Source of the DNA: an uncultured candidate division Zixibacteria bacterium
GTDB lineage: Bacteria; Zixibacteria; MSB-5A5; GN15; FEB-12
Length of the DNA: 64,000 nucleotides
Direction of reading: 5' to 3'
Assembly (NCBI GenBank): GCA_963806185.1
Contig: CAWDXE010000001.1
Span: 207,512 to 271,511 of the forward strand
The translations under genes and the position numbers were made by a program. Under the pieces are notes generated by a model that saw only the letters and a program-made list of their open reading frames with translations, had not been told where the DNA came from and did not search any database. Below are positions 1 through 64,000 of this stretch, one piece after another (within the stretch, counting starts at the first letter, position 1; each line of letters begins with the position of its first letter).

Positions 1-304
1 CAAATGTCATCCCCGCCTTGAGCGGGGATCCAGTCCAGACATCCGCACTCCACACGACCATCTGTGCGCCGTAGACGCCACTTCTCAAGAGAAGAAAACT
101 GAAAGATTGCCACGACTCGCTACGAAGCGAGTCTCGCAATGATTTCATGGGCGGATTCAATCTGTATGCGCGTATCACGGCGCCCACTCTTGCCCCTTCT
201 CCCTCCGGGAGAGGGTAGAGGTAAGGGCAAGTGAGGCGAGATTCCCTACTTGTCAGGCTTCTTGATCAATTGGAAGTAGAAGCCTGACCTACAAGCGATG
301 CTGC

Positions 305-760
305 CTAATTGAATATCAAGCTCTGACTCACAATGACCCAGCCTGTATCCGTGGCTCTGTACGCAACGTCGCTAAACCAGCCGCTCGGTGGGTACCCCAT
401 TCGCATCCAGGCAGAATCGGCAAACAAGTCGATTCGATCGACGATGACGCAAGTGGAACACCGCTTTGGTTCCGTCACGATGGGAATAATCACACCATTA
501 CGAACAATCTTAATTCGTTCGGACATCCAAACGCCAGAGACGCACAATTTCAGCGTATCTTCTGGCCCAGGAAGTTCGTCTCGAACAATTTCCGTCGTTA
601 GAGCTTTCTCAAGCAATTCTGAGATAACAATATCGGCCCTTGATTTTGCGTTGCCAGACGATTGTGTATCATTTTGGCAGCCTCCGTAGAGAAGGGCGAA
701 TAAAAGAAGTACCAATCCTGCCAGCACACGAACATTGTACGCGCAATATCGATTAAGCAT
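305..760 (-). CDS. small hypothetical lipoprotein (~151 aa)
   Basis: The signal peptide and lipobox-like 'LLYGGC' begin at an internal Met of the 305..895 ORF (MLNRYCAYNVRVLAGLVLLLFALLYGGC). It lies directly downstream of, and co-directional with, the 777..2699 gene. No recognisable domain. Confidence 0.45.
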   Translation of the reverse strand: MLNRYCAYNVRVLAGLVLLLFALLYGGCQNDTQSSGNAKSRADIVISELLEKALTTEIVRDELPGPEDTLKLCVSGVWMSERIKIVRNGVIIPIVTEPKRCSTCVIVDRIDLFADSAWMRMGYPPSGWFSDVAYRATDTGWVIVSQSLIFN

Positions 761-776
761 ATCCCACTCGCCCCCC

Positions 777-2699
777 CTACCTATCCACCCCCACGCCCAG
801 CTCATACACTCCCCGCCCGTCCTCGTTCGACTTCGGGCCGATCCACTTCGTACCGTTTGTCGCCCACGGCTGATTGTAGGTGTCAGTCCCGCCACCGTCG
901 ATGAAGATCCCCATCACCGGCAACTTCCCTCGCGCACCCGCGATCTCTCCGTTCGCCTTGCCCAGCGTCGCGCCACCCTTCGACGTGTACACGTCATCAC
1001 CGGAGTAATCATGAAAGATGCCAATCCCGTTCGCATTCCCGCCGCCGAGCGACAACGTCGGCGCGTTGTACGTATCATTGCCGGCTCGTTCGTTGAAGAA
1101 GCCGATCGTAAAATCGTGCCCCGCACCTTGCGCCATGTTCATGGTTGCAGTGTAGGTGTCATTGCCGGCGAAATCGTCGAGATACCCGACGCCAAAATGC
1201 GCCCCTGATCCCTGCACGTACCAAATGCCGTCGTACACATCGTCACCGGCGCCGTCGAGCAGCATGCCGACGGAGAACCAATAGGCACACCCCTGCGCAA
1301 ACAGTCCGGCCGAGTAGCTGTCTTTCCCCTCAATGTCACAGAGAACGCCGAAACCGCCCGCCCAGCTGTGACCGTCGACATAGTCTGCCCTCTTGCCGAA
1401 CCCGACCCCCTGCGCCAGCGATGAGTTGTGCTCGGCCGTCTGCGGCGACGGCGAGAAAACCGTGTCATCCTCGGCGACATACTTGTCGTCACCCGCTGCA
1501 TTCACCAGAACGCCGCACCCGCGCGAATAGGCGTACCCTTGCGACGTGGTCAGGCAATACAACGAATCGTTACCGGACAGGTCGGACAAAATACCGAGAC
1601 CAAAGACGCCCGCCCCCTGGCACAGATTCTTCCCGGTGTAGAGATCATTGCCGCCGCCGTCGAGTAACATGCCCGCGCCCAGCACGCCACACCCTTGCGA
1701 GGCGTTGAGGCCGATATATTTGTCGTCCCCGGATTTATCAATGAGAATAGAAATACCGAGCACGCCGCCGCCAAAGGCCGGCTGATCCTCGCTCTTCGCC
1801 AGGTATTGATCGTTCCCGGACGCATCGACGATGATCGACACCGGATACTCGTCGGGAAAACCGCCAAATTTGTAGGTGTCGTTCCCGCCGCCATCGATGA
1901 TCAAGAGCGGTGCCTCGAGATACTCGTATTGATCGTCACCGGTCGTGCCGACCACGATCAGCCCTCTGCGTGATTTCAGTTCGAGTTTGATTTTTGGAAA
2001 AGTCGCAAACTCAAGCGAATCGGCGATCCGCTTGGCGACCTCAGCCAAATCCTGCGCGCTGGCCGCCAGCCGATCGTAATCCATCCGTTCGGCCAAATCC
2101 TCGACCATATCATTCAATTCTTGCTTCTCAGTGGTCAGGTAGTCGATCACCTGACTGCGGGTCTTCCCCTTGTTTTCATCGGCCAGCACTTTCGGCAACG
2201 GGAACGCATCGTCATCGATGACATTCCAGAGCACGTCAATCTTTGCGCGCAATTTGACATACTGGCTCCCCGCCAGAAAATTGTGGCCGCCGGTCATCGA
2301 CGCTTTGTTCGCCGTGTCCTTCTTCTGATAGGCTTCCAGAGCATCGCCGATCAAGCCGCGCCGGACGGGATGATCCATCCATCGGGATGCCGCAGTCGCC
2401 AGGCCGGTTAGATTGCCCGCGTTGTCCTTGAGGGAGGCGAAAATCAGGTCGCCATACTTGGGGAGCTTGAGCGGATGTTTGTGGAACATCGTGAAGAAGC
2501 TGCCACGCCAGCGGTCGCCACCCCACGTCGCCATTTCGTCCTGATCGAAACCGATATCGGCGGCCGTCAGGCCGACCTGGCTCATGGCCGTATCGAACAG
2601 TTCCACCTGTGGGACCGCCATGCGATCGAACATCTCGGTGTTCTGGGCCGAGGCGGAAGATACGAGCAGACAAAGGGCTATGGCGAGCACGCGGTACAT
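777..2699 (-). CDS. secreted protein with N-terminal helical domain and C-terminal Gly/Asp-rich 'GGxGxDxY' tandem repeats (beta-helix/solenoid-like)
   Basis: The likely start is MYRVLAIALCLLVSSASAQ (signal peptide), preceded by AGGAGA. Roughly 15 repeats of GGGNDTY/SGDDKY/AGDDVY type recur at 20–25 aa periodicity. No T9SS CTD. Confidence 0.6.
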   Translation of the reverse strand: MYRVLAIALCLLVSSASAQNTEMFDRMAVPQVELFDTAMSQVGLTAADIGFDQDEMATWGGDRWRGSFFTMFHKHPLKLPKYGDLIFASLKDNAGNLTGLATAASRWMDHPVRRGLIGDALEAYQKKDTANKASMTGGHNFLAGSQYVKLRAKIDVLWNVIDDDAFPLPKVLADENKGKTRSQVIDYLTTEKQELNDMVEDLAERMDYDRLAASAQDLAEVAKRIADSLEFATFPKIKLELKSRRGLIVVGTTGDDQYEYLEAPLLIIDGGGNDTYKFGGFPDEYPVSIIVDASGNDQYLAKSEDQPAFGGGVLGISILIDKSGDDKYIGLNASQGCGVLGAGMLLDGGGNDLYTGKNLCQGAGVFGLGILSDLSGNDSLYCLTTSQGYAYSRGCGVLVNAAGDDKYVAEDDTVFSPSPQTAEHNSSLAQGVGFGKRADYVDGHSWAGGFGVLCDIEGKDSYSAGLFAQGCAYWFSVGMLLDGAGDDVYDGIWYVQGSGAHFGVGYLDDFAGNDTYTATMNMAQGAGHDFTIGFFNERAGNDTYNAPTLSLGGGNANGIGIFHDYSGDDVYTSKGGATLGKANGEIAGARGKLPVMGIFIDGGGTDTYNQPWATNGTKWIGPKSNEDGRGVYELGVGVDR

Positions 2700-2881
2700 A
2701 CGATCTCCTGTGGCAAAGGTTGGCGTAAGTATAGCCAACCTTCTGCCCCGCAACAGCTAAAAACTGGAACGACGAAACGCGGACTGGTTGCTCCGCGAGA
2801 CGATGGTTTATCTTGCCCCAGAGCGCGCAAACGTGTACTTTATGCGCCGCTATTGTAATTGCCAATAAGTCTGGAGAGAAT

Positions 2882-4294
2882 ATGAATCTTGAACCTTTGG
2901 CCAAACTTGCTCGCGACCGCAAGGTCGAATTTCTCGATCTGAAATTTGGCGACTTGCTCGGCGTCTGGCATCATATGACAGTGCCGGCCGCCTCTCTAAA
3001 ACCAGATCTGTTCAAAACCGGTATCGGTGTCGACGGCTCCTCGCTTCCCGGCTTTTCGTCGATTGAACGGGGTGACATGATTATGTTGCCCGACCCCTCG
3101 ACGGCGTTTATCGATCCGTTTTTCGAACGCCCAACGTTGTCGTTTATCGGTGACATCATGGAGGCCGGCAAGGAGACCCGTCCATACTCCCGCAATCCGC
3201 GACGGGTGGCCGCGGACGCAGAGAAGTATCTACAAAAAGTACAGCCGGGTTCCACGTGCATTCTGGGACCGGAATTTGAATTCTACATTTTCGACAAGGT
3301 GAACTACTTCCAGGGGCCGGAGAGCGCCTTCTACTATCTGGATTCCGCCGAAGCGGCCTGGAGCGCCGGCAACGATCAGGAGAATCTTGGCTACAAGATC
3401 CCGTACAAAAAGGGATACCACGCCGCGCCGCCGCTCGATCGCACCTACAATCTTCGCTCGGAGATTACGTCGATGCTTTCCGAGGTCGGTGTCGGACTGA
3501 AATATCATCATCATGAAGTCGGGGGCGGCGGACAGCACGAAATCGAAGTGAGTTTTGCCCCTCTGCTCCAGATGGCCGATCAATCGATGCTGGTGAAGTA
3601 TTTTGTGAAGAACCAATGTTTCCGGGTCGGCAAGTCAGCCACGTTCATGCCCAAGCCGTTGTTCAACGAACCGGGCTCCGGGCTGCATGTGCACCAGTAT
3701 CTGTCTGACGGCAAGGGATCACTTTTCTTCGAGAAGGACGGCATCGCCTACTTCTCGCAGCTGGGCCTCTGGTATATCGGCGGGTTACTTAAACATGCCG
3801 GCGCCTTGCTGGCCTTCTCCAATCCGTCGACCAATTCGTTCAAGCGACTGATTCCCGGTTTCGAAGCGCCGGTGGCCGGGACATATTCGGTCGGCAATCG
3901 GACAGCCTGCATCCGTATACCGGGGTATCTCAAGGATCCCAAGACCATGCGCCTGGAGTTCCGTCCCGGCGACGGCACCATGAATCCGTATCTCGGGTAC
4001 GCTTCCATGCTGATGGCCGGTCTGGACGGTATCACGAACAAGATTGACCCGGGTCTGCCATTCGACAAAAACCTGGATCATTTGTCACCTGAAGAGTTGG
4101 CCAAGATTCCGCAGCTTCCCACGTCACTCAACAAGGCGCTCAACGCTCTTGAGGAAGACAACGAGTTCCTCCTCGTTGACGGCGTGTTTACTCCGGATCT
4201 CATTCAGAGCTGGATAAATCTGAAGCGGAAGGAAGTGACGGAAATACGCGTCCGCCCTACGCCGTTCGAATTCGAGATGTATTACGATATGTAA
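2882..4294 (+). CDS. glnA: glutamine synthetase (type I-like)
   Basis: A GS beta-grasp region with 'GIGVDGSSLPGF' (FDGSS-like motif). The catalytic-domain region includes 'KPLFNEPGSGLHVHQYL'. About 470 aa, with GGAGAG 5 nt upstream of ATG 2882. Confidence 0.85.
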   Translation: MNLEPLAKLARDRKVEFLDLKFGDLLGVWHHMTVPAASLKPDLFKTGIGVDGSSLPGFSSIERGDMIMLPDPSTAFIDPFFERPTLSFIGDIMEAGKETRPYSRNPRRVAADAEKYLQKVQPGSTCILGPEFEFYIFDKVNYFQGPESAFYYLDSAEAAWSAGNDQENLGYKIPYKKGYHAAPPLDRTYNLRSEITSMLSEVGVGLKYHHHEVGGGGQHEIEVSFAPLLQMADQSMLVKYFVKNQCFRVGKSATFMPKPLFNEPGSGLHVHQYLSDGKGSLFFEKDGIAYFSQLGLWYIGGLLKHAGALLAFSNPSTNSFKRLIPGFEAPVAGTYSVGNRTACIRIPGYLKDPKTMRLEFRPGDGTMNPYLGYASMLMAGLDGITNKIDPGLPFDKNLDHLSPEELAKIPQLPTSLNKALNALEEDNEFLLVDGVFTPDLIQSWINLKRKEVTEIRVRPTPFEFEMYYDM

Positions 4295-4298
4295 GCTG

Positions 4299-5051
4299 TC
4301 AGACGCGCATGGCGCGGATCAACTCGATCTGCGCCAGCGCCGCCGTTACCGCCGATTCCACTCGCAACACCCACGGCCCCAGGTAAAACGGCGTGAAACC
4401 GAGCCGCATAAAATGCTCGATTTCAAACGGCACCCATCCCCCTTCGGGGCCTATCGCCAACACGCTATGACCCGGCGCACTATTCCAGATATCGGATATG
4501 TATGTTGACGACGACACTTCGCACAGCAATCGATTGGCGATGGGCGGAGCAGTTTTCTCGAGCGACGGCCAGGTATCTTCGGCAAACGGTCGAAACAGCA
4601 GGTGAATCGTCACCTTCGGCAGGCGGGTGAATTTCCCCTGACTCAGTCCCTCGAGCATGACGGGGCGCATCTTGTCAGCGGTGAGCATCGGCGAATCGAG
4701 ATAGCTTCTCTCCGTCCGATTAGCGCGCACAAGATGCACCGCTCGCACTCCCATGGTGGCTGCAGTCAAGAGCACTTTGCGCACGGTGGGAGGCCGGGAG
4801 ATGGCACATATCAGATTAATCTCACAGGGAGGCAGCGGCATGGGGCCACGCGGAGTAAAACGCAGTGTGGCGGTTCGTTCATCGATGGTGAGTATTTCAG
4901 CATCCCCCACGTCCCCGTCGAGCAGGCCCGCCTGGACCACCTCGCCGACCCCGCGCTTCAGCACCGCTCGAATATGTTCCACCCGGTGATCGGTGATTTC
5001 GTAATGCTCATTGCCGCGCGAGTCGTCGGTCGTCAGAATCAGCAAGTTCAT
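4299..5051 (-). CDS. rsmE: 16S rRNA (uracil1498-N3)-methyltransferase RsmE
   Basis: 250 aa with the C-terminal 'LAIGPEGGW' motif characteristic of the RsmE/SPOUT family. Confidence 0.85.
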   Translation of the reverse strand: MNLLILTTDDSRGNEHYEITDHRVEHIRAVLKRGVGEVVQAGLLDGDVGDAEILTIDERTATLRFTPRGPMPLPPCEINLICAISRPPTVRKVLLTAATMGVRAVHLVRANRTERSYLDSPMLTADKMRPVMLEGLSQGKFTRLPKVTIHLLFRPFAEDTWPSLEKTAPPIANRLLCEVSSSTYISDIWNSAPGHSVLAIGPEGGWVPFEIEHFMRLGFTPFYLGPWVLRVESAVTAALAQIELIRAMRV

Positions 5052-5115
5052 GCCGGGCAGGATACGCCAGTTTCATTCGCTTCGCAACGGGCGATCTGAT
5101 CGACGAATTCGATAA

Positions 5116-5862
5116 CTATTCCCCCATTCGGAACTCCACCGAGTAGGTCACCCAGACCGGAATCGCAAGACCGTTTTGAATACCGGGCGAATAGACATTC
5201 AGATACGCTGCCGTCACGGCGGCCGAATCCAGTGCTTCGCACCCCGACGACGACACAATGTGCGCCTCCCCTACTTTTCCGCTGGCCAACACGAGCGCGC
5301 CAATGGTCGCTTTTCCCTCGAGACCAAGCCGTTTGGCCAGTGATGGGTATTCCGGCTTCACTTCGACTACCATCGCCGGTTCCTTCTCAACCTTCTGCCA
5401 AACGCCATATTCGGGCAGATCATCACCGATCGACGCCCCATGCAGCGGGGTAAGTCCGAAATCGCCGGTATCGCTGGTGCCGGTCCCCGTGCTGTCGAGG
5501 CCCACTCCCCGACCGGTCGCAATGACTCGGTCGTCAACGACCATCGTATCAGGGACGGGTGTGGGAATGCCGACGCGCTCATCCCGGGGCAGGGCCGGTC
5601 TGGCGCCCACACCATCGGAAACTACGTTTACTACCTGAAGTGGATCGATGACGACGCGCACTGAGTCAATGTCGTCCGGGAGAACCCTCGGTGGAATTAT
5701 GACAATATCCGGGTTCCCCGCGAGTATCGAGACACTCACATAAGTCGCCGCAATGGCCAAGATCACGAGTATATTGGCGATCAGCATATTGCGCTGATAG
5801 GTCATCTTCAGCTCGATCGCCCCGTACGGTCGATAGCGGAAATCATCCCTGCTGGGAATCAT
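5116..5862 (-). CDS. energy transducer TonB family protein
   Basis: An N-terminal TM helix, a Pro/Val-rich linker (PPRVLPDDIDSVRVVIDPLQ…PVPD) and a C-terminal TonB domain (VKPEYPSLAKRLGLEGKATIGALV…GCEALDSAAVTAAY). Confidence 0.7.
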   Translation of the reverse strand: MIPSRDDFRYRPYGAIELKMTYQRNMLIANILVILAIAATYVSVSILAGNPDIVIIPPRVLPDDIDSVRVVIDPLQVVNVVSDGVGARPALPRDERVGIPTPVPDTMVVDDRVIATGRGVGLDSTGTGTSDTGDFGLTPLHGASIGDDLPEYGVWQKVEKEPAMVVEVKPEYPSLAKRLGLEGKATIGALVLASGKVGEAHIVSSSGCEALDSAAVTAAYLNVYSPGIQNGLAIPVWVTYSVEFRMGE

Positions 5863-6002
5863 ACTCCACCCCTTGCGGCTCAGCCGCGTGTTTAAATCCC
5901 TGACCGGTCCGTGGTGACGGGCCGATTCACCAATGGCAATGAAGGATGAGGTGAGGACTCTACTAAATCTACATTAATGACGGCGGTCTCTTCCCGTCCG
6001 TC

Positions 6003-6037
6003 CAAAGAAAAGGCGGCGGAGACTCATCGTCGCCGCC
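6003..6037 (-). terminator. rho-independent terminator downstream of the 6068..9577 gene
   Basis: On the minus strand a 7-bp GC stem (GGCGGCG…CGCCGCC) with a ~12-nt loop is followed by TTTTCTTTGG. Coordinates are approximate (±3). Confidence 0.45.
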
Positions 6038-6067
6038 ACCTGGTTAGTCAAGGTGCTGCTGTGCGGG

Positions 6068-9000
6068 CTACTTGATCATGAGCATCTTGTTGGTTCGCTC
6101 ATCACCGCCCGCTGTCAGGCGATAGAAATAGACGCCCGTCGCGACACTCTCGCCCCGGTCATCGCGGCCGTTCCATTCAATCCGGTGGCTGCCGGCGGAA
6201 AGATCACCGTCCACCAATTGGCGGACTTCTTGTCCGAGCATGTTGTACACGACCAGCGAGGTACGTGCCGGCGCGGGCAGGCTGAACTTGATCACCGTGC
6301 TCGGATTGCACGGATTGGGGTAGTTCTGATCAAGCGCAAACTTCAGCCCGCCATCGGGCTTTGAAACGACGGTCGGAGCAGCCGACAACGCCCCCATGTC
6401 GGCGCGTGAGCCGTCGGGATCATTGTAGATGCTGTTCGGATCTCCGGCGTCGATACAGGGCGAACCCGACTGCAACAGAAAATCAGGAATGGAGTAAACC
6501 GCCCCCGGCTCGATCACCGAGGCCAACATCGGGTCGGCCGATATCTCACCGATTCCGGGCTCCAGCAGGACGTAATCCTTCCCGTTGTTGTTCCAGACGT
6601 CGTTATACTCGTGCACAAGATTGACCGGCGCGCCGCAGTAGTCGTTGCGAATCAGTCCGCCGGCGAGGTTGTTCATGATGATGTTATTGCGCACGTCGAC
6701 ATTCTGGCTGTACACGATGGTCACGCCGCCGTCGTTGGTAACGATTGTGTTGTTGAGGATACGGCAATTGTCGGCTCGAATCGTCACGGCCCCCCACCCT
6801 TCAGTGTGGGGTGGGTCGACGTGATTGTCGTAAATCAGATTTCGCTCGATGATGGCACCTTCGCCCTCGATCGCGCAGATACCGCCGGCGTTGCCGCCGA
6901 CATTTCCGTAAATCTGATTGCCGACGAAGCGCGGCGCATATCCGTACCCCAGTCGAATAAAGATACCGCCACCGGAAATGGGCGTGCGATTGAAGCGGAT
7001 GATGTTGTTCTCAACCAAAGGCTCACAGAACTGGAACCAGAGGCCGCCGCCATCATACGATCCGACGCAATGCTCGATGATGCAGTTGCGAACTGTCGGA
7101 TCGGACTCCGTGCAGTGAATGCCCTCGTTATTGTCCTGCCCGTCCAGCGTGAAGCCTTCAATGAGAGTGGATTTGTCGCTGCCGGCGACCAGGACGATGA
7201 GTGCGCCGGGCTTGCAGTCCCTGGGCATTTCTGCCGGCGTTGTCGCCTGATGGTCGTCAAACTCACCGGACTGCCCTGGCTTCTTCAATGCCGCCGGCGG
7301 GATAATTCGTGTCGCTTCAGGGCCATCAGTGGATTTCAGGACCAGCGACTTACTCATGAACTGGAGTTGTTCGGCGTATTCACCCGGACCGACCAGGATG
7401 GTATCCTGACAGCCGGCCGCGTCGATAGCCGCCTGGATAGTTGCGAATTCGGCCGGCACCCGGATGGTGCGAGAATCGTTCGGTACGGCCGGATCATACG
7501 GGATGGCGCCGATATCGTTTCGGGAACCATCGGGATCGTTATACACCGGATCCGGATCGCCGGCGTCGATGCAAGGAGATTCAGGTAACAGCGTGGAACC
7601 GCAGCGGTTGAACAACGGATCCACCGACAGGTCGGTCACTCCGGGTGGGATATTGAGGTAGTCACTCCCGTTATACCAGACGTCATTGTACGCCAGCGTC
7701 GCCGTTGACGGTCCGACGTAATCATTCGCGATGATGCCGCCGTTGGTGTTGAACACAATGAGGTTGTTTCTCACCTCGGCGTCGCTCGCGGCCGCCAGCG
7801 TGATACCAGCGCGATGGCCGGTGATCGTGTTGTTAATGACAGAACAGTCATCGGCGCGAATGAACACCGCCCCTTCCGCTTCTGTAACCAAAGAACCAAT
7901 GCTATTGCGGTAAAACAGGTTTCGCTCAATGCGGGCGCCGCGCCCTTCGATGGCACAGATACCGCCGCTGTTGCCCGCCGAGTTACTGTAAATTGTGTTA
8001 CCGATGAATTTGGCCGTGCCGCCGCCTTCACCCAGCCGGATGAAGATGCCGCCGCCGGAAACTCCCGTTTCGTTGTACCGAATGATATTGTTTTCAACCA
8101 GCGGGCGACATTCCTGCAGCCAAAAGCCACCGCCGTCCCAATTGGCGTGACCGTTTTCAACGATGCAATTGCGGATCACCGGATCTGACTGTATGCATGA
8201 AACACCATTGGTTCTCGTCATACCGTCAATGGTGAAGCCGTCTATCAGAGTCGCCTGAGTGCTTCCGGGAAAGAAATGGATCACGCCGCCGTCATAGATC
8301 GGATACGCTTCTGAAGGGAAGCTCAGAACAGTTTGCTTCGCCCCCTCAGTCGACTTCAGGACGAGACTCTTGCCGTCGAACTCAAGGCACTCCTCATAAT
8401 CCCCCGGCCCGACCAGGATGGTATCGAAGTCCACGGCCTGCGCCAGCGCCTGGCTGATGGTCGCGAATTGCCCCGGCACATAGAAGGTCGCGGGCTGGCG
8501 CGGCTCCACCGGGAAATAGGTCAGGGCGCCGATATCGTTGCGGGACTCGTCGGGATCATTGTAAACAGGATCGGGGTCGCCGGAGTTGATACAAGGCGAT
8601 TCGGCGGACAGATAGACCGTGCCGGACACAAAGCCCGGGATCTTCCAGACATCGGTGGCGCCGGGTGCAATGTTTTCGTAGTTGGTCGTGCCGTTCAACC
8701 AAACCAGGTTATACCCGAGCGTGACCGTGCTCGGACCGGCGTAATTGTTGACCCAAATGCCCCGAGTATTCCACGCGACGATATTGTTCAAGATGAGCGC
8801 GTTATCACTCGCAATAACCGTTATTCCGGCATAGTTTCTGACGATGGTATTGTTAATCAGGGAGCAGTCGGCGGCACGAATACTCACCGCACCCACACCC
8901 TCAGTATAGGTTGGCGACACGGTGTTGTTCTTGATGATGTTCCTGGCAATGTACGCACCGCGGCCTTCGATGGCACAAATACCGCCGGCATTTCCCGCCA

Positions 9001-9577
9001 CGTTGCCGTAAATGGTGTTGCCGACTATTTTCGCTGCGCCTTCGGTGGTGTCCAGACGGATAAAAATCCCTCCGCCGGAGACCCACGTCCGATTGTGTCG
9101 AATGATATTGTTTTCGATTGTCGGACGGCAGTGCTGCAACCAGAAGCCGCCACCGTCGTAGGAGCCCAGACCGTTCTGCACGATACAATTCCTGATCTGC
9201 GGATCTGATTCCGTACAAGAAACACCGTTGCACCGGCTCATGGCGTCAATGGTGAAACCTTCGACGATTGTGGTCGCATCGCTGCCAGGCTCGAAGTAGA
9301 TCACGCCGTCATTTTCGTCGACCAATCGTCCGGTCGGATACTGGATAATCGTCGCCTCCGGACCATCAGTCGATTTTAGCACCAGGCTCTTCCCTCCGAA
9401 ATGAACCACCTCGGCATAGGTCCCGGGTCTGACCAGAACAGTGTCGCCTCCTGCGGATGCTACAACGCCTTCCTGGATGGTGCTGAAGTCATCCGGAACC
9501 ACAAGTGTTGCCCCCCATGCCGACGTGGCCAGGCATACTACAGCCAGGGCAACGATCAGTTGATGCTGTGCGCGCAT
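6068..9577 (-). CDS. secreted protein with three tandem right-handed parallel beta-helix (pectin-lyase-fold/PbH1-like) domains and a T9SS C-terminal sorting domain
   Basis: A signal peptide (MRAQHQLIVALAVVCLATSAWG) is followed by three ~340-aa internal repeats, each containing 'DGKSLVLKST…VRNCI…GGGFWLQ…ENNIIR.N.T..SGGGIFIRL…NTIYGN..GN.GGICAIEG…NNTI' and a 'SPCIDAGDPDPVYNDPDGSRNDIGA' tail. The C-terminus 'LDQNYPNPCNPSTVIKFSLP…VYFYRLTAGG…KMLMIK' is a Por/T9SS type-A CTD. Confidence 0.8.
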   Translation of the reverse strand: MRAQHQLIVALAVVCLATSAWGATLVVPDDFSTIQEGVVASAGGDTVLVRPGTYAEVVHFGGKSLVLKSTDGPEATIIQYPTGRLVDENDGVIYFEPGSDATTIVEGFTIDAMSRCNGVSCTESDPQIRNCIVQNGLGSYDGGGFWLQHCRPTIENNIIRHNRTWVSGGGIFIRLDTTEGAAKIVGNTIYGNVAGNAGGICAIEGRGAYIARNIIKNNTVSPTYTEGVGAVSIRAADCSLINNTIVRNYAGITVIASDNALILNNIVAWNTRGIWVNNYAGPSTVTLGYNLVWLNGTTNYENIAPGATDVWKIPGFVSGTVYLSAESPCINSGDPDPVYNDPDESRNDIGALTYFPVEPRQPATFYVPGQFATISQALAQAVDFDTILVGPGDYEECLEFDGKSLVLKSTEGAKQTVLSFPSEAYPIYDGGVIHFFPGSTQATLIDGFTIDGMTRTNGVSCIQSDPVIRNCIVENGHANWDGGGFWLQECRPLVENNIIRYNETGVSGGGIFIRLGEGGGTAKFIGNTIYSNSAGNSGGICAIEGRGARIERNLFYRNSIGSLVTEAEGAVFIRADDCSVINNTITGHRAGITLAAASDAEVRNNLIVFNTNGGIIANDYVGPSTATLAYNDVWYNGSDYLNIPPGVTDLSVDPLFNRCGSTLLPESPCIDAGDPDPVYNDPDGSRNDIGAIPYDPAVPNDSRTIRVPAEFATIQAAIDAAGCQDTILVGPGEYAEQLQFMSKSLVLKSTDGPEATRIIPPAALKKPGQSGEFDDHQATTPAEMPRDCKPGALIVLVAGSDKSTLIEGFTLDGQDNNEGIHCTESDPTVRNCIIEHCVGSYDGGGLWFQFCEPLVENNIIRFNRTPISGGGIFIRLGYGYAPRFVGNQIYGNVGGNAGGICAIEGEGAIIERNLIYDNHVDPPHTEGWGAVTIRADNCRILNNTIVTNDGGVTIVYSQNVDVRNNIIMNNLAGGLIRNDYCGAPVNLVHEYNDVWNNNGKDYVLLEPGIGEISADPMLASVIEPGAVYSIPDFLLQSGSPCIDAGDPNSIYNDPDGSRADMGALSAAPTVVSKPDGGLKFALDQNYPNPCNPSTVIKFSLPAPARTSLVVYNMLGQEVRQLVDGDLSAGSHRIEWNGRDDRGESVATGVYFYRLTAGGDERTNKMLMIK

Positions 9578-9745
9578 AGTTTCCTCCCGTGGGATATTCC
9601 CATACCCACGTTCCGATTACTTTGGTACTTATGTGTTCGCGAGCGGAGGCTCGCCTGCTGTTCCGTGCAGACTTGCGGATCGCAGATTAACTAGATTATG
9701 GATACTGAATGTCGATCTACTTGTCAATGCAAAAGTAGGGCGGAC

Positions 9746-9777
9746 ACAAAAAAGCCGCGCCATTTACTGACGCGGCC
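9746..9777 (-). terminator. rho-independent terminator downstream of pstS
   Basis: Minus strand: GCCGCG-tcagtaaatgg-CGCGGC followed by TTTTTTGTGTCC. Coordinates are approximate (±3). Confidence 0.55.
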
Positions 9778-9798
9778 AGCATAGGAAACGAAAATGGT

Positions 9799-10656
9799 TC
9801 ACTTTACCGGGAAGTAACCGACCTCGGTGACAATTTTCTGCCCCTCGTCGGAGAGCACGAAGTCAACCAACGATTTCATGTCCCCTTTCGGCTTATTGCG
9901 TACATACCAGAAAAGGAAGCGCGACAGCGGATAGTCGCCCGACCGGACAGTTTCCAGCGTCGGTTCGAACCCGGGCGTGGCGGCATCTTTCTTCAGCTTG
10001 GCATACTTCACACCCTTGGCGTAGGCGGCCCCGCCATAACCGATGCCGTGCTTGTCTTTGGCGACAGCGTTGACGATGGCTGCCGTACCCGGCAGTGTCT
10101 GAACCTGAGCGGCAAAGTCCTCTCCTTTAAGGACGACGTCCTTGAAGTAGCCGTAGGTGCCGGAACTGTTCTCGCGTCCGTAGACGATGATGCGGGCGTC
10201 GGGTCCGCCGACATCCTTCCAGTTCGTAAGTTCACCGGTATAGATCAGTTTGAGTTGATCAATCGTCAATTCGTGAACCGGATTTTCGTCGTTGAGATAG
10301 ACCGCCAGACCATCGCGGGCGACCGGAATCTCGACGCCGGGCGTATTGAAGCGCTGCTTCAATTTGTCGATCTCACTCGCCTTGATCGGGCGAGAGGCTT
10401 CGCAAATGTCGGTCGTACCGTTGATCAGGGCGGCCAGACCCACACCCGACCCGCCGCCGGTGACCTGAATCACTGCGCCCGGGTGAGCTTTCATGAAGGC
10501 TTCGGCCCAGCGCTGTCCGAGCGGAAGCAGGGTGTCTGAACCCTTTACCGTGATTCCCTGTCCGGCAAAGAGGCCGCCGGCGATGCCGAGGCAGGACGCC
10601 ACGACGGCCATGGTGATGATGTTCTTTAGTGCTTTCATACTTCTCCTCATAGTCAC
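9799..10656 (-). CDS. pstS: phosphate ABC transporter substrate-binding protein PstS family
   Basis: A signal peptide and the PBP superfamily region 'GSDTLLPLGQRWAEAFMKAHPGAVIQVTGGGSGVGLAALINGTTDICEASRPIKASEIDKL', typical of the PstS family. Confidence 0.8.
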   Translation of the reverse strand: MTMRRSMKALKNIITMAVVASCLGIAGGLFAGQGITVKGSDTLLPLGQRWAEAFMKAHPGAVIQVTGGGSGVGLAALINGTTDICEASRPIKASEIDKLKQRFNTPGVEIPVARDGLAVYLNDENPVHELTIDQLKLIYTGELTNWKDVGGPDARIIVYGRENSSGTYGYFKDVVLKGEDFAAQVQTLPGTAAIVNAVAKDKHGIGYGGAAYAKGVKYAKLKKDAATPGFEPTLETVRSGDYPLSRFLFWYVRNKPKGDMKSLVDFVLSDEGQKIVTEVGYFPVK

Positions 10657-10659
10657 GTG

Positions 10660-11979
10660 TTAAAACACGAACTGGAATTGCAGGGTGAAGCGGTTATCCT
10701 TCACGTCCTTGTCCGATTTCGTGAAGATGCTGTTCCCGTCGAGCAGGTGGGCGACGTCGTACGCCGCAGTGACGCGCACATGAGCGTCCCAGAAGTAGTT
10801 GGCGGCCAGCGACAGTGTACCCGTAGCGTCATTCTGTTTGCTGCTCGCGGAGTTTGGGTCCCAGTAATCATAACGAACGGCGCCGCCGAGTTTGGTGCCG
10901 AGTGACTGCGACAGCCAAACATACCAGCCGCGCCCTTTGGCCAGCGAGTCGGCAGCCTTGGCATCGTAGTCTTTGGAGAGATACATTTCACCACGGATAG
11001 CCGAGCCGCCGAACGGCAGAACATCGAGATACACCTGCGCGTCAGCCCCATACCGGATCTTGTCCTTCTCGACACCGGGGATGGCGGCTTTGGCCGGTGT
11101 AGGCTGGGTCGTGGTGACTTCGCCGGCGTCAATCGCGTTATTGCCATTGGCATCAAACCAGGTCGAACTGCCCGGTTTGGCGGCGACAGCGGCCACACCG
11201 GCAGTGTTGGTCTTGCCCCAGTAGCCCGAGGCACCCAGATCAATCATCCCCAACTTCACCTTGGCGCGGGCGATGACGTCTTTGGCTTTGCTCGGATCGT
11301 ACCAGGTGGGCGCCTTGCCTTCGGCTCCTTCGATCCCCCATCCCTGGAAGATACCCAGATTCAGTTGGAGCGTTTTGGAGCCACGCTCGTTGAGCGGTCC
11401 GGTGTAGGTGACGTTCATGCCGCGATCGCGTTCACCTTTGAAGAGTTTGTTCTCGGCCAGACTGCGTTCGGGGAAGTCGCGCTGTGACGAACTGTATTCG
11501 ATTTCGTAGCCAAAGGGCCAGTTGAATTGCCCGGCCGTAAGCACAAACTGATGCAGGCCGATCGGTTTGATCAAGTCGACATAGGCTTCTTTCAGTGAAA
11601 TCGACTGCTTGGAGGCATCGACGTAGAAGACGTAGCGGCTCGTCTGGCCGGGTTGTACGGCGAATTTCAGCCGACCGCGCCGGATGTAGATATTGTTCGC
11701 ATTGCGATTGTCGGCGTAGCTGCCGGTGAGCAGGCCGCTCTTGGACGTGTCGTTGAACTCGTAGCGGGCCTGAAGATATCCGGAAACCTTCACCCACCTG
11801 AGAATGCCGACGTCGCTGTTGAGCGTGGCCAGGTTCTCTTCAATGCCGGCCAGCTTATCACTGACCGCGCCGGCCGATTGGTCGGAACTGTCTTTGGAAT
11901 CCGCTTGAGCGTGGACGGATGCGGTTAGCGCCAGGCATAACCAGATCCATTTGCTGATGCGCATGTTTCCCTCCAACAT
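10660..11979 (-). CDS. outer-membrane beta-barrel porin, probably phosphate-selective (OprO/OprP-like)
   Basis: A signal peptide (MRISKWIWLCLALTASVHAQA), ~420 aa with alternating hydrophobic beta-strand pattern, and a C-terminal 'QFQFVF' beta-barrel signature. It sits immediately upstream of pstS in the same orientation. Phosphate specificity is inferred from context only. Confidence 0.5.
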   Translation of the reverse strand: MLEGNMRISKWIWLCLALTASVHAQADSKDSSDQSAGAVSDKLAGIEENLATLNSDVGILRWVKVSGYLQARYEFNDTSKSGLLTGSYADNRNANNIYIRRGRLKFAVQPGQTSRYVFYVDASKQSISLKEAYVDLIKPIGLHQFVLTAGQFNWPFGYEIEYSSSQRDFPERSLAENKLFKGERDRGMNVTYTGPLNERGSKTLQLNLGIFQGWGIEGAEGKAPTWYDPSKAKDVIARAKVKLGMIDLGASGYWGKTNTAGVAAVAAKPGSSTWFDANGNNAIDAGEVTTTQPTPAKAAIPGVEKDKIRYGADAQVYLDVLPFGGSAIRGEMYLSKDYDAKAADSLAKGRGWYVWLSQSLGTKLGGAVRYDYWDPNSASSKQNDATGTLSLAANYFWDAHVRVTAAYDVAHLLDGNSIFTKSDKDVKDNRFTLQFQFVF

Positions 11980-12279
11980 ATGTCGTTTCCATCCTGTTGT
12001 CGCGTTGGCGTCGTCATCCCCAAGTTCACGTGTTGAGGCGGCGATCGCGTTGTCCTGCGCCCAATTAAACCGGCTGATTATTAGGATAAAGTTAGGCCGA
12101 CATTAGAAATTCTGACAAAGAGCTCCACGCGCCACTGTCATTCCTGGAGTGGAAGTACTTTTGTTGCACAGATATAACCAGAGCTGGCGATTCAACACTG
12201 ACAGAATCTTAGTACGGAGGGCTGGGGCGACGATACCAAGGAGGAGGCCTTCGGCTATCCTTGATGGGTTAGAACCGCC

Positions 12280-14544
12280 GTGCCCTGGGCATGGCGACAG
12301 AGCATATACATGATTAGTTCCATACGACGTACGCAAACTAAGATCCTTCTGTTAATACTCATTCTGGGGGCAGGCTTCGCGATCGGCCTCGGGGTGGCTT
12401 TCCACGAGCAGTCACGACTCGAACAGAACATGCTCGTCGAGCGTCAGCGTGAAAAGGCCGACCTTCTCCGCGAGGTGGTGCGGCAGAAGTCCGAATCCCT
12501 GCATATGTTCACTGACGACTACAGTCGTTGGGACGACATGATTCGTTTTATCGATACCCACCCGGTCGATTCCCAATGGGCCAGGGAGAACCTGGATGTC
12601 GCTATCGCCAACTTCGGCGGCCAGACCGTGATGGTCTTCGACAGCAAATTCAATCCGATATTCGCCACCACGGGAAGCGTCCGAAGGGCCGATGAACAAC
12701 TACCTATTGCGGCGGTCTGCCGCCAAGTTCTCTCCGGTGTTCCTTTTCAACACTTCTATCTACGACAACCGACCGGCGTATTCGAACTCTTCACCGCTCC
12801 GGTACAGCCAACGAAGGATATCGAGCGAAAGTCAACACCACGCGGATATTTCGTCACCGGCTACTTCTGGGAAGACTCGTTGCTGAATTGGCTGTCGTTG
12901 CGAACGGGGACGGTCACCACGCTGGCGGGAATTGACGACCACGGCGAATTTGCCGCGCTGTCCCTGGGTGAGAACGGCGCTTTGATAGCTTACACACCGC
13001 TGATCGGTCCGGATGGACGGCCGGTTGCGGCCCTGGAGAGCCGCTATCACTCGGAGGTGTTCGCTGAGCAGGTGGCCTTGATTCACCGGCAAGTGGCGGC
13101 CCTGGCCATGTTCGGTGCGGTGGTGGTCGCAGTGCTCTTACTATCCCTGTACGCCTGGGTCAGTCGCCCCCTGGAAATCATCAATACCGGTCTCAACACC
13201 CAATCGGGCGAACCGCTACTGCAGCTCACGTCACAAACGGACGAATTCGGCCAGATCGCCCGACTCATAACCACCTCGTTTTCCCAACGGCTGGCGCTGG
13301 TCGAGGAAATCGTGGAAAGGCGACAGGCCGAACGAAATGCCCATGAGAGCAAACGGGCGCTGAGTTCATTCATCAGTAATCTGCCCGGTATGGCTTACCG
13401 GTGCCGCAACGACGTCGAACGAACAGTCGAATATGTCAGCGATGGTTGTGTCGGCGTTACCGGTTTCACCGCCGATTACTTCACGCTCAAGCAGAGTCTC
13501 TCGCTCAATAAACTCATTCACATGGGTGATCGCGACCAGGTGCGACTGACGATCGAATCGGCCGTGGCCTCGCGCCAGAGTTATGCGCTGACCTATCGGA
13601 TCAACGCAGCTGATAAATCCGAACGCTCGGTCCTCGAACAGGGTCGGGCCGTGTATGCGTCCGACGGAAAAGTGACGGCTTTGGAAGGGATCATTCTCGA
13701 AATCACTGATCGAGTCGAAGCGGAACGGGAACGGGCTTTCCTCCAGAACAAGCTCAACCGGGCCGAGCGGGTTCAGGCTCTCGGACTCCTGGCGGGAGGA
13801 GTTGCTCATGATCTCAACAACATGCTCGCGCCGGTGATGGCCTATCCCGATCTGATATTATCCAAACTACCCGAAAACGATCCCCTGCGACCCAAGCTCA
13901 TGATTATCAGGGATGCAGCTCAACAGGCGGTGGATGTCGTTCAGGACCTCCTGACCATGGCCCGACGAGGCCGTATCGAGATGACGTCGGCCAATCTCAA
14001 TGACGTTGTGGAAAGGTACACGCATTCCGCCAATTTCCTCCAACTGACAGCCAAGCATCCCGATGTGGCCGTAGTCATAGACCTCGCCCCCGACATGGAT
14101 TCTATTGGCGGATCGGTGACGCACTTGAACAAGGCGCTCATGAACATCGTGGTAAACGCCTTTGACGCCATGAGTCGAGGGGGACAGCTCACTATTCGTA
14201 CGCGCCAACGCAACGTCACGGAACTTGCCGACGGCCACCGCATTATCCCCGGCGAATATATCATCCTGTCCGTGTCCGACACCGGCGTAGGCATTCCACC
14301 CGAAGACATGAAAAAGATCTTCGAGCCCTATTTCTCGCGGAAGCAGATGGGCACCAGCGGCACGGGACTCGGACTTGCCGTGGTATACGGTACGGTGAAA
14401 GATCATCACGGATATTACGATATTATTTCGCAGGTTGGCGAAGGGACCGAGTTCATCCTGTACTTCCCAGCCGAGAATCAATCTACGGGCGTCGACGCCG
14501 ACGGCTCACGAGTATCGACTTTGGCCACCCCTAAAGCAATTTAA
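12280..14544 (+). CDS. sensor histidine kinase (TM–periplasmic sensor–TM–PAS–HisKA–HATPase_c)
   Basis: Two TM segments flank a ~240-aa periplasmic domain. The PAS region contains 'FISNLPGMAYRCRND…'. H-box 'HDLNNMLAPVMAYPDLIL'. N/G-box 'LMNIVVNAFDAM…SVSDTGVGIPPEDMKKIFEPYFS…GTGLGLAVV'. Confidence 0.8.
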   Translation: MPWAWRQSIYMISSIRRTQTKILLLILILGAGFAIGLGVAFHEQSRLEQNMLVERQREKADLLREVVRQKSESLHMFTDDYSRWDDMIRFIDTHPVDSQWARENLDVAIANFGGQTVMVFDSKFNPIFATTGSVRRADEQLPIAAVCRQVLSGVPFQHFYLRQPTGVFELFTAPVQPTKDIERKSTPRGYFVTGYFWEDSLLNWLSLRTGTVTTLAGIDDHGEFAALSLGENGALIAYTPLIGPDGRPVAALESRYHSEVFAEQVALIHRQVAALAMFGAVVVAVLLLSLYAWVSRPLEIINTGLNTQSGEPLLQLTSQTDEFGQIARLITTSFSQRLALVEEIVERRQAERNAHESKRALSSFISNLPGMAYRCRNDVERTVEYVSDGCVGVTGFTADYFTLKQSLSLNKLIHMGDRDQVRLTIESAVASRQSYALTYRINAADKSERSVLEQGRAVYASDGKVTALEGIILEITDRVEAERERAFLQNKLNRAERVQALGLLAGGVAHDLNNMLAPVMAYPDLILSKLPENDPLRPKLMIIRDAAQQAVDVVQDLLTMARRGRIEMTSANLNDVVERYTHSANFLQLTAKHPDVAVVIDLAPDMDSIGGSVTHLNKALMNIVVNAFDAMSRGGQLTIRTRQRNVTELADGHRIIPGEYIILSVSDTGVGIPPEDMKKIFEPYFSRKQMGTSGTGLGLAVVYGTVKDHHGYYDIISQVGEGTEFILYFPAENQSTGVDADGSRVSTLATPKAI

Positions 14545-14753
14545 GTCCCTCACCGACAATAGGTATGAGCGGGGCAACCGTCGGAAGGCAGCCTGGGCAG
14601 CTAGCCGTTTTTCTGTCTTCTAACAATGTCATCTGTTCCCGCAAGCAAACTTTGGACCGCCATGTACCGGGCGTCTGATCACCATGGCAGGAATCTGCCT
14701 GTCCAAATTGATCGGCGCTACTTGATTCAGGGCAGGTCCGTCGGAGAAGCAGC

Positions 14754-17309
14754 GTGATTCATCGTATCCGCACTCGTGTCATCGCAGTTGTTTGTCTTTT
14801 GGCAGCGATTGCCGTGGCGGGGGTTGTGGCTGTCCAGTTCGCCGTAACCGATGAGTTAAGAGCCCTCCTGCACGATCGCCGTATTGACATTGAGGCGTGG
14901 ACCGATCGCGTTCTCAAATTGAACGGCAAGTCACTGGAGGCGATGGCCTATGATTACTCGTACTGGGACGAGATGGTCGATTTCCTCGGAAAGTCTGATT
15001 CCGCCTGGGCGCTTGACAATATCTCCGCGTCGTTAGGGACGTACAATGCAAACGTGGTGTGGTTAGTTCAGCTTGACGGAAGTTTGCATCACCTCTCGAC
15101 CGATGAGAACTGCCCTTTGCTTACCGCGGAAATAGCGGCGAATCTCATCTCGGTACGCACGCTTGGCGCGGAGCCGTTCCGTCACTTCTTCACAACGATT
15201 CCAGATGGTCTTCTTGAGATCCGGACAGCACCCATCCAGCCGAGTAGCGATATCGAGCGCAAGACCACCCCTCGAGGATACCTGTTGGTCGGCAGGATAT
15301 GGAATCGTGCCTGCCTCGACAATCTGGAGTCACTGCTGGAAGCCAAACTGGAGCTCTGTTCGCCCCAGAGTGATTCGGCACTTACTTCTGCTGCCAATGA
15401 AGATATTCGGGCCGGCATCCTTCGCACTGGATATGTACTGCGTGATATGGATGGCAAGCCGCTGGCGGTGTTAATGAGTCTGACAAAGACACCAATGATT
15501 TCGGAAGTGGCCCACGAGTCGGACCGAACGGTGTACAGTGTCGCGCTGCTGGCCGGACTGTTCTTGATCAGTTTGTGGTTTGCGATTACCCGCTGGGTGG
15601 TACGGCCGCTCGGGCATGTCTCAAGTGCTCTGCAGGGAGTGGAGCCCGAGTCATTGGCGCATCTGCACTCGTCCGGCGCGGAGTTTTCCGAAATTGGCAC
15701 GCTCATTTCACGATACTCGGCATCCGAACGCGCCCTGCAGGAAAGCCAGCGGTCGCTGCAGACGCTCTTTTCAAACCTGCCGGGGATGGCCTACCGCTGT
15801 GCCAACGACAATTACTGGACTATGGAGATGGTGAGCGACGGCTGTACTGACCTTACCGGCTATCAAGTGTCGGACTTGACCGACAATCGTCAGGTGTCGT
15901 TCGGCGAGTTGATCGTCGCCGATGATCGGAAGATGGTGTGGGACTCGGTGCAGGCGGCCCTGGATTTGCATCGTCCGTTTCACTTGCTCTACGGAATCCG
16001 GCATCGCGATGGGACCATCAGGTTTGTCGAAGAGCACGGTCGGGGTGTATTTGACAACGAGGACAAACTCCTGGCGCTTGAGGGGTTCATTGCAGATATC
16101 ACCGAGCGCCGGAAAGCGGAGTCGGAACAGGCGGAGCTTCGCGCCCAGCTCGAAACGGCGCGGCGCCTGGAATCACTGGGCATTCTCGCCGGCGGCGTGG
16201 CTCATGATCTGAACAACATGCTCGGCCCGCTGGTGGCGTATCCGGAAATGATTCTGGAATCGCTGCCGCCGGACAGTAATGTACGCGATTCAGTGGCCCA
16301 GCTCGGCCGCTCGGCCGAGATGGCGGCCAATGTCATCCAGGATCTGCTCACGCTGGCACGACGAGGTCGATACAAAATGTGTGCCACCGATGTGAATGAA
16401 ATCGTAACCAGCTATATTTCATCGCCCAGCTTCCAAATGCTCAAGGGCAAACACCAGAACGTCCTGGTGCACACTGTTCTTGAGGAGAATCTGCCGGCAA
16501 TAAACGGGTCAGCCACTCACTTGTTCAAGGTCCTCATGAATCTGGTGGTGAATGCCTTTGACGCAATGTCGGACGGAGGGGTACTGCGCATGACGACCGG
16601 GCGCCGCATCCTGACGGAGGCCCCGGCCGGCAACGAATCGCTGGCAGCAGGCGAATACGTCGTTCTGAGCATCTCGGATACCGGCGCCGGAATCGCCGAG
16701 GCAGACAGAGCACGGATCTTCGAACCGTATTTTTCGACCAAGAAGATGGGCGGCAGTGGGACAGGCCTTGGTCTGGCAATTGTCCATGGAATCGTCAAGG
16801 ATCACAACGGGGCAGTTCTGATTATGTCCGAGGTAGGACACGGCACGGCAATGGAGATATTCCTGCCGGTTACGACCTGTCCAACCCGGACGGTCGCCGA
16901 AGCCAACGAGAGTTTACTCGGCACCGGGCACATACTGATTGTGGATGACATGGCGGAGCAACGCGCGCTGGCTTCGCACCTCCTCACCAGCCTGGGGTAT
17001 ACCACAGGGTCGGTGTCAACCGGGACTGCGGCGACGGAGTATGTCGCCCGGCACAAAGTTGATCTGGTCGTTCTGGATATGCTCCTGGAACCGGAGATGG
17101 ACGGTCTGGACGCATTGCGCGAAATCCGCCGCGCCCAACCTGACGTTGCGGTTGTCCTTGTTTCGGGCTACGCCGCGACGGAGCGGGTACACCTGGCCCT
17201 GGAGGCCGGGGCATCCTCGCTCGTACCGAAGCCATTCACGCGCGATACACTGGGCAGAGCGGTTCTGGCTGCACGGCGTGGGCAACATCAGCCGACGGTC
17301 CAGGTCTGA
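14754..17309 (+). CDS. hybrid sensor histidine kinase/response regulator (paralog of 12280..14544 with C-terminal REC domain)
   Basis: It shares the periplasmic domain with the upstream kinase ('DYSYWDEMVDF', 'IERKTTPRGY'), as well as PAS, H-box 'HDLNNMLGPLVAYPEMIL' and HATPase_c. The C-terminal receiver is 'ILIVDDMAEQRA…VDLVVLDMLLEPEMDGLDALREIRR…VVLVSGY…KPF'. GTG start. Confidence 0.8.
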   Translation: MIHRIRTRVIAVVCLLAAIAVAGVVAVQFAVTDELRALLHDRRIDIEAWTDRVLKLNGKSLEAMAYDYSYWDEMVDFLGKSDSAWALDNISASLGTYNANVVWLVQLDGSLHHLSTDENCPLLTAEIAANLISVRTLGAEPFRHFFTTIPDGLLEIRTAPIQPSSDIERKTTPRGYLLVGRIWNRACLDNLESLLEAKLELCSPQSDSALTSAANEDIRAGILRTGYVLRDMDGKPLAVLMSLTKTPMISEVAHESDRTVYSVALLAGLFLISLWFAITRWVVRPLGHVSSALQGVEPESLAHLHSSGAEFSEIGTLISRYSASERALQESQRSLQTLFSNLPGMAYRCANDNYWTMEMVSDGCTDLTGYQVSDLTDNRQVSFGELIVADDRKMVWDSVQAALDLHRPFHLLYGIRHRDGTIRFVEEHGRGVFDNEDKLLALEGFIADITERRKAESEQAELRAQLETARRLESLGILAGGVAHDLNNMLGPLVAYPEMILESLPPDSNVRDSVAQLGRSAEMAANVIQDLLTLARRGRYKMCATDVNEIVTSYISSPSFQMLKGKHQNVLVHTVLEENLPAINGSATHLFKVLMNLVVNAFDAMSDGGVLRMTTGRRILTEAPAGNESLAAGEYVVLSISDTGAGIAEADRARIFEPYFSTKKMGGSGTGLGLAIVHGIVKDHNGAVLIMSEVGHGTAMEIFLPVTTCPTRTVAEANESLLGTGHILIVDDMAEQRALASHLLTSLGYTTGSVSTGTAATEYVARHKVDLVVLDMLLEPEMDGLDALREIRRAQPDVAVVLVSGYAATERVHLALEAGASSLVPKPFTRDTLGRAVLAARRGQHQPTVQV

Positions 17310-17419
17310 GTTATCCGTTCAACTTCCCGCTTCCGGAAATACGGCACCCAGAATGTGCTTGTACGCACTGTCCGGATGCCGTAGATTTTTCCCAAACAAC
17401 AAAATCAGTTCCACGGCGA

Positions 17420-20400
17420 GTGGTGGAGGTAGATCCTTTGCGTAGTGCTCGTTTCCTCGTGGCGGCGCTCTTTCTGGCGTTGCCCATATTCGTAAGTGCC
17501 GCCGATGAATTCGTTTCTCTTCAGCCAGACCAACCGATAGCCGATTTTCGCACGGAAGCGGTTTATGACAACGAATCCGGTCACGTGGTCGGCGCGAGAT
17601 TCCGACATGTGCCCAGTGGCTTCGTGCTTGACCTGCTGCGCATTCAATCGCTCCCCCAGGCGTTCATGTGGGTGAACTCGCCGCCTCCTTCCGACCAGGG
17701 CGAACCTCACACGCTGGAGCATCTCCTGTTGGGCAAGGGCAACAAGGGGCGGTATGTCGCTTCGCTTGAGGATATGTCTCTGGGCTCCAGCTCGGCATTC
17801 ACCATGCAGGTACAGACCTGTTACCACTTCAACGCGCCGACGCCGGAGATATTCTTCAATCTGCTCGAAGCCAAGATGGACGCAATGGTGCACCCGAATT
17901 ACTCGGATGAAGAAATTCGGCGTGAGGTCGCCAACATGGGTGTGGCCGAGAACCAGTCGGACGGATCTCTCCGTCTGGAAGAAAAGGGAACGGTCTACAA
18001 CGAGATGACCCGATCATTTGAAAGTCCCTGGGGTAATCTCAGTGTTACGATGGATCGGATGATTTGGGGCGCGGGGCATCCGCTATCATTTTCGTCAGGC
18101 GGGTATCCCGATTCAATTCGCAACATGACGCCGGACGACCTGCGCGCGTTTCACGGCGCCACCCACCATTTGAATAACATGGGTGCCGAAGTGGCTTTGC
18201 CGGACGCGATAAGTCTGGACGACGCGCTGACTCAAATCTCGTCGATTCTCAAGCGGATTGAACCGGAGGCGAAAACGGGCGATCATCCGTCAGCACTTTA
18301 CGATCGCCTTCCGGCCGCCAAGTCGGCGCCGTACGGGACGATCGCTATCACTGAGTTCCCGCACGCCGATGAAAACGAGCCGGGTCTGCTGCTGATGTCC
18401 TGGCCGCCGATTGAGAAGGTGGACAATAACGAGCTGTACCTGCTCGAATTGCTTATGAACAACCTGGCCAACGGGCCGTCGTCCAACCTGTACAAGCGGT
18501 TTATCGATTCCCGTACGCGGACCATCGATATTGGCGCAAGTGGAACGTTTGTCTGGGTCGGCAATGAACCGGGACACCCGGTGCAGATGGGATTTGGCGA
18601 TATCAACCGGGCTTCGAATAATGAAAAGATGATCGACTCCGTGCGCTCGGCGGTGATCAGTGAGATTGCCCAGATTGCGGCTCTGAAGGATGGCTCGCCG
18701 GAATTAAAGGATTTCAACGATCGAGCCCTGAATCGGATAGCGCAGCGGCGGCGGACGCTTCGCCAGTTCCTCAATTCACCGCCCGGCTGGGGCGCCCGGG
18801 GCACCGGGTCGGAGTGGATGGAGCATTTGCGTCGACTGCATTACAGCGGCGGCTTCCATCGTTCACTCGTGCTGGCAAACGAACTGGCCTTTGCGGATTC
18901 ACTGGTCAATCAACCGGCGAATATATGGCGCGAATACATCAATCGGTGGCAACTGCTTACGGTGAAGCCGTATGCCGTAAGTGCCAAGGCCAGCCCGCAG
19001 CTTCTGGCCCGACAGGAAGCGGCGCGGCAGGCACGGATCGACGCCTACGCCGACAAGCTGATGAAGGAATACGGCGTGTCCGACCGGAGCGAGGCCATCA
19101 AGCGCTTCAGTGCCGACTACGATCGCAACACCGCGGCCATCGATGCGGAGGCCACCAGGATCACGATGCCGGCCTTTGCGCACAATCCGCCGATGACACT
19201 CGATGATCAGTTGAAATACCGGGTGGACACGCTTCCGGGCGGTGCTCCGCTGGTTGCCTCGACATTCGAAAACATGTCCGGCGCGACCATGGGGTTTGCG
19301 TTTCGGATGGACGTCGTCCCGGAATCGCTGCTGGTCTATGTGTCGGCGCTGCCGGATTTGCTGACGTCGATCGGCGGGACATATAAGGGGCAGCTTCTCG
19401 CCTACGACAAGATGTCGGAGGCAGTTCGAAAAGAGATCCTTCGCTTAAGCACGTATTATAGCGTCAATTACCGCAAGGAGCGGGTTGAACTGGTATGTCG
19501 TGCTGCGGGCAGCGACAGTGTCGAGGCCCAACGGGCGGTCGACTGGATTAACACGGCGTTGTTCGGCGCCAATTTCTCGGTGGAGAATCTCCCCCGCATT
19601 CGCGACGTGATCGATCAGACCCTCATGGATATCCGCAGCCGAACCGCCAGTGCGGAGGAAAGCTGGGTGGACGAGCCGGCGAACGGCTATTGGAAGCAGG
19701 ACGACCCGCTTATCCTGGCGGCGGATAACTTCCTCACGCGCGCCCACGCGTTCCACCGTCTGCGCTGGCTGCTGAAGGAATCCGGTTCACCCACGCTGGG
19801 CGATCAATTCTCCAAGTTCATGGACGAACTTGCACCACTCGGCGCCAACTACACCCGGGACACGATTCTTCTGGTGCTCGGCTATCTGAAAACCGACACA
19901 ACCGAAAAGGCGCTGTTGCCGGAAGCCGACCGTCTGCGGAAATTGATGGCGGCGGCGCGGGAAGACACGCGCGGTGTTATCGAGGACGCACTTTCGGACC
20001 TGGAGCGACTGCTGTCGGATATCCCCGACAATTCGTTGGGGGCCGACTGGCGGTATCTCTGCCGACAAATGACACTCGATTTCCTGACGCCGGCGCGCGA
20101 GGCGCTCGATCAACTGCAGGCTGTTCTGGCGTTGGTGCGTCGGTCGGACAACGTGCGCAGTTTTGTCGTGGGATCGACCGCCACGCAGAAGGCGCTGCGC
20201 CCCCGGCTCGATGAGATCGTCAGCCGACTGGACACGGCGCCCTCCAAGCGGGCAACGTACGCAGCAGGCGAACGAATCAATAATCGGCTGAAGGAACGGG
20301 CGAAAAACAGCACCCCGCCGATCTATGTTGGACTGGTGAATAACAGCACGCGTTCGGGGGTCATATTCAACACGGCCGACTGCGCTTCGTATGCGGACAC

Positions 20401-21028
20401 GAGCAAAGACGTGCTCATTCGATTTCTCTCGGCCCGGCTGTACGGCGGTGGGGGCGCCCACAGCATGTTCATGAAGACCTGGGGCGCGGGTCTGGCCTAC
20501 TCCAATGGCCTGAGAAGCAACGAAGCGTCGGGCCGGCTCATCTACTACGCTGAGCGGTGTCCTGATCTGTCGCAGACGATGCAATTTGTCGTCGATCAAC
20601 TAAAAAACGCGCCGCGCGACACTGCGCTCGCTGAATACGCGGTTTCGCAGGCCTTCGTCATGCTCCGGGGCGGCGCCAGTTACGAGGCACGAGGGGAAGC
20701 CATGGCCAATGATCTGGCCGACGGCATTACCCCTGACGTGGTGAGATCATTCCGCCAGCGGATTCTCGATCTTCGGAAAGACCCGAAGCTATACGATAAA
20801 CTGGCGGCCCAGATGGAATCGATTTATGGCCTGGTGCTGCCTGATTACGGCCCCAGCGGGGAGGAAGCAGCCAAGACGGCGCACGCCATGAACTTCATTA
20901 TCGGCCCGGAGAAGCAGTTTCAGACCTACGAGCAGTATCTCGATAAGACGGAAGGTGATATAGAGTTGCAGCGATTGTACCCCCGCGATTATTGGCTGCC
21001 ACGCACCTTGCCGAAGACGAGCCGATAG
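17420..21028 (+). CDS. secreted M16 (insulinase/pitrilysin) family zinc metallopeptidase, ~1200 aa
   Basis: A signal peptide and the inverted zinc motif 'PHTLEHLLLGKGNKGRY' (HxxEH). Length and N-terminal placement are consistent with M16C/PreP-like enzymes. Alternative start TTG ~17438, 8 nt after GGAGG. Confidence 0.75.
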   Translation: MVEVDPLRSARFLVAALFLALPIFVSAADEFVSLQPDQPIADFRTEAVYDNESGHVVGARFRHVPSGFVLDLLRIQSLPQAFMWVNSPPPSDQGEPHTLEHLLLGKGNKGRYVASLEDMSLGSSSAFTMQVQTCYHFNAPTPEIFFNLLEAKMDAMVHPNYSDEEIRREVANMGVAENQSDGSLRLEEKGTVYNEMTRSFESPWGNLSVTMDRMIWGAGHPLSFSSGGYPDSIRNMTPDDLRAFHGATHHLNNMGAEVALPDAISLDDALTQISSILKRIEPEAKTGDHPSALYDRLPAAKSAPYGTIAITEFPHADENEPGLLLMSWPPIEKVDNNELYLLELLMNNLANGPSSNLYKRFIDSRTRTIDIGASGTFVWVGNEPGHPVQMGFGDINRASNNEKMIDSVRSAVISEIAQIAALKDGSPELKDFNDRALNRIAQRRRTLRQFLNSPPGWGARGTGSEWMEHLRRLHYSGGFHRSLVLANELAFADSLVNQPANIWREYINRWQLLTVKPYAVSAKASPQLLARQEAARQARIDAYADKLMKEYGVSDRSEAIKRFSADYDRNTAAIDAEATRITMPAFAHNPPMTLDDQLKYRVDTLPGGAPLVASTFENMSGATMGFAFRMDVVPESLLVYVSALPDLLTSIGGTYKGQLLAYDKMSEAVRKEILRLSTYYSVNYRKERVELVCRAAGSDSVEAQRAVDWINTALFGANFSVENLPRIRDVIDQTLMDIRSRTASAEESWVDEPANGYWKQDDPLILAADNFLTRAHAFHRLRWLLKESGSPTLGDQFSKFMDELAPLGANYTRDTILLVLGYLKTDTTEKALLPEADRLRKLMAAAREDTRGVIEDALSDLERLLSDIPDNSLGADWRYLCRQMTLDFLTPAREALDQLQAVLALVRRSDNVRSFVVGSTATQKALRPRLDEIVSRLDTAPSKRATYAAGERINNRLKERAKNSTPPIYVGLVNNSTRSGVIFNTADCASYADTSKDVLIRFLSARLYGGGGAHSMFMKTWGAGLAYSNGLRSNEASGRLIYYAERCPDLSQTMQFVVDQLKNAPRDTALAEYAVSQAFVMLRGGASYEARGEAMANDLADGITPDVVRSFRQRILDLRKDPKLYDKLAAQMESIYGLVLPDYGPSGEEAAKTAHAMNFIIGPEKQFQTYEQYLDKTEGDIELQRLYPRDYWLPRTLPKTSR

Positions 21029-21058
21029 GCGCCGCTCCATTATAATTGCACATGCAAC

Positions 21059-21092
21059 GGTCCCGAATGCAACTTTCGGGACCGTTTTTTGT
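21059..21092 (+). terminator. rho-independent terminator after the M16 peptidase gene
   Basis: GGTCCCGAA-tgcaact-TTCGGGACC followed by GTTTTTTGTT. Coordinates are approximate (±3). Confidence 0.6.
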
Positions 21093-21141
21093 TATGAGTG
21101 TCTAGCCTTGGTGATAGGAAGACAATGATAAAGGAGCGACC

Positions 21142-21840
21142 ATGATCACTGCGAGGAAATCGTCCGAGCGCGGCCAGGCCGATCACGGCTGGCTGCAGAC
21201 TTTTCACACTTTCTCCTTTGCGGATTACCATGATCCGGAGCACACCAGCTTTCGCCAGTTGAGAGTCATCAACGAAGATTGGGTGGCGCCGACGCGCGGG
21301 TTCGCGGCGCATCCTCATCGCGATATGGAAATCGTGACCTACATCCTTGAAGGGGAGTTGGAGCACAAGGATTCGATGGGCACGGGATCGGTAATTCGGC
21401 GGGGTGACGTGCAGCGGATGAGCGCCGGCAGCGGTGTCGTGCACAGCGAATTCAATCCCTCGACCGAGCAACCTGTTCATCTCTGGCAAATATGGTTGTT
21501 TCCTGACCAGCGTGGACGCCGGCCCGAATATGAGCAAAAGACTTTCGATGACCACACCAAGCTGAATCAGTTGCGACTGATTGTGTCGCCTGACGCAGCG
21601 GAAGGGGCGATCGGGATTCACCAGGATGTGCGCGTCTTCGCTTCCATTTTGGAAGCGGGTCATCAGGTTCAGCACGAATTTGTGTCCGGTCGCCATGGCT
21701 GGCTGCAGCTTGCCTCCGGTCGAGTGACGGTTAACGGTGTACCGCTGGCGTCAGGGGACGGAGCGAGGATTAGCGACGAGGCCGCGCTAACGATTGCGGC
21801 CAACGAGCGGGCTGAGTTTCTGCTTTTCGACCTCAACTGA
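21142..21840 (+). CDS. pirin family protein (bicupin; quercetin 2,3-dioxygenase-like)
   Basis: 'HPHRDMEIVTYILEGELEHKDSMGTGSVIRRGDVQRMSAGSGVVHSEFN' matches the pirin N-terminal cupin metal-binding region. 232 aa. Confidence 0.85.
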   Translation: MITARKSSERGQADHGWLQTFHTFSFADYHDPEHTSFRQLRVINEDWVAPTRGFAAHPHRDMEIVTYILEGELEHKDSMGTGSVIRRGDVQRMSAGSGVVHSEFNPSTEQPVHLWQIWLFPDQRGRRPEYEQKTFDDHTKLNQLRLIVSPDAAEGAIGIHQDVRVFASILEAGHQVQHEFVSGRHGWLQLASGRVTVNGVPLASGDGARISDEAALTIAANERAEFLLFDLN

Positions 21841-22092
21841 GGGACGTTTGGCTTTGCACGGAGCCATGAGAGGTTCTGGCAGGTCTCCCTTATCGGGCAC
21901 GGGGCGGGTCGATTTTCGAACGGCTAATCCCTTAGGTGAAATGGACTTCACCAGCGGCAGAAGTGGATTCCATCAGATCGACGTGACCACACCCGTGGCT
22001 CATCATCTTGGAACGTGAAATCGACTATATAGCCTTCCAATCGAGGCGTCGTTGTTGCGCGGCTAACCTCTCTGCCACCAGTAATTTACTGG

Positions 22093-22121
22093 TTGACAAT
22101 CGTACGATTTCACGGTATACT
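22093..22121 (+). promoter_or_regulatory. sigma70-like promoter (TTGACA–17 bp–TATACT) ~490 nt upstream of paralog A
   Basis: A perfect -35 hexamer, a 17-bp spacer and a -10 with one mismatch. Whether this organism uses the sigma-A consensus is unknown (FCB bacteria often do not). Coordinates ±2. Confidence 0.35.
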
Positions 22122-22605
22122 TTTATGTGCCGGAGACTGTATAGATGTTTTTGTAAATAGACCAGTTATACGCGTTCGTGTCGGGGTTGGACGACTCCTG
22201 CCGATTCGCGCTTCGAAGCACATATTTGGGTAACCATTACCGGCGCTTCTGCGTCGCCGGAAAGAGTGACCGTGATTGCAGTGTTGACAAGCGGTAATCC
22301 CCATACCGCGATGGCAACGACCCTGAGCATTGGGGTCGTCGGGCCAGTTATTTATCTTTTGATTGTATTTGCAGTTCAGAATTACGTCCGATTACACGTG
22401 CAGAATTGGCATCGGAAACAGTGTTACTCCGCTCTGCCGGGCAGCGTCGTGATATCGCGCTGCAGGAAAGGAGGTATTTCGATGCAATGAGCCCGCTGAT
22501 CGGCGTTGCGGGTGGCACGAACGCCGACCGAGCTGAGGCAAGATGTAAGCGCTGTGCTGCAGAGCGGAGCGCTGATCGAACATTCAGGAATCGAAAGGAA
22601 TGAAA

Positions 22606-25600
22606 ATGATCAGGAAGCTTACAGTGTTGCTCGTCCTTAGCCTGATTGCGATCGCGTTTATCGCGGTTTCCATCGACGCTAAGTCGGTTTTCGACAAAGG
22701 CAAGCGTGTCGTCGACGAGCGGACCAATAAAGTCACGACCTTCAGTTTCACGGGCAAACGTCCTCTCGTGGCCCGTGGCGACGTACCCGAGCTCCCCACG
22801 CCGACCACGTCGAGCGCCGTCCGCTCATCGCTGGGCGTTCCGGCGACTGCCGGACAGTCGGCGTCTCCGGGATTTACGGTTGACGTATCGTATAATGACG
22901 ACCAGTACATTCCGTCGGCCGGTCACCAGGTCGAATGGCGGGGTACGTCGCCGTACGTGCAATTCGCGTATGGCAACGCCAATTCGAAGGGAGATATCAG
23001 CCGATTCGGCTATAACGTGTATGACCCGGTTCTGGGCAACTGGCCGCGCACGGCGGAAGTTGGCTGCGAGATTCAGGGTGCCGGCGATATCGGGACCCAG
23101 GTCGACATGTCGCTCAATTCGAGCGGATTTGTGGTGATTGGCGGCGTGGACGGAACGACCACGGCCACCCAGGACAACCACTTTTTCTTCCAGACGGCGA
23201 AGTTCAGCTGTACGTGGGGCACCGGCACGAAGATAGCGGCGAGCCAGTACAATGTGAACTTCCTGGCGTCGACAAACCTGCTGCACCACCCGCGCATAGA
23301 GTCGCAGACCTGGGCTGGTCAGACCTACACGCACGTGGTGGCGGTAGAGAGCAAAGTGCAGGATGTGACGACAGAGTTCCGTCGCAACACGCTGCATTAT
23401 TTCCGCAAGGTAGGGACGGCACAGGCCGGGACCTGGACCGGTCCGGTCACGCTTGACACGATCGCGTCGGTGTCGAATTCCCAGCGGGTCAACGCAGCCA
23501 GCATCGTGTCCTCGCGGGTGTCGCCGAAAGTGGCCGTCGTGTATGTAGTACCGACGGCTGAGGGTTTAGCCCATCAGCAGCGGTATGACGCGGACATCTG
23601 GTACACCGAGTCTGACTCGGTGGGCGCCACCTGGGGACCGCGGGTCAACATGACCGGTTTCCATCATGACGTCGCCTCCAAAACATCTTTTATGGGATCG
23701 GTCGGTTTCTACGATACGCAGGGTTTCCTGCACATCATTTTTGATGCTACCGACGTTCCTGCCGGCGCGTATGACCCGGCGTCCTCGTACTTCTGGGGAG
23801 ATTTCTCGAACAGCCTCTATCACTGGTCGAAGCGTGTGGCTGGGACGTACGCTGGCGGCACGATCGCCAAGATCCACAACTCTGAATGGGGCATTGATCT
23901 CAACACCGAGGTTTGCGGATTCGGCTCTCCGGGTACCGGATACACCGGGTTCTATTCGGTGGCCGAGTGCGACGGTCGTTTGTACGTCATATTCACCCAG
24001 TATCTTGACTATTTTGGTATTTTCACCGGCACGTCGCACATTGATGACTGCGCGGTGGGTGCGTCGGACCGTCTCTACGCCGCCAACGGCGAGGTGTGCG
24101 TCTGCGTCTCGTCCGATCGTGACGGTATGCTCTGGGATGCCGCACGTAACCTGACGAACACGTATACGCCTAACTGCGACTCGGCGGGCGGAACCGGCGG
24201 CGAATGCGCCAACGACACGCGGCCGACCGTATCGCGGTATGGAATGAACGTCAATTCGTTTGACACCAATGCGGTGCACGTGAACCTGACCTGGCCGGGG
24301 ACGGATCTGATCGTTCCGGCGGGTGGTACGGCCGATTCGATGTTCCTGCATGTCTTCTATACGGCCGACAAGTTCCCGGCGCCGGGCTGGCGCGATACGA
24401 CGACCTACAACCGGGCGACGCCGAACCCGCTCAAGTGGATGCGTCTGGCTTGTGTCGATCCTATCAGTGCGCCGCAGATTCGGGTGTCGCCGAACCTGAT
24501 CGCCTATCCGGAGTACACCAAGCATAATACGCAGAAGAGCGTGACGGTCACGGTGACCAACGAAGGGAACGAAGATCTGCATGTGACCACGATCGGGACG
24601 GACAAGGTCAGTCCGATCACGCCGAACTGGCTGGCCACCTCGGTGGGAAGCCTGACGGTCGCGGCGGGTCAATCGAACACAGGAACGTTTAACGTCCTGC
24701 TTAACGGTCCCGGCCTGATCAACAGCCCGGGGACGGTAGTGGCGCTGAACGGTGAAGTGTATTTGTTATCGGATGCACCGGCGCCGCGCGACTCGGTATC
24801 GATCTTTATCGAGAACTTCCTGGTGGCCGACACGGTGGTGGGTCTGGACTTTGACACGGTGGTGACCTGCGGCGTGGAGTTGATGGTGGACAACCATGGG
24901 AACATGGGCAGCCAGGGTCAGGGCAAGGTCAATCTGGACTTTGTCGGCTCGGGTGAGTGCGACACGTCGGGGGCGAAAACCTACCTGTATGACGGTGGAC
25001 CGATGTTGATTCGGAACCTGGGTGGTGGTTCGTTTGTGTACAGCAACGCGTTGTTTGAAGATGACTTCAGCACGGCCCAGTCGTTCAAGCCGTTGACGGG
25101 TCCGGTGCCGGCCAGTTTCGTGGGTCCGGCGGGCTCTGACGGTTATTTCACGGGCACTTTTGTGACTCGTGACACGGCGGTGGGCATGCAGTTGCGGTAC
25201 TACGGTCCGACGGACGGTGGCGACAACTGCGACTTCGTCATTCAGCAGATGAAGGTGTTCAAGATGACGCCGGGGACGCTGACGGGAATCACGGTTGGTC
25301 AGGGGATCGACTGGGATATTCGTTCGGACAGCGGTGCGCAGAACTCGTTCAATCGTTCGGGGGTAGCGACCGACTCGTCGTTTGTGTACCAGCGTGGTGT
25401 GGACACGGGCGCGGTGACCGGTTGCAATCCTGATTCGGGTCGTTATGGCGCCCAGGCGGTGCTGGGGATGTACCTGAAGTCGGACAGTGTGGCCAACAAT
25501 TGCGCCACGAGCAACATTTACGGTATGTACGCGCAGTACAATGACACGTTGTTCAAGTACGACACGTTGTCGGAGAATCTGGAAGCGAACTTCTACTGGA

Positions 25601-26046
25601 ACGAGATGGGGATCGCCGGCTATCGCAGTCGTGCGGGGGTTCGCGATTTCCATATGATCACGACCTACAAGTACAACACGAGTTTGAGCAACACCGACAC
25701 GTTGACCTGTTGGACGGTGATGACGTCCGTGCGGAACGGGACGTTGACCGATCTGGCGGCCAATGTGGCGGCGGCCAAGGCCTGGTTCTTTGCCAATCTG
25801 CGTCCGGGTTGCGGATCGTGTTGTGTCGGCAGCGTGGGTAATATTGATGGTGACATCACTGACGGCGTTGACGTTGGTGACCTGACCAAGTTGATCAACA
25901 ACCTGTTCATCACCTTTGAAGCGATAGCCTGTCCGGCGGAAGCCAACTGTGATGGCGATCCGCTGAACAGTGTCGACGTAGGTGATTTGACGGCACTGAT
26001 TAACAACCTGTTTATTACGTTCGCGCCGCTTCCTGCCTGTCAGTAA
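22606..26046 (+). CDS. secreted BNR/Asp-box repeat protein with Ig-like domain and C-terminal tandem dockerin-like (EF-hand) motifs, paralog A
   Basis: Signal peptide. Asp-box motifs 'TESDSVGATWG' and 'VSSDRDGMLWD'. An Ig-like segment 'KSVTVTVTNEGNEDLHVTTIG'. The C-terminus 'GNIDGDITDGVDVGDLTKLINNLFITF…NCDGDPLNSVDVGDLTALINNLFITF' is a duplicated dockerin-like calcium-binding segment. AAAGGA lies upstream. Confidence 0.75.
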   Translation: MIRKLTVLLVLSLIAIAFIAVSIDAKSVFDKGKRVVDERTNKVTTFSFTGKRPLVARGDVPELPTPTTSSAVRSSLGVPATAGQSASPGFTVDVSYNDDQYIPSAGHQVEWRGTSPYVQFAYGNANSKGDISRFGYNVYDPVLGNWPRTAEVGCEIQGAGDIGTQVDMSLNSSGFVVIGGVDGTTTATQDNHFFFQTAKFSCTWGTGTKIAASQYNVNFLASTNLLHHPRIESQTWAGQTYTHVVAVESKVQDVTTEFRRNTLHYFRKVGTAQAGTWTGPVTLDTIASVSNSQRVNAASIVSSRVSPKVAVVYVVPTAEGLAHQQRYDADIWYTESDSVGATWGPRVNMTGFHHDVASKTSFMGSVGFYDTQGFLHIIFDATDVPAGAYDPASSYFWGDFSNSLYHWSKRVAGTYAGGTIAKIHNSEWGIDLNTEVCGFGSPGTGYTGFYSVAECDGRLYVIFTQYLDYFGIFTGTSHIDDCAVGASDRLYAANGEVCVCVSSDRDGMLWDAARNLTNTYTPNCDSAGGTGGECANDTRPTVSRYGMNVNSFDTNAVHVNLTWPGTDLIVPAGGTADSMFLHVFYTADKFPAPGWRDTTTYNRATPNPLKWMRLACVDPISAPQIRVSPNLIAYPEYTKHNTQKSVTVTVTNEGNEDLHVTTIGTDKVSPITPNWLATSVGSLTVAAGQSNTGTFNVLLNGPGLINSPGTVVALNGEVYLLSDAPAPRDSVSIFIENFLVADTVVGLDFDTVVTCGVELMVDNHGNMGSQGQGKVNLDFVGSGECDTSGAKTYLYDGGPMLIRNLGGGSFVYSNALFEDDFSTAQSFKPLTGPVPASFVGPAGSDGYFTGTFVTRDTAVGMQLRYYGPTDGGDNCDFVIQQMKVFKMTPGTLTGITVGQGIDWDIRSDSGAQNSFNRSGVATDSSFVYQRGVDTGAVTGCNPDSGRYGAQAVLGMYLKSDSVANNCATSNIYGMYAQYNDTLFKYDTLSENLEANFYWNEMGIAGYRSRAGVRDFHMITTYKYNTSLSNTDTLTCWTVMTSVRNGTLTDLAANVAAAKAWFFANLRPGCGSCCVGSVGNIDGDITDGVDVGDLTKLINNLFITFEAIACPAEANCDGDPLNSVDVGDLTALINNLFITFAPLPACQ

Positions 26047-26120
26047 GCAGTCGAACCGATAGACGGTGACGATGAGATACGGCCACCTCCCCCCGGGGGG
26101 TGGCCGTACGTGTTTGCGGA
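22680..26120 (+). repeat. tandem duplication unit A (~3.4 kb), including the 3' flanking hairpin
   Basis: Direct repeat of 26697..30135 with period ~4017 bp. The 5' ~700 nt and 3' ~1.9 kb are ≥99% identical and the middle ~0.8 kb ~75–80% identical. The duplicated 3' flank contains the palindrome GGCCACCTCCCCCCGGGGGTGGCC. Confidence 0.8.
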
Positions 26121-26623
26121 AAAAATCCAGAGGATCGGCATGCTTCCGGGTCGACGGGGGTCGGGCGTTCCCGGGCTGGAAGCGGATTCAGGACAAAATC
26201 GGTCAAGGGGAATTCCTTAGGCCACTAGTTGCTTGCAGGACAAGGGCCCCGCTGAAATTGGCATTGACAAAATCCGTCGCTGCATATACATTTCGTATGC
26301 TGGAGAGGTTTGCCTTAGGGACAGAGTATCCGGGCCCGGGCCTTCAACGCTACTTCGTCTCGAAGATAGATTTCTACAATTTATTGATCGTGCATACGTG
26401 AGAACATAACCGACAATCGACCTTGGACGATAAGGTCGCCTCCGTCGTAGTCACGATATCGGCGGGACAAGGAAAGGAGGTAATCTCAGCAACGAGTAAC
26501 ACGGCGTTCGGCCCTCGGCTTTGGGCCATCGGACGCGCATGCTGTGCGTGTAGAAATGGACACGCAGAGCATTGCTAGCTTCTTCTTTGGGACAATTATT
26601 TGGGAATCGAAAGGAGCACGGGA

Positions 26624-29600
26624 ATGATAAAGAGACTTCCCACGCTGTTTATTTGCGTTCTTGTTGCAGTGGCCTTCATTGCTGCTTCCGTGGATGCAAA
26701 ATCGAATTTTGACAAAGGCAAGCGTGTCGTCGACGAGCGGACCAATAAAGTCACGACCTTCAGCTTCTCCGGTAAGCGCCACCTGGTTGCTCAGGATGAC
26801 GTACCGGAGCTCCTCACGCCGACCACGTCGAGCGCCGTCCGCTCATCGTTGGGCGTTCCGGCGACTGCCGGACAGTCGGCGTCTCCGGGATTTACGGTTG
26901 ACGTATCGTATAATGACGACCAGTACATTCCGTCGGCCGGTCACCAGGTCGAATGGCGGGGTACGTCGCCGTACGTGCAATTCGCGTATGGCAACGCCAA
27001 TTCGAAGGGAGATATCAGCCGATTCGGCTATAACGTGTATGACCCGGTTCTGGGCAACTGGCCGCGCACGGCGGAAGTTGGCTGCGAGATTCAGGGTGCC
27101 GGCGATATCGGGACCCAGGTCGACATGTCGCTCAATTCGAGCGGATTTGTGGTGATTGGCGGCGTGGACGGAACGACCACGGCCACCCAGGACAACCACT
27201 TTTTCTTCCAGACGGCGAAGTTCAGCTGTACGTGGGGCACCGGCACGAAGATAGCGGCGAGCCAGTACAATGTGAACTTTTTGACCACGGCCAACCTGCT
27301 GCATCACCCGCGCATAGAGTCGCAGACCTGGGCTGGTCAGACCTACACGCACGTGGTGGCGGTAGAGAGCAAAGTGACGGACCTGACGACAGAGTTCCGT
27401 CGCAACACGCTGCATTATTTCCGCAAGGTAGGGACGGCACAGGCCGGGACCTGGACCGGTCCGGTCACGCTTGACACGATCGCGTCGTCGTCCAACTCTC
27501 AGCGCGTGAACTGCGCCAGTATCGTAGCCTCCCGCACCTCACCTAAGGTGGCGGTGGTCTATACCGTACCGACGGCCGAAGGTTTGGCGCATCTGCAACG
27601 GTACGACAACGATGTCTACTTTACGGAATCAGATTCCGTGGGCGCGACCTGGGGCGCGCGCGTCAATATGACCAACTACACGCACACGACAGCATCATTT
27701 ACGGCAAACCTCGGTGCTTTTGGTCTGTACGATTCGCAGGGGTTCCTGCACATTTTGTTCAGCGCACAGCCGGTTGATGCTCTTCCGTATGCTCCCACGT
27801 CGTCCTTCTTCTGGGGAGATTTCTCCTGCTCGCTGTTCCACTGGTCGAAGCGTGTGGCCGGGTCGAATGCCGGCGGCACGATCGCCAAGGTACACAATGC
27901 CGAGTGGGGCATCGACGTTAACACCGAAGTCTGCGGATTCCCGAGCCCGGGTTCTTCTTATCTTGGGTTCTATTCGCTGGCCGAGTGCGACGGTCGTTTG
28001 TATGCGGTGTTCAGCCAGTACAACGACTACTATGGCAACTTCGGCACGTCGCACATTGACGACTGCGCGGTGGGTGCGTCGGACCGTCTCTACGCCGCCA
28101 ACGGTGAAGTCTGCGTAACCGTATCATCCGATCGTGACGGTATGCTCTGGGATGCTGTTCGTAACCTGACGAACACGTATACGCCTAACTGCGACTCGGC
28201 GGGCGGAACCGGCGGCGAATGCGCCAACGACACGCGCGCCACGGTATCGCGGTACGGAATGAACGTCAATTCGTTTGACACCAATGCGGTGCACGTGAAC
28301 CTGACCTGGCCGGGGACGGATCTGATCGTTCCGGCGGGTGGTACGGCCGATTCGATGTTCCTGCATGTCTTCTATACGGCCGACAAGTTCCCGGCGCCGG
28401 GCTGGCGCGATACGACGACCTACAACCGGGCGACGCCGAACCCGCTCAAGTGGATGCGTCTGGCTTGTGTCGATCCTATCAGTGCGCCGCAGATTCGGGT
28501 GTCGCCGAATCTGATCGCCTATCCGGAGTACACCAGGCACAATACGCAGAAGAGCGTGACGGTCACGGTGACCAACGAAGGGAACGAAGATCTGCATGTG
28601 ACCACGATCGGGACGGACAAGGTCAGTCCGATCACGCCGAACTGGCTGGCCACCTCGGTGGGAAGCCTGACGGTCGCGGCGGGTCAATCGAACACAGGAA
28701 CGTTTAACGTCCTGCTTAACGGTCCCGGCCTGATCAACAGCCCGGGGACGGTAGTGGCGCTGAACGGTGAAGTGTATTTGTTATCGGATGCACCGGCGCC
28801 GCGCGACTCGGTATCGATCTTTATCGAGAACTTCCTGGTGGCCGACACGGTGGTGGGTCTGGACTTTGACACGGTGGTGACCTGCGGCGTGGAGTTGATG
28901 GTGGACAACCATGGGAACATGGGCAGCCAGGGTCAGGGCAAGGTCAATCTGGACTTTGTCGGCTCGGGTGAGTGCGACACGTCGGGGGCGGACACCTACC
29001 TGTATGACGGTGGACCGATGTTGATTCGGAACCTGGGTGGTGGTTCGTTTGTGTACAGCAACGCGTTGTTTGAAGATGACTTCAGCACGGCCCAGTCGTT
29101 CAAGCCGTTGACGGGTCCGGTGCCGGCCAGTTTCGTGGGTCCGGCGGGCTCTGACGGTTATTTCACGGGCACCTTTGTGACTCGTGACACGGCGGTGGGC
29201 ATGCAGTTGCGGTACTACGGTCCGACGGACGGTGGCGACAACTGCGACTTCGTCATTCAGCAGATGAAGGTGTTCAAGATGACGCCGGGGACGCTGACGG
29301 GAATCACGGTTGGTCAGGGGATCGACTGGGACATTCGTTCGGACAGCGGTGCGCAGAACTCGTTCAATCGTTCGGGGGTAGCGACCGACTCGTCGTTTGT
29401 GTACCAGCGTGGTGTGGACACGGGCGCGGTGACCGGTTGCAATCCTGATTCGGGTCGTTATGGCGCCCAGGCGGTGCTGGGGATGTACCTGAAGTCGGAC
29501 AGTGTGGCCAACAATTGCGCCACGAGCAACATTTACGGTATGTACGCGCAGTACAATGACACGTTGTTCAAGTACGACACGTTGTCGGAGAATCTGGAAG

Positions 29601-30061
29601 CGAACTTCTACTGGAACGAGATGGGGATCGCCGGCTATCGCAGTCGTGCGGGGGTTCGCGATTTCCATATGATCACGACCTACAAGTACAACACGAGTTT
29701 GAGCAACACCGACACGTTGACCTGTTGGACGGTGATGACGTCCGTGCGGAACGGGACGTTGACCGATCTGGCGGCCAATGTGGCGGCGGCCAAGGCCTGG
29801 TTCTTTGCTAATCTGCGTCCGGGTTGCGGATCGTGTTGTGTCGGCAGCGTGGGTAATATTGATGGTGACATCACTGACGGCGTTGACGTTGGTGACCTGA
29901 CCAAGTTGATCAACAACCTGTTCATCACCTTTGAAGCGATAGCCTGTCCGGCGGAAGCCAACTGTGATGGCGATCCGCTGAACAGTGTCGACGTAGGTGA
30001 TTTGACGGCACTGATTAACAACCTGTTTATTACGTTCGCGCCGCTTCCTGCCTGTCAGTAA
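26624..30061 (+). CDS. secreted BNR/Asp-box repeat protein with Ig-like domain and C-terminal tandem dockerin-like motifs, paralog B
   Basis: Same architecture as 22606..26046. It is near-identical at both ends and diverged in the middle (aa ~230–500). AAAGGAG lies 8 nt upstream of ATG 26624. Confidence 0.75.
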   Translation: MIKRLPTLFICVLVAVAFIAASVDAKSNFDKGKRVVDERTNKVTTFSFSGKRHLVAQDDVPELLTPTTSSAVRSSLGVPATAGQSASPGFTVDVSYNDDQYIPSAGHQVEWRGTSPYVQFAYGNANSKGDISRFGYNVYDPVLGNWPRTAEVGCEIQGAGDIGTQVDMSLNSSGFVVIGGVDGTTTATQDNHFFFQTAKFSCTWGTGTKIAASQYNVNFLTTANLLHHPRIESQTWAGQTYTHVVAVESKVTDLTTEFRRNTLHYFRKVGTAQAGTWTGPVTLDTIASSSNSQRVNCASIVASRTSPKVAVVYTVPTAEGLAHLQRYDNDVYFTESDSVGATWGARVNMTNYTHTTASFTANLGAFGLYDSQGFLHILFSAQPVDALPYAPTSSFFWGDFSCSLFHWSKRVAGSNAGGTIAKVHNAEWGIDVNTEVCGFPSPGSSYLGFYSLAECDGRLYAVFSQYNDYYGNFGTSHIDDCAVGASDRLYAANGEVCVTVSSDRDGMLWDAVRNLTNTYTPNCDSAGGTGGECANDTRATVSRYGMNVNSFDTNAVHVNLTWPGTDLIVPAGGTADSMFLHVFYTADKFPAPGWRDTTTYNRATPNPLKWMRLACVDPISAPQIRVSPNLIAYPEYTRHNTQKSVTVTVTNEGNEDLHVTTIGTDKVSPITPNWLATSVGSLTVAAGQSNTGTFNVLLNGPGLINSPGTVVALNGEVYLLSDAPAPRDSVSIFIENFLVADTVVGLDFDTVVTCGVELMVDNHGNMGSQGQGKVNLDFVGSGECDTSGADTYLYDGGPMLIRNLGGGSFVYSNALFEDDFSTAQSFKPLTGPVPASFVGPAGSDGYFTGTFVTRDTAVGMQLRYYGPTDGGDNCDFVIQQMKVFKMTPGTLTGITVGQGIDWDIRSDSGAQNSFNRSGVATDSSFVYQRGVDTGAVTGCNPDSGRYGAQAVLGMYLKSDSVANNCATSNIYGMYAQYNDTLFKYDTLSENLEANFYWNEMGIAGYRSRAGVRDFHMITTYKYNTSLSNTDTLTCWTVMTSVRNGTLTDLAANVAAAKAWFFANLRPGCGSCCVGSVGNIDGDITDGVDVGDLTKLINNLFITFEAIACPAEANCDGDPLNSVDVGDLTALINNLFITFAPLPACQ

Positions 30062-30135
30062 GCAGTCGAACCGATAGACGGTGACGATGAGATACGGCCA
30101 CCTCCCCCCGGGGGTGGCCGTACGTGTTTGCGGGA
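26697..30135 (+). repeat. tandem duplication unit B
   Basis: See unit A. There are only two coding differences in the last ~640 codons (K/D in 'SGAKTY' vs 'SGADTY'; K/R in 'TKHNTQ' vs 'TRHNTQ'). Confidence 0.8.
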
Positions 30136-30153
30136 AGAGCCCCGGGAGCGCTC

Positions 30154-31545
30154 TCAAACCCTCACAGCAGCGCGCTCGACGGTGACGGCCCCCACAAGGG
30201 AATCCACCCAGAAATAGCTTTCCTGGTGAAACGGCAGGTATACGAGTTGCCAAGCCGTGGGCATGAACTTGGCGGCCAATAACGTCGACTGTCTCTCGAT
30301 GGCGGCCCGGGTGAGCAGGGCATCGGCCAGATTGATCGCCTCATCATATGACACCGTCACGGGCGGGAGCTTGGACGGTACCTCGTCGGAGAGTCCCCGC
30401 GAGATCAAGTCAGCGCCGGAGGCACGACGGACCAGTCGGAAGGCGGCTTCAACGTTGGGCATCTCGAAGGCCGGGAGCATCAGCCACTCCGGCGGATATT
30501 GATAGCCGAAGAATCGCATGATTTCCTTCCGATCGAGATCGCGAATCTGAAATGCCCAAAACGGGAGATACGAATCACCGGTGAAGCCCGGCAGGCAGTG
30601 AGCCGAAGTGACTGTGCCGGCACAGTTGCCGAGAAGAGTCCAGCGACCGCAGCTCGCGCAATGGTACACGAGTGAAACGGTTGATTCAAAATCGGTTCCG
30701 CAGGTAGCACAGCAAAGGGATTCAACAATGACAGTCTGGACCGGGGTATTCACGGTGGGCGGTTCCGGCCCGGATACATTTTGGTCAGGTTGTTCAGCGC
30801 ACGAGACCACATTGCCGGTAACACCATCGACGATAAGTCGAAAGGCACTGGACGAATAGCACTCGGCCACCATATACGGAAAGTGGATTAGTGAAAAGAC
30901 AGGATTGAGAAGTTCAGTCCGATTGACGCCGGAACCGGGCGAGTCCAGCGAATCGAGCCGATCCAGACCGGTTCGGATTCTCGTGGCCGCCTCCTCCCTC
31001 GGGCGAACGACCGACAAGACATCAAACGCGGCTTCCCGATACGGCTCCGCAAAGGGAAACAGCTTAAGGTATGCGGCGCGCAAACCGAGCGTATCAGGAA
31101 AGTCAGCCGATCCCGCACCGGCGGCTATGGCGTTTACGTAGGGAGTCAGGCTGACCGTGCGAACGTTTTGAGTCTCCTCCACGTCAGCGGATGGATCGAT
31201 CTCGTTGGCGTGGATGCGCGTGACACTGGAGTTACGGATCTTGAGAAGCGAAGCGTCGATTTTCCAGTACGGGTAGTACACCCATTTCATCAGGAGGTCA
31301 TGGCCCGTGAGGGGCAAGCCGTGTTCCTTGAGATAGCGATCAATCAGAAACCGGAGTTGTGATTCGGTCCTGGTGACGCGCGCCACCCAAGCCGCTGCCC
31401 CCTGGGGCATGACAATGCGCAGGGAGGCGCCACAATGGGCACAGCGGGTCGCGCGGATGGAATCCAGGAATTCCAATTCAGCGCCGCAGCCGGGGCAGGT
31501 GCAACCGAAAACGAGTCCGGCGTCAGGCCGACGTTGAATCGCCAT
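30154..31545 (-). CDS. zinc-ribbon domain protein, hypothetical (two CxxC…CxxC ribbons each followed by an aromatic-rich domain)
   Basis: '[12 protein letters not shown]…RCAHCGASL' and '[10 protein letters not shown]…HCASCGRW'. No known catalytic motif. Its first 200 nt overlap the 3' end of the SPFH gene in another frame, so the true start is uncertain or a frameshift is present. Confidence 0.5.
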
Positions 31546-32657
31546 TGTTCACCGACGTTGCCACAATTTCCACAGAACTTGGAGCCGGGGATCAACTCGG
31601 CTTTGCAATTGGGGCAATGCACCTTTTCATCCAGGCGATGACCGCAATAGAGGCAGAAATTCGCCTCGGTAGGAATTTCCCGCTGACAAGCGAGGCAGCG
31701 ATTCTGAGCCACCATCGGGTGGCCGCAGCGGTAGCAATACCGTGATTGTTCCGGAGTATCGGTATGGCACTTGGGACAGGTGACGGTGGCTACCGGCTCG
31801 CGCCTGAGTTCTGTCTGATCGGGCGAGAAGACCTTGGTCATGAGACTAGGCAGCATGACACCGACTCCAGCCGCCATGCCGATACCCGCACCGGTGCCTG
31901 CGGCGCCACCGGTAGCCCCCAGTCCTTTCGCCATCTCGTATTTCATGAACTTGTCGAGGTCACCTACCGCCTCAATGCCGGAGCGCTGGTCGATCATCTG
32001 CCCTACTTCATCCGGCGGAGTGATCGAGGAGATGAAGAAATCGACGAGGGTCAGGCCGTACTTTTCGAATTCGACTCGAACGATGTCTTTGAAGTTTTCG
32101 GCCAGTTCAGTATACTTGGCCGGCAATTCGAGAAGGGTATCGAGCGTCTCGCCAAGCAGGTCGTTCATCCGGGCGACGATGACGTCGCGGAGGTAGTCCT
32201 GTATGTCCGACGTCGTGTACTTCGCCTGACGGCCGACGATGGAATTCAGGAACAGCATCGGTTGAGTGATGCGCATGGTGAAGGCTCCGTGGCCACGGAG
32301 ACGAACCAGGCCGAGTTTACTGTCCTTGAAAGTGACAGGCAGTTTGGTCCCCCATTTGAGTTCGGTAAATGTCTTGAGGTTAACGAAGTAGACCTCGGCC
32401 CGAAAGGGCGAGGTGAAGCCAAAGGGGAACGAAAGCAAGCGAGTGAGTATTGGGATGTTCAAGGACGAAAGGGTATGGCGTCCAGTGGTGAAGGAATCGC
32501 AGGCGTGGCCGTCCTTGAAGAAGATCGCCATCTGACTGTCGCGGACGATGAGTTGTGCGCCGAGTTTGAAATCGGCTGATCCCTCCTGCGGCAGACGATA
32601 GATCATTTCTTTGCCGGTCGGATCGACCCATTCGATGACTTCGATCAAAAGTGACAT
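31344..32657 (-). CDS. SPFH/band-7 domain protein with C-terminal tandem zinc ribbons (YdjI-like)
   Basis: The start [10 protein letters not shown] is preceded by GGAG. An SPFH region (…[32 protein letters not shown]…) and a Gly-rich segment are followed by 'CPKCH…YCYRCG', 'CLACQ…FCLYCG' and 'CPNCK…FCGNCG'. The last ~65 aa are a low-complexity P/A-rich tail suggesting read-through after a frameshift. Confidence 0.65.
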
Positions 32658-32822
32658 GGCTGCTCCTTCAATACTGTAACTGCTTGCTATATGGCCGTTT
32701 TCGGCAATTCGCGGCGATATTAGACTTGCCTCGGCGACGGTCCGGGGGTGTCCTTTTCGCTTGTGGCATATGCAGGTTGGGCCTGTAGAATTGGGAAACT
32801 TCTGACCGAGGTAGCGGGTTAA

Positions 32823-33428
32823 GTGGGGAGTGAAAGCGTACAATCTTGTAACAGAAGATACTACGAATGGAACGATCAGATCGAGAATCTTCAGAAGATG
32901 TATCACGACCTCCTGGTCGGCGTCGGTGAGGATGTCAGTCGCGAAGGGCTGGTCAAGACCCCCGAACGGGCAGCCCGGGCAATAGAGTTTCTGACCCGTG
33001 GCTACACGCAAGATGTCGAAGAGATCATTAACGACGCCTATTTCCAGTCGGATACTGACGAGATGATCCTGGTAAAGGATATCGAATTGTACTCGTTGTG
33101 CGAACATCATCTTCTGCCCTTCATCGGAAAGTGTCATGTGGCGTACATGCCCATGGGGCGAATCATCGGTCTGTCGAAGATTGCGCGGATTGTGGACGTC
33201 TTCGCGCGACGTCTTCAGGTTCAGGAACGTCTGACCAAGCAGATAGCAGACACCTTGATGACCCATCTGGGGGCACGCGGCGTTGCCGTGGTGATCGAGG
33301 CTCAGCATTTGTGCATGATGATGCGAGGTGTGGAAAAACAGAATTCAGTGATGAAGACCTCGTGTTTGCTGGGCGCATTTCGCAATTCCCCGTCGACCCG
33401 AGCGGAGTTCCTCAGTCTGATCAAGTAG
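32823..33428 (+). CDS. folE: GTP cyclohydrolase I (FolE)
   Basis: '[51 protein letters not shown]…[15 protein letters not shown]' matches the conserved FolE active-site region. GTG start at 32823; an alternative ATG lies at 32898. Confidence 0.8.
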
Positions 33429-33463
33429 GAGTTCGACAACCGTCGCGTTGACACGAAAGCATC

Positions 33464-34714
33464 ATGCTGTTTACACTGAGCAAGCGGTTCGAATTGTCCT
33501 CATCGCGGCGGCTATTTCTGCCTGATCGGTCGAGTGAACAAAACGCCCGCCTCTACGGCGGCAGCGCCGCCGGTCAATGGGGGCAAGGGTGCAATTACGT
33601 GGTCAGCCCGGTGTTCAGCGGACCGATCGATCAGGCGACGGGCATGTTGATGAACGTATCGGAGGTGAAGCAGCGAGTCAACAGCCTGCTGAACGAACGG
33701 TACGATCACCGGTATCTGAATATGGATACCACACCATTTGACAGCATCCCCCCCACGCCGGAACTGGTCGCGCGGCAGATTCTACAGGAGATTCAACCGA
33801 TATTCGCCGACAGCCCGGCAAGGCCGGTAGCGGTACACCTGATGGAATCACCAGAGAGCGGGGCTACCGCCTATCTCGACGGGCGGATCGAGCGTGATAT
33901 TTGGCTTGATTTCTCGGCGGCGCGGCGGACTTGGTCACCTCATTTGTCCAGAGAGGAAAATGAAAAGCTGTTCGGTATATCGGCCCGGCCCAATGGCCAC
34001 GGTCACAACTATCGCCTCAGGATGGTGTTGAGCGGCACGTGGCACGAGGCGGAAGGAATCGTCATTGAGCAGCAGGAGATTGACAGTGCGGTGGCCTCGA
34101 TCCGAGAGAAATTCGATCATCAACACTTGAATCTCGACGTACCGGAGTTGAAGGGGCAACCGGTGACGACGGAGACGCTGGCCCGACTGATCTATCGGCT
34201 GGCGCATTTTGCTCTGCCGGTGGTTCGCGTGCAATTGTACGAATTACCCTGGTTCTTTGTGGAGCATCGGTCGGACAACTCGTTCAGCCTGGGGTATGAG
34301 AATTCATTCAGTGCGGCACACCGACTTCACTCGAATTACCTGTCGGAGGAAGCTAACCGGACAGTGTACGGGAAGTGCAACAATCCGAACGGCCATGGGC
34401 ATCACTATCGAGTGGAGATGACGATCGGCGGGCCGTTTGACGAACGGTCGGGGACACTTTTTGACCTGGGGCGGGCCGCGAGCGGCTTCGAGCGAGTGAT
34501 TACACCATGGCGGAACAGACATCTCGACGTGGAGACCGAAGATTTCAAAAGTGTACCCTCAACGGGCGAGAACATCGCTGAACGGCTATGGGAGAAGCTG
34601 GACGGCGCATACGGTGGTCGGCTGACCCGGCTGCGGTTGTGGGAGACCATGAACAATCGATTCACGCTTCGGAATTACGGCCTGCCGGCGCCATCAATCA
34701 TGCAAAATATCTAG
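33464..34714 (+). CDS. triple-domain 6-pyruvoyl-tetrahydropterin synthase (PTPS/QueD T-fold) fusion protein
   Basis: Three successive ~130-aa T-fold units. The second carries 'ARPNGHGHNYRL', the third 'CNNPNGHGHHYRVEM' (Cys-x5-HGH zinc motif), and the first is degenerate. Immediately downstream of folE. Confidence 0.7.
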   Translation: MLFTLSKRFELSSSRRLFLPDRSSEQNARLYGGSAAGQWGQGCNYVVSPVFSGPIDQATGMLMNVSEVKQRVNSLLNERYDHRYLNMDTTPFDSIPPTPELVARQILQEIQPIFADSPARPVAVHLMESPESGATAYLDGRIERDIWLDFSAARRTWSPHLSREENEKLFGISARPNGHGHNYRLRMVLSGTWHEAEGIVIEQQEIDSAVASIREKFDHQHLNLDVPELKGQPVTTETLARLIYRLAHFALPVVRVQLYELPWFFVEHRSDNSFSLGYENSFSAAHRLHSNYLSEEANRTVYGKCNNPNGHGHHYRVEMTIGGPFDERSGTLFDLGRAASGFERVITPWRNRHLDVETEDFKSVPSTGENIAERLWEKLDGAYGGRLTRLRLWETMNNRFTLRNYGLPAPSIMQNI

Positions 34715-34733
34715 CGGCCAAGGATATTCACAC

Positions 34734-35429
34734 GTGCAGCGAATACTCATCACGGGAGCGAGCAAAGGGATCGGGAGGGCAATCGCCGAGCGACTGGCGT
34801 CGCCGGGACGGGAACTGCTGATCCACGGACGGGATGCAGGTCGTCTCGAGGAAACGGGACGCCTGGTTGAGAAGCACGGCGGGACGGCCACCATGATTCT
34901 GTGCGATTTGTCTCGTCCGAGCGAGACGGTCAGGTTGGTGGAAGCAGTTAACGGCCGACCGGTGCATTGCCTTGTCAATAATGCCGGTTTGGGTCATACC
35001 GGACCGCTTGAAAAGATAACTCCGGAGCAATGGCAGGCCATGTTTGACGTCAATGTCACGGGGCCATTCCTCCTGGCACAGGGGCTGGTGGGGCAGATGC
35101 CCAGAGGGAGCCTGATCATCAACATCATTTCGGCGGCGGCGAAGAACATCTTCCCGGGCTGGGGCGCGTATACCATGACCAAATGCGCGCTCGACGGTTT
35201 CGCCAAGGTGATGCGAGAGGAGCTTCGCCCGCGAGGTATACGGGTAGTCAATCTGTATCCGGGAGCCACTGACACCGACATCTGGCGGGACGTAGACGGG
35301 CCGTTTGTCCGAGACAAGATGATGGCAGCCCGCAACACGGCTGACGCGGTCGCGTTTGTGCTTGACCGGCCCGAAGGGGTACTGGTCGAGGACATTACAC
35401 TTTCGAATCTTGGGGCGATTACGGAATAG
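34734..35429 (+). CDS. short-chain dehydrogenase/reductase (SDR), candidate sepiapterin-reductase-like pterin reductase
   Basis: 'ILITGASKGIGRAIAERLA' Rossmann motif and a catalytic 'YTMTKCAL' (YxxxK). The pterin-reductase role is inferred only from adjacency to folE and PTPS. Confidence 0.65.
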   Translation: MQRILITGASKGIGRAIAERLASPGRELLIHGRDAGRLEETGRLVEKHGGTATMILCDLSRPSETVRLVEAVNGRPVHCLVNNAGLGHTGPLEKITPEQWQAMFDVNVTGPFLLAQGLVGQMPRGSLIINIISAAAKNIFPGWGAYTMTKCALDGFAKVMREELRPRGIRVVNLYPGATDTDIWRDVDGPFVRDKMMAARNTADAVAFVLDRPEGVLVEDITLSNLGAITE

Positions 35430-35613
35430 CCGTACCACATAGCTTTCCCCTGCATGGATGAGCTGTAGTGACTACACCCGCGCTCTCTGGTCTCATCCTC
35501 CATCCGGGGATTCTTAAGAGAACTTCTCAAAATCAAATTCCGGGCGCCGGGCGTCAAGAATCCGGCACGGGATTCGGAGGTGGGCTAACTGCGTGAGTGG
35601 CTTGCTATTCGGC

Positions 35614-35643
35614 TTGACAAGACCGACGAATCTGTTCTATCTT
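35614..35643 (+). promoter_or_regulatory. putative sigma70-like promoter for the liv operon (TTGACA–18–TATCTT)
   Basis: Seen ~45 nt upstream of livK. Weak evidence; approximate coordinates. Confidence 0.3.
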
Positions 35644-35685
35644 CACGCGTGAACCAGCAACCCTGATTATAGGACTACCAGACAT

Positions 35686-36831
35686 ATGAAAAATCTCATC
35701 GGCTTTGTGCTTAGCGTTTGCCTGCTGGCATTGGCTTTCGGCTGTTCCGGAGGTGGGTCGGGTACGGACGCGAATGTAATCCCGGTCGGAGAATACTCAT
35801 CGCTGACGGGGACCACGGCGACGTTTGGGCAGTCGACACACCGAGGGGTGGAGATGGCGGTCCAGGAAACGAATGCTTCCGGCGGAGTGCTCGGCAAGCA
35901 GGTGAAGTTGCTTACGGAGGACACGCAATCAAAGCCGGAAGAAGCGGCGCTGGCCGTGACCAAGTTGATTACACGCGATGGCGTGAAGGCGTTGATCGGG
36001 GAAGTGGCGTCGTCGCGGAGTCTGGCCGCGGCGCCGATTGCCCAGGCTAATAAGATTCCGATGATCTCCCCCGGGTCGACAAACCCTGAGGTGACCAAAA
36101 AGGGCGACTACATTTTCCGCGTCTGTTATATCGATCCGTTTCAGGGGCAGGTGATTGCCAAGTTCGTGGCCAACTCGCTCAACTTGAAGCAGGTGGGAAT
36201 TCTGCGCGACGTCAAGAATGATTACTCCGTAGGGCTGGCCGATTACTTCACCCAGACATTCGCGGCATCGGGCGGCAAGGTGGTGGCAGACCAGGCATAT
36301 AGTGAAGGCGATACTGACTTCAAGGCGCAGTTGACGGCGATCAAAGCGTCGAGTCCGGAAGCGGTAATCGTTCCCGGTTACTATCAGGAAGCGGCGCTCA
36401 TTGTGAAACAAGCGCGTGAGTTGGGTATGACGATACCGTTTATCGGCGGCGACGGATGGGATTCGGAGAAGCTGATTGAAATCGGCGGCGAAGCGATGAA
36501 CGGGACGTATTTCACCAATCATTACAGCCCGGACGATACCAGTCAGATCGTGCAGAATTTCGTGAAGAAATATGAGCAGCAATACGGCCAGCAGGTTCCC
36601 GACGCCATGGCGGCACTGGGGTACGACGCGGCGATGATTTTGTTTGACGCCATGCGTCGCGCGGGTACGGACGAACCGACCAAGGTGCGCGACGCGCTGG
36701 CAGTGACCAAGGATTTTCAGGGGGTGGCGGGCAAGACGACGATAGACGCCGAGCGGAACGCGAGCAAGTCGGCGGTCATCATCGCGATTGACAACGGTCA
36801 ACAGCATTTCCGCGAATCGGTTCAACCCTAG
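35686..36831 (+). CDS. livK: branched-chain amino acid ABC transporter substrate-binding lipoprotein (LivK/LivJ family, PBP type I)
   Basis: Lipobox 'LALAFGC' and a Leu/Ile/Val-binding protein family region ('KALIGEVASSRSLAAAPIAQANKIPMISPGSTNP…GDYIFRVC…'). Confidence 0.8.
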   Translation: MKNLIGFVLSVCLLALAFGCSGGGSGTDANVIPVGEYSSLTGTTATFGQSTHRGVEMAVQETNASGGVLGKQVKLLTEDTQSKPEEAALAVTKLITRDGVKALIGEVASSRSLAAAPIAQANKIPMISPGSTNPEVTKKGDYIFRVCYIDPFQGQVIAKFVANSLNLKQVGILRDVKNDYSVGLADYFTQTFAASGGKVVADQAYSEGDTDFKAQLTAIKASSPEAVIVPGYYQEAALIVKQARELGMTIPFIGGDGWDSEKLIEIGGEAMNGTYFTNHYSPDDTSQIVQNFVKKYEQQYGQQVPDAMAALGYDAAMILFDAMRRAGTDEPTKVRDALAVTKDFQGVAGKTTIDAERNASKSAVIIAIDNGQQHFRESVQP

Positions 36832-36921
36832 ACTCGACGACGGGCGTTTTTTGCGGGCGGAGCCGACGAGAACTGATTTCGTCGGCCGGACTATCACTTC
36901 AAGGACACAGACCACCACGGC

Positions 36922-37827
36922 ATGACCGAATTTCTCCAGCAGATCATCAATGGCGTTTCGCTGGGCAGTATCTATGCCTTGATCGCGCTGGGGTACACGA
37001 TGATCTACGGAATCCTCCGGTTCATCAATTTCGCCCATGGTGACGTATTCATGGTGGGGGCGTTCATCGGTTACTACCTGGGTCCGTATATTCTCCCCCT
37101 GGCCGGAAGCAATGTAGCGCTCGGCGCGATCATGGTGCTGTTGGTCGCGATGATCGGTTGCTCACTTCTGGGGGTGACGATCGAGAAACTGGCCTACCGG
37201 CCGTTGCGGAGTCGACCGAAGTTGACGGTGCTCATCACCGCGATCGGCGTTTCGCTTTTTCTGGAATTTGGCGGACAGCTGGTATTCGGGCCGGACCCCA
37301 AGCTCTTCCCGGCTGTCGTCCCGTTGACCACGAAGTACTACGTGGGTGATCTCATCATCGACGCAAAGTCAATCGTGGTGATTCTGACTGCCGTCATCCT
37401 GGTGCTGATGCTCAGGTTCATTGTCTTTCGCACCAAGATCGGGACGGCGATGCGGGCGGTGTCCCACAACCACCATGCCGCCAGCCTCATGGGAATAAAC
37501 AATGACACGGTGATTTCGTTTACATTTGTTCTCGGTTCCAGTCTGGCCGCCGCCGCGGCGATTCTCTATGCCACGGTGTATCCGAGTATTAATCCGCTCA
37601 TGGGTGTTTATACCGGCCTCAAAGCGTTTGTGGCCGCCGTGCTCGGCGGAATCGGCAACTTGATGGGCGCGGCGCTGGGCGGGCTGATTATCGGCGTGAC
37701 CGAGACATTCGTGTCGGGGTATATCTCGTCGACTTTCCGCGACGCTATTGCGTTTATGATTCTGATCCTGATCCTGCTGATTAAGCCTTCGGGGTTGCTG
37801 GGCAAAGGGGAGGACGAGAAGATATGA
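36922..37827 (+). CDS. livH: branched-chain amino acid ABC transporter permease LivH
   Basis: 301 aa and ~8 TM. 'MTEFLQQIINGVSLGSIYALIALGYTMIYGILRFINFAHGD' is the canonical LivH N-terminus. Confidence 0.85.
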   Translation: MTEFLQQIINGVSLGSIYALIALGYTMIYGILRFINFAHGDVFMVGAFIGYYLGPYILPLAGSNVALGAIMVLLVAMIGCSLLGVTIEKLAYRPLRSRPKLTVLITAIGVSLFLEFGGQLVFGPDPKLFPAVVPLTTKYYVGDLIIDAKSIVVILTAVILVLMLRFIVFRTKIGTAMRAVSHNHHAASLMGINNDTVISFTFVLGSSLAAAAAILYATVYPSINPLMGVYTGLKAFVAAVLGGIGNLMGAALGGLIIGVTETFVSGYISSTFRDAIAFMILILILLIKPSGLLGKGEDEKI

Positions 37828-38867
37828 CGTCCGGGCTTACGCGCAAGGCTGAGCGCAATTCGGACGTGTTGCCGCTGTCCGCGTCAAGAGTCTGGCGTGA
37901 GCACAAGGCCAAGCTGGTACTCCTGGGTGTCGTCCTGTTAGCCCTCGGGATGACATTTGTGCAACCGTACATCAATCAGTACATCCTTCTCATCATCGTC
38001 TATGTCGGAATCAACATCACCCTGTCGGTGAGTCTTGGGTTGATCAATGGATTCACGGGGCAGTTCTCGCTGGGGCACGCCGGATTCATGGCGATCGGGG
38101 CGTACACGACCACGCAGTGTGCTGTGCTCTTCAATCTGGCGCCGGGCACCGTATCGGGGACAATCGGGTTTCTCGCGGCACTGGTTATCGGCGGCTCCGT
38201 GGCGGCTGTGTTCGGACTACTCGTTGGGGTACCCAGTCTTCGGCTTAAGGGGGATTACCTCGCCATTGTCACGCTCGGATTCGGGGAGATTATCCGCGTT
38301 ATTATTCAGAATCTCGATTTTTTGGGCGGGGCGCGAGGCTTTACCGAGATTCCCAAGTTGTCAAATATGTTCTGGGTATTCGGCATCGCGGCGCTGACGG
38401 TGTTTGTGGTATGGAATCTTGTGCGATCGACCTATGGCAAGGGATTCCTCGCGGTGGCGGACGATGAAATCTCTGCGGAGGCCATGGGAATCAATTCCAC
38501 GCGATATAAGGTCATTGCCTTTGTCACCGGCGCATTCTTTGCCGGGATTGCGGGAGGTTTGTACGCTCATTTTGTTGTCTATATCAATCCTTCGCAATTC
38601 GGCTTCGTTAAGTCGATTGAAATCGTGATCATGGTGATGGTGGGCGGCGTACACAGCATCATCGGCGTCATTCTGTCCGCCACGCTCCTGACGGTTCTGC
38701 GCGAAGTGCTTCGCACGGCCGCCGGTTACCGCGAAGTCATCTATTCCCTCGCCTTGATTCTCATCATGATTTGGCGCCCGCAGGGGCTATTCGGGGGCAG
38801 TGGGATATGGCTGAAGTCGCTCTGGCGGCGGCTTCATCCCCCCAAGCCTCGGGCGGTGGAGGAGTGA
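37824..38867 (+). CDS. livM: branched-chain amino acid ABC transporter permease LivM
   Basis: LivM-family permease ('GQFSLGHAGFMAIGAYT…GDYLAIVTLGFGEIIR'). Overlaps the livH stop (ATGA). Confidence 0.85.
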   Translation: MTSGLTRKAERNSDVLPLSASRVWREHKAKLVLLGVVLLALGMTFVQPYINQYILLIIVYVGINITLSVSLGLINGFTGQFSLGHAGFMAIGAYTTTQCAVLFNLAPGTVSGTIGFLAALVIGGSVAAVFGLLVGVPSLRLKGDYLAIVTLGFGEIIRVIIQNLDFLGGARGFTEIPKLSNMFWVFGIAALTVFVVWNLVRSTYGKGFLAVADDEISAEAMGINSTRYKVIAFVTGAFFAGIAGGLYAHFVVYINPSQFGFVKSIEIVIMVMVGGVHSIIGVILSATLLTVLREVLRTAAGYREVIYSLALILIMIWRPQGLFGGSGIWLKSLWRRLHPPKPRAVEE

Positions 38868-39639
38868 TGGCGGACTCTATTCTCAGCATTCAGGATTGCA
38901 CGATGCAATTCGGCGGCTTGACGGCGGTGTCGAATCTGACTTTGGAGATTCCGCAGAATGGACTAATCGGCCTGATCGGCCCGAACGGCGCCGGCAAGAC
39001 GACGGTCTTCAATATGATCACCGGTTTCTACCAGCCGACCAGCGGCGATATTGTGTTTGACGACATATCGATTGTCGGGAAGAAACCCTACCAAATCGCC
39101 AAGCGCGGAATCGCCCGCACATTTCAGAACGTGCGGCTGTGCCCGTCGCTATCGGTTTACGAAAGCGCCCAGGTTGCTGTAACCAAGAGCGTTGGCTACG
39201 GTTTCGTCGACGCGGTGTTCGACTCGAAGAAGTGCCGCGACGAAGAAGCGGAAATTCGACGCAGCATTATGGAAGTACTGGGCATGTTCGATCTGGTGGA
39301 CGTGGCCGAAGAGCAATCGACCTCTCTCCCCTACGGCGACCAGCGCCGGCTCGAAATCGTGCGCGCACTGGCGACCAAGCCGCGATTATTGCTGCTGGAC
39401 GAACCGGCGGCGGGGATGAACCCGTCGGAGAAGCGCGAACTGATGAGCCTGATCCAGCAGATTCGCGAGAAGTTTCAGATTGCGATCTTCATGATTGAAC
39501 ACGACATGAAGGTGATCATGGGCGTCTGTGAGTACATCTCGGTGCTCGATTACGGCATCAAGATTTCCGAGGGGACGCCGGCAGAAATACAGCGCGATCC
39601 GAAGGTCATCGAAGCATACCTTGGCGAGCAGGTGCACTG

Positions 39640-39640
<1 letters not shown>
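38867..39640 (+). CDS. livG: branched-chain amino acid ABC transporter ATP-binding protein LivG
   Basis: Walker A 'GPNGAGKTT', signature 'LPYGDQRRLEI' and Walker B 'LLLLDEPAAGM'. The start ATG overlaps the livM stop. Confidence 0.85.
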
Positions 39641-40350
<710 letters not shown>

Positions 40351-40359
40351 GCCGACGGC

Positions 40360-41280
40360 CTATTCTTTCTCTCTATCTTCCCTGACAATTGGCTGAAGGA
40401 TGTCCTGAAGCGCGACACCGATGAGTCCATGGGTGAAGCGGAAGCCGCTGGCGAGTAATCGCTGCGGTCGAACGCGAGCGGAGTTGAGGATCATGTCCTG
40501 AGCTTTGCGATTGCCAAGGGCAAGACGGAGCGCAAGGGCAGGCACGGTGAAGTAGGTCGGACGGTGCAAGACGTTTCCAAGGGCAGTAGTGAATTCGGCC
40601 ATGGTCACCGGTGTGGGGGATACGACGTTGACCGGACCGGACAGCTCCGGAGTCAGGACGATGTGTTCGACGGCGCGGTGAACATCTTCGAGGACAACCC
40701 AGCTCAGATATTGCCGGCCATCGCCAAGCTTACCCCCCAATCCAGCGCGAAACAGGGGCAGCATGCGCTGCAGCATCCCGCCACGGGGTGTGAGCACGAC
40801 ACCCATGCGCATCGTCACTACTCGCATACCGCGGGCGGCCATCGCAGCCGCTTCCCATTCTTTGACCAGATCGGCAAGGAATCCCTGCCCGGCGAGTGAA
40901 TCCTCGGTTAACTGCTCCTCGCCACGGTCGCCGTAGTAACCGACGGCCGAAGCACAAATGAAGGTGTGCGGAGGTCGGCGCAGGGAACTGAGTCGATCGG
41001 CCAACAATTGAGTGGCATTGACTCGACTGGACCGAAACCGTTCGCGGCGGCGCTTCGTCCAGCGACCGACGCCGATATTCTCGCCGGCCAGATGGATGAT
41101 GACGTCGTACCCGTCAAGCGCCTTGCCGTCAAGATCCCCAATGCCCGGATTCCAGACGAGGTGCGGCTTTTCGCCGAGAGAACGGCGGGTGAGCGCCGCC
41201 ACCTTGTACCCTTTGGCGTCGAGATAGACAGCCAATGATCCGCCGATGAGTCCAGTGGCACCGGAGATGAGGAATTTCAT
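40360..41280 (-). CDS. TIGR01777-family NAD-dependent epimerase/dehydratase (YfcH-like, SDR39U1)
   Basis: N-terminal 'MKFLISGATGLIGGSLAVYLDAKGYKVAALTRR' and a DUF1731-like C-terminal extension. Confidence 0.75.
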   Translation of the reverse strand: MKFLISGATGLIGGSLAVYLDAKGYKVAALTRRSLGEKPHLVWNPGIGDLDGKALDGYDVIIHLAGENIGVGRWTKRRRERFRSSRVNATQLLADRLSSLRRPPHTFICASAVGYYGDRGEEQLTEDSLAGQGFLADLVKEWEAAAMAARGMRVVTMRMGVVLTPRGGMLQRMLPLFRAGLGGKLGDGRQYLSWVVLEDVHRAVEHIVLTPELSGPVNVVSPTPVTMAEFTTALGNVLHRPTYFTVPALALRLALGNRKAQDMILNSARVRPQRLLASGFRFTHGLIGVALQDILQPIVREDREKE

Positions 41281-41295
41281 GTAGAAATGATCGGC

Positions 41296-41781
41296 TTATT
41301 TTATCAATTCCGCCAGTTTGTTTCTCACTGCCTCGGCATGTCCGGCGGCCGTCACTTTCGCCCAGACATAGGCGATCTTGCCCAGGGGGTCGATCAGGAA
41401 CGTACTGCGGATGACGCCCAGCGATTCCTTGCCGTACATCATCTTGGTCCCCCAGGCACCGTATTTTTCGAGCACTTCCCTCTCAGGGTCGGAAAGCAGT
41501 GTGACTTTCAATTTGAACTTCTCGACAAATTTCCGGTGGCTGGCGGTGGAGTCGGGGCTTACACCGAGCACAGTGGCACCGACTTTTTCAAACGCCTTAA
41601 GGCCGTCGGTAAATTCACACGCCTCGGTAGTGCAGCCGGGGGTATCGTCTTTGGGGTAGAAATAGAGCACCACCCATTGCCCCTTGAAATCCTTGAGGCT
41701 GGTTTTGGCGTCGTCCTGATTGAGCAGGTTGAAAGTCGGGGCTGTTTGGCCGGCATCCGGTCGTTTGGTATCAGTAGGCAT
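41296..41781 (-). CDS. bcp: thioredoxin-dependent peroxiredoxin Bcp/PrxQ
   Basis: 'VVLYFYPKDDTPGCTTEACEF' is the peroxidatic Cys motif of the Bcp family. 161 aa. Confidence 0.85.
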   Translation of the reverse strand: MPTDTKRPDAGQTAPTFNLLNQDDAKTSLKDFKGQWVVLYFYPKDDTPGCTTEACEFTDGLKAFEKVGATVLGVSPDSTASHRKFVEKFKLKVTLLSDPEREVLEKYGAWGTKMMYGKESLGVIRSTFLIDPLGKIAYVWAKVTAAGHAEAVRNKLAELIK

Positions 41782-41841
41782 CGTCCCTCCAATGGTTGGT
41801 ATGGTGATGCCTACTGTAACAAGAATCAGCGTCGGAAGTTT

Positions 41842-42705
41842 TTACGGCCGCGCATTTCCGATCGGAAATTCAAGCTTCAGTTGGACAGCGCCGCTCACGT
41901 CGTCATATTCCGAATCCAGCGGCTTCTGGAAATACACGATGGGACGACCGACAAACCTCGGAAATTCGAATCCGACGGCAGCGAAGTGATCGATGCCATC
42001 GGAGGACTCGTTTCCATCCTTTGTCATCAGCCACAAACCCGAGAGCTCCAACGTGAGGAGTAATCTTCTCGATCCGATCCCTCCGGAAACGCCGTAATGG
42101 AGAATGGCTTCCGAATCTCTTTCGTCCCGACCAAGCAGTATGGTCGGACCCAGCTCGAACCCAAAGCGACAACTGTCGAAGGTGAACTGCTGTGAAAAGT
42201 TGCCGTAGAGACTCCAGTAACCAGAATTGAAGCGGGCGACGTCGTAGAGATCAGCGGCGTTGCCCGCAAATAGTGCGTAGTATTTGCCGTCGTCATACGG
42301 CCAGTACCATTCAGGACCATAATTTGAATATTGCGCAGCAGTCGGCAGTTGCGCCATAAGAGTGGCACTGGTCTGACGTTTTTCCGATCTGGCCAACAAG
42401 AAGTCAAGACCAATGCCGATGTTGCCGAGCACGGTACCATCGTCCGATTCGTATTTCTTGTCACTGTTGGCGATGGGGAGCTGGGTGGTGAAGGCGACAC
42501 TGTGCGTCACTGGCACGCGAACGTCGAATTGGAGTGAACCTGTCAATCCCTTGTACCCCCAATCGTGGATAATCGGCCGGGAGAGTTGAAGACCAAAGGT
42601 AGTCGTATCTGATGCCGGTCGACGAAGCATAAGGTTGGCGGATGCGTCAACGGCGCACATGAGCAGGCAGGTCGACACAGGGAAAAGGATGCCCAGATGT
42701 TTCAT
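41842..42705 (-). CDS. hypothetical secreted/outer-membrane protein
   Basis: The start MKHLGILFPVSTCLLMCAVDASA (signal peptide) follows GGAGAA. Aromatic-rich beta-strand-like sequence with no recognised domain. Confidence 0.4.
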   Translation of the reverse strand: MKHLGILFPVSTCLLMCAVDASANLMLRRPASDTTTFGLQLSRPIIHDWGYKGLTGSLQFDVRVPVTHSVAFTTQLPIANSDKKYESDDGTVLGNIGIGLDFLLARSEKRQTSATLMAQLPTAAQYSNYGPEWYWPYDDGKYYALFAGNAADLYDVARFNSGYWSLYGNFSQQFTFDSCRFGFELGPTILLGRDERDSEAILHYGVSGGIGSRRLLLTLELSGLWLMTKDGNESSDGIDHFAAVGFEFPRFVGRPIVYFQKPLDSEYDDVSGAVQLKLEFPIGNARP

Positions 42706-42885
42706 TGCTGTTCTCCGGTGTAGAGAGGCTTGGTGAGACGCAGGCAAATTTGCTGATACACCAAGTAAGTTCCGCGAGTCATACACTCAATCGGGTAACG
42801 AGGATGCTTTGCTCAAATATAAAGCAAGCATCAAAGGATGCAAGCAATTCGGGGCTGACTATTTGACGGACCCGCATAAGCCATG

Positions 42886-43998
42886 CTACACCATGCGCTT
42901 ATGGAAGCGGAGCGCGGCGGAGGTGAAGGCGATCAGGCCGATGATGGTCATGCCGATGATACTCTCCCAGAGATCAGCCACGCCGGAGCCTTTCATAATG
43001 ATGCCGCGCACGATGTCGATGTAATAGCGCATCGGATTGATGATGGTGAGATGCTGAAGCCAGACGGGCATGTTGGCGACCGGCGTAAAATAGCCGGAGG
43101 TGAGCATGGTGAAGATGGACAGGAACCAGGCCAGAAACATCGCCTGCTGTTGAGTGTGAGTGAGCGTCGACACTAGCAACCCGAGGCCAAGCGAACTGAG
43201 CAAATAGATCAGTGAGAGCACGACGAGCAGAAGATGCGAGCCGACAAATGGGACGTTGAACCACCAGAGGCCTACTTGCAGGGTGAATCCCATAACGGCC
43301 ATGGAAACGAGAGCAAAATACGAAAGCTTGCCGAACATGAGGGTGACGCTGTTGATCGGCGTGACCATGACCTGTTCCAGTGTGCCCAGTTCCCTTTCGC
43401 GGACAATAGCCATAGCGGTCATCATCAGAGTGAGCATGGTCAATAAAGTGGCCACAACTCCCGGGACCATAAACATGCGCGATTCGGCCTCCGGGTTAAA
43501 CAGGTAGTCGTAGCGGAGTTCGATATTCTGCTTCCTGTTGAGTACATTGCTCGAGAAACTCTGTACGATGCGTTGTGCGTAGCCGGTCCCTATCCTTGCC
43601 GAGTTGGCATCCGAGCCGTCAGCTATCCAACCAAGCGTGACCGAATCACCATTTTCAAGTTGCTCGGAGAATTCTTTGGGGATAATAACAGCCATCTCCG
43701 ACTTGCCGGCGCGGAAACGATCCTCGAGTTGCCAGATCGGGACACGGTCGTCGACCGCCTCTCGTTCGACCGGACGGAAGTAATCTCCGGCCTTAAACGC
43801 CTGAATCAATTGGCGTGAGTAGGCGGACTGGCTGTAGTCGTAGACATCGAGGGCAATCCGTTTGACGTCGGTATTAACAGCGTACCCCATAATCAACAAC
43901 TGGAGTATCGGCATGACGAAGAAGAGCCTGAGGTTGGTCTTGTCGCGGAGGCTCTGGGTGAGTTCCTTTTTGAAAACGCCGGCAAAGGCACGCAACAT
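42886..43998 (-). CDS. ABC-2 family transporter permease (YbhR/YbhS-like)
   Basis: 370 aa, with an N-terminal periplasmic loop followed by a 6-TM ABC-2 membrane domain. Last gene of the efflux operon. Confidence 0.75.
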   Translation of the reverse strand: MLRAFAGVFKKELTQSLRDKTNLRLFFVMPILQLLIMGYAVNTDVKRIALDVYDYSQSAYSRQLIQAFKAGDYFRPVEREAVDDRVPIWQLEDRFRAGKSEMAVIIPKEFSEQLENGDSVTLGWIADGSDANSARIGTGYAQRIVQSFSSNVLNRKQNIELRYDYLFNPEAESRMFMVPGVVATLLTMLTLMMTAMAIVRERELGTLEQVMVTPINSVTLMFGKLSYFALVSMAVMGFTLQVGLWWFNVPFVGSHLLLVVLSLIYLLSSLGLGLLVSTLTHTQQQAMFLAWFLSIFTMLTSGYFTPVANMPVWLQHLTIINPMRYYIDIVRGIIMKGSGVADLWESIIGMTIIGLIAFTSAALRFHKRMV

Positions 43999-43999
43999 A

Positions 44000-45118
44000 T
44001 CAGCCCACCCTCGTGCTGAAACGCCGCACGGCCAGGAAGAGAAAGATCACCATTAACAGGAACAGAAAACCGGCTTGCGGGGCGAGAATGGCAAAATCGG
44101 ATCCTTTCAGCATGATCCCCCGCACCATCTTGATGAAGTAAGTGGCCGGGACGAGTCGGCTGATAACCTGCAGGGCCACCGGCATGTTTTTGACGGCGAA
44201 AATAAAGCCAGAGAGCATGATCGACGGCAGCATGGTGATCAAAAGTGCCAGTTGCATGGCGAGCTGTTGAGTCGCGACACCGGTTGAAATGAGGATACCG
44301 ATGCTGAGCGCCGTGCCGACGTAGAGCAGTTCAAAGAGCAGCAGCAGCGGGAATGAGCCGACGAACGGAACGTTGAACAAGAGCTTGGCGAAAACGATCA
44401 CCAACAACCCGTCGAGAAAGGCAATGAGTATGTAGGGAACGATCTTCCCAATGAGTATCTGGGTCGGCGAAACCGGTGCGACCAGCAGTTGCTCCATGGT
44501 GCCGGTTTCCTTCTCTCGCGCGATAGTAATCGACGTCAAGAGTGCGGAAATCATGAGCAGGATAATCGAGACGATGCCGGGCACAAAGAAGTGCGACGAA
44601 AGCATGTCCGGGTTGTAGAGCATCTGTTGAGAAATCCTGACACCGGGCAGCGACGTGCCGGGCGGGAGGCGGTCGAGCAGGTACCTATTGAGCAGGGCGT
44701 TGGTGTAGGCCACGACCGCGGCGGCCTGGGACACCTCGGAGCCATCAAGCTCCAACCCCAATTCATACTGGGAGCCATTCTGTAAGGCTTCAGCAAAGCC
44801 CGGACGGATGAGCAGCACTCCGGCGGCATGTGAGGCACGCAGAAGCTGGGCCGGGTCGAAGATGTATGGCTCTTCGGCGGCACGATAGAAGTATCCTGAT
44901 TCATAGAATCGTTCGACGAAGGCGCGTGATTCGGGGGTTTGATCCTGATCGATGACCGCGAGACCGATGTGCTCGATATCCATGTTGATGGCATAGCCAT
45001 AGAGAAACGTCATCATGATCGGCATGATGAAGATGATGATGAGCGAGCGGAAGTCGCGCAGGATGTGATACAGCTCTTTTTGGGCGATGGCTTTAAGCTG
45101 ACGCACTGGCGACTCCAT
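44000..45118 (-). CDS. ABC-2 family transporter permease (YbhS/YbhR-like)
   Basis: 372 aa, paralogous in architecture to 42886..43998. Confidence 0.75.
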   Translation of the reverse strand: MESPVRQLKAIAQKELYHILRDFRSLIIIFIMPIMMTFLYGYAINMDIEHIGLAVIDQDQTPESRAFVERFYESGYFYRAAEEPYIFDPAQLLRASHAAGVLLIRPGFAEALQNGSQYELGLELDGSEVSQAAAVVAYTNALLNRYLLDRLPPGTSLPGVRISQQMLYNPDMLSSHFFVPGIVSIILLMISALLTSITIAREKETGTMEQLLVAPVSPTQILIGKIVPYILIAFLDGLLVIVFAKLLFNVPFVGSFPLLLLFELLYVGTALSIGILISTGVATQQLAMQLALLITMLPSIMLSGFIFAVKNMPVALQVISRLVPATYFIKMVRGIMLKGSDFAILAPQAGFLFLLMVIFLFLAVRRFSTRVG

Positions 45119-45842
45119 TCGGCCGGATCAGATCGATGAACATATCTTCGAGGTTGGCCGCCTTGTGTTTCTTAACCAGTTCGTGCGGAGTGCCGAGCTC
45201 AATAAGTTTGCCGGCATGCATGATGGAAATTCGACCGCAGTATTCCGCCTCGTCCATATAGTGTGTAGTTACGAAAATCGTAACGCCTTCGTCGGCCAAT
45301 TCATATAGAAGGCCCCAGAAGGTGCGGCGGAACACGGGATCCACGCCGCCGGTCGGTTCGTCGAGAAAGAGAATTTTCGGCTGGTGCAGAACGGCGACTG
45401 ACAGCGCCAGGCGCTGCCGCCAGCCGACCGGAAGACGGCCCGAGACGCGGTCGATGAATTCGCCGAGCGAGAGTCGTTCGGTGAGTTCATCGATGCGCCG
45501 GCGGCGCGATTTCTTATCGAGATTGTAGGCGTGGCCGTAGAAATCAAGGTTCTCGCGGCCAGTCAGATCGGCGTATAACGAGAATTTCTGCGACATGTAG
45601 CCGATATTGCGTTTGATCTGTTCGGATTCCTTGAGAACATCAAACCCGCCGACCTGACCAGAGCCTGACGTGGGCAAGAGCAACCCGCACAGCATGCGAA
45701 TGGCAGTAGTCTTCCCCGCTCCGTTGGCCCCGAGGAAACCAAAGATCTCACCCGTCTCGACGGTCAGCGAAAGATCGTCGACGGCCGTGAATTGGCCGAA
45801 GCGTTTGGTCAGATGGTCGATCTGCACGGCGTGGCTGTTCAT
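45093..45842 (-). CDS. ABC transporter ATP-binding protein
   Basis: Walker A 'GANGAGKTT' and 'LFLDEPTGGVDP'. 249 aa. Confidence 0.85.
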   Translation of the reverse strand: MNSHAVQIDHLTKRFGQFTAVDDLSLTVETGEIFGFLGANGAGKTTAIRMLCGLLLPTSGSGQVGGFDVLKESEQIKRNIGYMSQKFSLYADLTGRENLDFYGHAYNLDKKSRRRRIDELTERLSLGEFIDRVSGRLPVGWRQRLALSVAVLHQPKILFLDEPTGGVDPVFRRTFWGLLYELADEGVTIFVTTHYMDEAEYCGRISIMHAGKLIELGTPHELVKKHKAANLEDMFIDLIRPNGVASASA

Positions 45843-46753
45843 CCGGTGGTCTCCATCAATTGGATGAAACGATCCTCGAGCTCGGGCGCAATGGTGTGGA
45901 TCTGCGTGGAGGTCACTCCGGCTGAGGACAGACTCCCGGCGGATCGCTCAATAGTATCACCGGACTGAAGGTAGATATGGATGCCGGCGCCAAAGCGGCG
46001 GGCCGAGAGGCCGGAGATCTGATTAATTTGCTGAATCAATTCGGTAGTTGGGTTGGCATCCAGATAGTAGATCGTTCCCTCGAACTGGGCAGCCAGTTGC
46101 TGCGGCGTACCGACGGAGAGGCGACGGCTGTTGAAGATGAAGCAGGCGCGATCGGCGCGAGCAACCTCGTCCATATAGGGTGTGGAGACGAGGATGGTGG
46201 TGCCGCCTTTCTTCAGCTCAAGCAGTATCTCCCAGAACTGCCGTCGCGAAAGGGGATCAACGCCGGTGGTCGGCTCGTCGAGAATCAGTAACTCAGGATC
46301 ATGCATGAGCGCGCAGGAAAGGGCCAGCTTCTGCTTCATGCCTCCTGACAGGGCCGACGCTCGGCGTTTGGCGAAAGGGCCGAGATTGGAGAAGGTGTAG
46401 AGAAAATCGCGCTTGTCACGATAAGTCTGCCCATATACGCCGTAGATGCCGGCGTAGAAGGTGAGATTCTCCTCGACGCTCAAATCCGGGTAGAGCGAAA
46501 AGACCTGCGGCATATAGCCGAGGATATGCTTCACGGCGTCGAAGTTCTTCGTGATGTCGTGGCCGGCGATAGTTACGTTGCCGGCGTCGGCGTCGATTAA
46601 ACGGCAGAGGATACGGATCAACGTAGTCTTCCCCGCGCCATCCGGCCCGACCAGGGCAAAGATCTCCCCTTTTTCGACGGCGAGTGAAAATTCATGCAAG
46701 GCGACCACCTTGCCGTAGGAGCGGCTGATATTGTCGATAGTGATGAAGCTCAT
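45839..46753 (-). CDS. ABC transporter ATP-binding protein
   Basis: Walker A 'GPDGAGKTT', signature 'LSGGMKQKLALSCAL' and 'LILDEPTTGVDP'. 304 aa with a C-terminal extension. Confidence 0.85.
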   Translation of the reverse strand: MSFITIDNISRSYGKVVALHEFSLAVEKGEIFALVGPDGAGKTTLIRILCRLIDADAGNVTIAGHDITKNFDAVKHILGYMPQVFSLYPDLSVEENLTFYAGIYGVYGQTYRDKRDFLYTFSNLGPFAKRRASALSGGMKQKLALSCALMHDPELLILDEPTTGVDPLSRRQFWEILLELKKGGTTILVSTPYMDEVARADRACFIFNSRRLSVGTPQQLAAQFEGTIYYLDANPTTELIQQINQISGLSARRFGAGIHIYLQSGDTIERSAGSLSSAGVTSTQIHTIAPELEDRFIQLMETTG

Positions 46754-47637
46754 TTCAGTTCCAGAGTCACGAATACTGGCATGCCGATTTTCAGCCGCCC
46801 GTCGCTGTTCGGGATGGTTACTTTTACGGCATAGACGAGGTTGGCCCGGGATTTCTCAGTCTGCACGTTCTTGGGCGTGAACTCCGCTTCGGCGGAAGTC
46901 CAGGAGACGACGCCGGGATATTCGGTTTCGCCCGACTCGGTGCTGACCTTGGCGCGGTCGCCGACTTTCACTCCTGAGAACTCGCTGGAAGGGAGATAGA
47001 CTTTGGCCCAGACGGTATCGAGCTGGGCAATTTTGATGATGGCCTTGCCGAGGCCGACCACTTCGCCGGCATCAACGAACTTCTCAGTGACGGTTCCGCT
47101 GATAGGCGCCAGTGGGCGCGTATCTTGAAGCACGCGACGGATGCGATTGAGATCGGCATTGATCTTTTCGATTTCCGCTTCAATTGTGCCGACGGTAGCT
47201 TCGGCGGACTTGCGGGCGATGGTTGCCTGAGTGAATTCGTTTTCCAACTGGTCGAGTTGTCGCTGGGTGGCCGAGCCGGAGCGAATGAGACGGGCGATGC
47301 GGTCGCGTTCGGACTTGGTGTATGATTCCTGCTGTTTGGCGCGGTCGACCTGGATACGGGCGACGCGAAGGTTGGCTTCGGCGGTCTGGTGGCCGGCCTC
47401 GGCCGAGGCGAGCTCGAGCTCAGTTCGACTGGGATCGATAACGGCGAGAGTGTCGCCGGCCTTGACCGATTGGCCCTCGTCGAAGCGCCGTTCAATCACT
47501 CGTCCACCTGTCTCGGCACTGACGAGAACCTCGTTGGCCTCGATGAAACCCGAACCACCCGCTGTTCCATTGTTTGACTTGCAGCCGATGACGGTTGCAC
47601 CCAGGATTGAAAGCAGGATTATGGCCATTCGTTTCAT
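46750..47637 (-). CDS. HlyD-family membrane fusion/periplasmic adaptor protein
   Basis: The start MKRMAIILLSILGATVIGC is immediately after the tolC-like gene stop. A coiled-coil region (…ANLRVARIQVDRAKQQ…) and a beta-barrel 'LKIGMPVFVTLE' C-terminus. Confidence 0.8.
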   Translation of the reverse strand: MKRMAIILLSILGATVIGCKSNNGTAGGSGFIEANEVLVSAETGGRVIERRFDEGQSVKAGDTLAVIDPSRTELELASAEAGHQTAEANLRVARIQVDRAKQQESYTKSERDRIARLIRSGSATQRQLDQLENEFTQATIARKSAEATVGTIEAEIEKINADLNRIRRVLQDTRPLAPISGTVTEKFVDAGEVVGLGKAIIKIAQLDTVWAKVYLPSSEFSGVKVGDRAKVSTESGETEYPGVVSWTSAEAEFTPKNVQTEKSRANLVYAVKVTIPNSDGRLKIGMPVFVTLELK

Positions 47638-47638
47638 A

Positions 47639-48940
47639 TCAGTTTCCCTTCTCGATATCTGTTGAACCGATCGCGTACAAGTAGGCGCTACGAGCGATAT
47701 AGTACTGCACCAGCGTGGCATGGCGCGAACCGTCAGCAACGGCGAGATCCGCCTCGGCTTCAAGCAGGCGATTGGCTGTCATGGTACCTTCTTTATGTTG
47801 CGCCGAGGCGAGGCGGAAGTGATCGGAGGTGATTCGGTACTCGGCCACCGCTGTCAGGTATTGGCGGTGGGCCAGGTGCATTTGTTCCAAACTGACGGCA
47901 GCGTCGCGAGTGAGATTCTCTTTTATCAAATCGCGATCAAATTCGGCGCCTGCCAGCGCCCAGTTGGCAGAACGAGCCCGGTTGGCCGTGCGGCCGCCGA
48001 TATTAAACGACCAGGTGAGATTTCCTCCCACGGTGAAGTAGTCGTTCCAGCTGTTGTTGAACAGGTCCCGGTTAGGCTTGCCGTAGGAGTAGCCGCCATA
48101 GGCGGAGACAGTGGGGAGGTAATCCGTTTTAGACAGTCGTACGCGAGCGCGATTGACTGAGACTCCGGCCTCGGCGACGCGAAGCTCCGGCTTCTGGGCG
48201 TCGACAATCGCATCGCCATCCGGTTCGATCGGGTCGGGAATTACCTCGGCAAAACGGACGGAGTCCGATATCGGCAATCCGAGTAACGTGAGCAGAGAAA
48301 GTTCGGCTGTGCGTCGACTATTGCGGGCCTGTTCCAAACCAATTTGCGCTCGTGACAGAGCGAGCTGAGCATCAAGAATATCGACCGAGTCGGCCGAGCC
48401 GCCGTCAAACAGTGACTGAACATCCTGTGAAATAACTTCGGCCCGTTTGAGTTGTGCTTCGGATGTTCTGACGAGGCCGTCCGCTTTGTACAGGGTGTAG
48501 TACGCGACGCGAGTCTGGAAAGCGAGGCGCATGCGCTCGGCATCCAATTGCGCCTGACTCAGTTCGCGGGCCGCCTTGGAAGTAGCGATACTGTTGCTGA
48601 TTCTTCCACCGGTATAGAGCGGCATGGATAGACGAAGGTCGAGTTGATAATTCTGTTCGCTGCCGAGTTCGCGGGAAAATGACGGTGCACCTGGAATCGG
48701 GAGGGCAATGTCGAATGATGGAACAGCACTGATGTACGACGCTGCGCCGTTGGCCGAAAGTGTGGGAAACCGCTCCGCTTGCAGAGCGCGTACGTCCGCT
48801 TCGGCACCGGCCAGCCCGGACTGCGCCCGTTTCAGACTTCGCGAATGTTCCTCGGCAAGGCTGAGCGCCTGAGTAAGAGTGAGATCGCGCGCTTGAGCGA
48901 CACTGCACAGATACACTAGAACAAGGACTATAGCTTTCAT
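47639..48940 (-). CDS. TolC-family outer membrane efflux protein
   Basis: 433 aa with a signal peptide and duplicated helical repeats (…LTLTQALSLAEEHSRSLKRAQ…, …ARNSRRTAELSL…), typical of the OEP/TolC family. Confidence 0.8.
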   Translation of the reverse strand: MKAIVLVLVYLCSVAQARDLTLTQALSLAEEHSRSLKRAQSGLAGAEADVRALQAERFPTLSANGAASYISAVPSFDIALPIPGAPSFSRELGSEQNYQLDLRLSMPLYTGGRISNSIATSKAARELSQAQLDAERMRLAFQTRVAYYTLYKADGLVRTSEAQLKRAEVISQDVQSLFDGGSADSVDILDAQLALSRAQIGLEQARNSRRTAELSLLTLLGLPISDSVRFAEVIPDPIEPDGDAIVDAQKPELRVAEAGVSVNRARVRLSKTDYLPTVSAYGGYSYGKPNRDLFNNSWNDYFTVGGNLTWSFNIGGRTANRARSANWALAGAEFDRDLIKENLTRDAAVSLEQMHLAHRQYLTAVAEYRITSDHFRLASAQHKEGTMTANRLLEAEADLAVADGSRHATLVQYYIARSAYLYAIGSTDIEKGN

Positions 48941-49575
48941 GCTGGTTTAGCTCGCAAACCGTTAAGGAGTAAATCGACAATTACTTTCTTTCGTTCTTCA
49001 ATAAACGCGTCGCGATCAGTGAGGGGTCCCATGGTGGCAAAAAGTGGTTCGAGAAAATAGAAACCGATGCTCAACGTGAGAAATGCGGTCATGATCTGGC
49101 GCGGATCAAAGCGCCGGAACTCACCGGTCTCCATAGAATTTCTGAGCCGAACGATCACGTCCTGCGGGAGTCCGGAGCCGAGAATATTCTTGGTCATCCG
49201 GTCGAGGAACTGACGGTCGGGGTTGGCCAATTCACGCATGAGAATGGAACGGACATCGGGCCGGTTTCCAATGAGGGTTGCATGGCGTTCGACGGCGGCG
49301 CGAAGGAACTCCTCAAAAGTGAATGATGCAGACAGATCCTGGCGAATGAGCGACATAGCGCGTTGCTGGAATTCATCGATGACGCAGCCGTAGAGCTCGT
49401 CCTTGGATTTGAAATGATAGTAGATCATCGCCTTATTGACGCCGGCGTGTTCGGCAATACGATCAACGCGGGCACCGGCAAGGCCGAGTTCGGCGAATTC
49501 CAGGCGGGCGGCTTCGAGGATCTTCTCGCGGGTGGTATCGCTAATGGAATGTTCGTGATCGTTCGCTTCTCTCAT
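48937..49575 (-). CDS. TetR/AcrR family transcriptional regulator
   Basis: The N-terminal HTH 'REKILEAARLEFAELGLAGARVDRIAEHAGVNKAMIYYHFKSKDELY' is first in the operon with tolC–hlyD–ABC genes, the same arrangement as E. coli cecR/ybiH–ybhGFSR. Confidence 0.85.
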   Translation of the reverse strand: MREANDHEHSISDTTREKILEAARLEFAELGLAGARVDRIAEHAGVNKAMIYYHFKSKDELYGCVIDEFQQRAMSLIRQDLSASFTFEEFLRAAVERHATLIGNRPDVRSILMRELANPDRQFLDRMTKNILGSGLPQDVIVRLRNSMETGEFRRFDPRQIMTAFLTLSIGFYFLEPLFATMGPLTDRDAFIEERKKVIVDLLLNGLRAKPA

Positions 49576-49710
49576 AACTAACCAGTCAGTTCAACTAAAC
49601 TGTTAGTTATATACGAAAGAAGGGAGGAAAGTTGCAGGAAAATCTGCACTCCCCGTCAAGAATTTTCCTAAGCTATTATACAGCAATATCTTACTTTGTG
49701 ATTATTCCGT

Positions 49711-51303
49711 CTATTTGAGCAGGAGCATCTTCTTTGCTTGGTCGAACCTGCCAGTCACCAGACGGTAGAAATATATCCCGCTGGCGGCTGGCTGGCCGTT
49801 GTCCCCGTAGCCGTCCCAGGTAATCTGATGGGTTCCCGCCGTGAGTTCCTGATCGCCAAAGATTCAGACAAGTTGTCCGAGGCTATTGTAGATGCGAAGA
49901 GAGACCCTTTCTTTCTGTGGCAGACTGAAGCTGATCACAGACTGGCTGTTGAAGGGGTTGGGGTAGTTTTGGGAGAGGCTGAAATCTGACGGCAGCGGCT
50001 CCGGGTCATCGTTGGTCACATCGGTTGGAATCGCTGCGGTCCCGGTCTGGACAAAGAGTCGGCGCTGGTTGTACGGTTCCGGGGCGACAGCGGTATAGCA
50101 AACGGCAAACGATGAAGAGCTTGGCATCGCTGCGATCCAGACATTCTGAACAGATTCGCCCGCATAGGTAATGTTGTCTGAGGTAAGGTGGCTCCACGAA
50201 CGATCGTATAGTTCGAGGTGGTCCCCCGTGTGCGATCGAGTGGTTGCGAGAATAGCAAAGCCATTCTGCAGCGTTACGGGCAGGAGGTTTTCGGATCTCG
50301 CGGCCGGGACCGAGGCCACAAATTCGAACCCGTCCGTTTGTGTGTTTAGTTTGCGGATTTCACGAGCCCCTCTCAGGGCAAAAAACTGTCCGGAGTCGGT
50401 CGTTACATGGCGGACATCGTACCAGGTGGCATCATCCGCAAGATACACGCTGTCGATGACGACGCCAGAGTCGTTAACGCTGTCCAGCGCAATGGAATGG
50501 GTTCGGTAGTACACCTCGGGACGAAAACACCAAGGTTCCATATCCATGTAAAAATAGAGATGGCAAAACAGATCAGGATCGACGATGGATATACCCTGGG
50601 CGGTAGTGATAAATTCCGATCTTCCCCCGGAGGTATGCGCCGAGGGATAGGTATTTGCCCGGGGCAGGCGGAAGTTTTCCTTCTGCTTTGTTACCAGATT
50701 CGTCACGACGACGGAGTGAATATCGCGGATGGTTTCGAACCAATCACTACCGGTGGTATATTCGAGATACAAGAGCGAATCCAGAATCGCACTGCGAACA
50801 TCCCAGGGCCAGACTGTTCTGTCGGATGTTTGCCATTTGCCCAGCAGAATACTCTGTGCGAGTTCATCAGTAGTTGGGACGCTCGATTGGAAAATCGTTT
50901 CAAGGAAGTAAACGGAGTCAACGGACGGCGTGGTAGTTGCGCCGACTGACCGGTCTGTTTTCCAAAGAAGAACGTTATGATTGCCGGCCTTTGTCAACCA
51001 GGCATCAAAAACCATGGCATCGGGAATAACTGATCCGAGAGGAACGCATGATTCGGGGTGGGTCGGATCGGCGATCTTGAATCCGACAAGCTCAGTGTCG
51101 GTAGTCGTCTGACGTATTGCATAAATCAGGATGCCGCTGGAGTCGACAATTATTGACGGCTGACCAAGCGTATGCCCAATTACGGTGTCGAGCATGACGG
51201 CGGGACCCAATTGGATATCTTGTCCGAACGCCGCGCCTTCACAAAGTACGGCAAGCACGAAAAGTGCCGAAATGAACGGCTGGCAAGATACACCGCGAGT
51301 CAT
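49711..51303 (-). pseudogene. secreted T9SS-cargo protein whose C-terminal sorting domain is interrupted by an in-frame TGA at 49864..49866
   Basis: Start MTRGVSCQPFISALFVLAVLCEGAAFGQ (GGAGG upstream). The ORF ends '…NYPNPFNSQSVISFSLPQKERVSLRIYNSLGQLV*'. The same frame continues 'IFGDQELTAGTHQITWDGYGDNGQPAASGIYFYRLVTGRFDQAKKMLLLK*', which is the rest of a canonical T9SS CTD. Confidence 0.6.
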
Positions 51304-51409
51304 AGATCCTCCAGAGGTATCATAGATAATATAGTCGAATTGCGGGAAGTCACAAGGTTGAAACAAGAAGATCGGCGCGATGGCGATGGAGACGCTAACC
51401 AATTGTGGA

Positions 51410-51940
51410 TTAGCGCGTTATCTTGAGCTTCACCCGACCGTCGAGAGTGATCGCGGCGCCGGCCGAATTGGCGAACTGGGCGTTGACGGTGGCAAACAAG
51501 TGTCCCTTGCTGATCGAGTCGATCACCATCTCACCACTGGTCGGTCGATAGATCTTAGATTCGGCCGGCAAATCATAGCGTCCGACCAGATTTACAAATG
51601 AGTTCTCGGCCAGCGGTATGGTCTGAGGCGAAGGTTCACCGGGGAGGTGGACGTACAGGCGGTACCGGAGGCTTTCATCGTAGCCGAGCACTGAACCGTA
51701 TTCGGTGGCGTGGCGCTGTCCCCGGCGGTTCATCGTGACAACGATGGTATTGCCGGTACCGGGCACAACTTTGACGTCGGCGTACGGATCGGCCAGTTGT
51801 GATCCGACGATAAATTCGCGCTGGAGTACTTTGGCATTGCCGCGACTGCCCTCATCGGTAACAAAAAGATCGAGGCGGTAGCGGCTGGTGCAGCCGAAGG
51901 TGAGAAAGAGAAGCAGCGAGACGACAAGTATTCGTCGCAT
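51410..51940 (-). CDS. hypothetical lipoprotein
   Basis: Signal peptide with lipobox 'LFLTFGC'. 176 aa with no recognisable domain. Confidence 0.5.
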   Translation of the reverse strand: MRRILVVSLLLFLTFGCTSRYRLDLFVTDEGSRGNAKVLQREFIVGSQLADPYADVKVVPGTGNTIVVTMNRRGQRHATEYGSVLGYDESLRYRLYVHLPGEPSPQTIPLAENSFVNLVGRYDLPAESKIYRPTSGEMVIDSISKGHLFATVNAQFANSAGAAITLDGRVKLKITR

Positions 51941-51959
51941 GACAGCGGGCTCAAATCAC

Positions 51960-53087
51960 TTAAAGGGGCATCTCCATGATGCGGTATTTCTTATACAACC
52001 TGGCGCCCATATCGGCGGCCGCGCGGTTCATCAATTCGTTCGTCTCGAGAATCCACGACAGCTCGGCCCAGTGGTACCCCTTCTCGCTGCCCTGACGAAA
52101 GGTATTGGTGTACAGCATAAGGTCGATCGCCCGCTTCTGAAATTTGGGGACGACGCCCATGGTGAGCATGCGGACACCGTTGATTTTGTTCCGCACCTTG
52201 GTGTGCCAGAGAAGTTTGAAGATGCCAACGGGGAGCAGGCGGCCGTGGAGGTGGATCAGGGCCTGATTGATATCGGGAAGCGCGAGCGAGAACGCCACCG
52301 GCTCGCCGTCGTGTTCGGCGATGAAGACCATGTCGGGATCGACAATCTGTTTCAGCTGTTTGGCCATGGCGAAGAATTCCTCTTCATCCATCGGCACAAA
52401 GCCCCAATTGGGCGCCCAGGCGGCGTTATAGATTTCCAATACCTTGCGGACTTCATTGTCGAAGTCTCGCATGCGCAGAGTTCGGATCTTAATCCCGCCG
52501 CGTTTTTGCAATGCCTCGGTGACGCGAGCGACCCGATCGGAAATGCCGGCGGTCTTGTCCAACCGATAGGCATTCAGGTCCATGACCTTCTTGAGTCCGA
52601 ATTTCTCGGCCAGTTTCGGCTGGTAGGGATAGTTCCAGGGCATCATGACGGTAGGCGGCAGGTCGAAGCCATCGATCAAAAAACCGATCTCGTGATTGGT
52701 GGAGAAATTCATCGGGCCGCGCATCCGTTCCATCCCCTCTTTCTTGAGGGTGATCATCGCCACTTTGAGCAGCCGCTGGGCGACATCGAAATCATCAATC
52801 GAATCGAAGAAGCCAAAGAAGCCGGTCTTTTCAGCGTGATAATCATTGTGACGGTAGTTGACGCAGGTTGCGACGCGCCCGCACACTTCGCCATCCTTTA
52901 CGGCCAGAAACAGGCGCGTGCGGGCAGACCGATAGAAGGGGTTTTTCTTCGTGTCGAAAAACTCGTTGCGTTCGCTCACGAGTGGGACGACGTATTGTGA
53001 GATACCCTTGTAGAGGGTGGTGGGAAAACGGATAAACTGTTTCAGTTGATCTTTCGACTCAACTTCAACAACATCGAGAGTGGCCAT
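51960..53087 (-). CDS. hypothetical protein, possibly a GNAT/FemAB-like (BioF2-like) acyltransferase
   Basis: 375 aa. It is co-directional with, and 9 nt downstream of, the alpha-oxoamine synthase gene. The fold assignment is a weak recollection of BioF2-like acetyltransferases and is not demonstrated. Confidence 0.35.
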   Translation of the reverse strand: MATLDVVEVESKDQLKQFIRFPTTLYKGISQYVVPLVSERNEFFDTKKNPFYRSARTRLFLAVKDGEVCGRVATCVNYRHNDYHAEKTGFFGFFDSIDDFDVAQRLLKVAMITLKKEGMERMRGPMNFSTNHEIGFLIDGFDLPPTVMMPWNYPYQPKLAEKFGLKKVMDLNAYRLDKTAGISDRVARVTEALQKRGGIKIRTLRMRDFDNEVRKVLEIYNAAWAPNWGFVPMDEEEFFAMAKQLKQIVDPDMVFIAEHDGEPVAFSLALPDINQALIHLHGRLLPVGIFKLLWHTKVRNKINGVRMLTMGVVPKFQKRAIDLMLYTNTFRQGSEKGYHWAELSWILETNELMNRAAADMGARLYKKYRIMEMPL

Positions 53088-53096
53088 AAGAGATTT

Positions 53097-54323
53097 CTAC
53101 GAGATAAGTCCTTTTTCGCGTCCGACTTTGGCCATGACCTCGACCACACGGTCCAGGTGCTTTTCGGTGTGGGTTGCGGTGTACGAGGTCCGGATCATGG
53201 CTTGTCCGGGGGGAACGGCGGGTGAGATCACCGGGTTGGTAAACACGCCGTTGTCATAGAGCGCTTTCCAGAAAGCGAAGCATTCCAGATCTTCGCCGAC
53301 CACGATCGGTACGATGGGGGTCTGCGTGTGTCCGATGTTGAAGCCGAGGCTTCGGAATTCCCGCTGCATGCGCTGGGCGTTTTTCCAGAGCTGTTCGCGC
53401 CGCTGGGGTTCGCTTTCAATAATGTCCAGGGCAGCCAGCACGGCGGCGGCTGAGGAGGGTGTCATGGAAGCGGAGAAGATGAGCGCCCGGGCCGTGTGCT
53501 GGATGTAGTCGATAACGTCAGCCTCACCGGCGATAAACCCGCCCAGCGCGGCAAATGATTTGGAGAAGGTGCCCATGATGAGGTCGACTTCACTGGACAA
53601 GCCGAAATGTTCGGCGGTGCCGGCGCCGGTCTTGCCGAGGACACCGACCGCATGAGCGTCATCGACCATGACCTTAGCGTTGTACTTCTTGGCCACTTTC
53701 ACCAGGTTCGGCAAATCGATGATGTCGCCTTCCATCGAGAAAACGCCATCCACGACCACAAGAATGCCGCCCCGACCGTTGTTGGCGCGCACATTCTTAA
53801 TGACGCGTTCGAAATCTTCCATGTCGTTGTGCGCGAACTTGTAGACCTTGCCATATGAGAGGCGGCAGCCATCGACAATGCAGGCATGCACCTGGCGATC
53901 GATGATGATGGCGTCGTTCTTTCCAACCAGACAAGAAATGGTTCCCAGGTTGGTCTGGAAGCCGGTGGAAAAAACGAGTGCGCGCTCCTTGTGGACGAAT
54001 TTAGCCAGACGTCGCTCAAGTTCCAGATGGAGATCGAGCGTGCCGTTCAGGAAGCGTGAACCGGTACATCCGGAGCCGAATTCCATGGCGGCCTTGGCGG
54101 CGGCTTCTCTGACTTTGGGATGATTGACCAAGCCGAGGTAGTTGTTGGAGCCGGCCATAACGCAGGGCTGGCCATCGACGATGACCTCATCGCCCGGGGC
54201 ACTCTGGATGGGGTGAAAATAGGGATAGATGCCGAGCGCTTTGACATCGTCGGCGGCGGTGAATTTGTAGCACTTCTCAAAGAGGTCAGGAAATGTTACT
54301 TGCGGTGCGTCCTTGGCCTGCAA
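53097..54323 (-). CDS. PLP-dependent alpha-oxoamine synthase (serine palmitoyltransferase / Kbl / BioF family)
   Basis: 'GSNNYLGL', the PLP-lysine region 'IMGTFSKSFAALGGFIAG' and 'VDDAHAVGVLGKTG'. 408 aa with an N-terminal extension resembling SPT-type enzymes. Confidence 0.8.
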   Translation of the reverse strand: MQAKDAPQVTFPDLFEKCYKFTAADDVKALGIYPYFHPIQSAPGDEVIVDGQPCVMAGSNNYLGLVNHPKVREAAAKAAMEFGSGCTGSRFLNGTLDLHLELERRLAKFVHKERALVFSTGFQTNLGTISCLVGKNDAIIIDRQVHACIVDGCRLSYGKVYKFAHNDMEDFERVIKNVRANNGRGGILVVVDGVFSMEGDIIDLPNLVKVAKKYNAKVMVDDAHAVGVLGKTGAGTAEHFGLSSEVDLIMGTFSKSFAALGGFIAGEADVIDYIQHTARALIFSASMTPSSAAAVLAALDIIESEPQRREQLWKNAQRMQREFRSLGFNIGHTQTPIVPIVVGEDLECFAFWKALYDNGVFTNPVISPAVPPGQAMIRTSYTATHTEKHLDRVVEVMAKVGREKGLIS

Positions 54324-54563
54324 TCCGACTCCTTCGTAGTGAGGTTCCGATTCTCGCTTAAGCCGCTCATAAAACCACTTTTGACCGCATTTGTCAAGAG
54401 GTTAGCCGGGGCTGCCAAGCGTAACACGGTCGCAAGACGGTCCATCGAGAGCCATTCAACCTCTTGCAGGACAACGGCAAAAAAACTCCCGACCAACCAG
54501 GGTGGGCAGCCAGCATCAAAACCGTGGCCGATTCTGGCCGAGGTAGCGTGTGACGCTGAAAGT

Positions 54564-55790
54564 TCAGCCTCTCCCCCGATGTCCGCCTCCCCTGGACTTC
54601 AGGCCCAACCCCATGACGGCTGCTGGAATGATGTCTCGGCGGTTGAGCCAATGGTAAAGAATGGCCAGGACCACGTAGGCGATGGCCACCTCAACGCGAA
54701 TTTGTTCGACCAGCAATTGGGCGGCAAAAAGCACAAAGAGCAACAGGCCGTCAAGGCGACTCAGCCGCAGATTAACCAACAGGGCAACAGCAAACAATGA
54801 CTGGGCGGCGGTGAGAATGAGCTCGTGATCCTGCAGAGTGTCGAGCATGAACGGCCTGATAGCGCCGCCCGAGATGGCATAGACGAGAGGAATGGTTCCG
54901 ACCAGCAGGGTCCATTGATTGACTTTCGACGAAATGAGCGCTTTGAGCGCTGAGCCGGCAGCACCCCGAAGGGTCCAGGTGGCGGCGACGATAAATTCCG
55001 GTGACTCCGAGGCGATAGGGGCCAGCCACTGCACCAGCAGGAACTCCTTGATGCCGAGCACTTTGCCCATTGAGACGAGCGATTCGGCAAACGGTTCAGC
55101 GACAAAGAAGATAACGCCACCAGCGAAGAGAAACATCAAGCCGGTGGTCAGCCTTCGCGGCATCGTTTTCATATTCGCCACGATCTTAACGGGGCCGACT
55201 AGTTCTGGTTCATCGGATTCTATCTGAGCGGCACGTCGTGTATACAAGAAGAAGAGTGTCACCAAGATCAGCGTGTCGAACAGATTGAGGCTACCCTTGA
55301 GAGGAATGGTAAAGGAGTACAGGGTGGCCATAGCGAGATAGAAGATCTCGACACGTTGCGTCTCGTGCAGGATGATTTCTTTCTTCTTTTTGGCGATGAC
55401 ATAAAGCAGGAGAATAAACGGCCAGCCGAGCCCGACGAGCAGGCGATTGGCGCCAGTCATGTTGGCTATGGCATAATGGGCCTGGCTGGGATCGTGAGCC
55501 GCTTTCCAGGTGAAGACGAAGTCCACGGCATACTCAGGTAAGACGGCGATGAGCGCGAGGATGGCGACGGCGAGCGATTCCGATATATCGACCTGGGCCG
55601 CTTCGGCGGCCCAGGACAGGATGAAGGCGGCGCCGAAGATCGCGATACCAAAGGCGAACACGCCGATGATGGGCGAGAGCGGGACATGAAACAGGCCGCA
55701 CAGCAGGCCGGGCAGAGTGACGACCAGGGCCACAATGAGAATCAAATAGAGATACGGATCGATATCATACTTTTTGTGTTGATGCTCCAT
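54564..55790 (-). CDS. CaCA-superfamily cation antiporter (Na+/Ca2+ exchanger-like membrane protein)
   Basis: ~10 TM with two alpha-repeat-like segments, 'AVLPEYAV' and 'IASESPEFIVAATW'. Confidence 0.55.
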   Translation of the reverse strand: MEHQHKKYDIDPYLYLILIVALVVTLPGLLCGLFHVPLSPIIGVFAFGIAIFGAAFILSWAAEAAQVDISESLAVAILALIAVLPEYAVDFVFTWKAAHDPSQAHYAIANMTGANRLLVGLGWPFILLLYVIAKKKKEIILHETQRVEIFYLAMATLYSFTIPLKGSLNLFDTLILVTLFFLYTRRAAQIESDEPELVGPVKIVANMKTMPRRLTTGLMFLFAGGVIFFVAEPFAESLVSMGKVLGIKEFLLVQWLAPIASESPEFIVAATWTLRGAAGSALKALISSKVNQWTLLVGTIPLVYAISGGAIRPFMLDTLQDHELILTAAQSLFAVALLVNLRLSRLDGLLLFVLFAAQLLVEQIRVEVAIAYVVLAILYHWLNRRDIIPAAVMGLGLKSRGGGHRGRG

Positions 55791-55822
55791 GAGAAGTTGC
55801 CCCTATTTCACCAGAGACTTGA

Positions 55823-56731
55823 TTAGCCTCGAATTACCATATTGACGATGTCCTTGCGCAGGAGTACGCCGACCAAGTTGTTGTCGTTGTCGGTGACGAA
55901 GACGCGGCGGACGTCCTTGAAGATCATGGCCGCAGCAACGTCAACGATTCGGGTGTTCGGCGAGGCGACCATTTGATCGGTGCGATAGAGTTGGGCCACC
56001 TTGATTTTATCCTCCTGCTTGAGAAGGTCTTCAAATGGTTCGCCGTCGATCGAATATCTCATATATTCAATTTCCCGGGCATCGGCCGGCAGAGCGGCGC
56101 GAATCAAATCTCGATCGCTGATTTGTCCCAGCAGTTTACGGTTATGGTCGACAACGGCGAGCGCCGACAGGCGATGACGAAACATCAGATTGGCAACATC
56201 CTTCAGTGAGTCCTCGGGGGTGACGGTCGCAACGCGGTGGCGCATCACGTCCTTGACCACCAGTTCCTTGTCAACTACCACGTTGGCGTCGGAGATCATC
56301 TTGACGATGTCGGGCGGGCCGGCGGCAGCCAGCAGGCGGGCGAGGGAATCCGGCCGACGAGCAAAGGTAGCCAAGCCGGAGAGCGTCTGTAAATACAGCT
56401 TCGCGATGTGTGACGGAGTCAGCAAGAGGCACACAACGTGCAGCATCTGACCATCACTGGTACGGCCGGCCATGCCGTGCTTTGAGACACCGATGAGGAT
56501 AAACATCTCGGCCACAGCGTCAGTCCGCGCGTGGGGGAAGGCAAAGCCGTGGCCGTAACAGGTATCCTCGATTTCTTCGCGTTCGCGAATAGATCTGAGA
56601 ACAGAATCGTAATCGAATGCCACGCCTTCGGCGACGATCATGTCGAGGAGTTCACGAATCGCCTCGTCTTTTGTCTGAGCGACGAGATCAATATTGATCC
56701 GGCGCTCCATCAGCAAATTAGCCAATTTCAT
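55823..56731 (-). CDS. PTS EIIA-Ntr (PtsN-like) domain fused to a CBS-domain pair
   Basis: N-terminal 'YGHGFAFPHARTD' (EIIA type-2 phosphorylatable His region). Then two CBS motifs (…VATVTPEDSLKDVANLMFRHRLSALAVVD…, …VASPNTRIVDVAAAMIFKDVRRVFVTDNDNNLVGVLLRKDIV). Confidence 0.7.
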   Translation of the reverse strand: MKLANLLMERRINIDLVAQTKDEAIRELLDMIVAEGVAFDYDSVLRSIREREEIEDTCYGHGFAFPHARTDAVAEMFILIGVSKHGMAGRTSDGQMLHVVCLLLTPSHIAKLYLQTLSGLATFARRPDSLARLLAAAGPPDIVKMISDANVVVDKELVVKDVMRHRVATVTPEDSLKDVANLMFRHRLSALAVVDHNRKLLGQISDRDLIRAALPADAREIEYMRYSIDGEPFEDLLKQEDKIKVAQLYRTDQMVASPNTRIVDVAAAMIFKDVRRVFVTDNDNNLVGVLLRKDIVNMVIRG

Positions 56732-56737
56732 ATGTAG

Positions 56738-57400
56738 TCACCTGCCGGTTGTCGCGGGCCGCGACAAATGACGGGCATGAATCAGGTCGGGGGACGCGGC
56801 GCCACCCGATACCAGATACTTCACCCCTTGCTCGACGGTCATATCCAGGACATACGCTTTGTCGGCCGGGACGAGGGCGACGTTACCGGTCATCGGAGTA
56901 GGCGTCGAGGGAATGAACACGGCGATATAGGGGTCGCGAGATCCGTCGACAGCTATTTCCAGACGATGCGTAATGAATCCGATCGCGTAGATGCCGACGC
57001 GCGGATATTCGACCAGAGCAACCTCTTTGAAGGAAGTCGAGGACGAGCCGGCCATCGCTTCCAGAAGCTGCTTGGCGGCGGAATACACCGGCCGCACCAA
57101 AGGCATGCCGTTGAGAAATCGGTCGCCCAGATGGTAGATTTGAGCACCGAGGAAATTGCGCGTAATGATTCCGGCGATAATGATGATGACAAGCGTGGTC
57201 ACCAGGCCAAGGCCGGGGATGGCAAAACCGAAGAGTTTGGTGATGACCGGCTGGAGGATGTCATCGACGGTGCTAAAGAGCAGCCGCAGGACCAGATAGG
57301 TGAGTATGACCGGAACGACAACGAGAACGCCGCTGAGGAAATACCGTTTGATAATGTTGGCCGCACCAGAGAATACCGACATACCCATCCCATCCACCAA
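56738..57400 (-). CDS. DUF502 family membrane protein
   Basis: TTG start. 'IIKRYFLSGVLVVVPVILTYLVLRLLF…' and conserved 'FKEVALVEYPRVGIYAIGFIT' are typical of DUF502. Confidence 0.65.
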   Translation of the reverse strand: MVDGMGMSVFSGAANIIKRYFLSGVLVVVPVILTYLVLRLLFSTVDDILQPVITKLFGFAIPGLGLVTTLVIIIIAGIITRNFLGAQIYHLGDRFLNGMPLVRPVYSAAKQLLEAMAGSSSTSFKEVALVEYPRVGIYAIGFITHRLEIAVDGSRDPYIAVFIPSTPTPMTGNVALVPADKAYVLDMTVEQGVKYLVSGGAASPDLIHARHLSRPATTGR

Positions 57401-57436
57401 TTAGTGCCCGGAGTATAGAATTAGTACGGAATAAAG

Positions 57437-58985
57437 TCAATTGGAATGGAATGTACTCAGTGCGGGGGAATGCAGCCCGTAGGCAGCCGGGATCTGGTTC
57501 GCGAACTGGAGAATCGGCTCAGGGAACAGACCAAACAGAACGACGCCCACCAAGCCAACCATGACCACGATCATCGCGGCACGGGAAGGCCGGAATGCAG
57601 CGGTGTCGGCGGTGGGATTGAAGTACATAGCGCGAATGACTCCGGCATAGTAGTAGAGGCCGAAAACCGAAGTGAGCAGGCCAATGCCGACCACCCAGTA
57701 GAGCCAGGAGAAGCTCGGGCCTACGCCGGCCATTTTGATGGCCGCGGCGAAAACGTAGTATTTCGCGAGGAAACCGGCCAGGGGCGGTATGCCGGTCAGC
57801 GACAGGAGAAAGACGCTGAGGGTACCGGCCAGGAAAGGAGAGCGGCGCGACAGGCCGTTGTAAGCGTCGATTTCGCATGAGCCGGTCTTGTCTTCGATGA
57901 TGGCTACGATGGCAAAGGCACCCATGTTGGCGAACAGGTAAGCGAACATGTAAAAGCCGACCGAAGCGAGGCCGAGCTCGTTGACGGCGATCATGCCGAT
58001 CATGACGTAACCGGCCTGGGCAATCGACGAATAGGCCAGCATACGCTTGATGTTGGTCTGGCGAATCGCCAGTACATTGCCGATCACCAGTGCGGCATCG
58101 CCAGAGCGCCGGCAATGATTCCCCAATCGTTGGGGCTCATGACCGGATCGTAGAAGGCGAACAATCCGTTGACGATGATCTTGGCGAACGCGACCAGCCC
58201 GGCGGCCTTGGAACCGACCGACAGGAAAGACGCGACCGGGGTCGGCGCACCTTCATAGACATCCGGCGCCCACTGGTGGAAGGGCGGCAGCGCCAGTTTG
58301 AAGCCGAGGCCGGCCAGAATGGTCGCGGTTGCCAGAATCAGCACCACGCCGATATCACCGCCATTGCCCAATTGGGTGATGGCGATATTGACTTTCATCT
58401 GCAGAATGTCGGTCGTGCCGGACAGACCGTACAGGAACGACAGACCGTAGAGCAGCACGGCCGAGGAGAAGGCGCCGATGATCAGATACTTGATGCCGGC
58501 TTCGACGGAAAGGCGATCATCCTTGAAGAAGGCGGCCAGCACGAACAGCGGGATGGTGGTCAGTTCAAGGCCGATATACAGCGACAGCAATTCGTTGCTT
58601 GAGCGCCAGAAACATCATGCCGACGGTCGAGAGCAGGATCAGGCCGAAGAACTCGCCGCGATGGTTGATGATCTTTTCGCTGAACGATGCCGAACGACGA
58701 GCCGATGGCCATGAAGGCGGCGCCGAGGAAGATGATTTTGAAGAACAGGGCGAGCGGGTCGTTGAAGAACATCGTCCCGAAGCCAGACCGAAACCGTAGA
58801 CACCGGCGCAAGAGAGCCCACAGAGAAGCCGGCGACAACCAGGCCGACCATGGCGAGGTAGGCGACGCTGTGGCCGACTTACGGCTGGTGAACAGGTCGT
58901 AGGTGAACACCAGGAGCGCCCAGCCGAAGAGAATGATCTCCGGGGCCATCAGCCAAAGGTTATAGTCGGGCAGTGTCGTTTCCAT
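57437..58985 (-). pseudogene. nuoN: NADH-quinone oxidoreductase subunit N (nuoN), split into ≥3 overlapping reading frames by frameshifts
   Basis: The pieces 58560..58985, 58084..58590 and 57437..58126 are colinear with NuoN/ND2. Each piece ends in a short nonsense tail. Confidence 0.7.
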
Positions 58986-58989
58986 ACGT

Positions 58990-60477
<1,488 letters not shown>

Positions 60478-60482
60478 ATGTC

Positions 60483-62602
60483 TTATCTACCTCTATACAC
60501 CGACCTTAGGTTTTTCGATTTCTTCTGCGGTTCGAGTCTGGCCTCGCGCGTGAATATGACTTTCGACGCAATGCCGAGAGCAACGAGGCCGGCGACGAAA
60601 AACGTCGTCAACATCGGCCAGCCGACAGACTTGAACAGGACGCCTTCAATTTTCGCCAACATCACCACGATGATGCCACCGAGGAGAAACAGGGCATAGA
60701 ATTGAACCGCGCCGCTCTGCATGTATTTCAGGAAAGAGCCGAAAGTACGGACGAGCCAGCCCGAACCGTTGACGGCGCCATCGATAATCCATTTGTCGAA
60801 CCACATCTTGATGTCCGCCCAGAGGACCGTCAGCCAGGCGGTGCCGTTGACGGCGCCATCGACAACGTTGGCGTCAAAACTCCACATGAAGCGGCTGATG
60901 GCCAGGATGGGCCGGATCAATATCAGATCATAAAGTTCATCAAAATAGTATTTGTTGTACAGGAGCGTGTAGATCGGTCTGAATCTGCGCCGCAAGCGCA
61001 TCGGCTGAGATCGACTTCTTGATAGTACATCAGGTAGGCGAGCCCGATACCGGCGAGAGAGATCACCGTCGAGAGCGCCATCATGAAGTAATTTGGCGCG
61101 GCATGATGCGGTTCGCCGTGGAAGACGAACGATGAAAAACCGTGCGACAACCAGGGGAGCGCCACCCAGCCGGCGCAGACCGAAAGCACGGCCAGGAGAA
61201 TCAGCGGATAGGTCATAACGTTCGGCGATTCGTGAGCGTGGTCATAGCGATGCTGATTGCGCGGCTCGCCGAAGAAGGTCAGGAAGCAGAGCCGCCACAT
61301 GTAGAAGGCGGTCATGAAGGCGATAGTCAGCGTGCCGATGAAGAAGACCGGATGATGCAGGGTCGTGGCGATGATTTCATCTTTCGACCAGAAGCCGGAT
61401 AACGGGAAGATGCCGGCGATCGACAGCGAGGCGATCAGAAAGGTTTTGCTGGTGATCGCCGAGTTTCCTGTTCAGGCCGCCCATCTCCTGAATGTCGTTG
61501 GTGTGCACGGCGTGAATGACCGAACCGGCGCCGAGGAACAGCAGCCCTTTGAAAGAAGGCGTGGGTCATCAGGTGAAGAGTACCGGCGACAAAACCGGCG
61601 GAGTGTTCGCCGAGGGCGGTATCGTGACCATACAGGCCGAGGGCCATGATCATGTAACCGAGCTGGGAGACGGTCGAATAGGCGAGAATTCGTTTAATGT
61701 CGTTTTGGACCAGGCCGATGGTGGCAGCCAGGAACGAGGTAATCAGGCCGATGATGGCGACGACCATGGAGGCTTCGGCCGAGCCGACGAAGATATTCAT
61801 TGAGCGCGCGACCAGATAGACGCCGGCGGCGACCATGGTGGCGGCATGGATGAGGGCGGACACCGGGAGTCGGGCCTTCCATAGCGTCGGGCAGCCAGAC
61901 ATGCAGCGGGAACTGGGCGGACTTTCCGACCGCGCCGCAGAAGAGGAAAATGGCGGCGGCGGTCAGGATGGCCGGCGGAATCTGCCACCGGCAACTTTGT
62001 CAAACACCTCATGGTAGTTGAACGTGCCACAGTAGATGCCGATCAGCATCAGGCCGATGATGAAGCCGAGATCGCCGATGCGGGTGGTGATGAACGCCTT
62101 CTTGCCGGCATCGGCCGCGCTCTTCTTTTCGAACCAGAAGCCGATCAGGAGGTAGGAGGTCACGCCGACCAGCTCCCAGAAGATGAAGATCATGAAGAAG
62201 TTGTTGGCCAGCACGAGACCCGAGCATCGAGAACAAGAACAGCGACAGGTAGGCGAAGAAGCGGCTGAAGCGCGGGTCGTCTTTCATGTACCCGAGCGAA
62301 TAGATCTGCACGCAGGCACCGACGGTGGTCACCACGACCAGCATAATGGCGGTGATGGAATCGACCAGAATGCCAATTTCGAAGTTGAGTCCGGAAAATG
62401 AAGTAATCAGCGTGCGCCACTCGTACGATTCGCCATGGCGAGCAATCGTCTCGAAGAGAATGACAATCGACATCACCCAGCCGATGAGGATCGTCGCGAT
62501 AGAGAAGCCGGCCGAGACCTTTTCGTTCCAGCGCAGGAAGAAGACGATCAGGGCAAACGAGAGAAGCGGCAGGAGCGCAATCAAATAGGCATGTTGTGTC
62601 AT
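60483..62602 (-). pseudogene. nuoL: NADH-quinone oxidoreductase subunit L (nuoL), interrupted by ≥4 frameshifts
   Basis: The N-terminus (62009..62602, MTQHAYLIALLPLLSFALIVFF…), internal pieces (61435..61902, 60923..61315) and the C-terminus (60483..61001) are colinear with NuoL/ND5. Confidence 0.7.
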
Positions 62603-62612
62603 GTATCTTCCC

Positions 62613-62912
62613 TCACCACTTCATCACGCTGAAGTTATCGGAGTCAACGCCGCGCCAGTTTCGGTAGACGAGCAATACGATCGCCAGGCCGACGGTCGCT
62701 TCGGCGGCGGCCATCGCCACGATGAAGATCGCGAAGATCTGTCCGGACATGCCGGCGGTGGCGACAAATTTGTTGAAGGCCACAAAATTGATATTGGCCG
62801 CGTTGAACATCAGCTCGAGCGACATCAGGATGCCGATGGTGTTGCGGCGCGTAATCACACCAAAGAGACCGATGGCAAACAGGATGGCCGCCAGGATCAG
62901 GTAATATTGCAT
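62613..62912 (-). CDS. nuoK: NADH-quinone oxidoreductase subunit K (nuoK)
   Basis: An apparently intact 99 aa, 'MQYYLILAAILFAIGLFGVITRRNTIGILMSLELMFNAANINFVAFN…'. Confidence 0.8.
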   Translation of the reverse strand: MQYYLILAAILFAIGLFGVITRRNTIGILMSLELMFNAANINFVAFNKFVATAGMSGQIFAIFIVAMAAAEATVGLAIVLLVYRNWRGVDSDNFSVMKW

Positions 62913-63420
62913 CAGGCCCTCTCCCCTCTTGCCAGGACGATGGCGCCGATCAGCGCGGCCACGAGCAGGACCGAGATCAATTCGAACGGGCAGCATGAAT
63001 TCAGTCAGAAGCAGTTTGCCGATCACGAACGTGTTTTTCAACGGCAGGGCGTTGGCGCTAAGTCGCCAGATATCGGTGGCGCCGATCAGAAGCGACGCAA
63101 CGGCGACGAAGAACAGGCAGATGAAGGCCCCGGTGACGGCGTGCTGATTGACCTGGGCGATGCGCTGGCCGGCCAGATTCGAGGTCAACATGATGGCGAA
63201 CATCATCAGAATGGAGACCGCGCCTACATATATGAGCACCTGCGCGGCCGCCAGGAACTCGGCATGCAAGCAGGATGAATATACCGGCCACCGCCGAGAG
63301 CGAGACAATCAACGCCAAGGCGCAATGGAAGATATTCTTGAGACTCACAACGAGCAAGCCGGCGAGCACGATCACAAAAGCGAGGATCCAGAACACAATG
63401 CCGACGTCAGGCTGCATCAT
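62909..63420 (-). pseudogene. nuoJ: NADH-quinone oxidoreductase subunit J (nuoJ), frameshifted
   Basis: The N-terminus 'MMQPDVGIVFWILAFVIVLAGLLVVSLKNIFHCALALIVSL' lies in one frame and the middle 'AEFLAAAQVLIYVGAVSILMMFAIMLTSNL' in another. Boundaries are approximate. Confidence 0.55.
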
Positions 63421-63930
63421 CACTTTGCCTCTCCTTCGGGATCTCCGTCGGGCTTGCGGCATCGGTGCTCGGGCTGCTCGGCGCGGCGACCAGGAGCGGC
63501 GGCCGCAGCCGGAGCTTTCTTCTTTCGGGTGTCGACATAGTCGACATTGCGGCCATTCGCCTGCAACTTCTCCATATCCCAGATGGTGTCGCTCTTGGTG
63601 AGCGTGGAAAATTCGTACTTGGGAGCCATCTTCAGAGCGCTGAAGTTGCAGGCCTCTTCGCAGAGTCCGCAGATAGCAGCAAATGCCGAAATCGATCTGG
63701 AAATTCTGCAGATGACGTTTCTTGGCCTCGTCGCGCGGAGCGTCGATAACGATCGCGCCGGTGGGACAGGCGCGCATGCAGAGCATGCAGGCGGTGCAAT
63801 TGAGTTCGCCGGTTTCCTTATCCGAAAGCAGGACGACGATGCCGCGCGACCGCTCGGGCATGGTCATTTTCTGTTCCGGATACTGAATAGTGATGGCATG
63901 GCGGCCGAGATGCTTGCTGGTGATCCTCAT
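63417..63930 (-). pseudogene. nuoI: NADH-quinone oxidoreductase subunit I (nuoI, 2×[4Fe-4S]), frameshifted
   Basis: The N-terminal frame reads 'MRITSKHLGRHAITIQYPEQKMTMPERSRGIVVLLSDKETGELNCTACMLCMRACPTGAIVIDAP'. The C-terminal ferredoxin motif and tail '…LCEEACNFSALKMAPKYEFSTLTKSDTIWDMEKLQANGRNV' are in a second frame (63420..63629). Confidence 0.65.
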
Positions 63931-64000
63931 CCCGGTGAGGAGTTCTTTATGTCTTTCCAGATTCCCATCGTTATCGTCCTTGTCTCACCAGTACCATTCG

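Follow-up and report, generated by a model that had tools for sequence, protein, structure and literature searches.

Mosaic identity between two tandem paralogues of a putatively secreted protein family in a Zixibacteria-like bacterium, probably shaped by gene conversion

The tufA/tufB genes and the rRNA operons are examples of interlocus gene conversion and concerted evolution in bacterial paralogues. In Helicobacter pylori, intragenomic recombination maintains the layout of the Hop-family genes babA and babB, which nearly match in their 5′ and 3′ segments and diverge in between. In the bab genes it is the middle that varies and binds ligand, and swapping it alters phenotype. Concerted evolution in prokaryotes is documented, and prokaryotic cases have been surveyed (PMC6053082).

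Here we describe genes A and B, two neighbouring, co-directional paralogues from an uncultured Zixibacteria-like bacterium. As in other cases of concerted evolution, near-identity blocks that include synonymous sites lie within diverged paralogues, and the tracts ignore domain borders and enter the non-coding flank; in the related arrays L018 and L020, converted paralogue segments are also as similar as orthologues. Unlike tufA/tufB, A and B are accessory, putatively secreted proteins rather than core translation genes, and unlike both tufA/tufB and the rRNA operons, their homogenisation is partial, leaving an old centre, and recurs in many arrays with a 3′ preference. The pair resembles babA/babB as surface or secreted paralogues with near-identical ends and a diverged middle, but in A and B the middle is what the family conserves best; it is under purifying selection, and nothing indicates cassette swapping. 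The mechanism is a familiar one, met here in a protein family that is uncharacterised. The best explanation of the whole, to which we assign a probability of about 0.78, is an old tandem duplicate in which interlocus gene conversion has recently left two or more tracts, together with an inferred glycan-related function.

The gene pair and its products

The window, that is, the whole 64-kb stretch of DNA that was analysed, carries the pair and its flanking signals as follows.

22600-26046, + strand: gene A, ORF of 1148 aa; the second ATG at 22606 is an equally plausible start
26624-30061, + strand: gene B, ORF of 1145 aa with the architecture of A (entry P0001)
22093..22121, + strand: promoter-like site upstream of A, TTGACA-17-TATACT, 11/12 consensus matches (a consensus match only)
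26264..26292, + strand: promoter-like site upstream of B, TTGACA-17-TACATT, 10/12 consensus matches (likewise a consensus match only)
26079..26107, + strand: GC-rich hairpin 3′ of A, ACGGCCACC...GGTGGCCGT, then GTGTTTGCGG, inside the homogenised tract
~30093-30122, + strand: hairpin 3′ of B, inside putative conversion tract 2 of copy B

The original prediction of two adjacent, co-directional paralogous genes with mosaic identity was confirmed by the ORFs, the codon alignment and a permutation test. It had started A at 22606, which is plausible as the second ATG, while the ORF also has a start at 22600; the ORF of B is open from a TTG at 26600. Positions 22688-26119 and 26707-30133 aligned as one blastn HSP with 93.5% identity, and a third copy was not found within the window. 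The 90%-identity cluster of B consisted of A and B only, both on one 1.10-Mb contig of a single assembly, and the next homologue in a search space of 5.8 billion proteins was 47% identical. Related genes were found as arrays in other Zixibacteria MAGs.

Each copy has its own ribosome-binding site, promoter-like site and diverged signal peptide, and the upstream regions of A and B were nearly unalignable, with short collinear matches only. The promoter-like site of A begins at 22093, which was also the start coordinate of the original prediction. The hairpin after gene A is probably a terminator; a strict T-run terminator scan did not call it.

The N-terminus of the product of A is a typical signal peptide (Sec-type, aa 1-28), followed by a disordered linker to aa ~88. 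An AF2 model (pLDDT 85.5) predicted a propeller downstream, and the remaining parts were assigned as follows.

A aa ~89-620, 22864-24459, + strand; B 26882-28474: seven-bladed propeller (AF2 model)
A aa ~621-745, 24460-24834, + strand; B 28475-28849: Ig-like sandwich
A aa ~746-1070, 24835-25809, + strand; B 28850-29824: conserved, putatively novel C-domain, ~320 aa
A aa ~1071-1148, 25810-26043, + strand; B 29825-30058: Cys-rich double dockerin

Mosaic of identity and its origin

Along the two copies, blocks of near-identity alternate with diverged sequence.

22832..23261, + strand: putative conversion tract 1, copy A; 430 nt identical to B 26850-27279; codons 79-220, linker end and propeller blades 1-2
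26850..27279, + strand: putative conversion tract 1, copy B, from the codon alignment with A
23260..24240, + strand: unconverted central block, copy A; codons 221-547, propeller blades 3-7; counterpart B 27278-28255
27278..28255, + strand: unconverted central block, copy B, from codon alignment, dS and substitution pattern
24241..26119, + strand: putative conversion tract 2, copy A; 1879 nt matching B 28256-30133, with 8 substitutions and 1 indel, dS 0.012
28256..30133, + strand: putative conversion tract 2, copy B, hairpin included

In a codon-level alignment, the signal peptide and codons 29-78 were diverged, with 18 amino-acid differences, while codons 79-220 contained 0 differences (dS = 0). 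Codons 221-547 (~980 nt) differed at 61 amino acids and ~200 nt, giving 82% amino-acid identity, which was 72% in the core codons 301-470. Codons 548-1148 contained 8 nt and 2 amino-acid differences (K641R and K793D). Tract 2, at 99.6% identity, runs from the propeller end across the Ig-like domain, C-domain and dockerin to 73 nt beyond the stop codon. Apart from a 1-nt G-run indel, this 3′ flank matches exactly up to 26119/30133, hairpin included, and identity then stops abruptly. Such an extension past the stop codon with an abrupt end would be expected of a DNA-level process rather than of protein constraint. Breakpoints lie inside the propeller, away from domain borders, and the near-identical blocks are bordered by diverged homologous sequence.

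Synonymous sites followed the same pattern. Third positions differed at 0/142 in codons 79-220, 115/326 (35%) in the centre and 6/601 in codons 548-1148, and dS was 0 and 0.012 in the flank blocks versus ~0.70 in the centre, with saturation in the central core and in the signal peptide. Because dS is near zero in the flanks and ~0.7 in the centre, recombination can explain the mosaic and constraint cannot. The longest identical run was 476 nt, whereas over 2000 permutations it averaged 76 nt and never exceeded 164. Divergence was not uniform when the copies were aligned base by base. The divergence that the original prediction described for the signal peptide and central block was borne out, as was homogenisation of the last ~1.9 kb (1.88 kb here) with its 3′ flank and GC palindrome. 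The proposed near-identity over the first ~700 nt held only as 92-100% identity, perfect identity spanning ~430 nt, and the last ~640 codons, said to contain two amino-acid differences, contain 4, the last 600 holding 2.

The saturated dS in the signal peptide and central core, together with the barely alignable upstream regions, indicates that the duplication is ancient, and in the centre transversions exceeded transitions, 118 to 85. The history that we favour would begin with tandem duplication of one member of a large, uncharacterised gene family of Zixibacteria-type genomes. Non-reciprocal homologous recombination between the copies would later have overwritten codons 79-220 and the segment from codon 548 through the terminator hairpin. 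Values of dS beside the tracts were 0.23-0.46, and these graded edges suggest older nested tracts. The two tracts (0 differences/426 nt vs 8/1876 nt) were not statistically different in age and could represent a single discontinuous event. Gene conversion homogenising the flanks, one of the two explanations originally offered, is backed by synonymous-site dS and by recurrence of the pattern in related arrays.

In other Zixibacteria MAGs, relatives lie in tandem, with two to four genes or more per array (L002, L003, L006, L011, L016, L018, L020 and L024); their 3′ ends or dockerins are homogenised (88-100% nucleotide identity) compared with gene bodies at 50-70%. Patchy mosaics were also observed between dispersed family copies. 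The orthologue-versus-paralogue comparison covers the orthologous arrays L018 and L020, A and B having no relative above 47% identity. Informative sites in the bodies were 826 orthologous versus 6 within-genome; in the tails they were 4 versus 4, paralogue tails being as similar as orthologue tails. Partial homogenisation with a 3′-end preference is a recurrent habit of the family. Gene neighbourhoods of the family were not conserved across genomes.

Alternative histories and the central block

An identical two-sequence mosaic would arise if, after a recent whole-gene tandem duplication, one copy had exchanged its 5′ end and centre for those of a diverged allele present in a different strain or species, and the patchy mosaics of dispersed paralogues do indicate frequent recombination among family members. 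We nevertheless regard this as unlikely. At least two separate imports would be required (one of the upstream region, signal peptide and codons 29-78, another of codons 221-547), and divergence at the block edges is graded, not sharp. The A and B centres were each other's nearest relatives and lay equally far, to within 4 points, from 14 outgroups, with a GC3 of 73% in both; there was no evidence that either diverged central block came from outside. No candidate donor appeared among the 5.8 billion proteins, the next match being the 47% homologue. The nearly unalignable upstream regions suit an old duplication, and the paralogue bodies of L018 and L020 clearly predate speciation, their tails being homogenised nonetheless.

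An assembly or polishing artefact, in which one gene or two strain alleles were mislaid in tandem or diverged copies were falsely homogenised, is improbable. In its favour, only one contig of one assembly contains the pair, short-read MAG contigs are often interrupted at genes of the family, and cross-mapped polishing would give blocks of exact identity. However, A and B have non-homologous upstream regions and diverged signal peptides, each has a separate promoter-like site and ribosome-binding site, eight copy-specific substitutions persist in the 1.9-kb block, and polishing cannot convert ~65% identity to 100%. The contig, at 1.10 Mb, is probably long-read, and mosaic arrays of the same kind occur in independent assemblies, including the orthologous arrays of two MAGs. 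The original warning of an assembly hazard was fair, since it is within genes of this family that many short MAG contigs end.

We give as little weight to programmed variation, in which the flanks would serve as recombination handles for swapping central cassettes or the centre would be the target of a diversity-generating retroelement (DGR). By analogy, adhesin paralogues, babA/babB of H. pylori among them, have a similar conserved-variable-conserved layout, and mosaics occur among dispersed copies as well. The window, however, holds two full-length copies only, each with a promoter-like site and signal peptide, and no silent cassettes. Within the family the centre shows no hypervariability, and it had no adenine-specific substitution bias between A and B. 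Its saturated dS points to old neutral divergence rather than targeted mutagenesis.

The central block also gave no support to diversifying selection on a ligand-facing domain, the other explanation originally offered. Its dN was 0.139 and its dN/dS ~0.20 (range 0.07-0.26), and substitutions were conservative and evenly spread, with no loop enrichment (Fisher p=0.67). It was the most conserved part relative to outgroups (~55% vs ~46% identity), and in the model it corresponds to blades 3-7 of one propeller rather than a separate domain. Both copies are probably functional, since both are under purifying selection. Extreme purifying selection on the flanks with relaxed or diversifying selection on a ligand-facing centre, with no recombination, is compatible with the invariant residues found across the family in the dockerin and C-domain, but it is refuted by the dS profile, by identity running 73 nt into the non-coding 3′ flank and by the constraint on the centre, and its probability is negligible. 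No Rfam match hinted at RNA-structure constraint on synonymous sites.

Under gene conversion, the centre, being most conserved at the protein level, would naively be the easiest part to convert, so its escape needs selection or chance. The centre may stay different because it is by now too diverged to recombine, or because two slightly different propellers are favoured by selection.

Remote homology and possible function

The protein family is uncharacterised, and its C-domain belongs to an unclassified fold family. None of the curated models in Pfam and NCBIfam reached threshold for A or B. The modelled propeller has seven blades, as do those of GH145, PL42 and PL25 enzymes. Its nearest folds were CylK (7ron), the PL42 L-Rha-alpha-1,4-GlcA lyase (7esk) and the GH145 protein BACINT_00347 (5mum), and the PL25 ulvan lyase (5uam) is likewise a seven-bladed enzyme comparable with the predicted structure. 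Sequence identity to these enzymes was 10-12%, and generic WD40 propellers scored only ~3 Z units below the CylK/PL42/GH145-type enzymes. A family profile search gave no sequence-level match to GH145, PL42 or PL25. The extension comprising the Ig-like domain, C-domain and dockerin is present in A and B and absent from the CylK, PL42, GH145 and PL25 enzymes.

The strict Asp-box SxDxGxTW, reported in the original prediction, was absent from both copies, which contain two degenerate versions (SDSVGATW at aa 338 and SSDRDGMLW at aa 504). Both positions are canonical in many relatives, and 47/78 family members have at least one strict motif. No BNR or dockerin match to A or B was found in Pfam/NCBIfam even at E<=0.1, and BNR_2 matched 1/16 members (E=0.12). 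Both labels were recovered only with a family profile built from 78 sequences, and they stand as remote homology (dockerin, E=2.7e-6; Asp-box blade, E=7e-5 to 2e-4). An Asp-box hairpin in 'NIT' context, located in one blade, aligned to NanA and to the sialidases of Treponema denticola and Vibrio cholerae (E=7e-5 to 1e-3), and the Foldseek list for the A/B model includes sialidases. Identity as a six-bladed GH33 sialidase was rejected: the model has 7 blades, no curated BNR or sialidase model matched, and a sequence scan found the FRIP motif ([FYW]R[IV]P) in neither A, B nor any of the family members (absent in 78/78). The structure prediction and HMM search that had been proposed thus yielded a propeller, but one nearest to CylK/PL42/GH145. 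Two relatives bear the NCBI name 'exo-alpha-sialidase'.

The product is probably a tethered, extracellular, glycan-acting protein. A and B would be exported and tethered via the dockerin to a cell-surface partner or scaffold, and the propeller and/or the C-domain would bind or cleave an extracellular glycan. A more speculative idea, which we consider doubtful, is that 3′ homogenisation across arrays is a selected arrangement, in which conversion would match the dockerin, and perhaps the C-domain, of every paralogue to one lineage-specific anchoring partner and leave the propellers free to diverge in specificity. If true, this would represent cellulosome-like, dockerin-based surface display in Zixibacteria, kept by concerted evolution, with the C-domain as a new catalytic or binding fold.

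The dockerin-like tail carries the repeat ...DVGDLTxLINNLF twice at the C-terminus, and the family profile aligned to the dockerin 4fl4 over both repeats at the E-value given above. Helices were predicted by AF2 at aa 1092-1104 and 1127-1139, and sequence and model together suggest the two tandem Ca-loop-plus-helix repeats of a type I dockerin. Like cellulosomal type I dockerins (PF00404; solved structures 4fl4, 1ohz and 2ccl), the tail is C-terminal with two tandem F-hand repeats. It differs from them in that each loop is 2 residues longer, in its framing conserved cysteines (C1071, C1074/1075, C1111 and C1147) and in its host, a Gram-negative-type FCB-group bacterium. Neither A nor B reached the PF00404 gathering score; the best relatives scored 17-21 bits against a cut-off of 22.9, and three long relatives have a precomputed PF00404 match. 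The same Cys-rich tail was also present on unrelated Zixibacteria proteins.

Mosaic divergence between genes A and B

The two tandem genes, A and B, and their promoter-like sites are located as follows.

22093-22121: promoter-like site of gene A
22600-26046, + strand: gene A, ORF of 1148 aa
26264-26292: promoter-like site of gene B
26624-30061, + strand: gene B, ORF of 1145 aa, co-directional with A

Using blastn, we obtained one alignment of A and B (22688-26119 to 26707-30133, 93.5% identity), and no third copy was found within the window. A codon-threaded alignment was then summarized by block, with dS and dN/dS calculated by the Nei-Gojobori method.

Divergence between A and B (codon numbers are those of A)
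Codons; differences; dS; dN/dS
Signal peptide and 29-78; 18 aa; 0.46 (29-78); 0.15 (29-78)
79-220; 0; 0; n/a
221-547 (whole centre); 61 aa and ~200 nt, 82% aa identity; 0.70; 0.20
221-300; within centre; 0.23; 0.26
301-400; within centre; saturated; 0.07
401-500; within centre; 0.78; 0.17
501-547; within centre; 0.30; 0.13
548-1148; 8 nt and 2 aa (K641R, K793D); 0.012; 0.19

Codons 79-220 are covered by a 430-nt identical run (22832-23261 = 26850-27279), and amino acid identity falls to 72% in the core of the centre (codons 301-470). At the 3′ side, identity takes in 73 nt beyond the stop codon, a GC-rich hairpin among them, and ends abruptly at 26119/30133. The longest identical run was 476 nt, whereas 2000 permutations gave 76 nt on average and never more than 164 nt; the clustering of differences is therefore far beyond chance. 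Thus, the sharp conserved-diverged mosaic described in the original prediction was borne out by both the alignment and the permutation test. Of its ~700-nt almost-identical 5′ block, only ~430 nt are perfectly identical, although the overall picture was correct; we counted four amino acid differences in the last ~640 codons, rather than the two stated.

Codon 793 (A 24976-24978, B 28991-28993) is AAA (Lys) in A and GAC (Asp) in B, with two bases changed, and lies two residues ahead of an invariant tyrosine (Y795), inside a 99.6%-identical tract. Two new mutations seem a less likely origin for it than a remnant that escaped conversion or a difference kept by selection.

Third-codon-position differences numbered 0/142 in codons 79-220, 115/326 in codons 221-547, and 6/601 in codons 548-1148. 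Because constraint on the protein leaves synonymous sites and the non-coding 3′ flank free, the blocks have different histories, i.e. recombination has taken place. A constraint-only reading of the mosaic was rejected on the third positions and the 3′ flank identity. The duplication itself is old, as indicated by signal-peptide codons saturated at synonymous sites, by barely matching upstream regions (759 and 504 nt, with only short collinear matches near the GGAAAGGAGGT box and the ribosome-binding site), and by an excess of transversions (118) over transitions (85) in the centre. The edges of the central block are graded in dS, which fits older conversion tracts with other end points. Taken together, the codon comparisons show that A and B are paralogues of long standing, that purifying selection acts on both, and that non-reciprocal recombination has recently overwritten parts of them in at least two tracts. 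This type of event is already known, and only its setting is new; for an uncultured phylum, the pair offers a clear and measurable example of partial concerted evolution, usable as a textbook-style illustration.

Arrays and concerted evolution across the family

A scan of GTDB species representatives yielded 25 loci with family genes, several per genome, all from MAGs labelled Zixibacteria or, in some binned assemblies, 'uncultured Ignavibacteriales'. In tblastn searches over these loci, the genes typically stood in arrays, with two to four copies or more in each (L002, L003, L006, L011, L016, L018, L020, and L024).

Nucleotide identity between copies within arrays
Copies; N-terminal part or body; 3′ end
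L003 genes 2 and 3; 66-84% (N-terminal part); 97-100%
L002 pair; 50-70%; 95%
L018 genes 2 and 3, L020 genes 2 and 3; ~55%; 88-93%
L016 genes 1 and 2; 61-80%; 89%

Dispersed copies could be mosaic too, with patches ranging from 64% to 99% between L019 and L025, and from 68% to 100% between L022 and L003 genes 2 and 3. Two genomes carry orthologous three-gene arrays, L018 and L020. Of the informative sites in their gene bodies, 826 favoured orthology and 6 were against it. The last 85 codons gave an even split (4 to 4), with tails as similar between paralogues (88-94%) as between orthologues (89-94%). The 3′ ends of these paralogues thus share an ancestor far more recent than that of the bodies. 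These identity patterns show that overwriting of this kind recurs throughout the family, with a preference for the 3′ end; no pair displays this general tendency more strongly than A and B. Gene conversion homogenizing the flanks, as originally suggested, is therefore supported by the dS profile and by recurrence in related arrays. Concerted evolution in prokaryotes has been documented (PMC6053082).

The identical repeats of 1.9 kb and 0.43 kb would promote unequal crossing-over, leading to array expansion or contraction. Many short MAG contigs stop inside a family gene (contig ends of L008, L010, L012, L014, L015, and L017). Since family repeats fragment short-read assemblies, copy numbers in draft MAGs are probably too low, and the tendency of such arrays to fragment or mislead MAG assemblies serves as a warning.

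The diverged centre and competing explanations

A diversifying, ligand-facing centre had also been proposed, and this did not hold. The dN/dS values are 0.07-0.26, the substitutions are mostly conservative (I/V, Y/F, S/T) and not enriched in loops (33/185 outside β-strands vs 28/142 inside; Fisher p=0.67), and the centre is the most conserved part relative to 14 outgroup homologues (~55% identity vs ~46% in the 3′ part). Diversifying selection on the centre was rejected on its dN/dS, the lack of loop enrichment, and this outgroup conservation. The A and B centres are mutual nearest relatives, and foreign import of one of them was rejected on distances to each of the 14 outgroups that are equal within 4 points and on an equal GC3 (73% in both). 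The mosaic breakpoints miss domain borders; in the predicted structure, the diverged block corresponds to blades 3-7 of one propeller. The centre may persist since its divergence now blocks recombination, or alternatively since two slightly different propellers are useful.

A recent whole-gene duplication followed by imports of diverged sequence would require several imports, for none of which was a donor found, and we regard this history as unlikely. An assembly or polishing artefact is improbable, given the copy-specific flanks and SNPs in A and B and the independent recurrence of the same pattern. Programmed cassette variation or a diversity-generating retroelement (DGR) is equally improbable: there were no silent cassettes and no hypervariability, and substitutions between the A and B centres showed no adenine-specific bias, indicating that a DGR is not involved. 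Selection alone as the source of the mosaic is refuted by the dS profile and retains almost no probability.

Protein architecture and genomic setting

Pfam gave no matches to A and B at E<=0.1, and NCBIfam gave only a weak choice_anch_D match (aa 624-699). In 16 family members and 10 C-half-only relatives, Pfam returned only sub-threshold Dockerin_1, BNR_2, and DUF7507 matches. An AlphaFold model from a 78-sequence alignment was confident (mean pLDDT 85.5, pTM 0.70) and predicted the following elements in A.

Residues 3-26: signal or transmembrane helix
Residues to ~88: disordered linker
Residues ~89-620: seven four-stranded blades
Residues ~621-745: β-sandwich
Residues ~746-1070: mixed β domain with two long helices
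Residues 1092-1104 and 1127-1139: two short helices in the tail

Structural neighbours (with PDB entry and Z score) were CylK (7ron, 26.7), PL42 rhamnose-glucuronate lyase (7esk, 26.0), GH145 BACINT_00347 (5mum, 25.6), Virginiamycin B lyase (2z2n, 24.6), YncE (3vgz, 23.8), PL25 ulvan lyase (5uam, 23.8), and various generic WD40 propellers (up to 23.7). Foldseek with an earlier, weaker model gave 6-bladed sialidases and 5-bladed GH43/GH32 enzymes at low TM-scores, and the 78-sequence profile matched one Asp-box blade of Treponema denticola, Vibrio cholerae, and pneumococcal sialidases (E=7e-5 to 1e-3). Asp-boxes fall at two sites in the family, corresponding to residues 338-345 and 504-512 of A; 47/78 members carry one or more strict motifs, and A and B have degenerate ones only. 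A sialidase identity was rejected, as no sialidase was among the top 60 structural neighbours and the FRIP motif was absent in 78/78 members. Two homologues, P0009 and P0043 (CP070824.1, Candidatus Zixiibacteriota), are named 'exo-alpha-sialidase' by NCBI. Given sub-threshold models, seven blades, and no FRIP, this is probably an Asp-box over-annotation; the name looks unjustified and should not spread to other entries.

The C-domain, a conserved domain between the Ig-like sandwich and the dockerin-like tail, had no Pfam or PDB sequence match. Across the family, its residues Y795, D858, D904, D906, R948, and D1016 show little or no variation. Stand-alone proteins of ~430-590 aa with only the Ig-like domain, C-domain, and dockerin (L004 5812-7536; L006 4283-5767 and 5709-7445; P0052, P0054, P0061, and others) often adjoin full-length family genes, and their existence indicates that the C-domain is an independent functional unit.

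Word-indexed searches found 16-20 relatives, the nearest 47% identical, and those with names were all from Zixibacteria MAGs; the 90%-identity cluster of copy B contained A and B only, on one 1.10-Mb contig. Because these searches give so few proteins, an exhaustive profile search was needed for the true family size. It returned 6023 matches at E<=1e-3, 3059 at E<=1e-10, and 550 at E<=1e-30 (the last counted as clusters at 50% identity), including >100 full-length representatives, shorter Ig, C-domain, and dockerin proteins, and longer fusions. A and B thus point to a large family of ~1150-aa secreted proteins, without a Pfam model, which bears a new conserved domain together with a dockerin variant framed by cysteines; this is worth a note, if unsurprising in a candidate phylum. 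A literature search on dockerin, sialidase, or BNR proteins in Zixibacteria found nothing relevant.

The 78-sequence profile matched solved type-I dockerins over both repeats (4fl4, E=2.7e-6; 1ohz/2ccl, ~2e-3). Unlike these, the family has a 2-residue insertion in each calcium loop, and its tail is framed by conserved cysteines. The same Cys-rich double tail occurs in Zixibacteria loci on proteins unrelated to the propeller family (L018 11831-14269; L021 2311-4338 and 4329-6764; L006 20387-21394; L026 12602-14323; L023 8047-9822), its sequence flavour differing by lineage (e.g. LYISFTPP, LFISYTPP, FITGEPP). The tail appears to serve Zixibacteria at large as a module for export or anchoring. 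The A and B products would be exported by Sec and held on the cell surface or a scaffold via the calcium-binding dockerin; their propeller, their C-domain, or both may act on a glycan outside the cell. If a dockerin partner exists, it would imply a Zixibacteria surface-assembly system outside the Firmicutes cellulosome paradigm. A more doubtful idea is that selection keeps the dockerin and C-domain concerted, allowing every paralogue to match a single lineage-specific anchor in a cellulosome-like display system in Zixibacteria.

The window also encodes a 1169-aa β-helix/NosD-like protein (6068-9577, − strand) ending in a T9SS-type C-terminal sorting domain (Por_Secre_tail/CHU_C), and a protein with a weak Por_Secre_tail match (49864-51402, − strand). 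The genome therefore has two C-terminal modules on secreted proteins, the T9SS CTD and the cysteine-framed dockerin.

The neighbours of A and B are unrelated housekeeping or regulatory genes, Rfam gave no matches over 21-31 kb of the window, and the neighbourhoods of relatives give no functional clue because they are not conserved across genomes. Other genes in the window are as follows.

12280-14544 and 14754-17309, + strand: second tandem paralogue pair, CHASE4-PAS_3-HisKA-HATPase_c sensor kinases, the second with an additional receiver domain
30154-31545, − strand: zinc-ribbon protein, immediately following gene B in the opposite orientation
31344-33308, − strand: SPFH/Band-7 protein with double zinc ribbons
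32823-33428, + strand: putative GTP cyclohydrolase I, from a look at the sequence alone, beside the next gene
33464-34714, + strand: 416-aa protein with three 6-pyruvoyl-tetrahydropterin synthase (PTPS) stretches

The zinc-ribbon and SPFH/Band-7 ORFs overlap by ~200 nt as listed, and the true start of the latter probably lies further in.

What the first reader, a model, noticed from the sequence alone, without database searches (positions are those of the whole stretch)
32823..35429. Pterin biosynthesis cluster: folE + triple-PTPS-domain fusion + SDR reductase (BH4-like pathway candidate)
GTP cyclohydrolase I (folE) is followed by a 416-aa protein made of three consecutive PTPS/QueD-type T-fold units. 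Two of these units carry recognisable HGH zinc motifs ('NGHGHNYRL', 'CNNPNGHGHHYRVEM').

Next comes an SDR with the GASKGIG and YxxxK motifs. GTP cyclohydrolase I → PTPS → sepiapterin reductase is the established tetrahydrobiopterin route.

A single polypeptide with three T-fold domains is unusual: PTPS and QueD normally assemble from ~120–140-aa monomers. It may represent a covalently fused trimer/hexamer building block with one degenerate and two catalytic units.

The product could be BH4 or a glycosylated pterin rather than queuosine or folate.
Basis: partly seen in the sequence, partly recalled or inferred. Interest (0 to 1): 0.6.

Follow-up and report, generated by a model that had tools for sequence, protein, structure and literature searches.

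The report
Biopterin operon with triple-fused PTPS enzyme
Three adjacent genes most likely make a tetrahydrobiopterin-type cofactor from GTP, and the middle enzyme is three copies of a normally separate subunit fused into one chain, of which only the last copy keeps a complete catalytic site.

Summary
folE (32823-33428), a 416-aa protein made of three PTPS T-fold units (33464-34714) and a 231-aa SDR (34734-35429) lie on the + strand with gaps of 35 and 19 nt.

All three units are closest to animal 6-pyruvoyltetrahydropterin synthase, not to QueD. Only unit 3 keeps the full catalytic set: three Zn histidines, the CxxxxxHGH biopterin-type signature and the anchoring Glu. These are 100% conserved in 190 homologues. 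Unit 2 keeps HGH but has Arg for the first His and Ala/Ser for the Cys. Unit 1 has lost the metal site. Units 1 and 2 keep the trans-acting Asp-His dyad that unit 3 has lost.

AlphaFold gives one rigid body (pLDDT 94, pTM 0.91) with 4-residue hairpins joining the units, as expected for a single-chain pseudo-trimeric ring.

Relatives occur in 429 species genomes (Zixibacteria, Verrucomicrobiota, Acidobacteriota). folE and the orthologous SDR flank the gene there. A long phenylalanine hydroxylase, pterin-4a-carbinolamine dehydratase, HPPD and homogentisate dioxygenase are often adjacent.

The biopterin reading is well supported. The "two catalytic units" reading is not. Two-unit bacterial PTPS is known; I found no published description of this three-unit form. 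It is a new variant of a known kind and is annotated in databases as QueD.

The parts
32763..32791 (+). Weak sigma-70-like promoter match upstream of folE (GTGGCA-17-TAGAAT), in the 160-nt divergent intergenic region
   Evidence: 9 of 12 matches. Four such sites were found against 1.8 expected in shuffles, so this is only suggestive.
32823..33428 (+). folE, GTP cyclohydrolase I (type IA); makes 7,8-dihydroneopterin triphosphate. The true start codon may lie downstream of 32823.
   Evidence: PF01227 252 bits; TIGR00063 251 bits (cutoff 182). Homologues align from residue ~19-23 onwards. The exact 201-aa product is not in the protein collection.
33464..34714 (+). Trimodular PTPS: one 416-aa chain made of three PTPS-type T-fold units
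   Evidence: PF01242, three stretches, 205 bits. AlphaFold pLDDT 94.3, pTM 0.91; more than 120 full-length homologues of 404-434 aa.
33464..33877 (+). Unit 1 (aa 1-138). The metal site and catalytic Cys are lost. It keeps Asp81-His82, Thr98 and Glu100.
   Evidence: closest to human/rat PTPS (E 3e-14); the positions equivalent to rat His23/Cys42/His48/His50 are variable, while D81/H82 are conserved in 190/190. It is the only unit with a weak TIGR03112 'PTPS-related domain' match.
33884..34279 (+). Unit 2 (aa 141-272). It keeps HGH (H179, H181), Asp218-His219, Thr235-Thr236-Glu237 and Glu260. It has Arg154 in place of the first Zn His and Ser173 (Ala in most homologues) in place of the catalytic Cys.
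   Evidence: closest to rat PTPS (E 2.7e-17). R154 190/190, Ala/Ser 190/190, H179/H181 190/190, D218 188/190, H219 187/190, E260 190/190.
34280..34681 (+). Unit 3 (aa 273-406). Complete PTPS-II catalytic set: His286, Cys305-x5-His311-Gly-His313, Thr367, Glu369 and Glu394. The Asp-His dyad is lost (R350, N351). His353, two residues later, is conserved.
   Evidence: E 2.5e-25 to human PTPS 3i2b; 40-44% identity to human and rat PTPS. Foldseek best match human PTPS 3i2b, target-normalised TM 0.92, rmsd 1.1 over 132 columns; catalytic residues 190/190, dyad positions variable, H353 186/190.
34734..35429 (+). Classical SDR reductase, candidate sepiapterin reductase (6-pyruvoyl-tetrahydropterin -> tetrahydrobiopterin)
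   Evidence: adh_short 159 bits; an orthologue at 46-55% identity lies directly downstream of the trimodular gene in about 55 of 80 loci; a profile of 26 orthologues has Chlorobium tepidum sepiapterin reductase 2bd0 as best PDB hit (151.6 bits, full length), with Ser/Tyr/Lys aligned and the invariant W184 aligned to Trp196 of that enzyme.

Best explanation
The three genes form an operon for de novo synthesis of a tetrahydrobiopterin-type cofactor from GTP.

Proposed steps:
1. FolE makes dihydroneopterin triphosphate.
2. The 416-aa enzyme converts it to 6-pyruvoyl-tetrahydropterin, using the Zn/Cys centre of its third unit.
3. The SDR reduces the side-chain carbonyls with NAD(P)H to give tetrahydrobiopterin. 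The stereoisomer is not determined.

The cofactor most likely serves a pterin-dependent aromatic amino acid hydroxylase in Phe/Tyr catabolism. In relatives that enzyme is encoded next to the operon. It is not in this window.

The synthase is a covalently fused pseudo-trimer. Beta-hairpins join strand 4 of one unit to strand 1 of the next, so one chain closes the 12-stranded T-fold ring that normally takes three subunits.

The units have specialised. Unit 3 carries the only canonical catalytic centre. Units 1 and 2 act as scaffold and keep the Asp-His dyad, which in PTPS and QueD reaches into the active site of a subunit in the opposite ring.

Two chains would therefore stack head to head to complete the sites. 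My favoured register puts unit 2 on the dyad axis and pairs unit 1 with unit 3 of the partner.

Shown: gene order, domain composition, residue conservation, the confident single-body fold, and conserved genomic context.

Inferred: the chemistry, ring closure, dimerisation and its register, and the client enzyme in this particular genome.

The confidence given (0.72) is for the pathway assignment together with the single-catalytic-unit pseudo-trimer. The dimer register alone is about 0.4-0.5.
For: Family assignments.

Origin of the units: each is closest to animal PTPS rather than to QueD. E-values are 3e-14, 3e-17 and 2.5e-25, against about 1e-4 for QueD.

Signature: unit 3 carries CxxxxxHGH, which PMC5041015 gives as diagnostic for PTPS-II (biopterin). 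CxxxHGH marks QueD and ExxHGH marks PTPS-III.

Conservation over 190 distinct homologues:
- Unit 3: His/Cys/His/His/Glu/Glu all 100%, dyad lost.
- Unit 2: Arg and Ala/Ser substitutions 100%, HGH 100%, dyad 99%.
- Unit 1: metal site variable, dyad 100%.

Structure:
- AlphaFold pLDDT 94.3 and pTM 0.91, with 4-residue links at 137-142 and 269-274.
- PMC9894224 states that ring contacts are beta1-beta4' of adjacent subunits, and that His71'' of the QueD dyad comes from the opposite ring.
- The family starts at strand 1 (M1, L3, T4, R8 and F9 nearly invariant). It ends a few residues after the invariant ETxNNRFxLR. This fits closure of the barrel.

Context:
- folE upstream in 73/80 loci and an orthologous SDR downstream in about 55/80.
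- Zixibacteria-type loci with full flanks: 15/15 folE, 15/15 SDR, 12/15 hydroxylase, 8/15 PCD.
- Verrucomicrobiota loci with full flanks: 23/23 folE, 22/23 HGD, 20/23 HPPD, 14/23 hydroxylase.
- Neighbour identities: Biopterin_H 101 bits; NF010657 780 bits; 7vgm phenylalanine hydroxylase E 2.6e-163; Pterin_4a 106 bits; acetoacetate-CoA ligase 931 bits.

SDR: the family profile's best PDB match is C. tepidum sepiapterin reductase.
Against: - No enzyme assay exists for any member.
- The window holds no hydroxylase, PCD, HPPD or HGD, so the client enzyme in this genome is unknown.
- The SDR's lead over unrelated SDRs in the PDB search is only 2 bits (151.6 against 149.7). It falls below the cutoff of its best NCBIfam model (197 against 234). 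Phe99 of the Chlorobium enzyme is not conserved.
- About a third of related loci, mostly Verrucomicrobiota, lack an adjacent SDR.
- I could not read model coordinates. Ring closure rests on pTM, hairpin lengths and conserved termini.
- The dimer register is not determined. Every register leaves something unexplained. My favoured one does not explain why His353 of unit 3 is 98% conserved.
- NCBIfam's QueD model also scores above its cutoff (117.5 against 89.25, summed over three units).
Confidence: 0.72

Rival explanations
1. The 416-aa protein is a QueD (6-carboxy-tetrahydropterin synthase) feeding queuosine/preQ0 synthesis. This is what NCBI and JGI annotation pipelines call its homologues.
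For: Source names read '6-carboxytetrahydropterin synthase'. TIGR03367 QueD scores 117.5 bits against a cutoff of 89.25. QueD and PTPS use the same substrate, and the family is described as catalytically promiscuous (PMC5041015).
Against: - The QueD score is a sum over three units. Taken singly, each unit matches E. coli QueD only at about 1e-4, against 1e-14 to 1e-25 for animal PTPS.
- No unit has the CxxxHGH signature.
- No queC/queE-like gene is among the conserved neighbours in 80 loci or among the window ORFs scanned.
- The conserved neighbours are an SDR, a pterin-dependent hydroxylase and PCD.
Confidence: 0.06
2. The pathway makes a pterin other than plain tetrahydrobiopterin. Examples are a glycosylated biopterin as in cyanobacteria and green sulfur bacteria, or a side-chain variant. 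Alternatively it feeds folate synthesis as a PTPS-III-type bypass of FolB.
For: The SDR's closest solved relative makes the L-threo isomer, to my recollection, so stereochemistry is open. Known bacterial biopterin producers often glycosylate it (own knowledge). The conserved Cys-less pocket of unit 2 could carry a different chemistry.
Against: - No glycosyltransferase recurs next to the operon in 80 loci.
- No ExxHGH (PTPS-III) motif occurs in any unit.
- No folB/folK/folP was found among the window ORFs scanned.
- A hydroxylase plus PCD recycling context points to a free tetrahydropterin cofactor.
Confidence: 0.15
3. One reading: two of the three units (2 and 3) are catalytic and one is degenerate.
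For: Unit 2 keeps HGH, the Asp-His dyad, Thr-Thr-Glu and the anchoring Glu at 99-100%. Its pocket is therefore under selection and probably binds a pterin and perhaps a metal. In QueD2 the third metal ligand is a dyad His from the opposite ring rather than the N-terminal His (PMC9894224), so a two-His unit can still bind zinc. Other trimodular subfamilies, such as P0142 and P0143, do have two Cx5HGH units.
Against: In this family the catalytic Cys is Ala or Ser in 190/190 and the first Zn His is Arg in 190/190. To my recollection, the Cys42Ala mutant of rat PTPS is inactive and was used to trap substrate (Ploom et al. 1999, not checked here).
Confidence: 0.12

Closest known systems
Animal 6-pyruvoyltetrahydropterin synthase (PTPS-II class; rat 1b66/1gtq, human 3i2b)
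   Same: Same fold: unit 3 superposes on human PTPS with target-normalised TM 0.92 and rmsd 1.1 A. Unit 3 is 40-44% identical. It has the same three Zn histidines, the same CxxxxxHGH Cys and the same pterin-anchoring Glu. The substrate-supplying FolE is upstream and a reductase is downstream.
   Different: The animal enzyme is a homohexamer of ~140-aa subunits with six identical sites. Here three units are fused in one 416-aa chain. Only one unit keeps the Zn/Cys centre, and that unit has lost its own Asp-His dyad.
Bimodular bacterial PTPS (bPTPS-II of Synechococcus PCC 7942; Kong et al. 2006, as described in PMC5041015)
   Same: It is a multi-unit PTPS-II enzyme shown to be the real biopterin-pathway PTPS in a bacterium. 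In the representative library, many 260-292-aa two-unit proteins align to residues ~148-402, that is to units 2+3. They show the same pattern: a Cys-less N-unit and a Cx5HGH C-unit.
   Different: This protein has an extra N-terminal unit with no metal site. Unit 2 has Arg where the two-unit proteins inspected keep the first His. I could not retrieve the Synechococcus sequence itself, so the link to the two-unit proteins seen here is by architecture and signature only.
E. coli QueD (PTPS-I; 4ntk/3qn0)
   Same: Same T-fold, same substrate, same HGH zinc motif. The dyad His reaches across from the opposite ring (PMC9894224).
   Different: QueD has CxxxHGH and clusters with que genes. Sequence similarity to each unit is weak (E about 1e-4). 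QueD is ~120 aa and forms a homohexamer.
Chlorobium tepidum sepiapterin reductase (2bd0)
   Same: It is the best PDB match of the SDR family profile, over the full length (151.6 bits). The Ser145/Tyr158/Lys162 catalytic residues are aligned, and its Trp196 aligns with the family-invariant W184.
   Different: It scores only 2 bits above unrelated SDRs. Phe99 is not conserved. The window protein reads YTMTKC where both the Chlorobium enzyme and the family consensus read YCMSKF.
Urate oxidase and GTP cyclohydrolase IB (two T-fold units in one chain)
   Same: Both are precedents for fusing T-fold units in one polypeptide. They appear as weak Foldseek matches.
   Different: They have two units per chain and different ring sizes. 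The query-normalised TM score is at most 0.31. No solved chain covers more than one unit of this protein in the same geometry.

Membership tests
PTPS-II (biopterin-pathway 6-pyruvoyltetrahydropterin synthase, COG0720) | PTPS/T-fold domain (PF01242, TIGR00039) | tested here: met
   PF01242 205 bits in three stretches. TIGR00039 130.4 bits against a cutoff of 125.5.
PTPS-II (biopterin-pathway 6-pyruvoyltetrahydropterin synthase, COG0720) | Signature CxxxxxHGH (PMC5041015) plus an N-terminal third Zn His | tested here: met
   Unit 3 has H286 and C305-NNPNG-H311-G-H313, all 190/190 conserved. Units 1 and 2 do not meet this feature.
PTPS-II (biopterin-pathway 6-pyruvoyltetrahydropterin synthase, COG0720) | Intersubunit Cys-Asp-His triad (Asp88/His89 in rat numbering) | tested here: inconclusive
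   The catalytic unit 3 lacks the dyad (R350/N351, variable). Units 1 and 2 keep it at 99-100%. Whether they deliver it in trans needs a dimer structure.
PTPS-II (biopterin-pathway 6-pyruvoyltetrahydropterin synthase, COG0720) | Homohexamer of ~140-aa single-domain subunits | tested here: not met
   The protein is a 416-aa chain of three units. It is a fused variant, not the canonical quaternary form.
PTPS-II (biopterin-pathway 6-pyruvoyltetrahydropterin synthase, COG0720) | Co-occurrence or clustering with sepiapterin reductase and folE | tested here: met
   folE upstream in 73/80 loci and an orthologous SDR downstream in about 55/80.
PTPS-II (biopterin-pathway 6-pyruvoyltetrahydropterin synthase, COG0720) | Conversion of dihydroneopterin triphosphate to 6-pyruvoyl-tetrahydropterin | not testable with these tools
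   Needs an enzyme assay.
QueD / PTPS-I (6-carboxy-tetrahydropterin synthase) | Signature CxxxHGH | tested here: not met
   No unit has Cys four residues before HGH: unit 2 reads SARPNGHGH and unit 3 reads CNNPNGHGH.
QueD / PTPS-I (6-carboxy-tetrahydropterin synthase) | Clustering with queC/queE | tested here: not met
   No que-like gene family recurs among neighbours in 80 loci, and none is among the window ORFs scanned. The rest of the genome could not be searched.
QueD / PTPS-I (6-carboxy-tetrahydropterin synthase) | NCBIfam TIGR03367 above cutoff | tested here: met
   117.5 bits against 89.25, but summed over three stretches. This explains the database name and does not discriminate between the families.
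PTPS-III (FolB bypass in folate synthesis) | Signature ExxHGH | tested here: not met
   The residue three positions before HGH is Pro in units 2 and 3.
Bimodular bPTPS-II (Kong et al. 2006) | Two PTPS modules in one polypeptide, with a catalytic C-terminal module | tested here: not met
   This protein has three modules. Units 2+3 align to 260-292-aa two-unit proteins, so it is an extended relative.
Sepiapterin reductase (bacterial, Chlorobium type) | Classical SDR with TGxxxGIG, a Ser-Tyr-Lys catalytic set and specific similarity to the characterised enzyme | tested here: inconclusive
   The motifs are present. The family profile's top PDB hit is 2bd0, but by only 2 bits. The best NCBIfam model, NF005672, scores 197 against a cutoff of 234.
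Sepiapterin reductase (bacterial, Chlorobium type) | NADPH-dependent reduction of 6-pyruvoyl-tetrahydropterin or sepiapterin | not testable with these tools
   Needs an enzyme assay.
GTP cyclohydrolase I (FolE, type IA) | TIGR00063 / NF006825 above cutoff | tested here: met
   TIGR00063 250.9 bits against 181.6. NF006825 269.2 bits against 174.

The most novel reading that the evidence does not exclude
The trimodular synthase is a single-chain T-fold ring that dimerises into a pseudo-D3 barrel. Only two of its six pockets are canonical PTPS sites.

The two fully conserved but Cys-less unit-2 pockets (Arg154, His179, His181, Asp218-His219, Glu260) would then have a new role. Candidates are an allosteric or product-binding pterin site, or a second chemical step.

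This would be a natural case of subunit fusion followed by division of labour within one oligomeric ring. It would also mean that biopterin-dependent Phe catabolism is widespread in abundant uncultured soil and sediment bacteria, including Candidatus Udaeobacter and Zixibacteria.
Probability: 0.3. Interest if true: 0.6.

Novelty: new variant of a known kind. Interest (0 to 1): 0.45.

Why it matters
- **Annotation.** A family found in at least 429 species genomes is labelled QueD in public databases. It should probably be read as the biopterin-pathway PTPS.
- **Distribution.** Bacterial biopterin synthesis was estimated at about 50 genomes (PMC5041015). Here the operon is linked to Phe/Tyr catabolism in Zixibacteria, Verrucomicrobiota (including Candidatus Udaeobacter) and Acidobacteriota.
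- **Protein evolution.** A homo-oligomeric ring has become one chain. Its copies then lost complementary halves of the active site. This is a clean natural system for asking how many sites a T-fold barrel needs and what the leftover pockets do.
- **Engineering.** A compact three-gene set could be useful for making biopterin in heterologous hosts.

Tried and rejected
- Looking up the contig of the exact protein returned nothing. Its nearest relatives are Zixibacteria at 52-55% identity.
- The afdb50 fold library was unavailable, so I could not list UniProt proteins sharing the three-unit geometry.
- Model coordinates are not exposed. I could not measure ring closure or inter-unit distances.
- Three papers were not held: Miles et al. 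2014, Phillips et al. 2012 and Ploom et al. 1999. The roles of rat residues rest partly on my memory, on PMC9894224, and on the title of Burgisser et al. 1995 as listed in PMC2229834.
- A search for Cys42/His89 in the paper library found nothing relevant.
- tblastn against plasmids found no match.
- Rfam found no riboswitch or other RNA family in the window. The promoter and terminator scans were near background.
- The literature search found no paper linking tetrahydrobiopterin with Zixibacteria, Udaeobacter or Chthoniobacter among the 15 top-ranked papers. It found no description of a three-unit PTPS.
- I considered and rejected QueD, PTPS-III and a glycosylated-pterin pathway (see the rival explanations).
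- My automatic motif classification of the representatives mislabels HGHGH runs as Cx3HGH. I did not use it for counts.
Full report
**What is there.**

Three ORFs lie on the + strand: 32823-33428 (201 aa), 33464-34714 (416 aa) and 34734-35429 (231 aa). The gaps are 35 and 19 nt, so they look like one operon.

- The first is GTP cyclohydrolase I: PF01227 252 bits, TIGR00063 251 bits against a cutoff of 182.
- The second matches Pfam PTPS (PF01242) in three separate stretches, 205 bits.
- The third is a classical short-chain dehydrogenase: adh_short 159 bits.

The neighbours are unrelated. Upstream, on the minus strand, is an SPFH/Band-7 protein with zinc ribbons (31344-32663). Downstream, from 35686, are genes that look by eye like a branched-chain amino-acid ABC transporter (livKHMGF-like; not HMM-tested).

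No RNA family was found in the window. Promoter and terminator scans were near background.

**Anatomy of the 416-aa protein.**

Searched one at a time against PDB sequences, every unit is closest to animal 6-pyruvoyltetrahydropterin synthase:

| Unit | Best PTPS hit | E. coli QueD |
|---|---|---|
| 1 | E 3e-14 | about 1e-4 |
| 2 | E 3e-17 | about 1e-4 |
| 3 | E 2.5e-25 | about 1e-4 |

The units are 24-30% identical to each other and 30%, 36% and 44% identical to rat PTPS. This points to an old triplication of a PTPS-II-type gene.

I mapped the rat residues through those alignments. I then tallied them over 190 distinct full-length homologues. The roles of the rat residues come from my memory of Nar 1994, Burgisser 1995 and Ploom 1999.

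| Rat residue | Unit 1 | Unit 2 | Unit 3 |
|---|---|---|---|
| His23 (Zn) | variable | Arg154, 100% | His286, 100% |
| Cys42 (base) | variable | Ala/Ser, 100% | Cys305, 100% |
| His48, His50 (Zn) | variable | His179, His181, 100% | His311, His313, 100% |
| Asp88-His89 (dyad) | Asp81-His82, 100% | Asp218-His219, 99% | variable (R350, N351 here) |
| Thr105/Thr106/Glu107 | Thr98 99%, Glu100 93% | Thr235-Thr236-Glu237, 99-100% | Thr367 99%, Glu369 100% |
| Glu133 (pterin anchor) | 57% | Glu260, 100% | Glu394, 100% |

Unit 3 also has a 98%-conserved His353 two residues after the lost dyad.

Unit 3's C-x5-HGH is the motif that PMC5041015 gives as diagnostic for the biopterin-pathway class PTPS-II. 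CxxxHGH marks QueD and ExxHGH marks PTPS-III.

So there is one canonical catalytic unit, not two.

**Structure.**

AlphaFold2, run with a 30-sequence alignment, gives pLDDT 94.3 and pTM 0.91. [quoted passage not shown] The last strand of each unit connects to the first strand of the next through only 4 residues (137-142 and 269-274).

PMC9894224 states that ring contacts in T-fold enzymes are between beta1 and beta4' of adjacent subunits. A hairpin at that position reproduces the trimer contact covalently.

The family begins at strand 1. It ends just after the invariant ETxNNRFxLR strand. Both facts fit closure of the barrel between the two termini.

Foldseek against the PDB superposes one unit on human PTPS (target-normalised TM 0.92, rmsd 1.1 A). 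No solved chain covers more than a third of the model.

I could not read coordinates, so ring closure is inferred rather than measured.

**Distribution and relatives.**

- The protein collection holds more than 120 full-length homologues of 404-434 aa at about 50% identity. Where named, they are called 6-carboxytetrahydropterin synthase.
- Among one genome per species, 429 genomes encode a relative. The best 80 are Zixibacteria/GN15-type MAGs, Verrucomicrobiota (Chthoniobacterales, Candidatus Udaeobacter), Acidobacteriota and one Krumholzibacteriia.
- An exhaustive search of 1.84 billion representatives found 89 clusters at E <= 1e-30. These include about ten 400-421-aa forms and about 25 shorter three-unit forms of 354-389 aa.
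- That search also found about 60 two-unit proteins of 260-292 aa. These align to residues ~148-402, that is to units 2+3.
- The two-unit proteins I inspected have a Cys-less N-unit and a Cx5HGH C-unit.
- A two-unit PTPS is the experimentally validated biopterin enzyme of Synechococcus PCC 7942 (Kong 2006, as summarised in PMC5041015). The protein here therefore looks like that core plus an extra metal-free N-terminal unit.
- A cultured bacterium, Ardenticatena maritima, has a 418-aa three-unit relative at 40% identity.

**Genomic context.**

In the 80 fetched loci, folE lies upstream on the same strand in 73. In 70 of these it is within 180 nt. An SDR 46-55% identical to the window's lies directly downstream in about 55.

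Loci with full 6-kb flanks:

| Group | n | folE | SDR | Long hydroxylase | PCD | HPPD | HGD |
|---|---|---|---|---|---|---|---|
| Zixibacteria-type | 15 | 15 | 15 | 12 | 8 | 4 | 4 |
| Verrucomicrobiota | 23 | 23 | 9 | 14 | 0 | 20 | 22 |

The neighbours were identified as follows:

- Long hydroxylase: Biopterin_H 101 bits. NCBIfam 'aromatic amino acid hydroxylase' NF010657 780 bits against a cutoff of 346. E 2.6e-163 over the full length to the 592-aa phenylalanine hydroxylase 7vgm.
- Pterin-4a-carbinolamine dehydratase: Pterin_4a 106 bits.
- 4-hydroxyphenylpyruvate dioxygenase and homogentisate 1,2-dioxygenase domains.
- Acetoacetate-CoA ligase 931 bits, a fumarylacetoacetate-hydrolase-family protein and a HisC-type aminotransferase.

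Together this is a Phe/Tyr catabolic cluster that carries its own cofactor supply and recycling.

None of these client genes is in the present window. The function here is therefore inferred by orthology.

**The reductase.**

The window SDR alone ranks C. tepidum sepiapterin reductase (2bd0) tenth among PDB sequences.

A profile of 26 operon-linked orthologues ranks it first, over the full length (151.6 bits). The Ser145/Tyr158/Lys162 catalytic residues are aligned, and its Trp196 aligns with the family-invariant Trp184.

The margin over unrelated SDRs is only 2 bits. The best NCBIfam model (NF005672) is below its cutoff. The sepiapterin-reductase role therefore rests mainly on the conserved operon.

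**How it most likely works.**

FolE makes dihydroneopterin triphosphate. Unit 3 of the synthase binds it at its Zn centre and uses Cys305 as the base, giving 6-pyruvoyl-tetrahydropterin. The SDR reduces this to a tetrahydrobiopterin.

In PTPS and QueD the Asp-His partners of the catalytic Cys come from a subunit in the opposite ring. Evidence for this is 'His71''' in PMC9894224 and the phrase 'intersubunit catalytic triad' in the title of Burgisser 1995. Two chains should therefore stack head to head.

In a pseudo-D3 dimer, one unit pairs with its own copy and the other two swap partners. The most economical register puts unit 2 opposite unit 2 and unit 1 opposite unit 3.

- The only lost dyad (unit 3) then faces the only dead pocket (unit 1).
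- Unit 1's invariant dyad completes the only canonical site.
- Unit 2's dyad serves unit 2's conserved two-His pocket.

This register is an inference, at roughly 0.4-0.5 confidence, and it does not explain the conserved His353.

The unit-2 pocket is strongly conserved yet naturally carries the equivalent of the inactive Cys42Ala mutation. It may be a binding or regulatory site.

**Rivals.**

- QueD is disfavoured by the signature, the per-unit similarities and the context. Its NCBIfam score passes only as a sum over three units.
- PTPS-III is excluded by the motif.
- A glycosylated or otherwise modified pterin cannot be excluded, but no glycosyltransferase recurs nearby.
- The 'two catalytic units' reading conflicts with the invariant loss of Cys and of the first His in unit 2.

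**Novelty.**

The pathway and a two-unit bacterial PTPS are known. I found no description of the three-unit form or of its complementary degeneration. Databases name it as QueD. I class it as a new variant of a known kind, of moderate interest.

Noticed in passing
window 57437-62602 (- strand): The complex I antiporter-like subunit genes (nuoL/M/N) are broken into seven partial ORFs. Those with a Pfam match (five of the seven) each match only part of Proton_antipo_M or Proton_antipo_N. This points to frameshifts, from assembly indels or pseudogenisation. The three pterin genes are intact.
   Followed up: partly
window 22600-26046 and 26600-30061 (+ strand): Two tandem paralogous secreted proteins of about 1150 aa have near-identical N-termini and no Pfam match. 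By eye, the second ends in dockerin-like Asp-rich repeats.
   Followed up: partly
L001, L010, L016, L030, L045, L050 and about 35 other related loci (e.g. L030:3103-4917, - strand): A long (~600 aa) aromatic amino acid hydroxylase lies beside the operon in relatives. It scores 780 bits on NF010657 and matches PDB 7vgm over its full length (E 2.6e-163). It carries a ~270-aa C-terminal extension beyond the usual bacterial phenylalanine hydroxylase. It is often accompanied by PCD, HPPD, HGD, acetoacetate-CoA ligase and an FAH-family hydrolase.
   Followed up: partly
proteins P0142, P0143, P0146, P0147 (364-387 aa) and P0130 (Ardenticatena maritima, 418 aa): Other three-unit COG0720 subfamilies show different degeneration patterns. 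Some have two Cx5HGH units and a DxxH in place of the Asp-His dyad. Ardenticatena has a QueD-like Cx3HGH in unit 2 and Cx5HGH in unit 3, which hints at possible bifunctionality.
   Followed up: partly
proteins P0138, P0152, P0159 and about 60 other representatives of 260-292 aa: Two-unit PTPS proteins are common in metagenomes, for example in Omnitrophota. With hairpin-linked units they could not build a three-unit ring, so their quaternary structure is an open question.
   Followed up: no
L016:7930-8661 (- strand): A methanethiol S-methyltransferase MddA (382 bits) lies between the SDR and the PCD gene in one Zixibacteria-type locus.
   Followed up: no
window 34728-35438 (- strand) and 31344-33308 (- strand): Long antisense or over-extended ORFs overlap the SDR and folE. 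One is 236 aa. The other is a 654-aa reading whose real gene is the 439-aa SPFH protein ending at 32663. They are artefacts of the high G+C content, not genes.
   Followed up: yes
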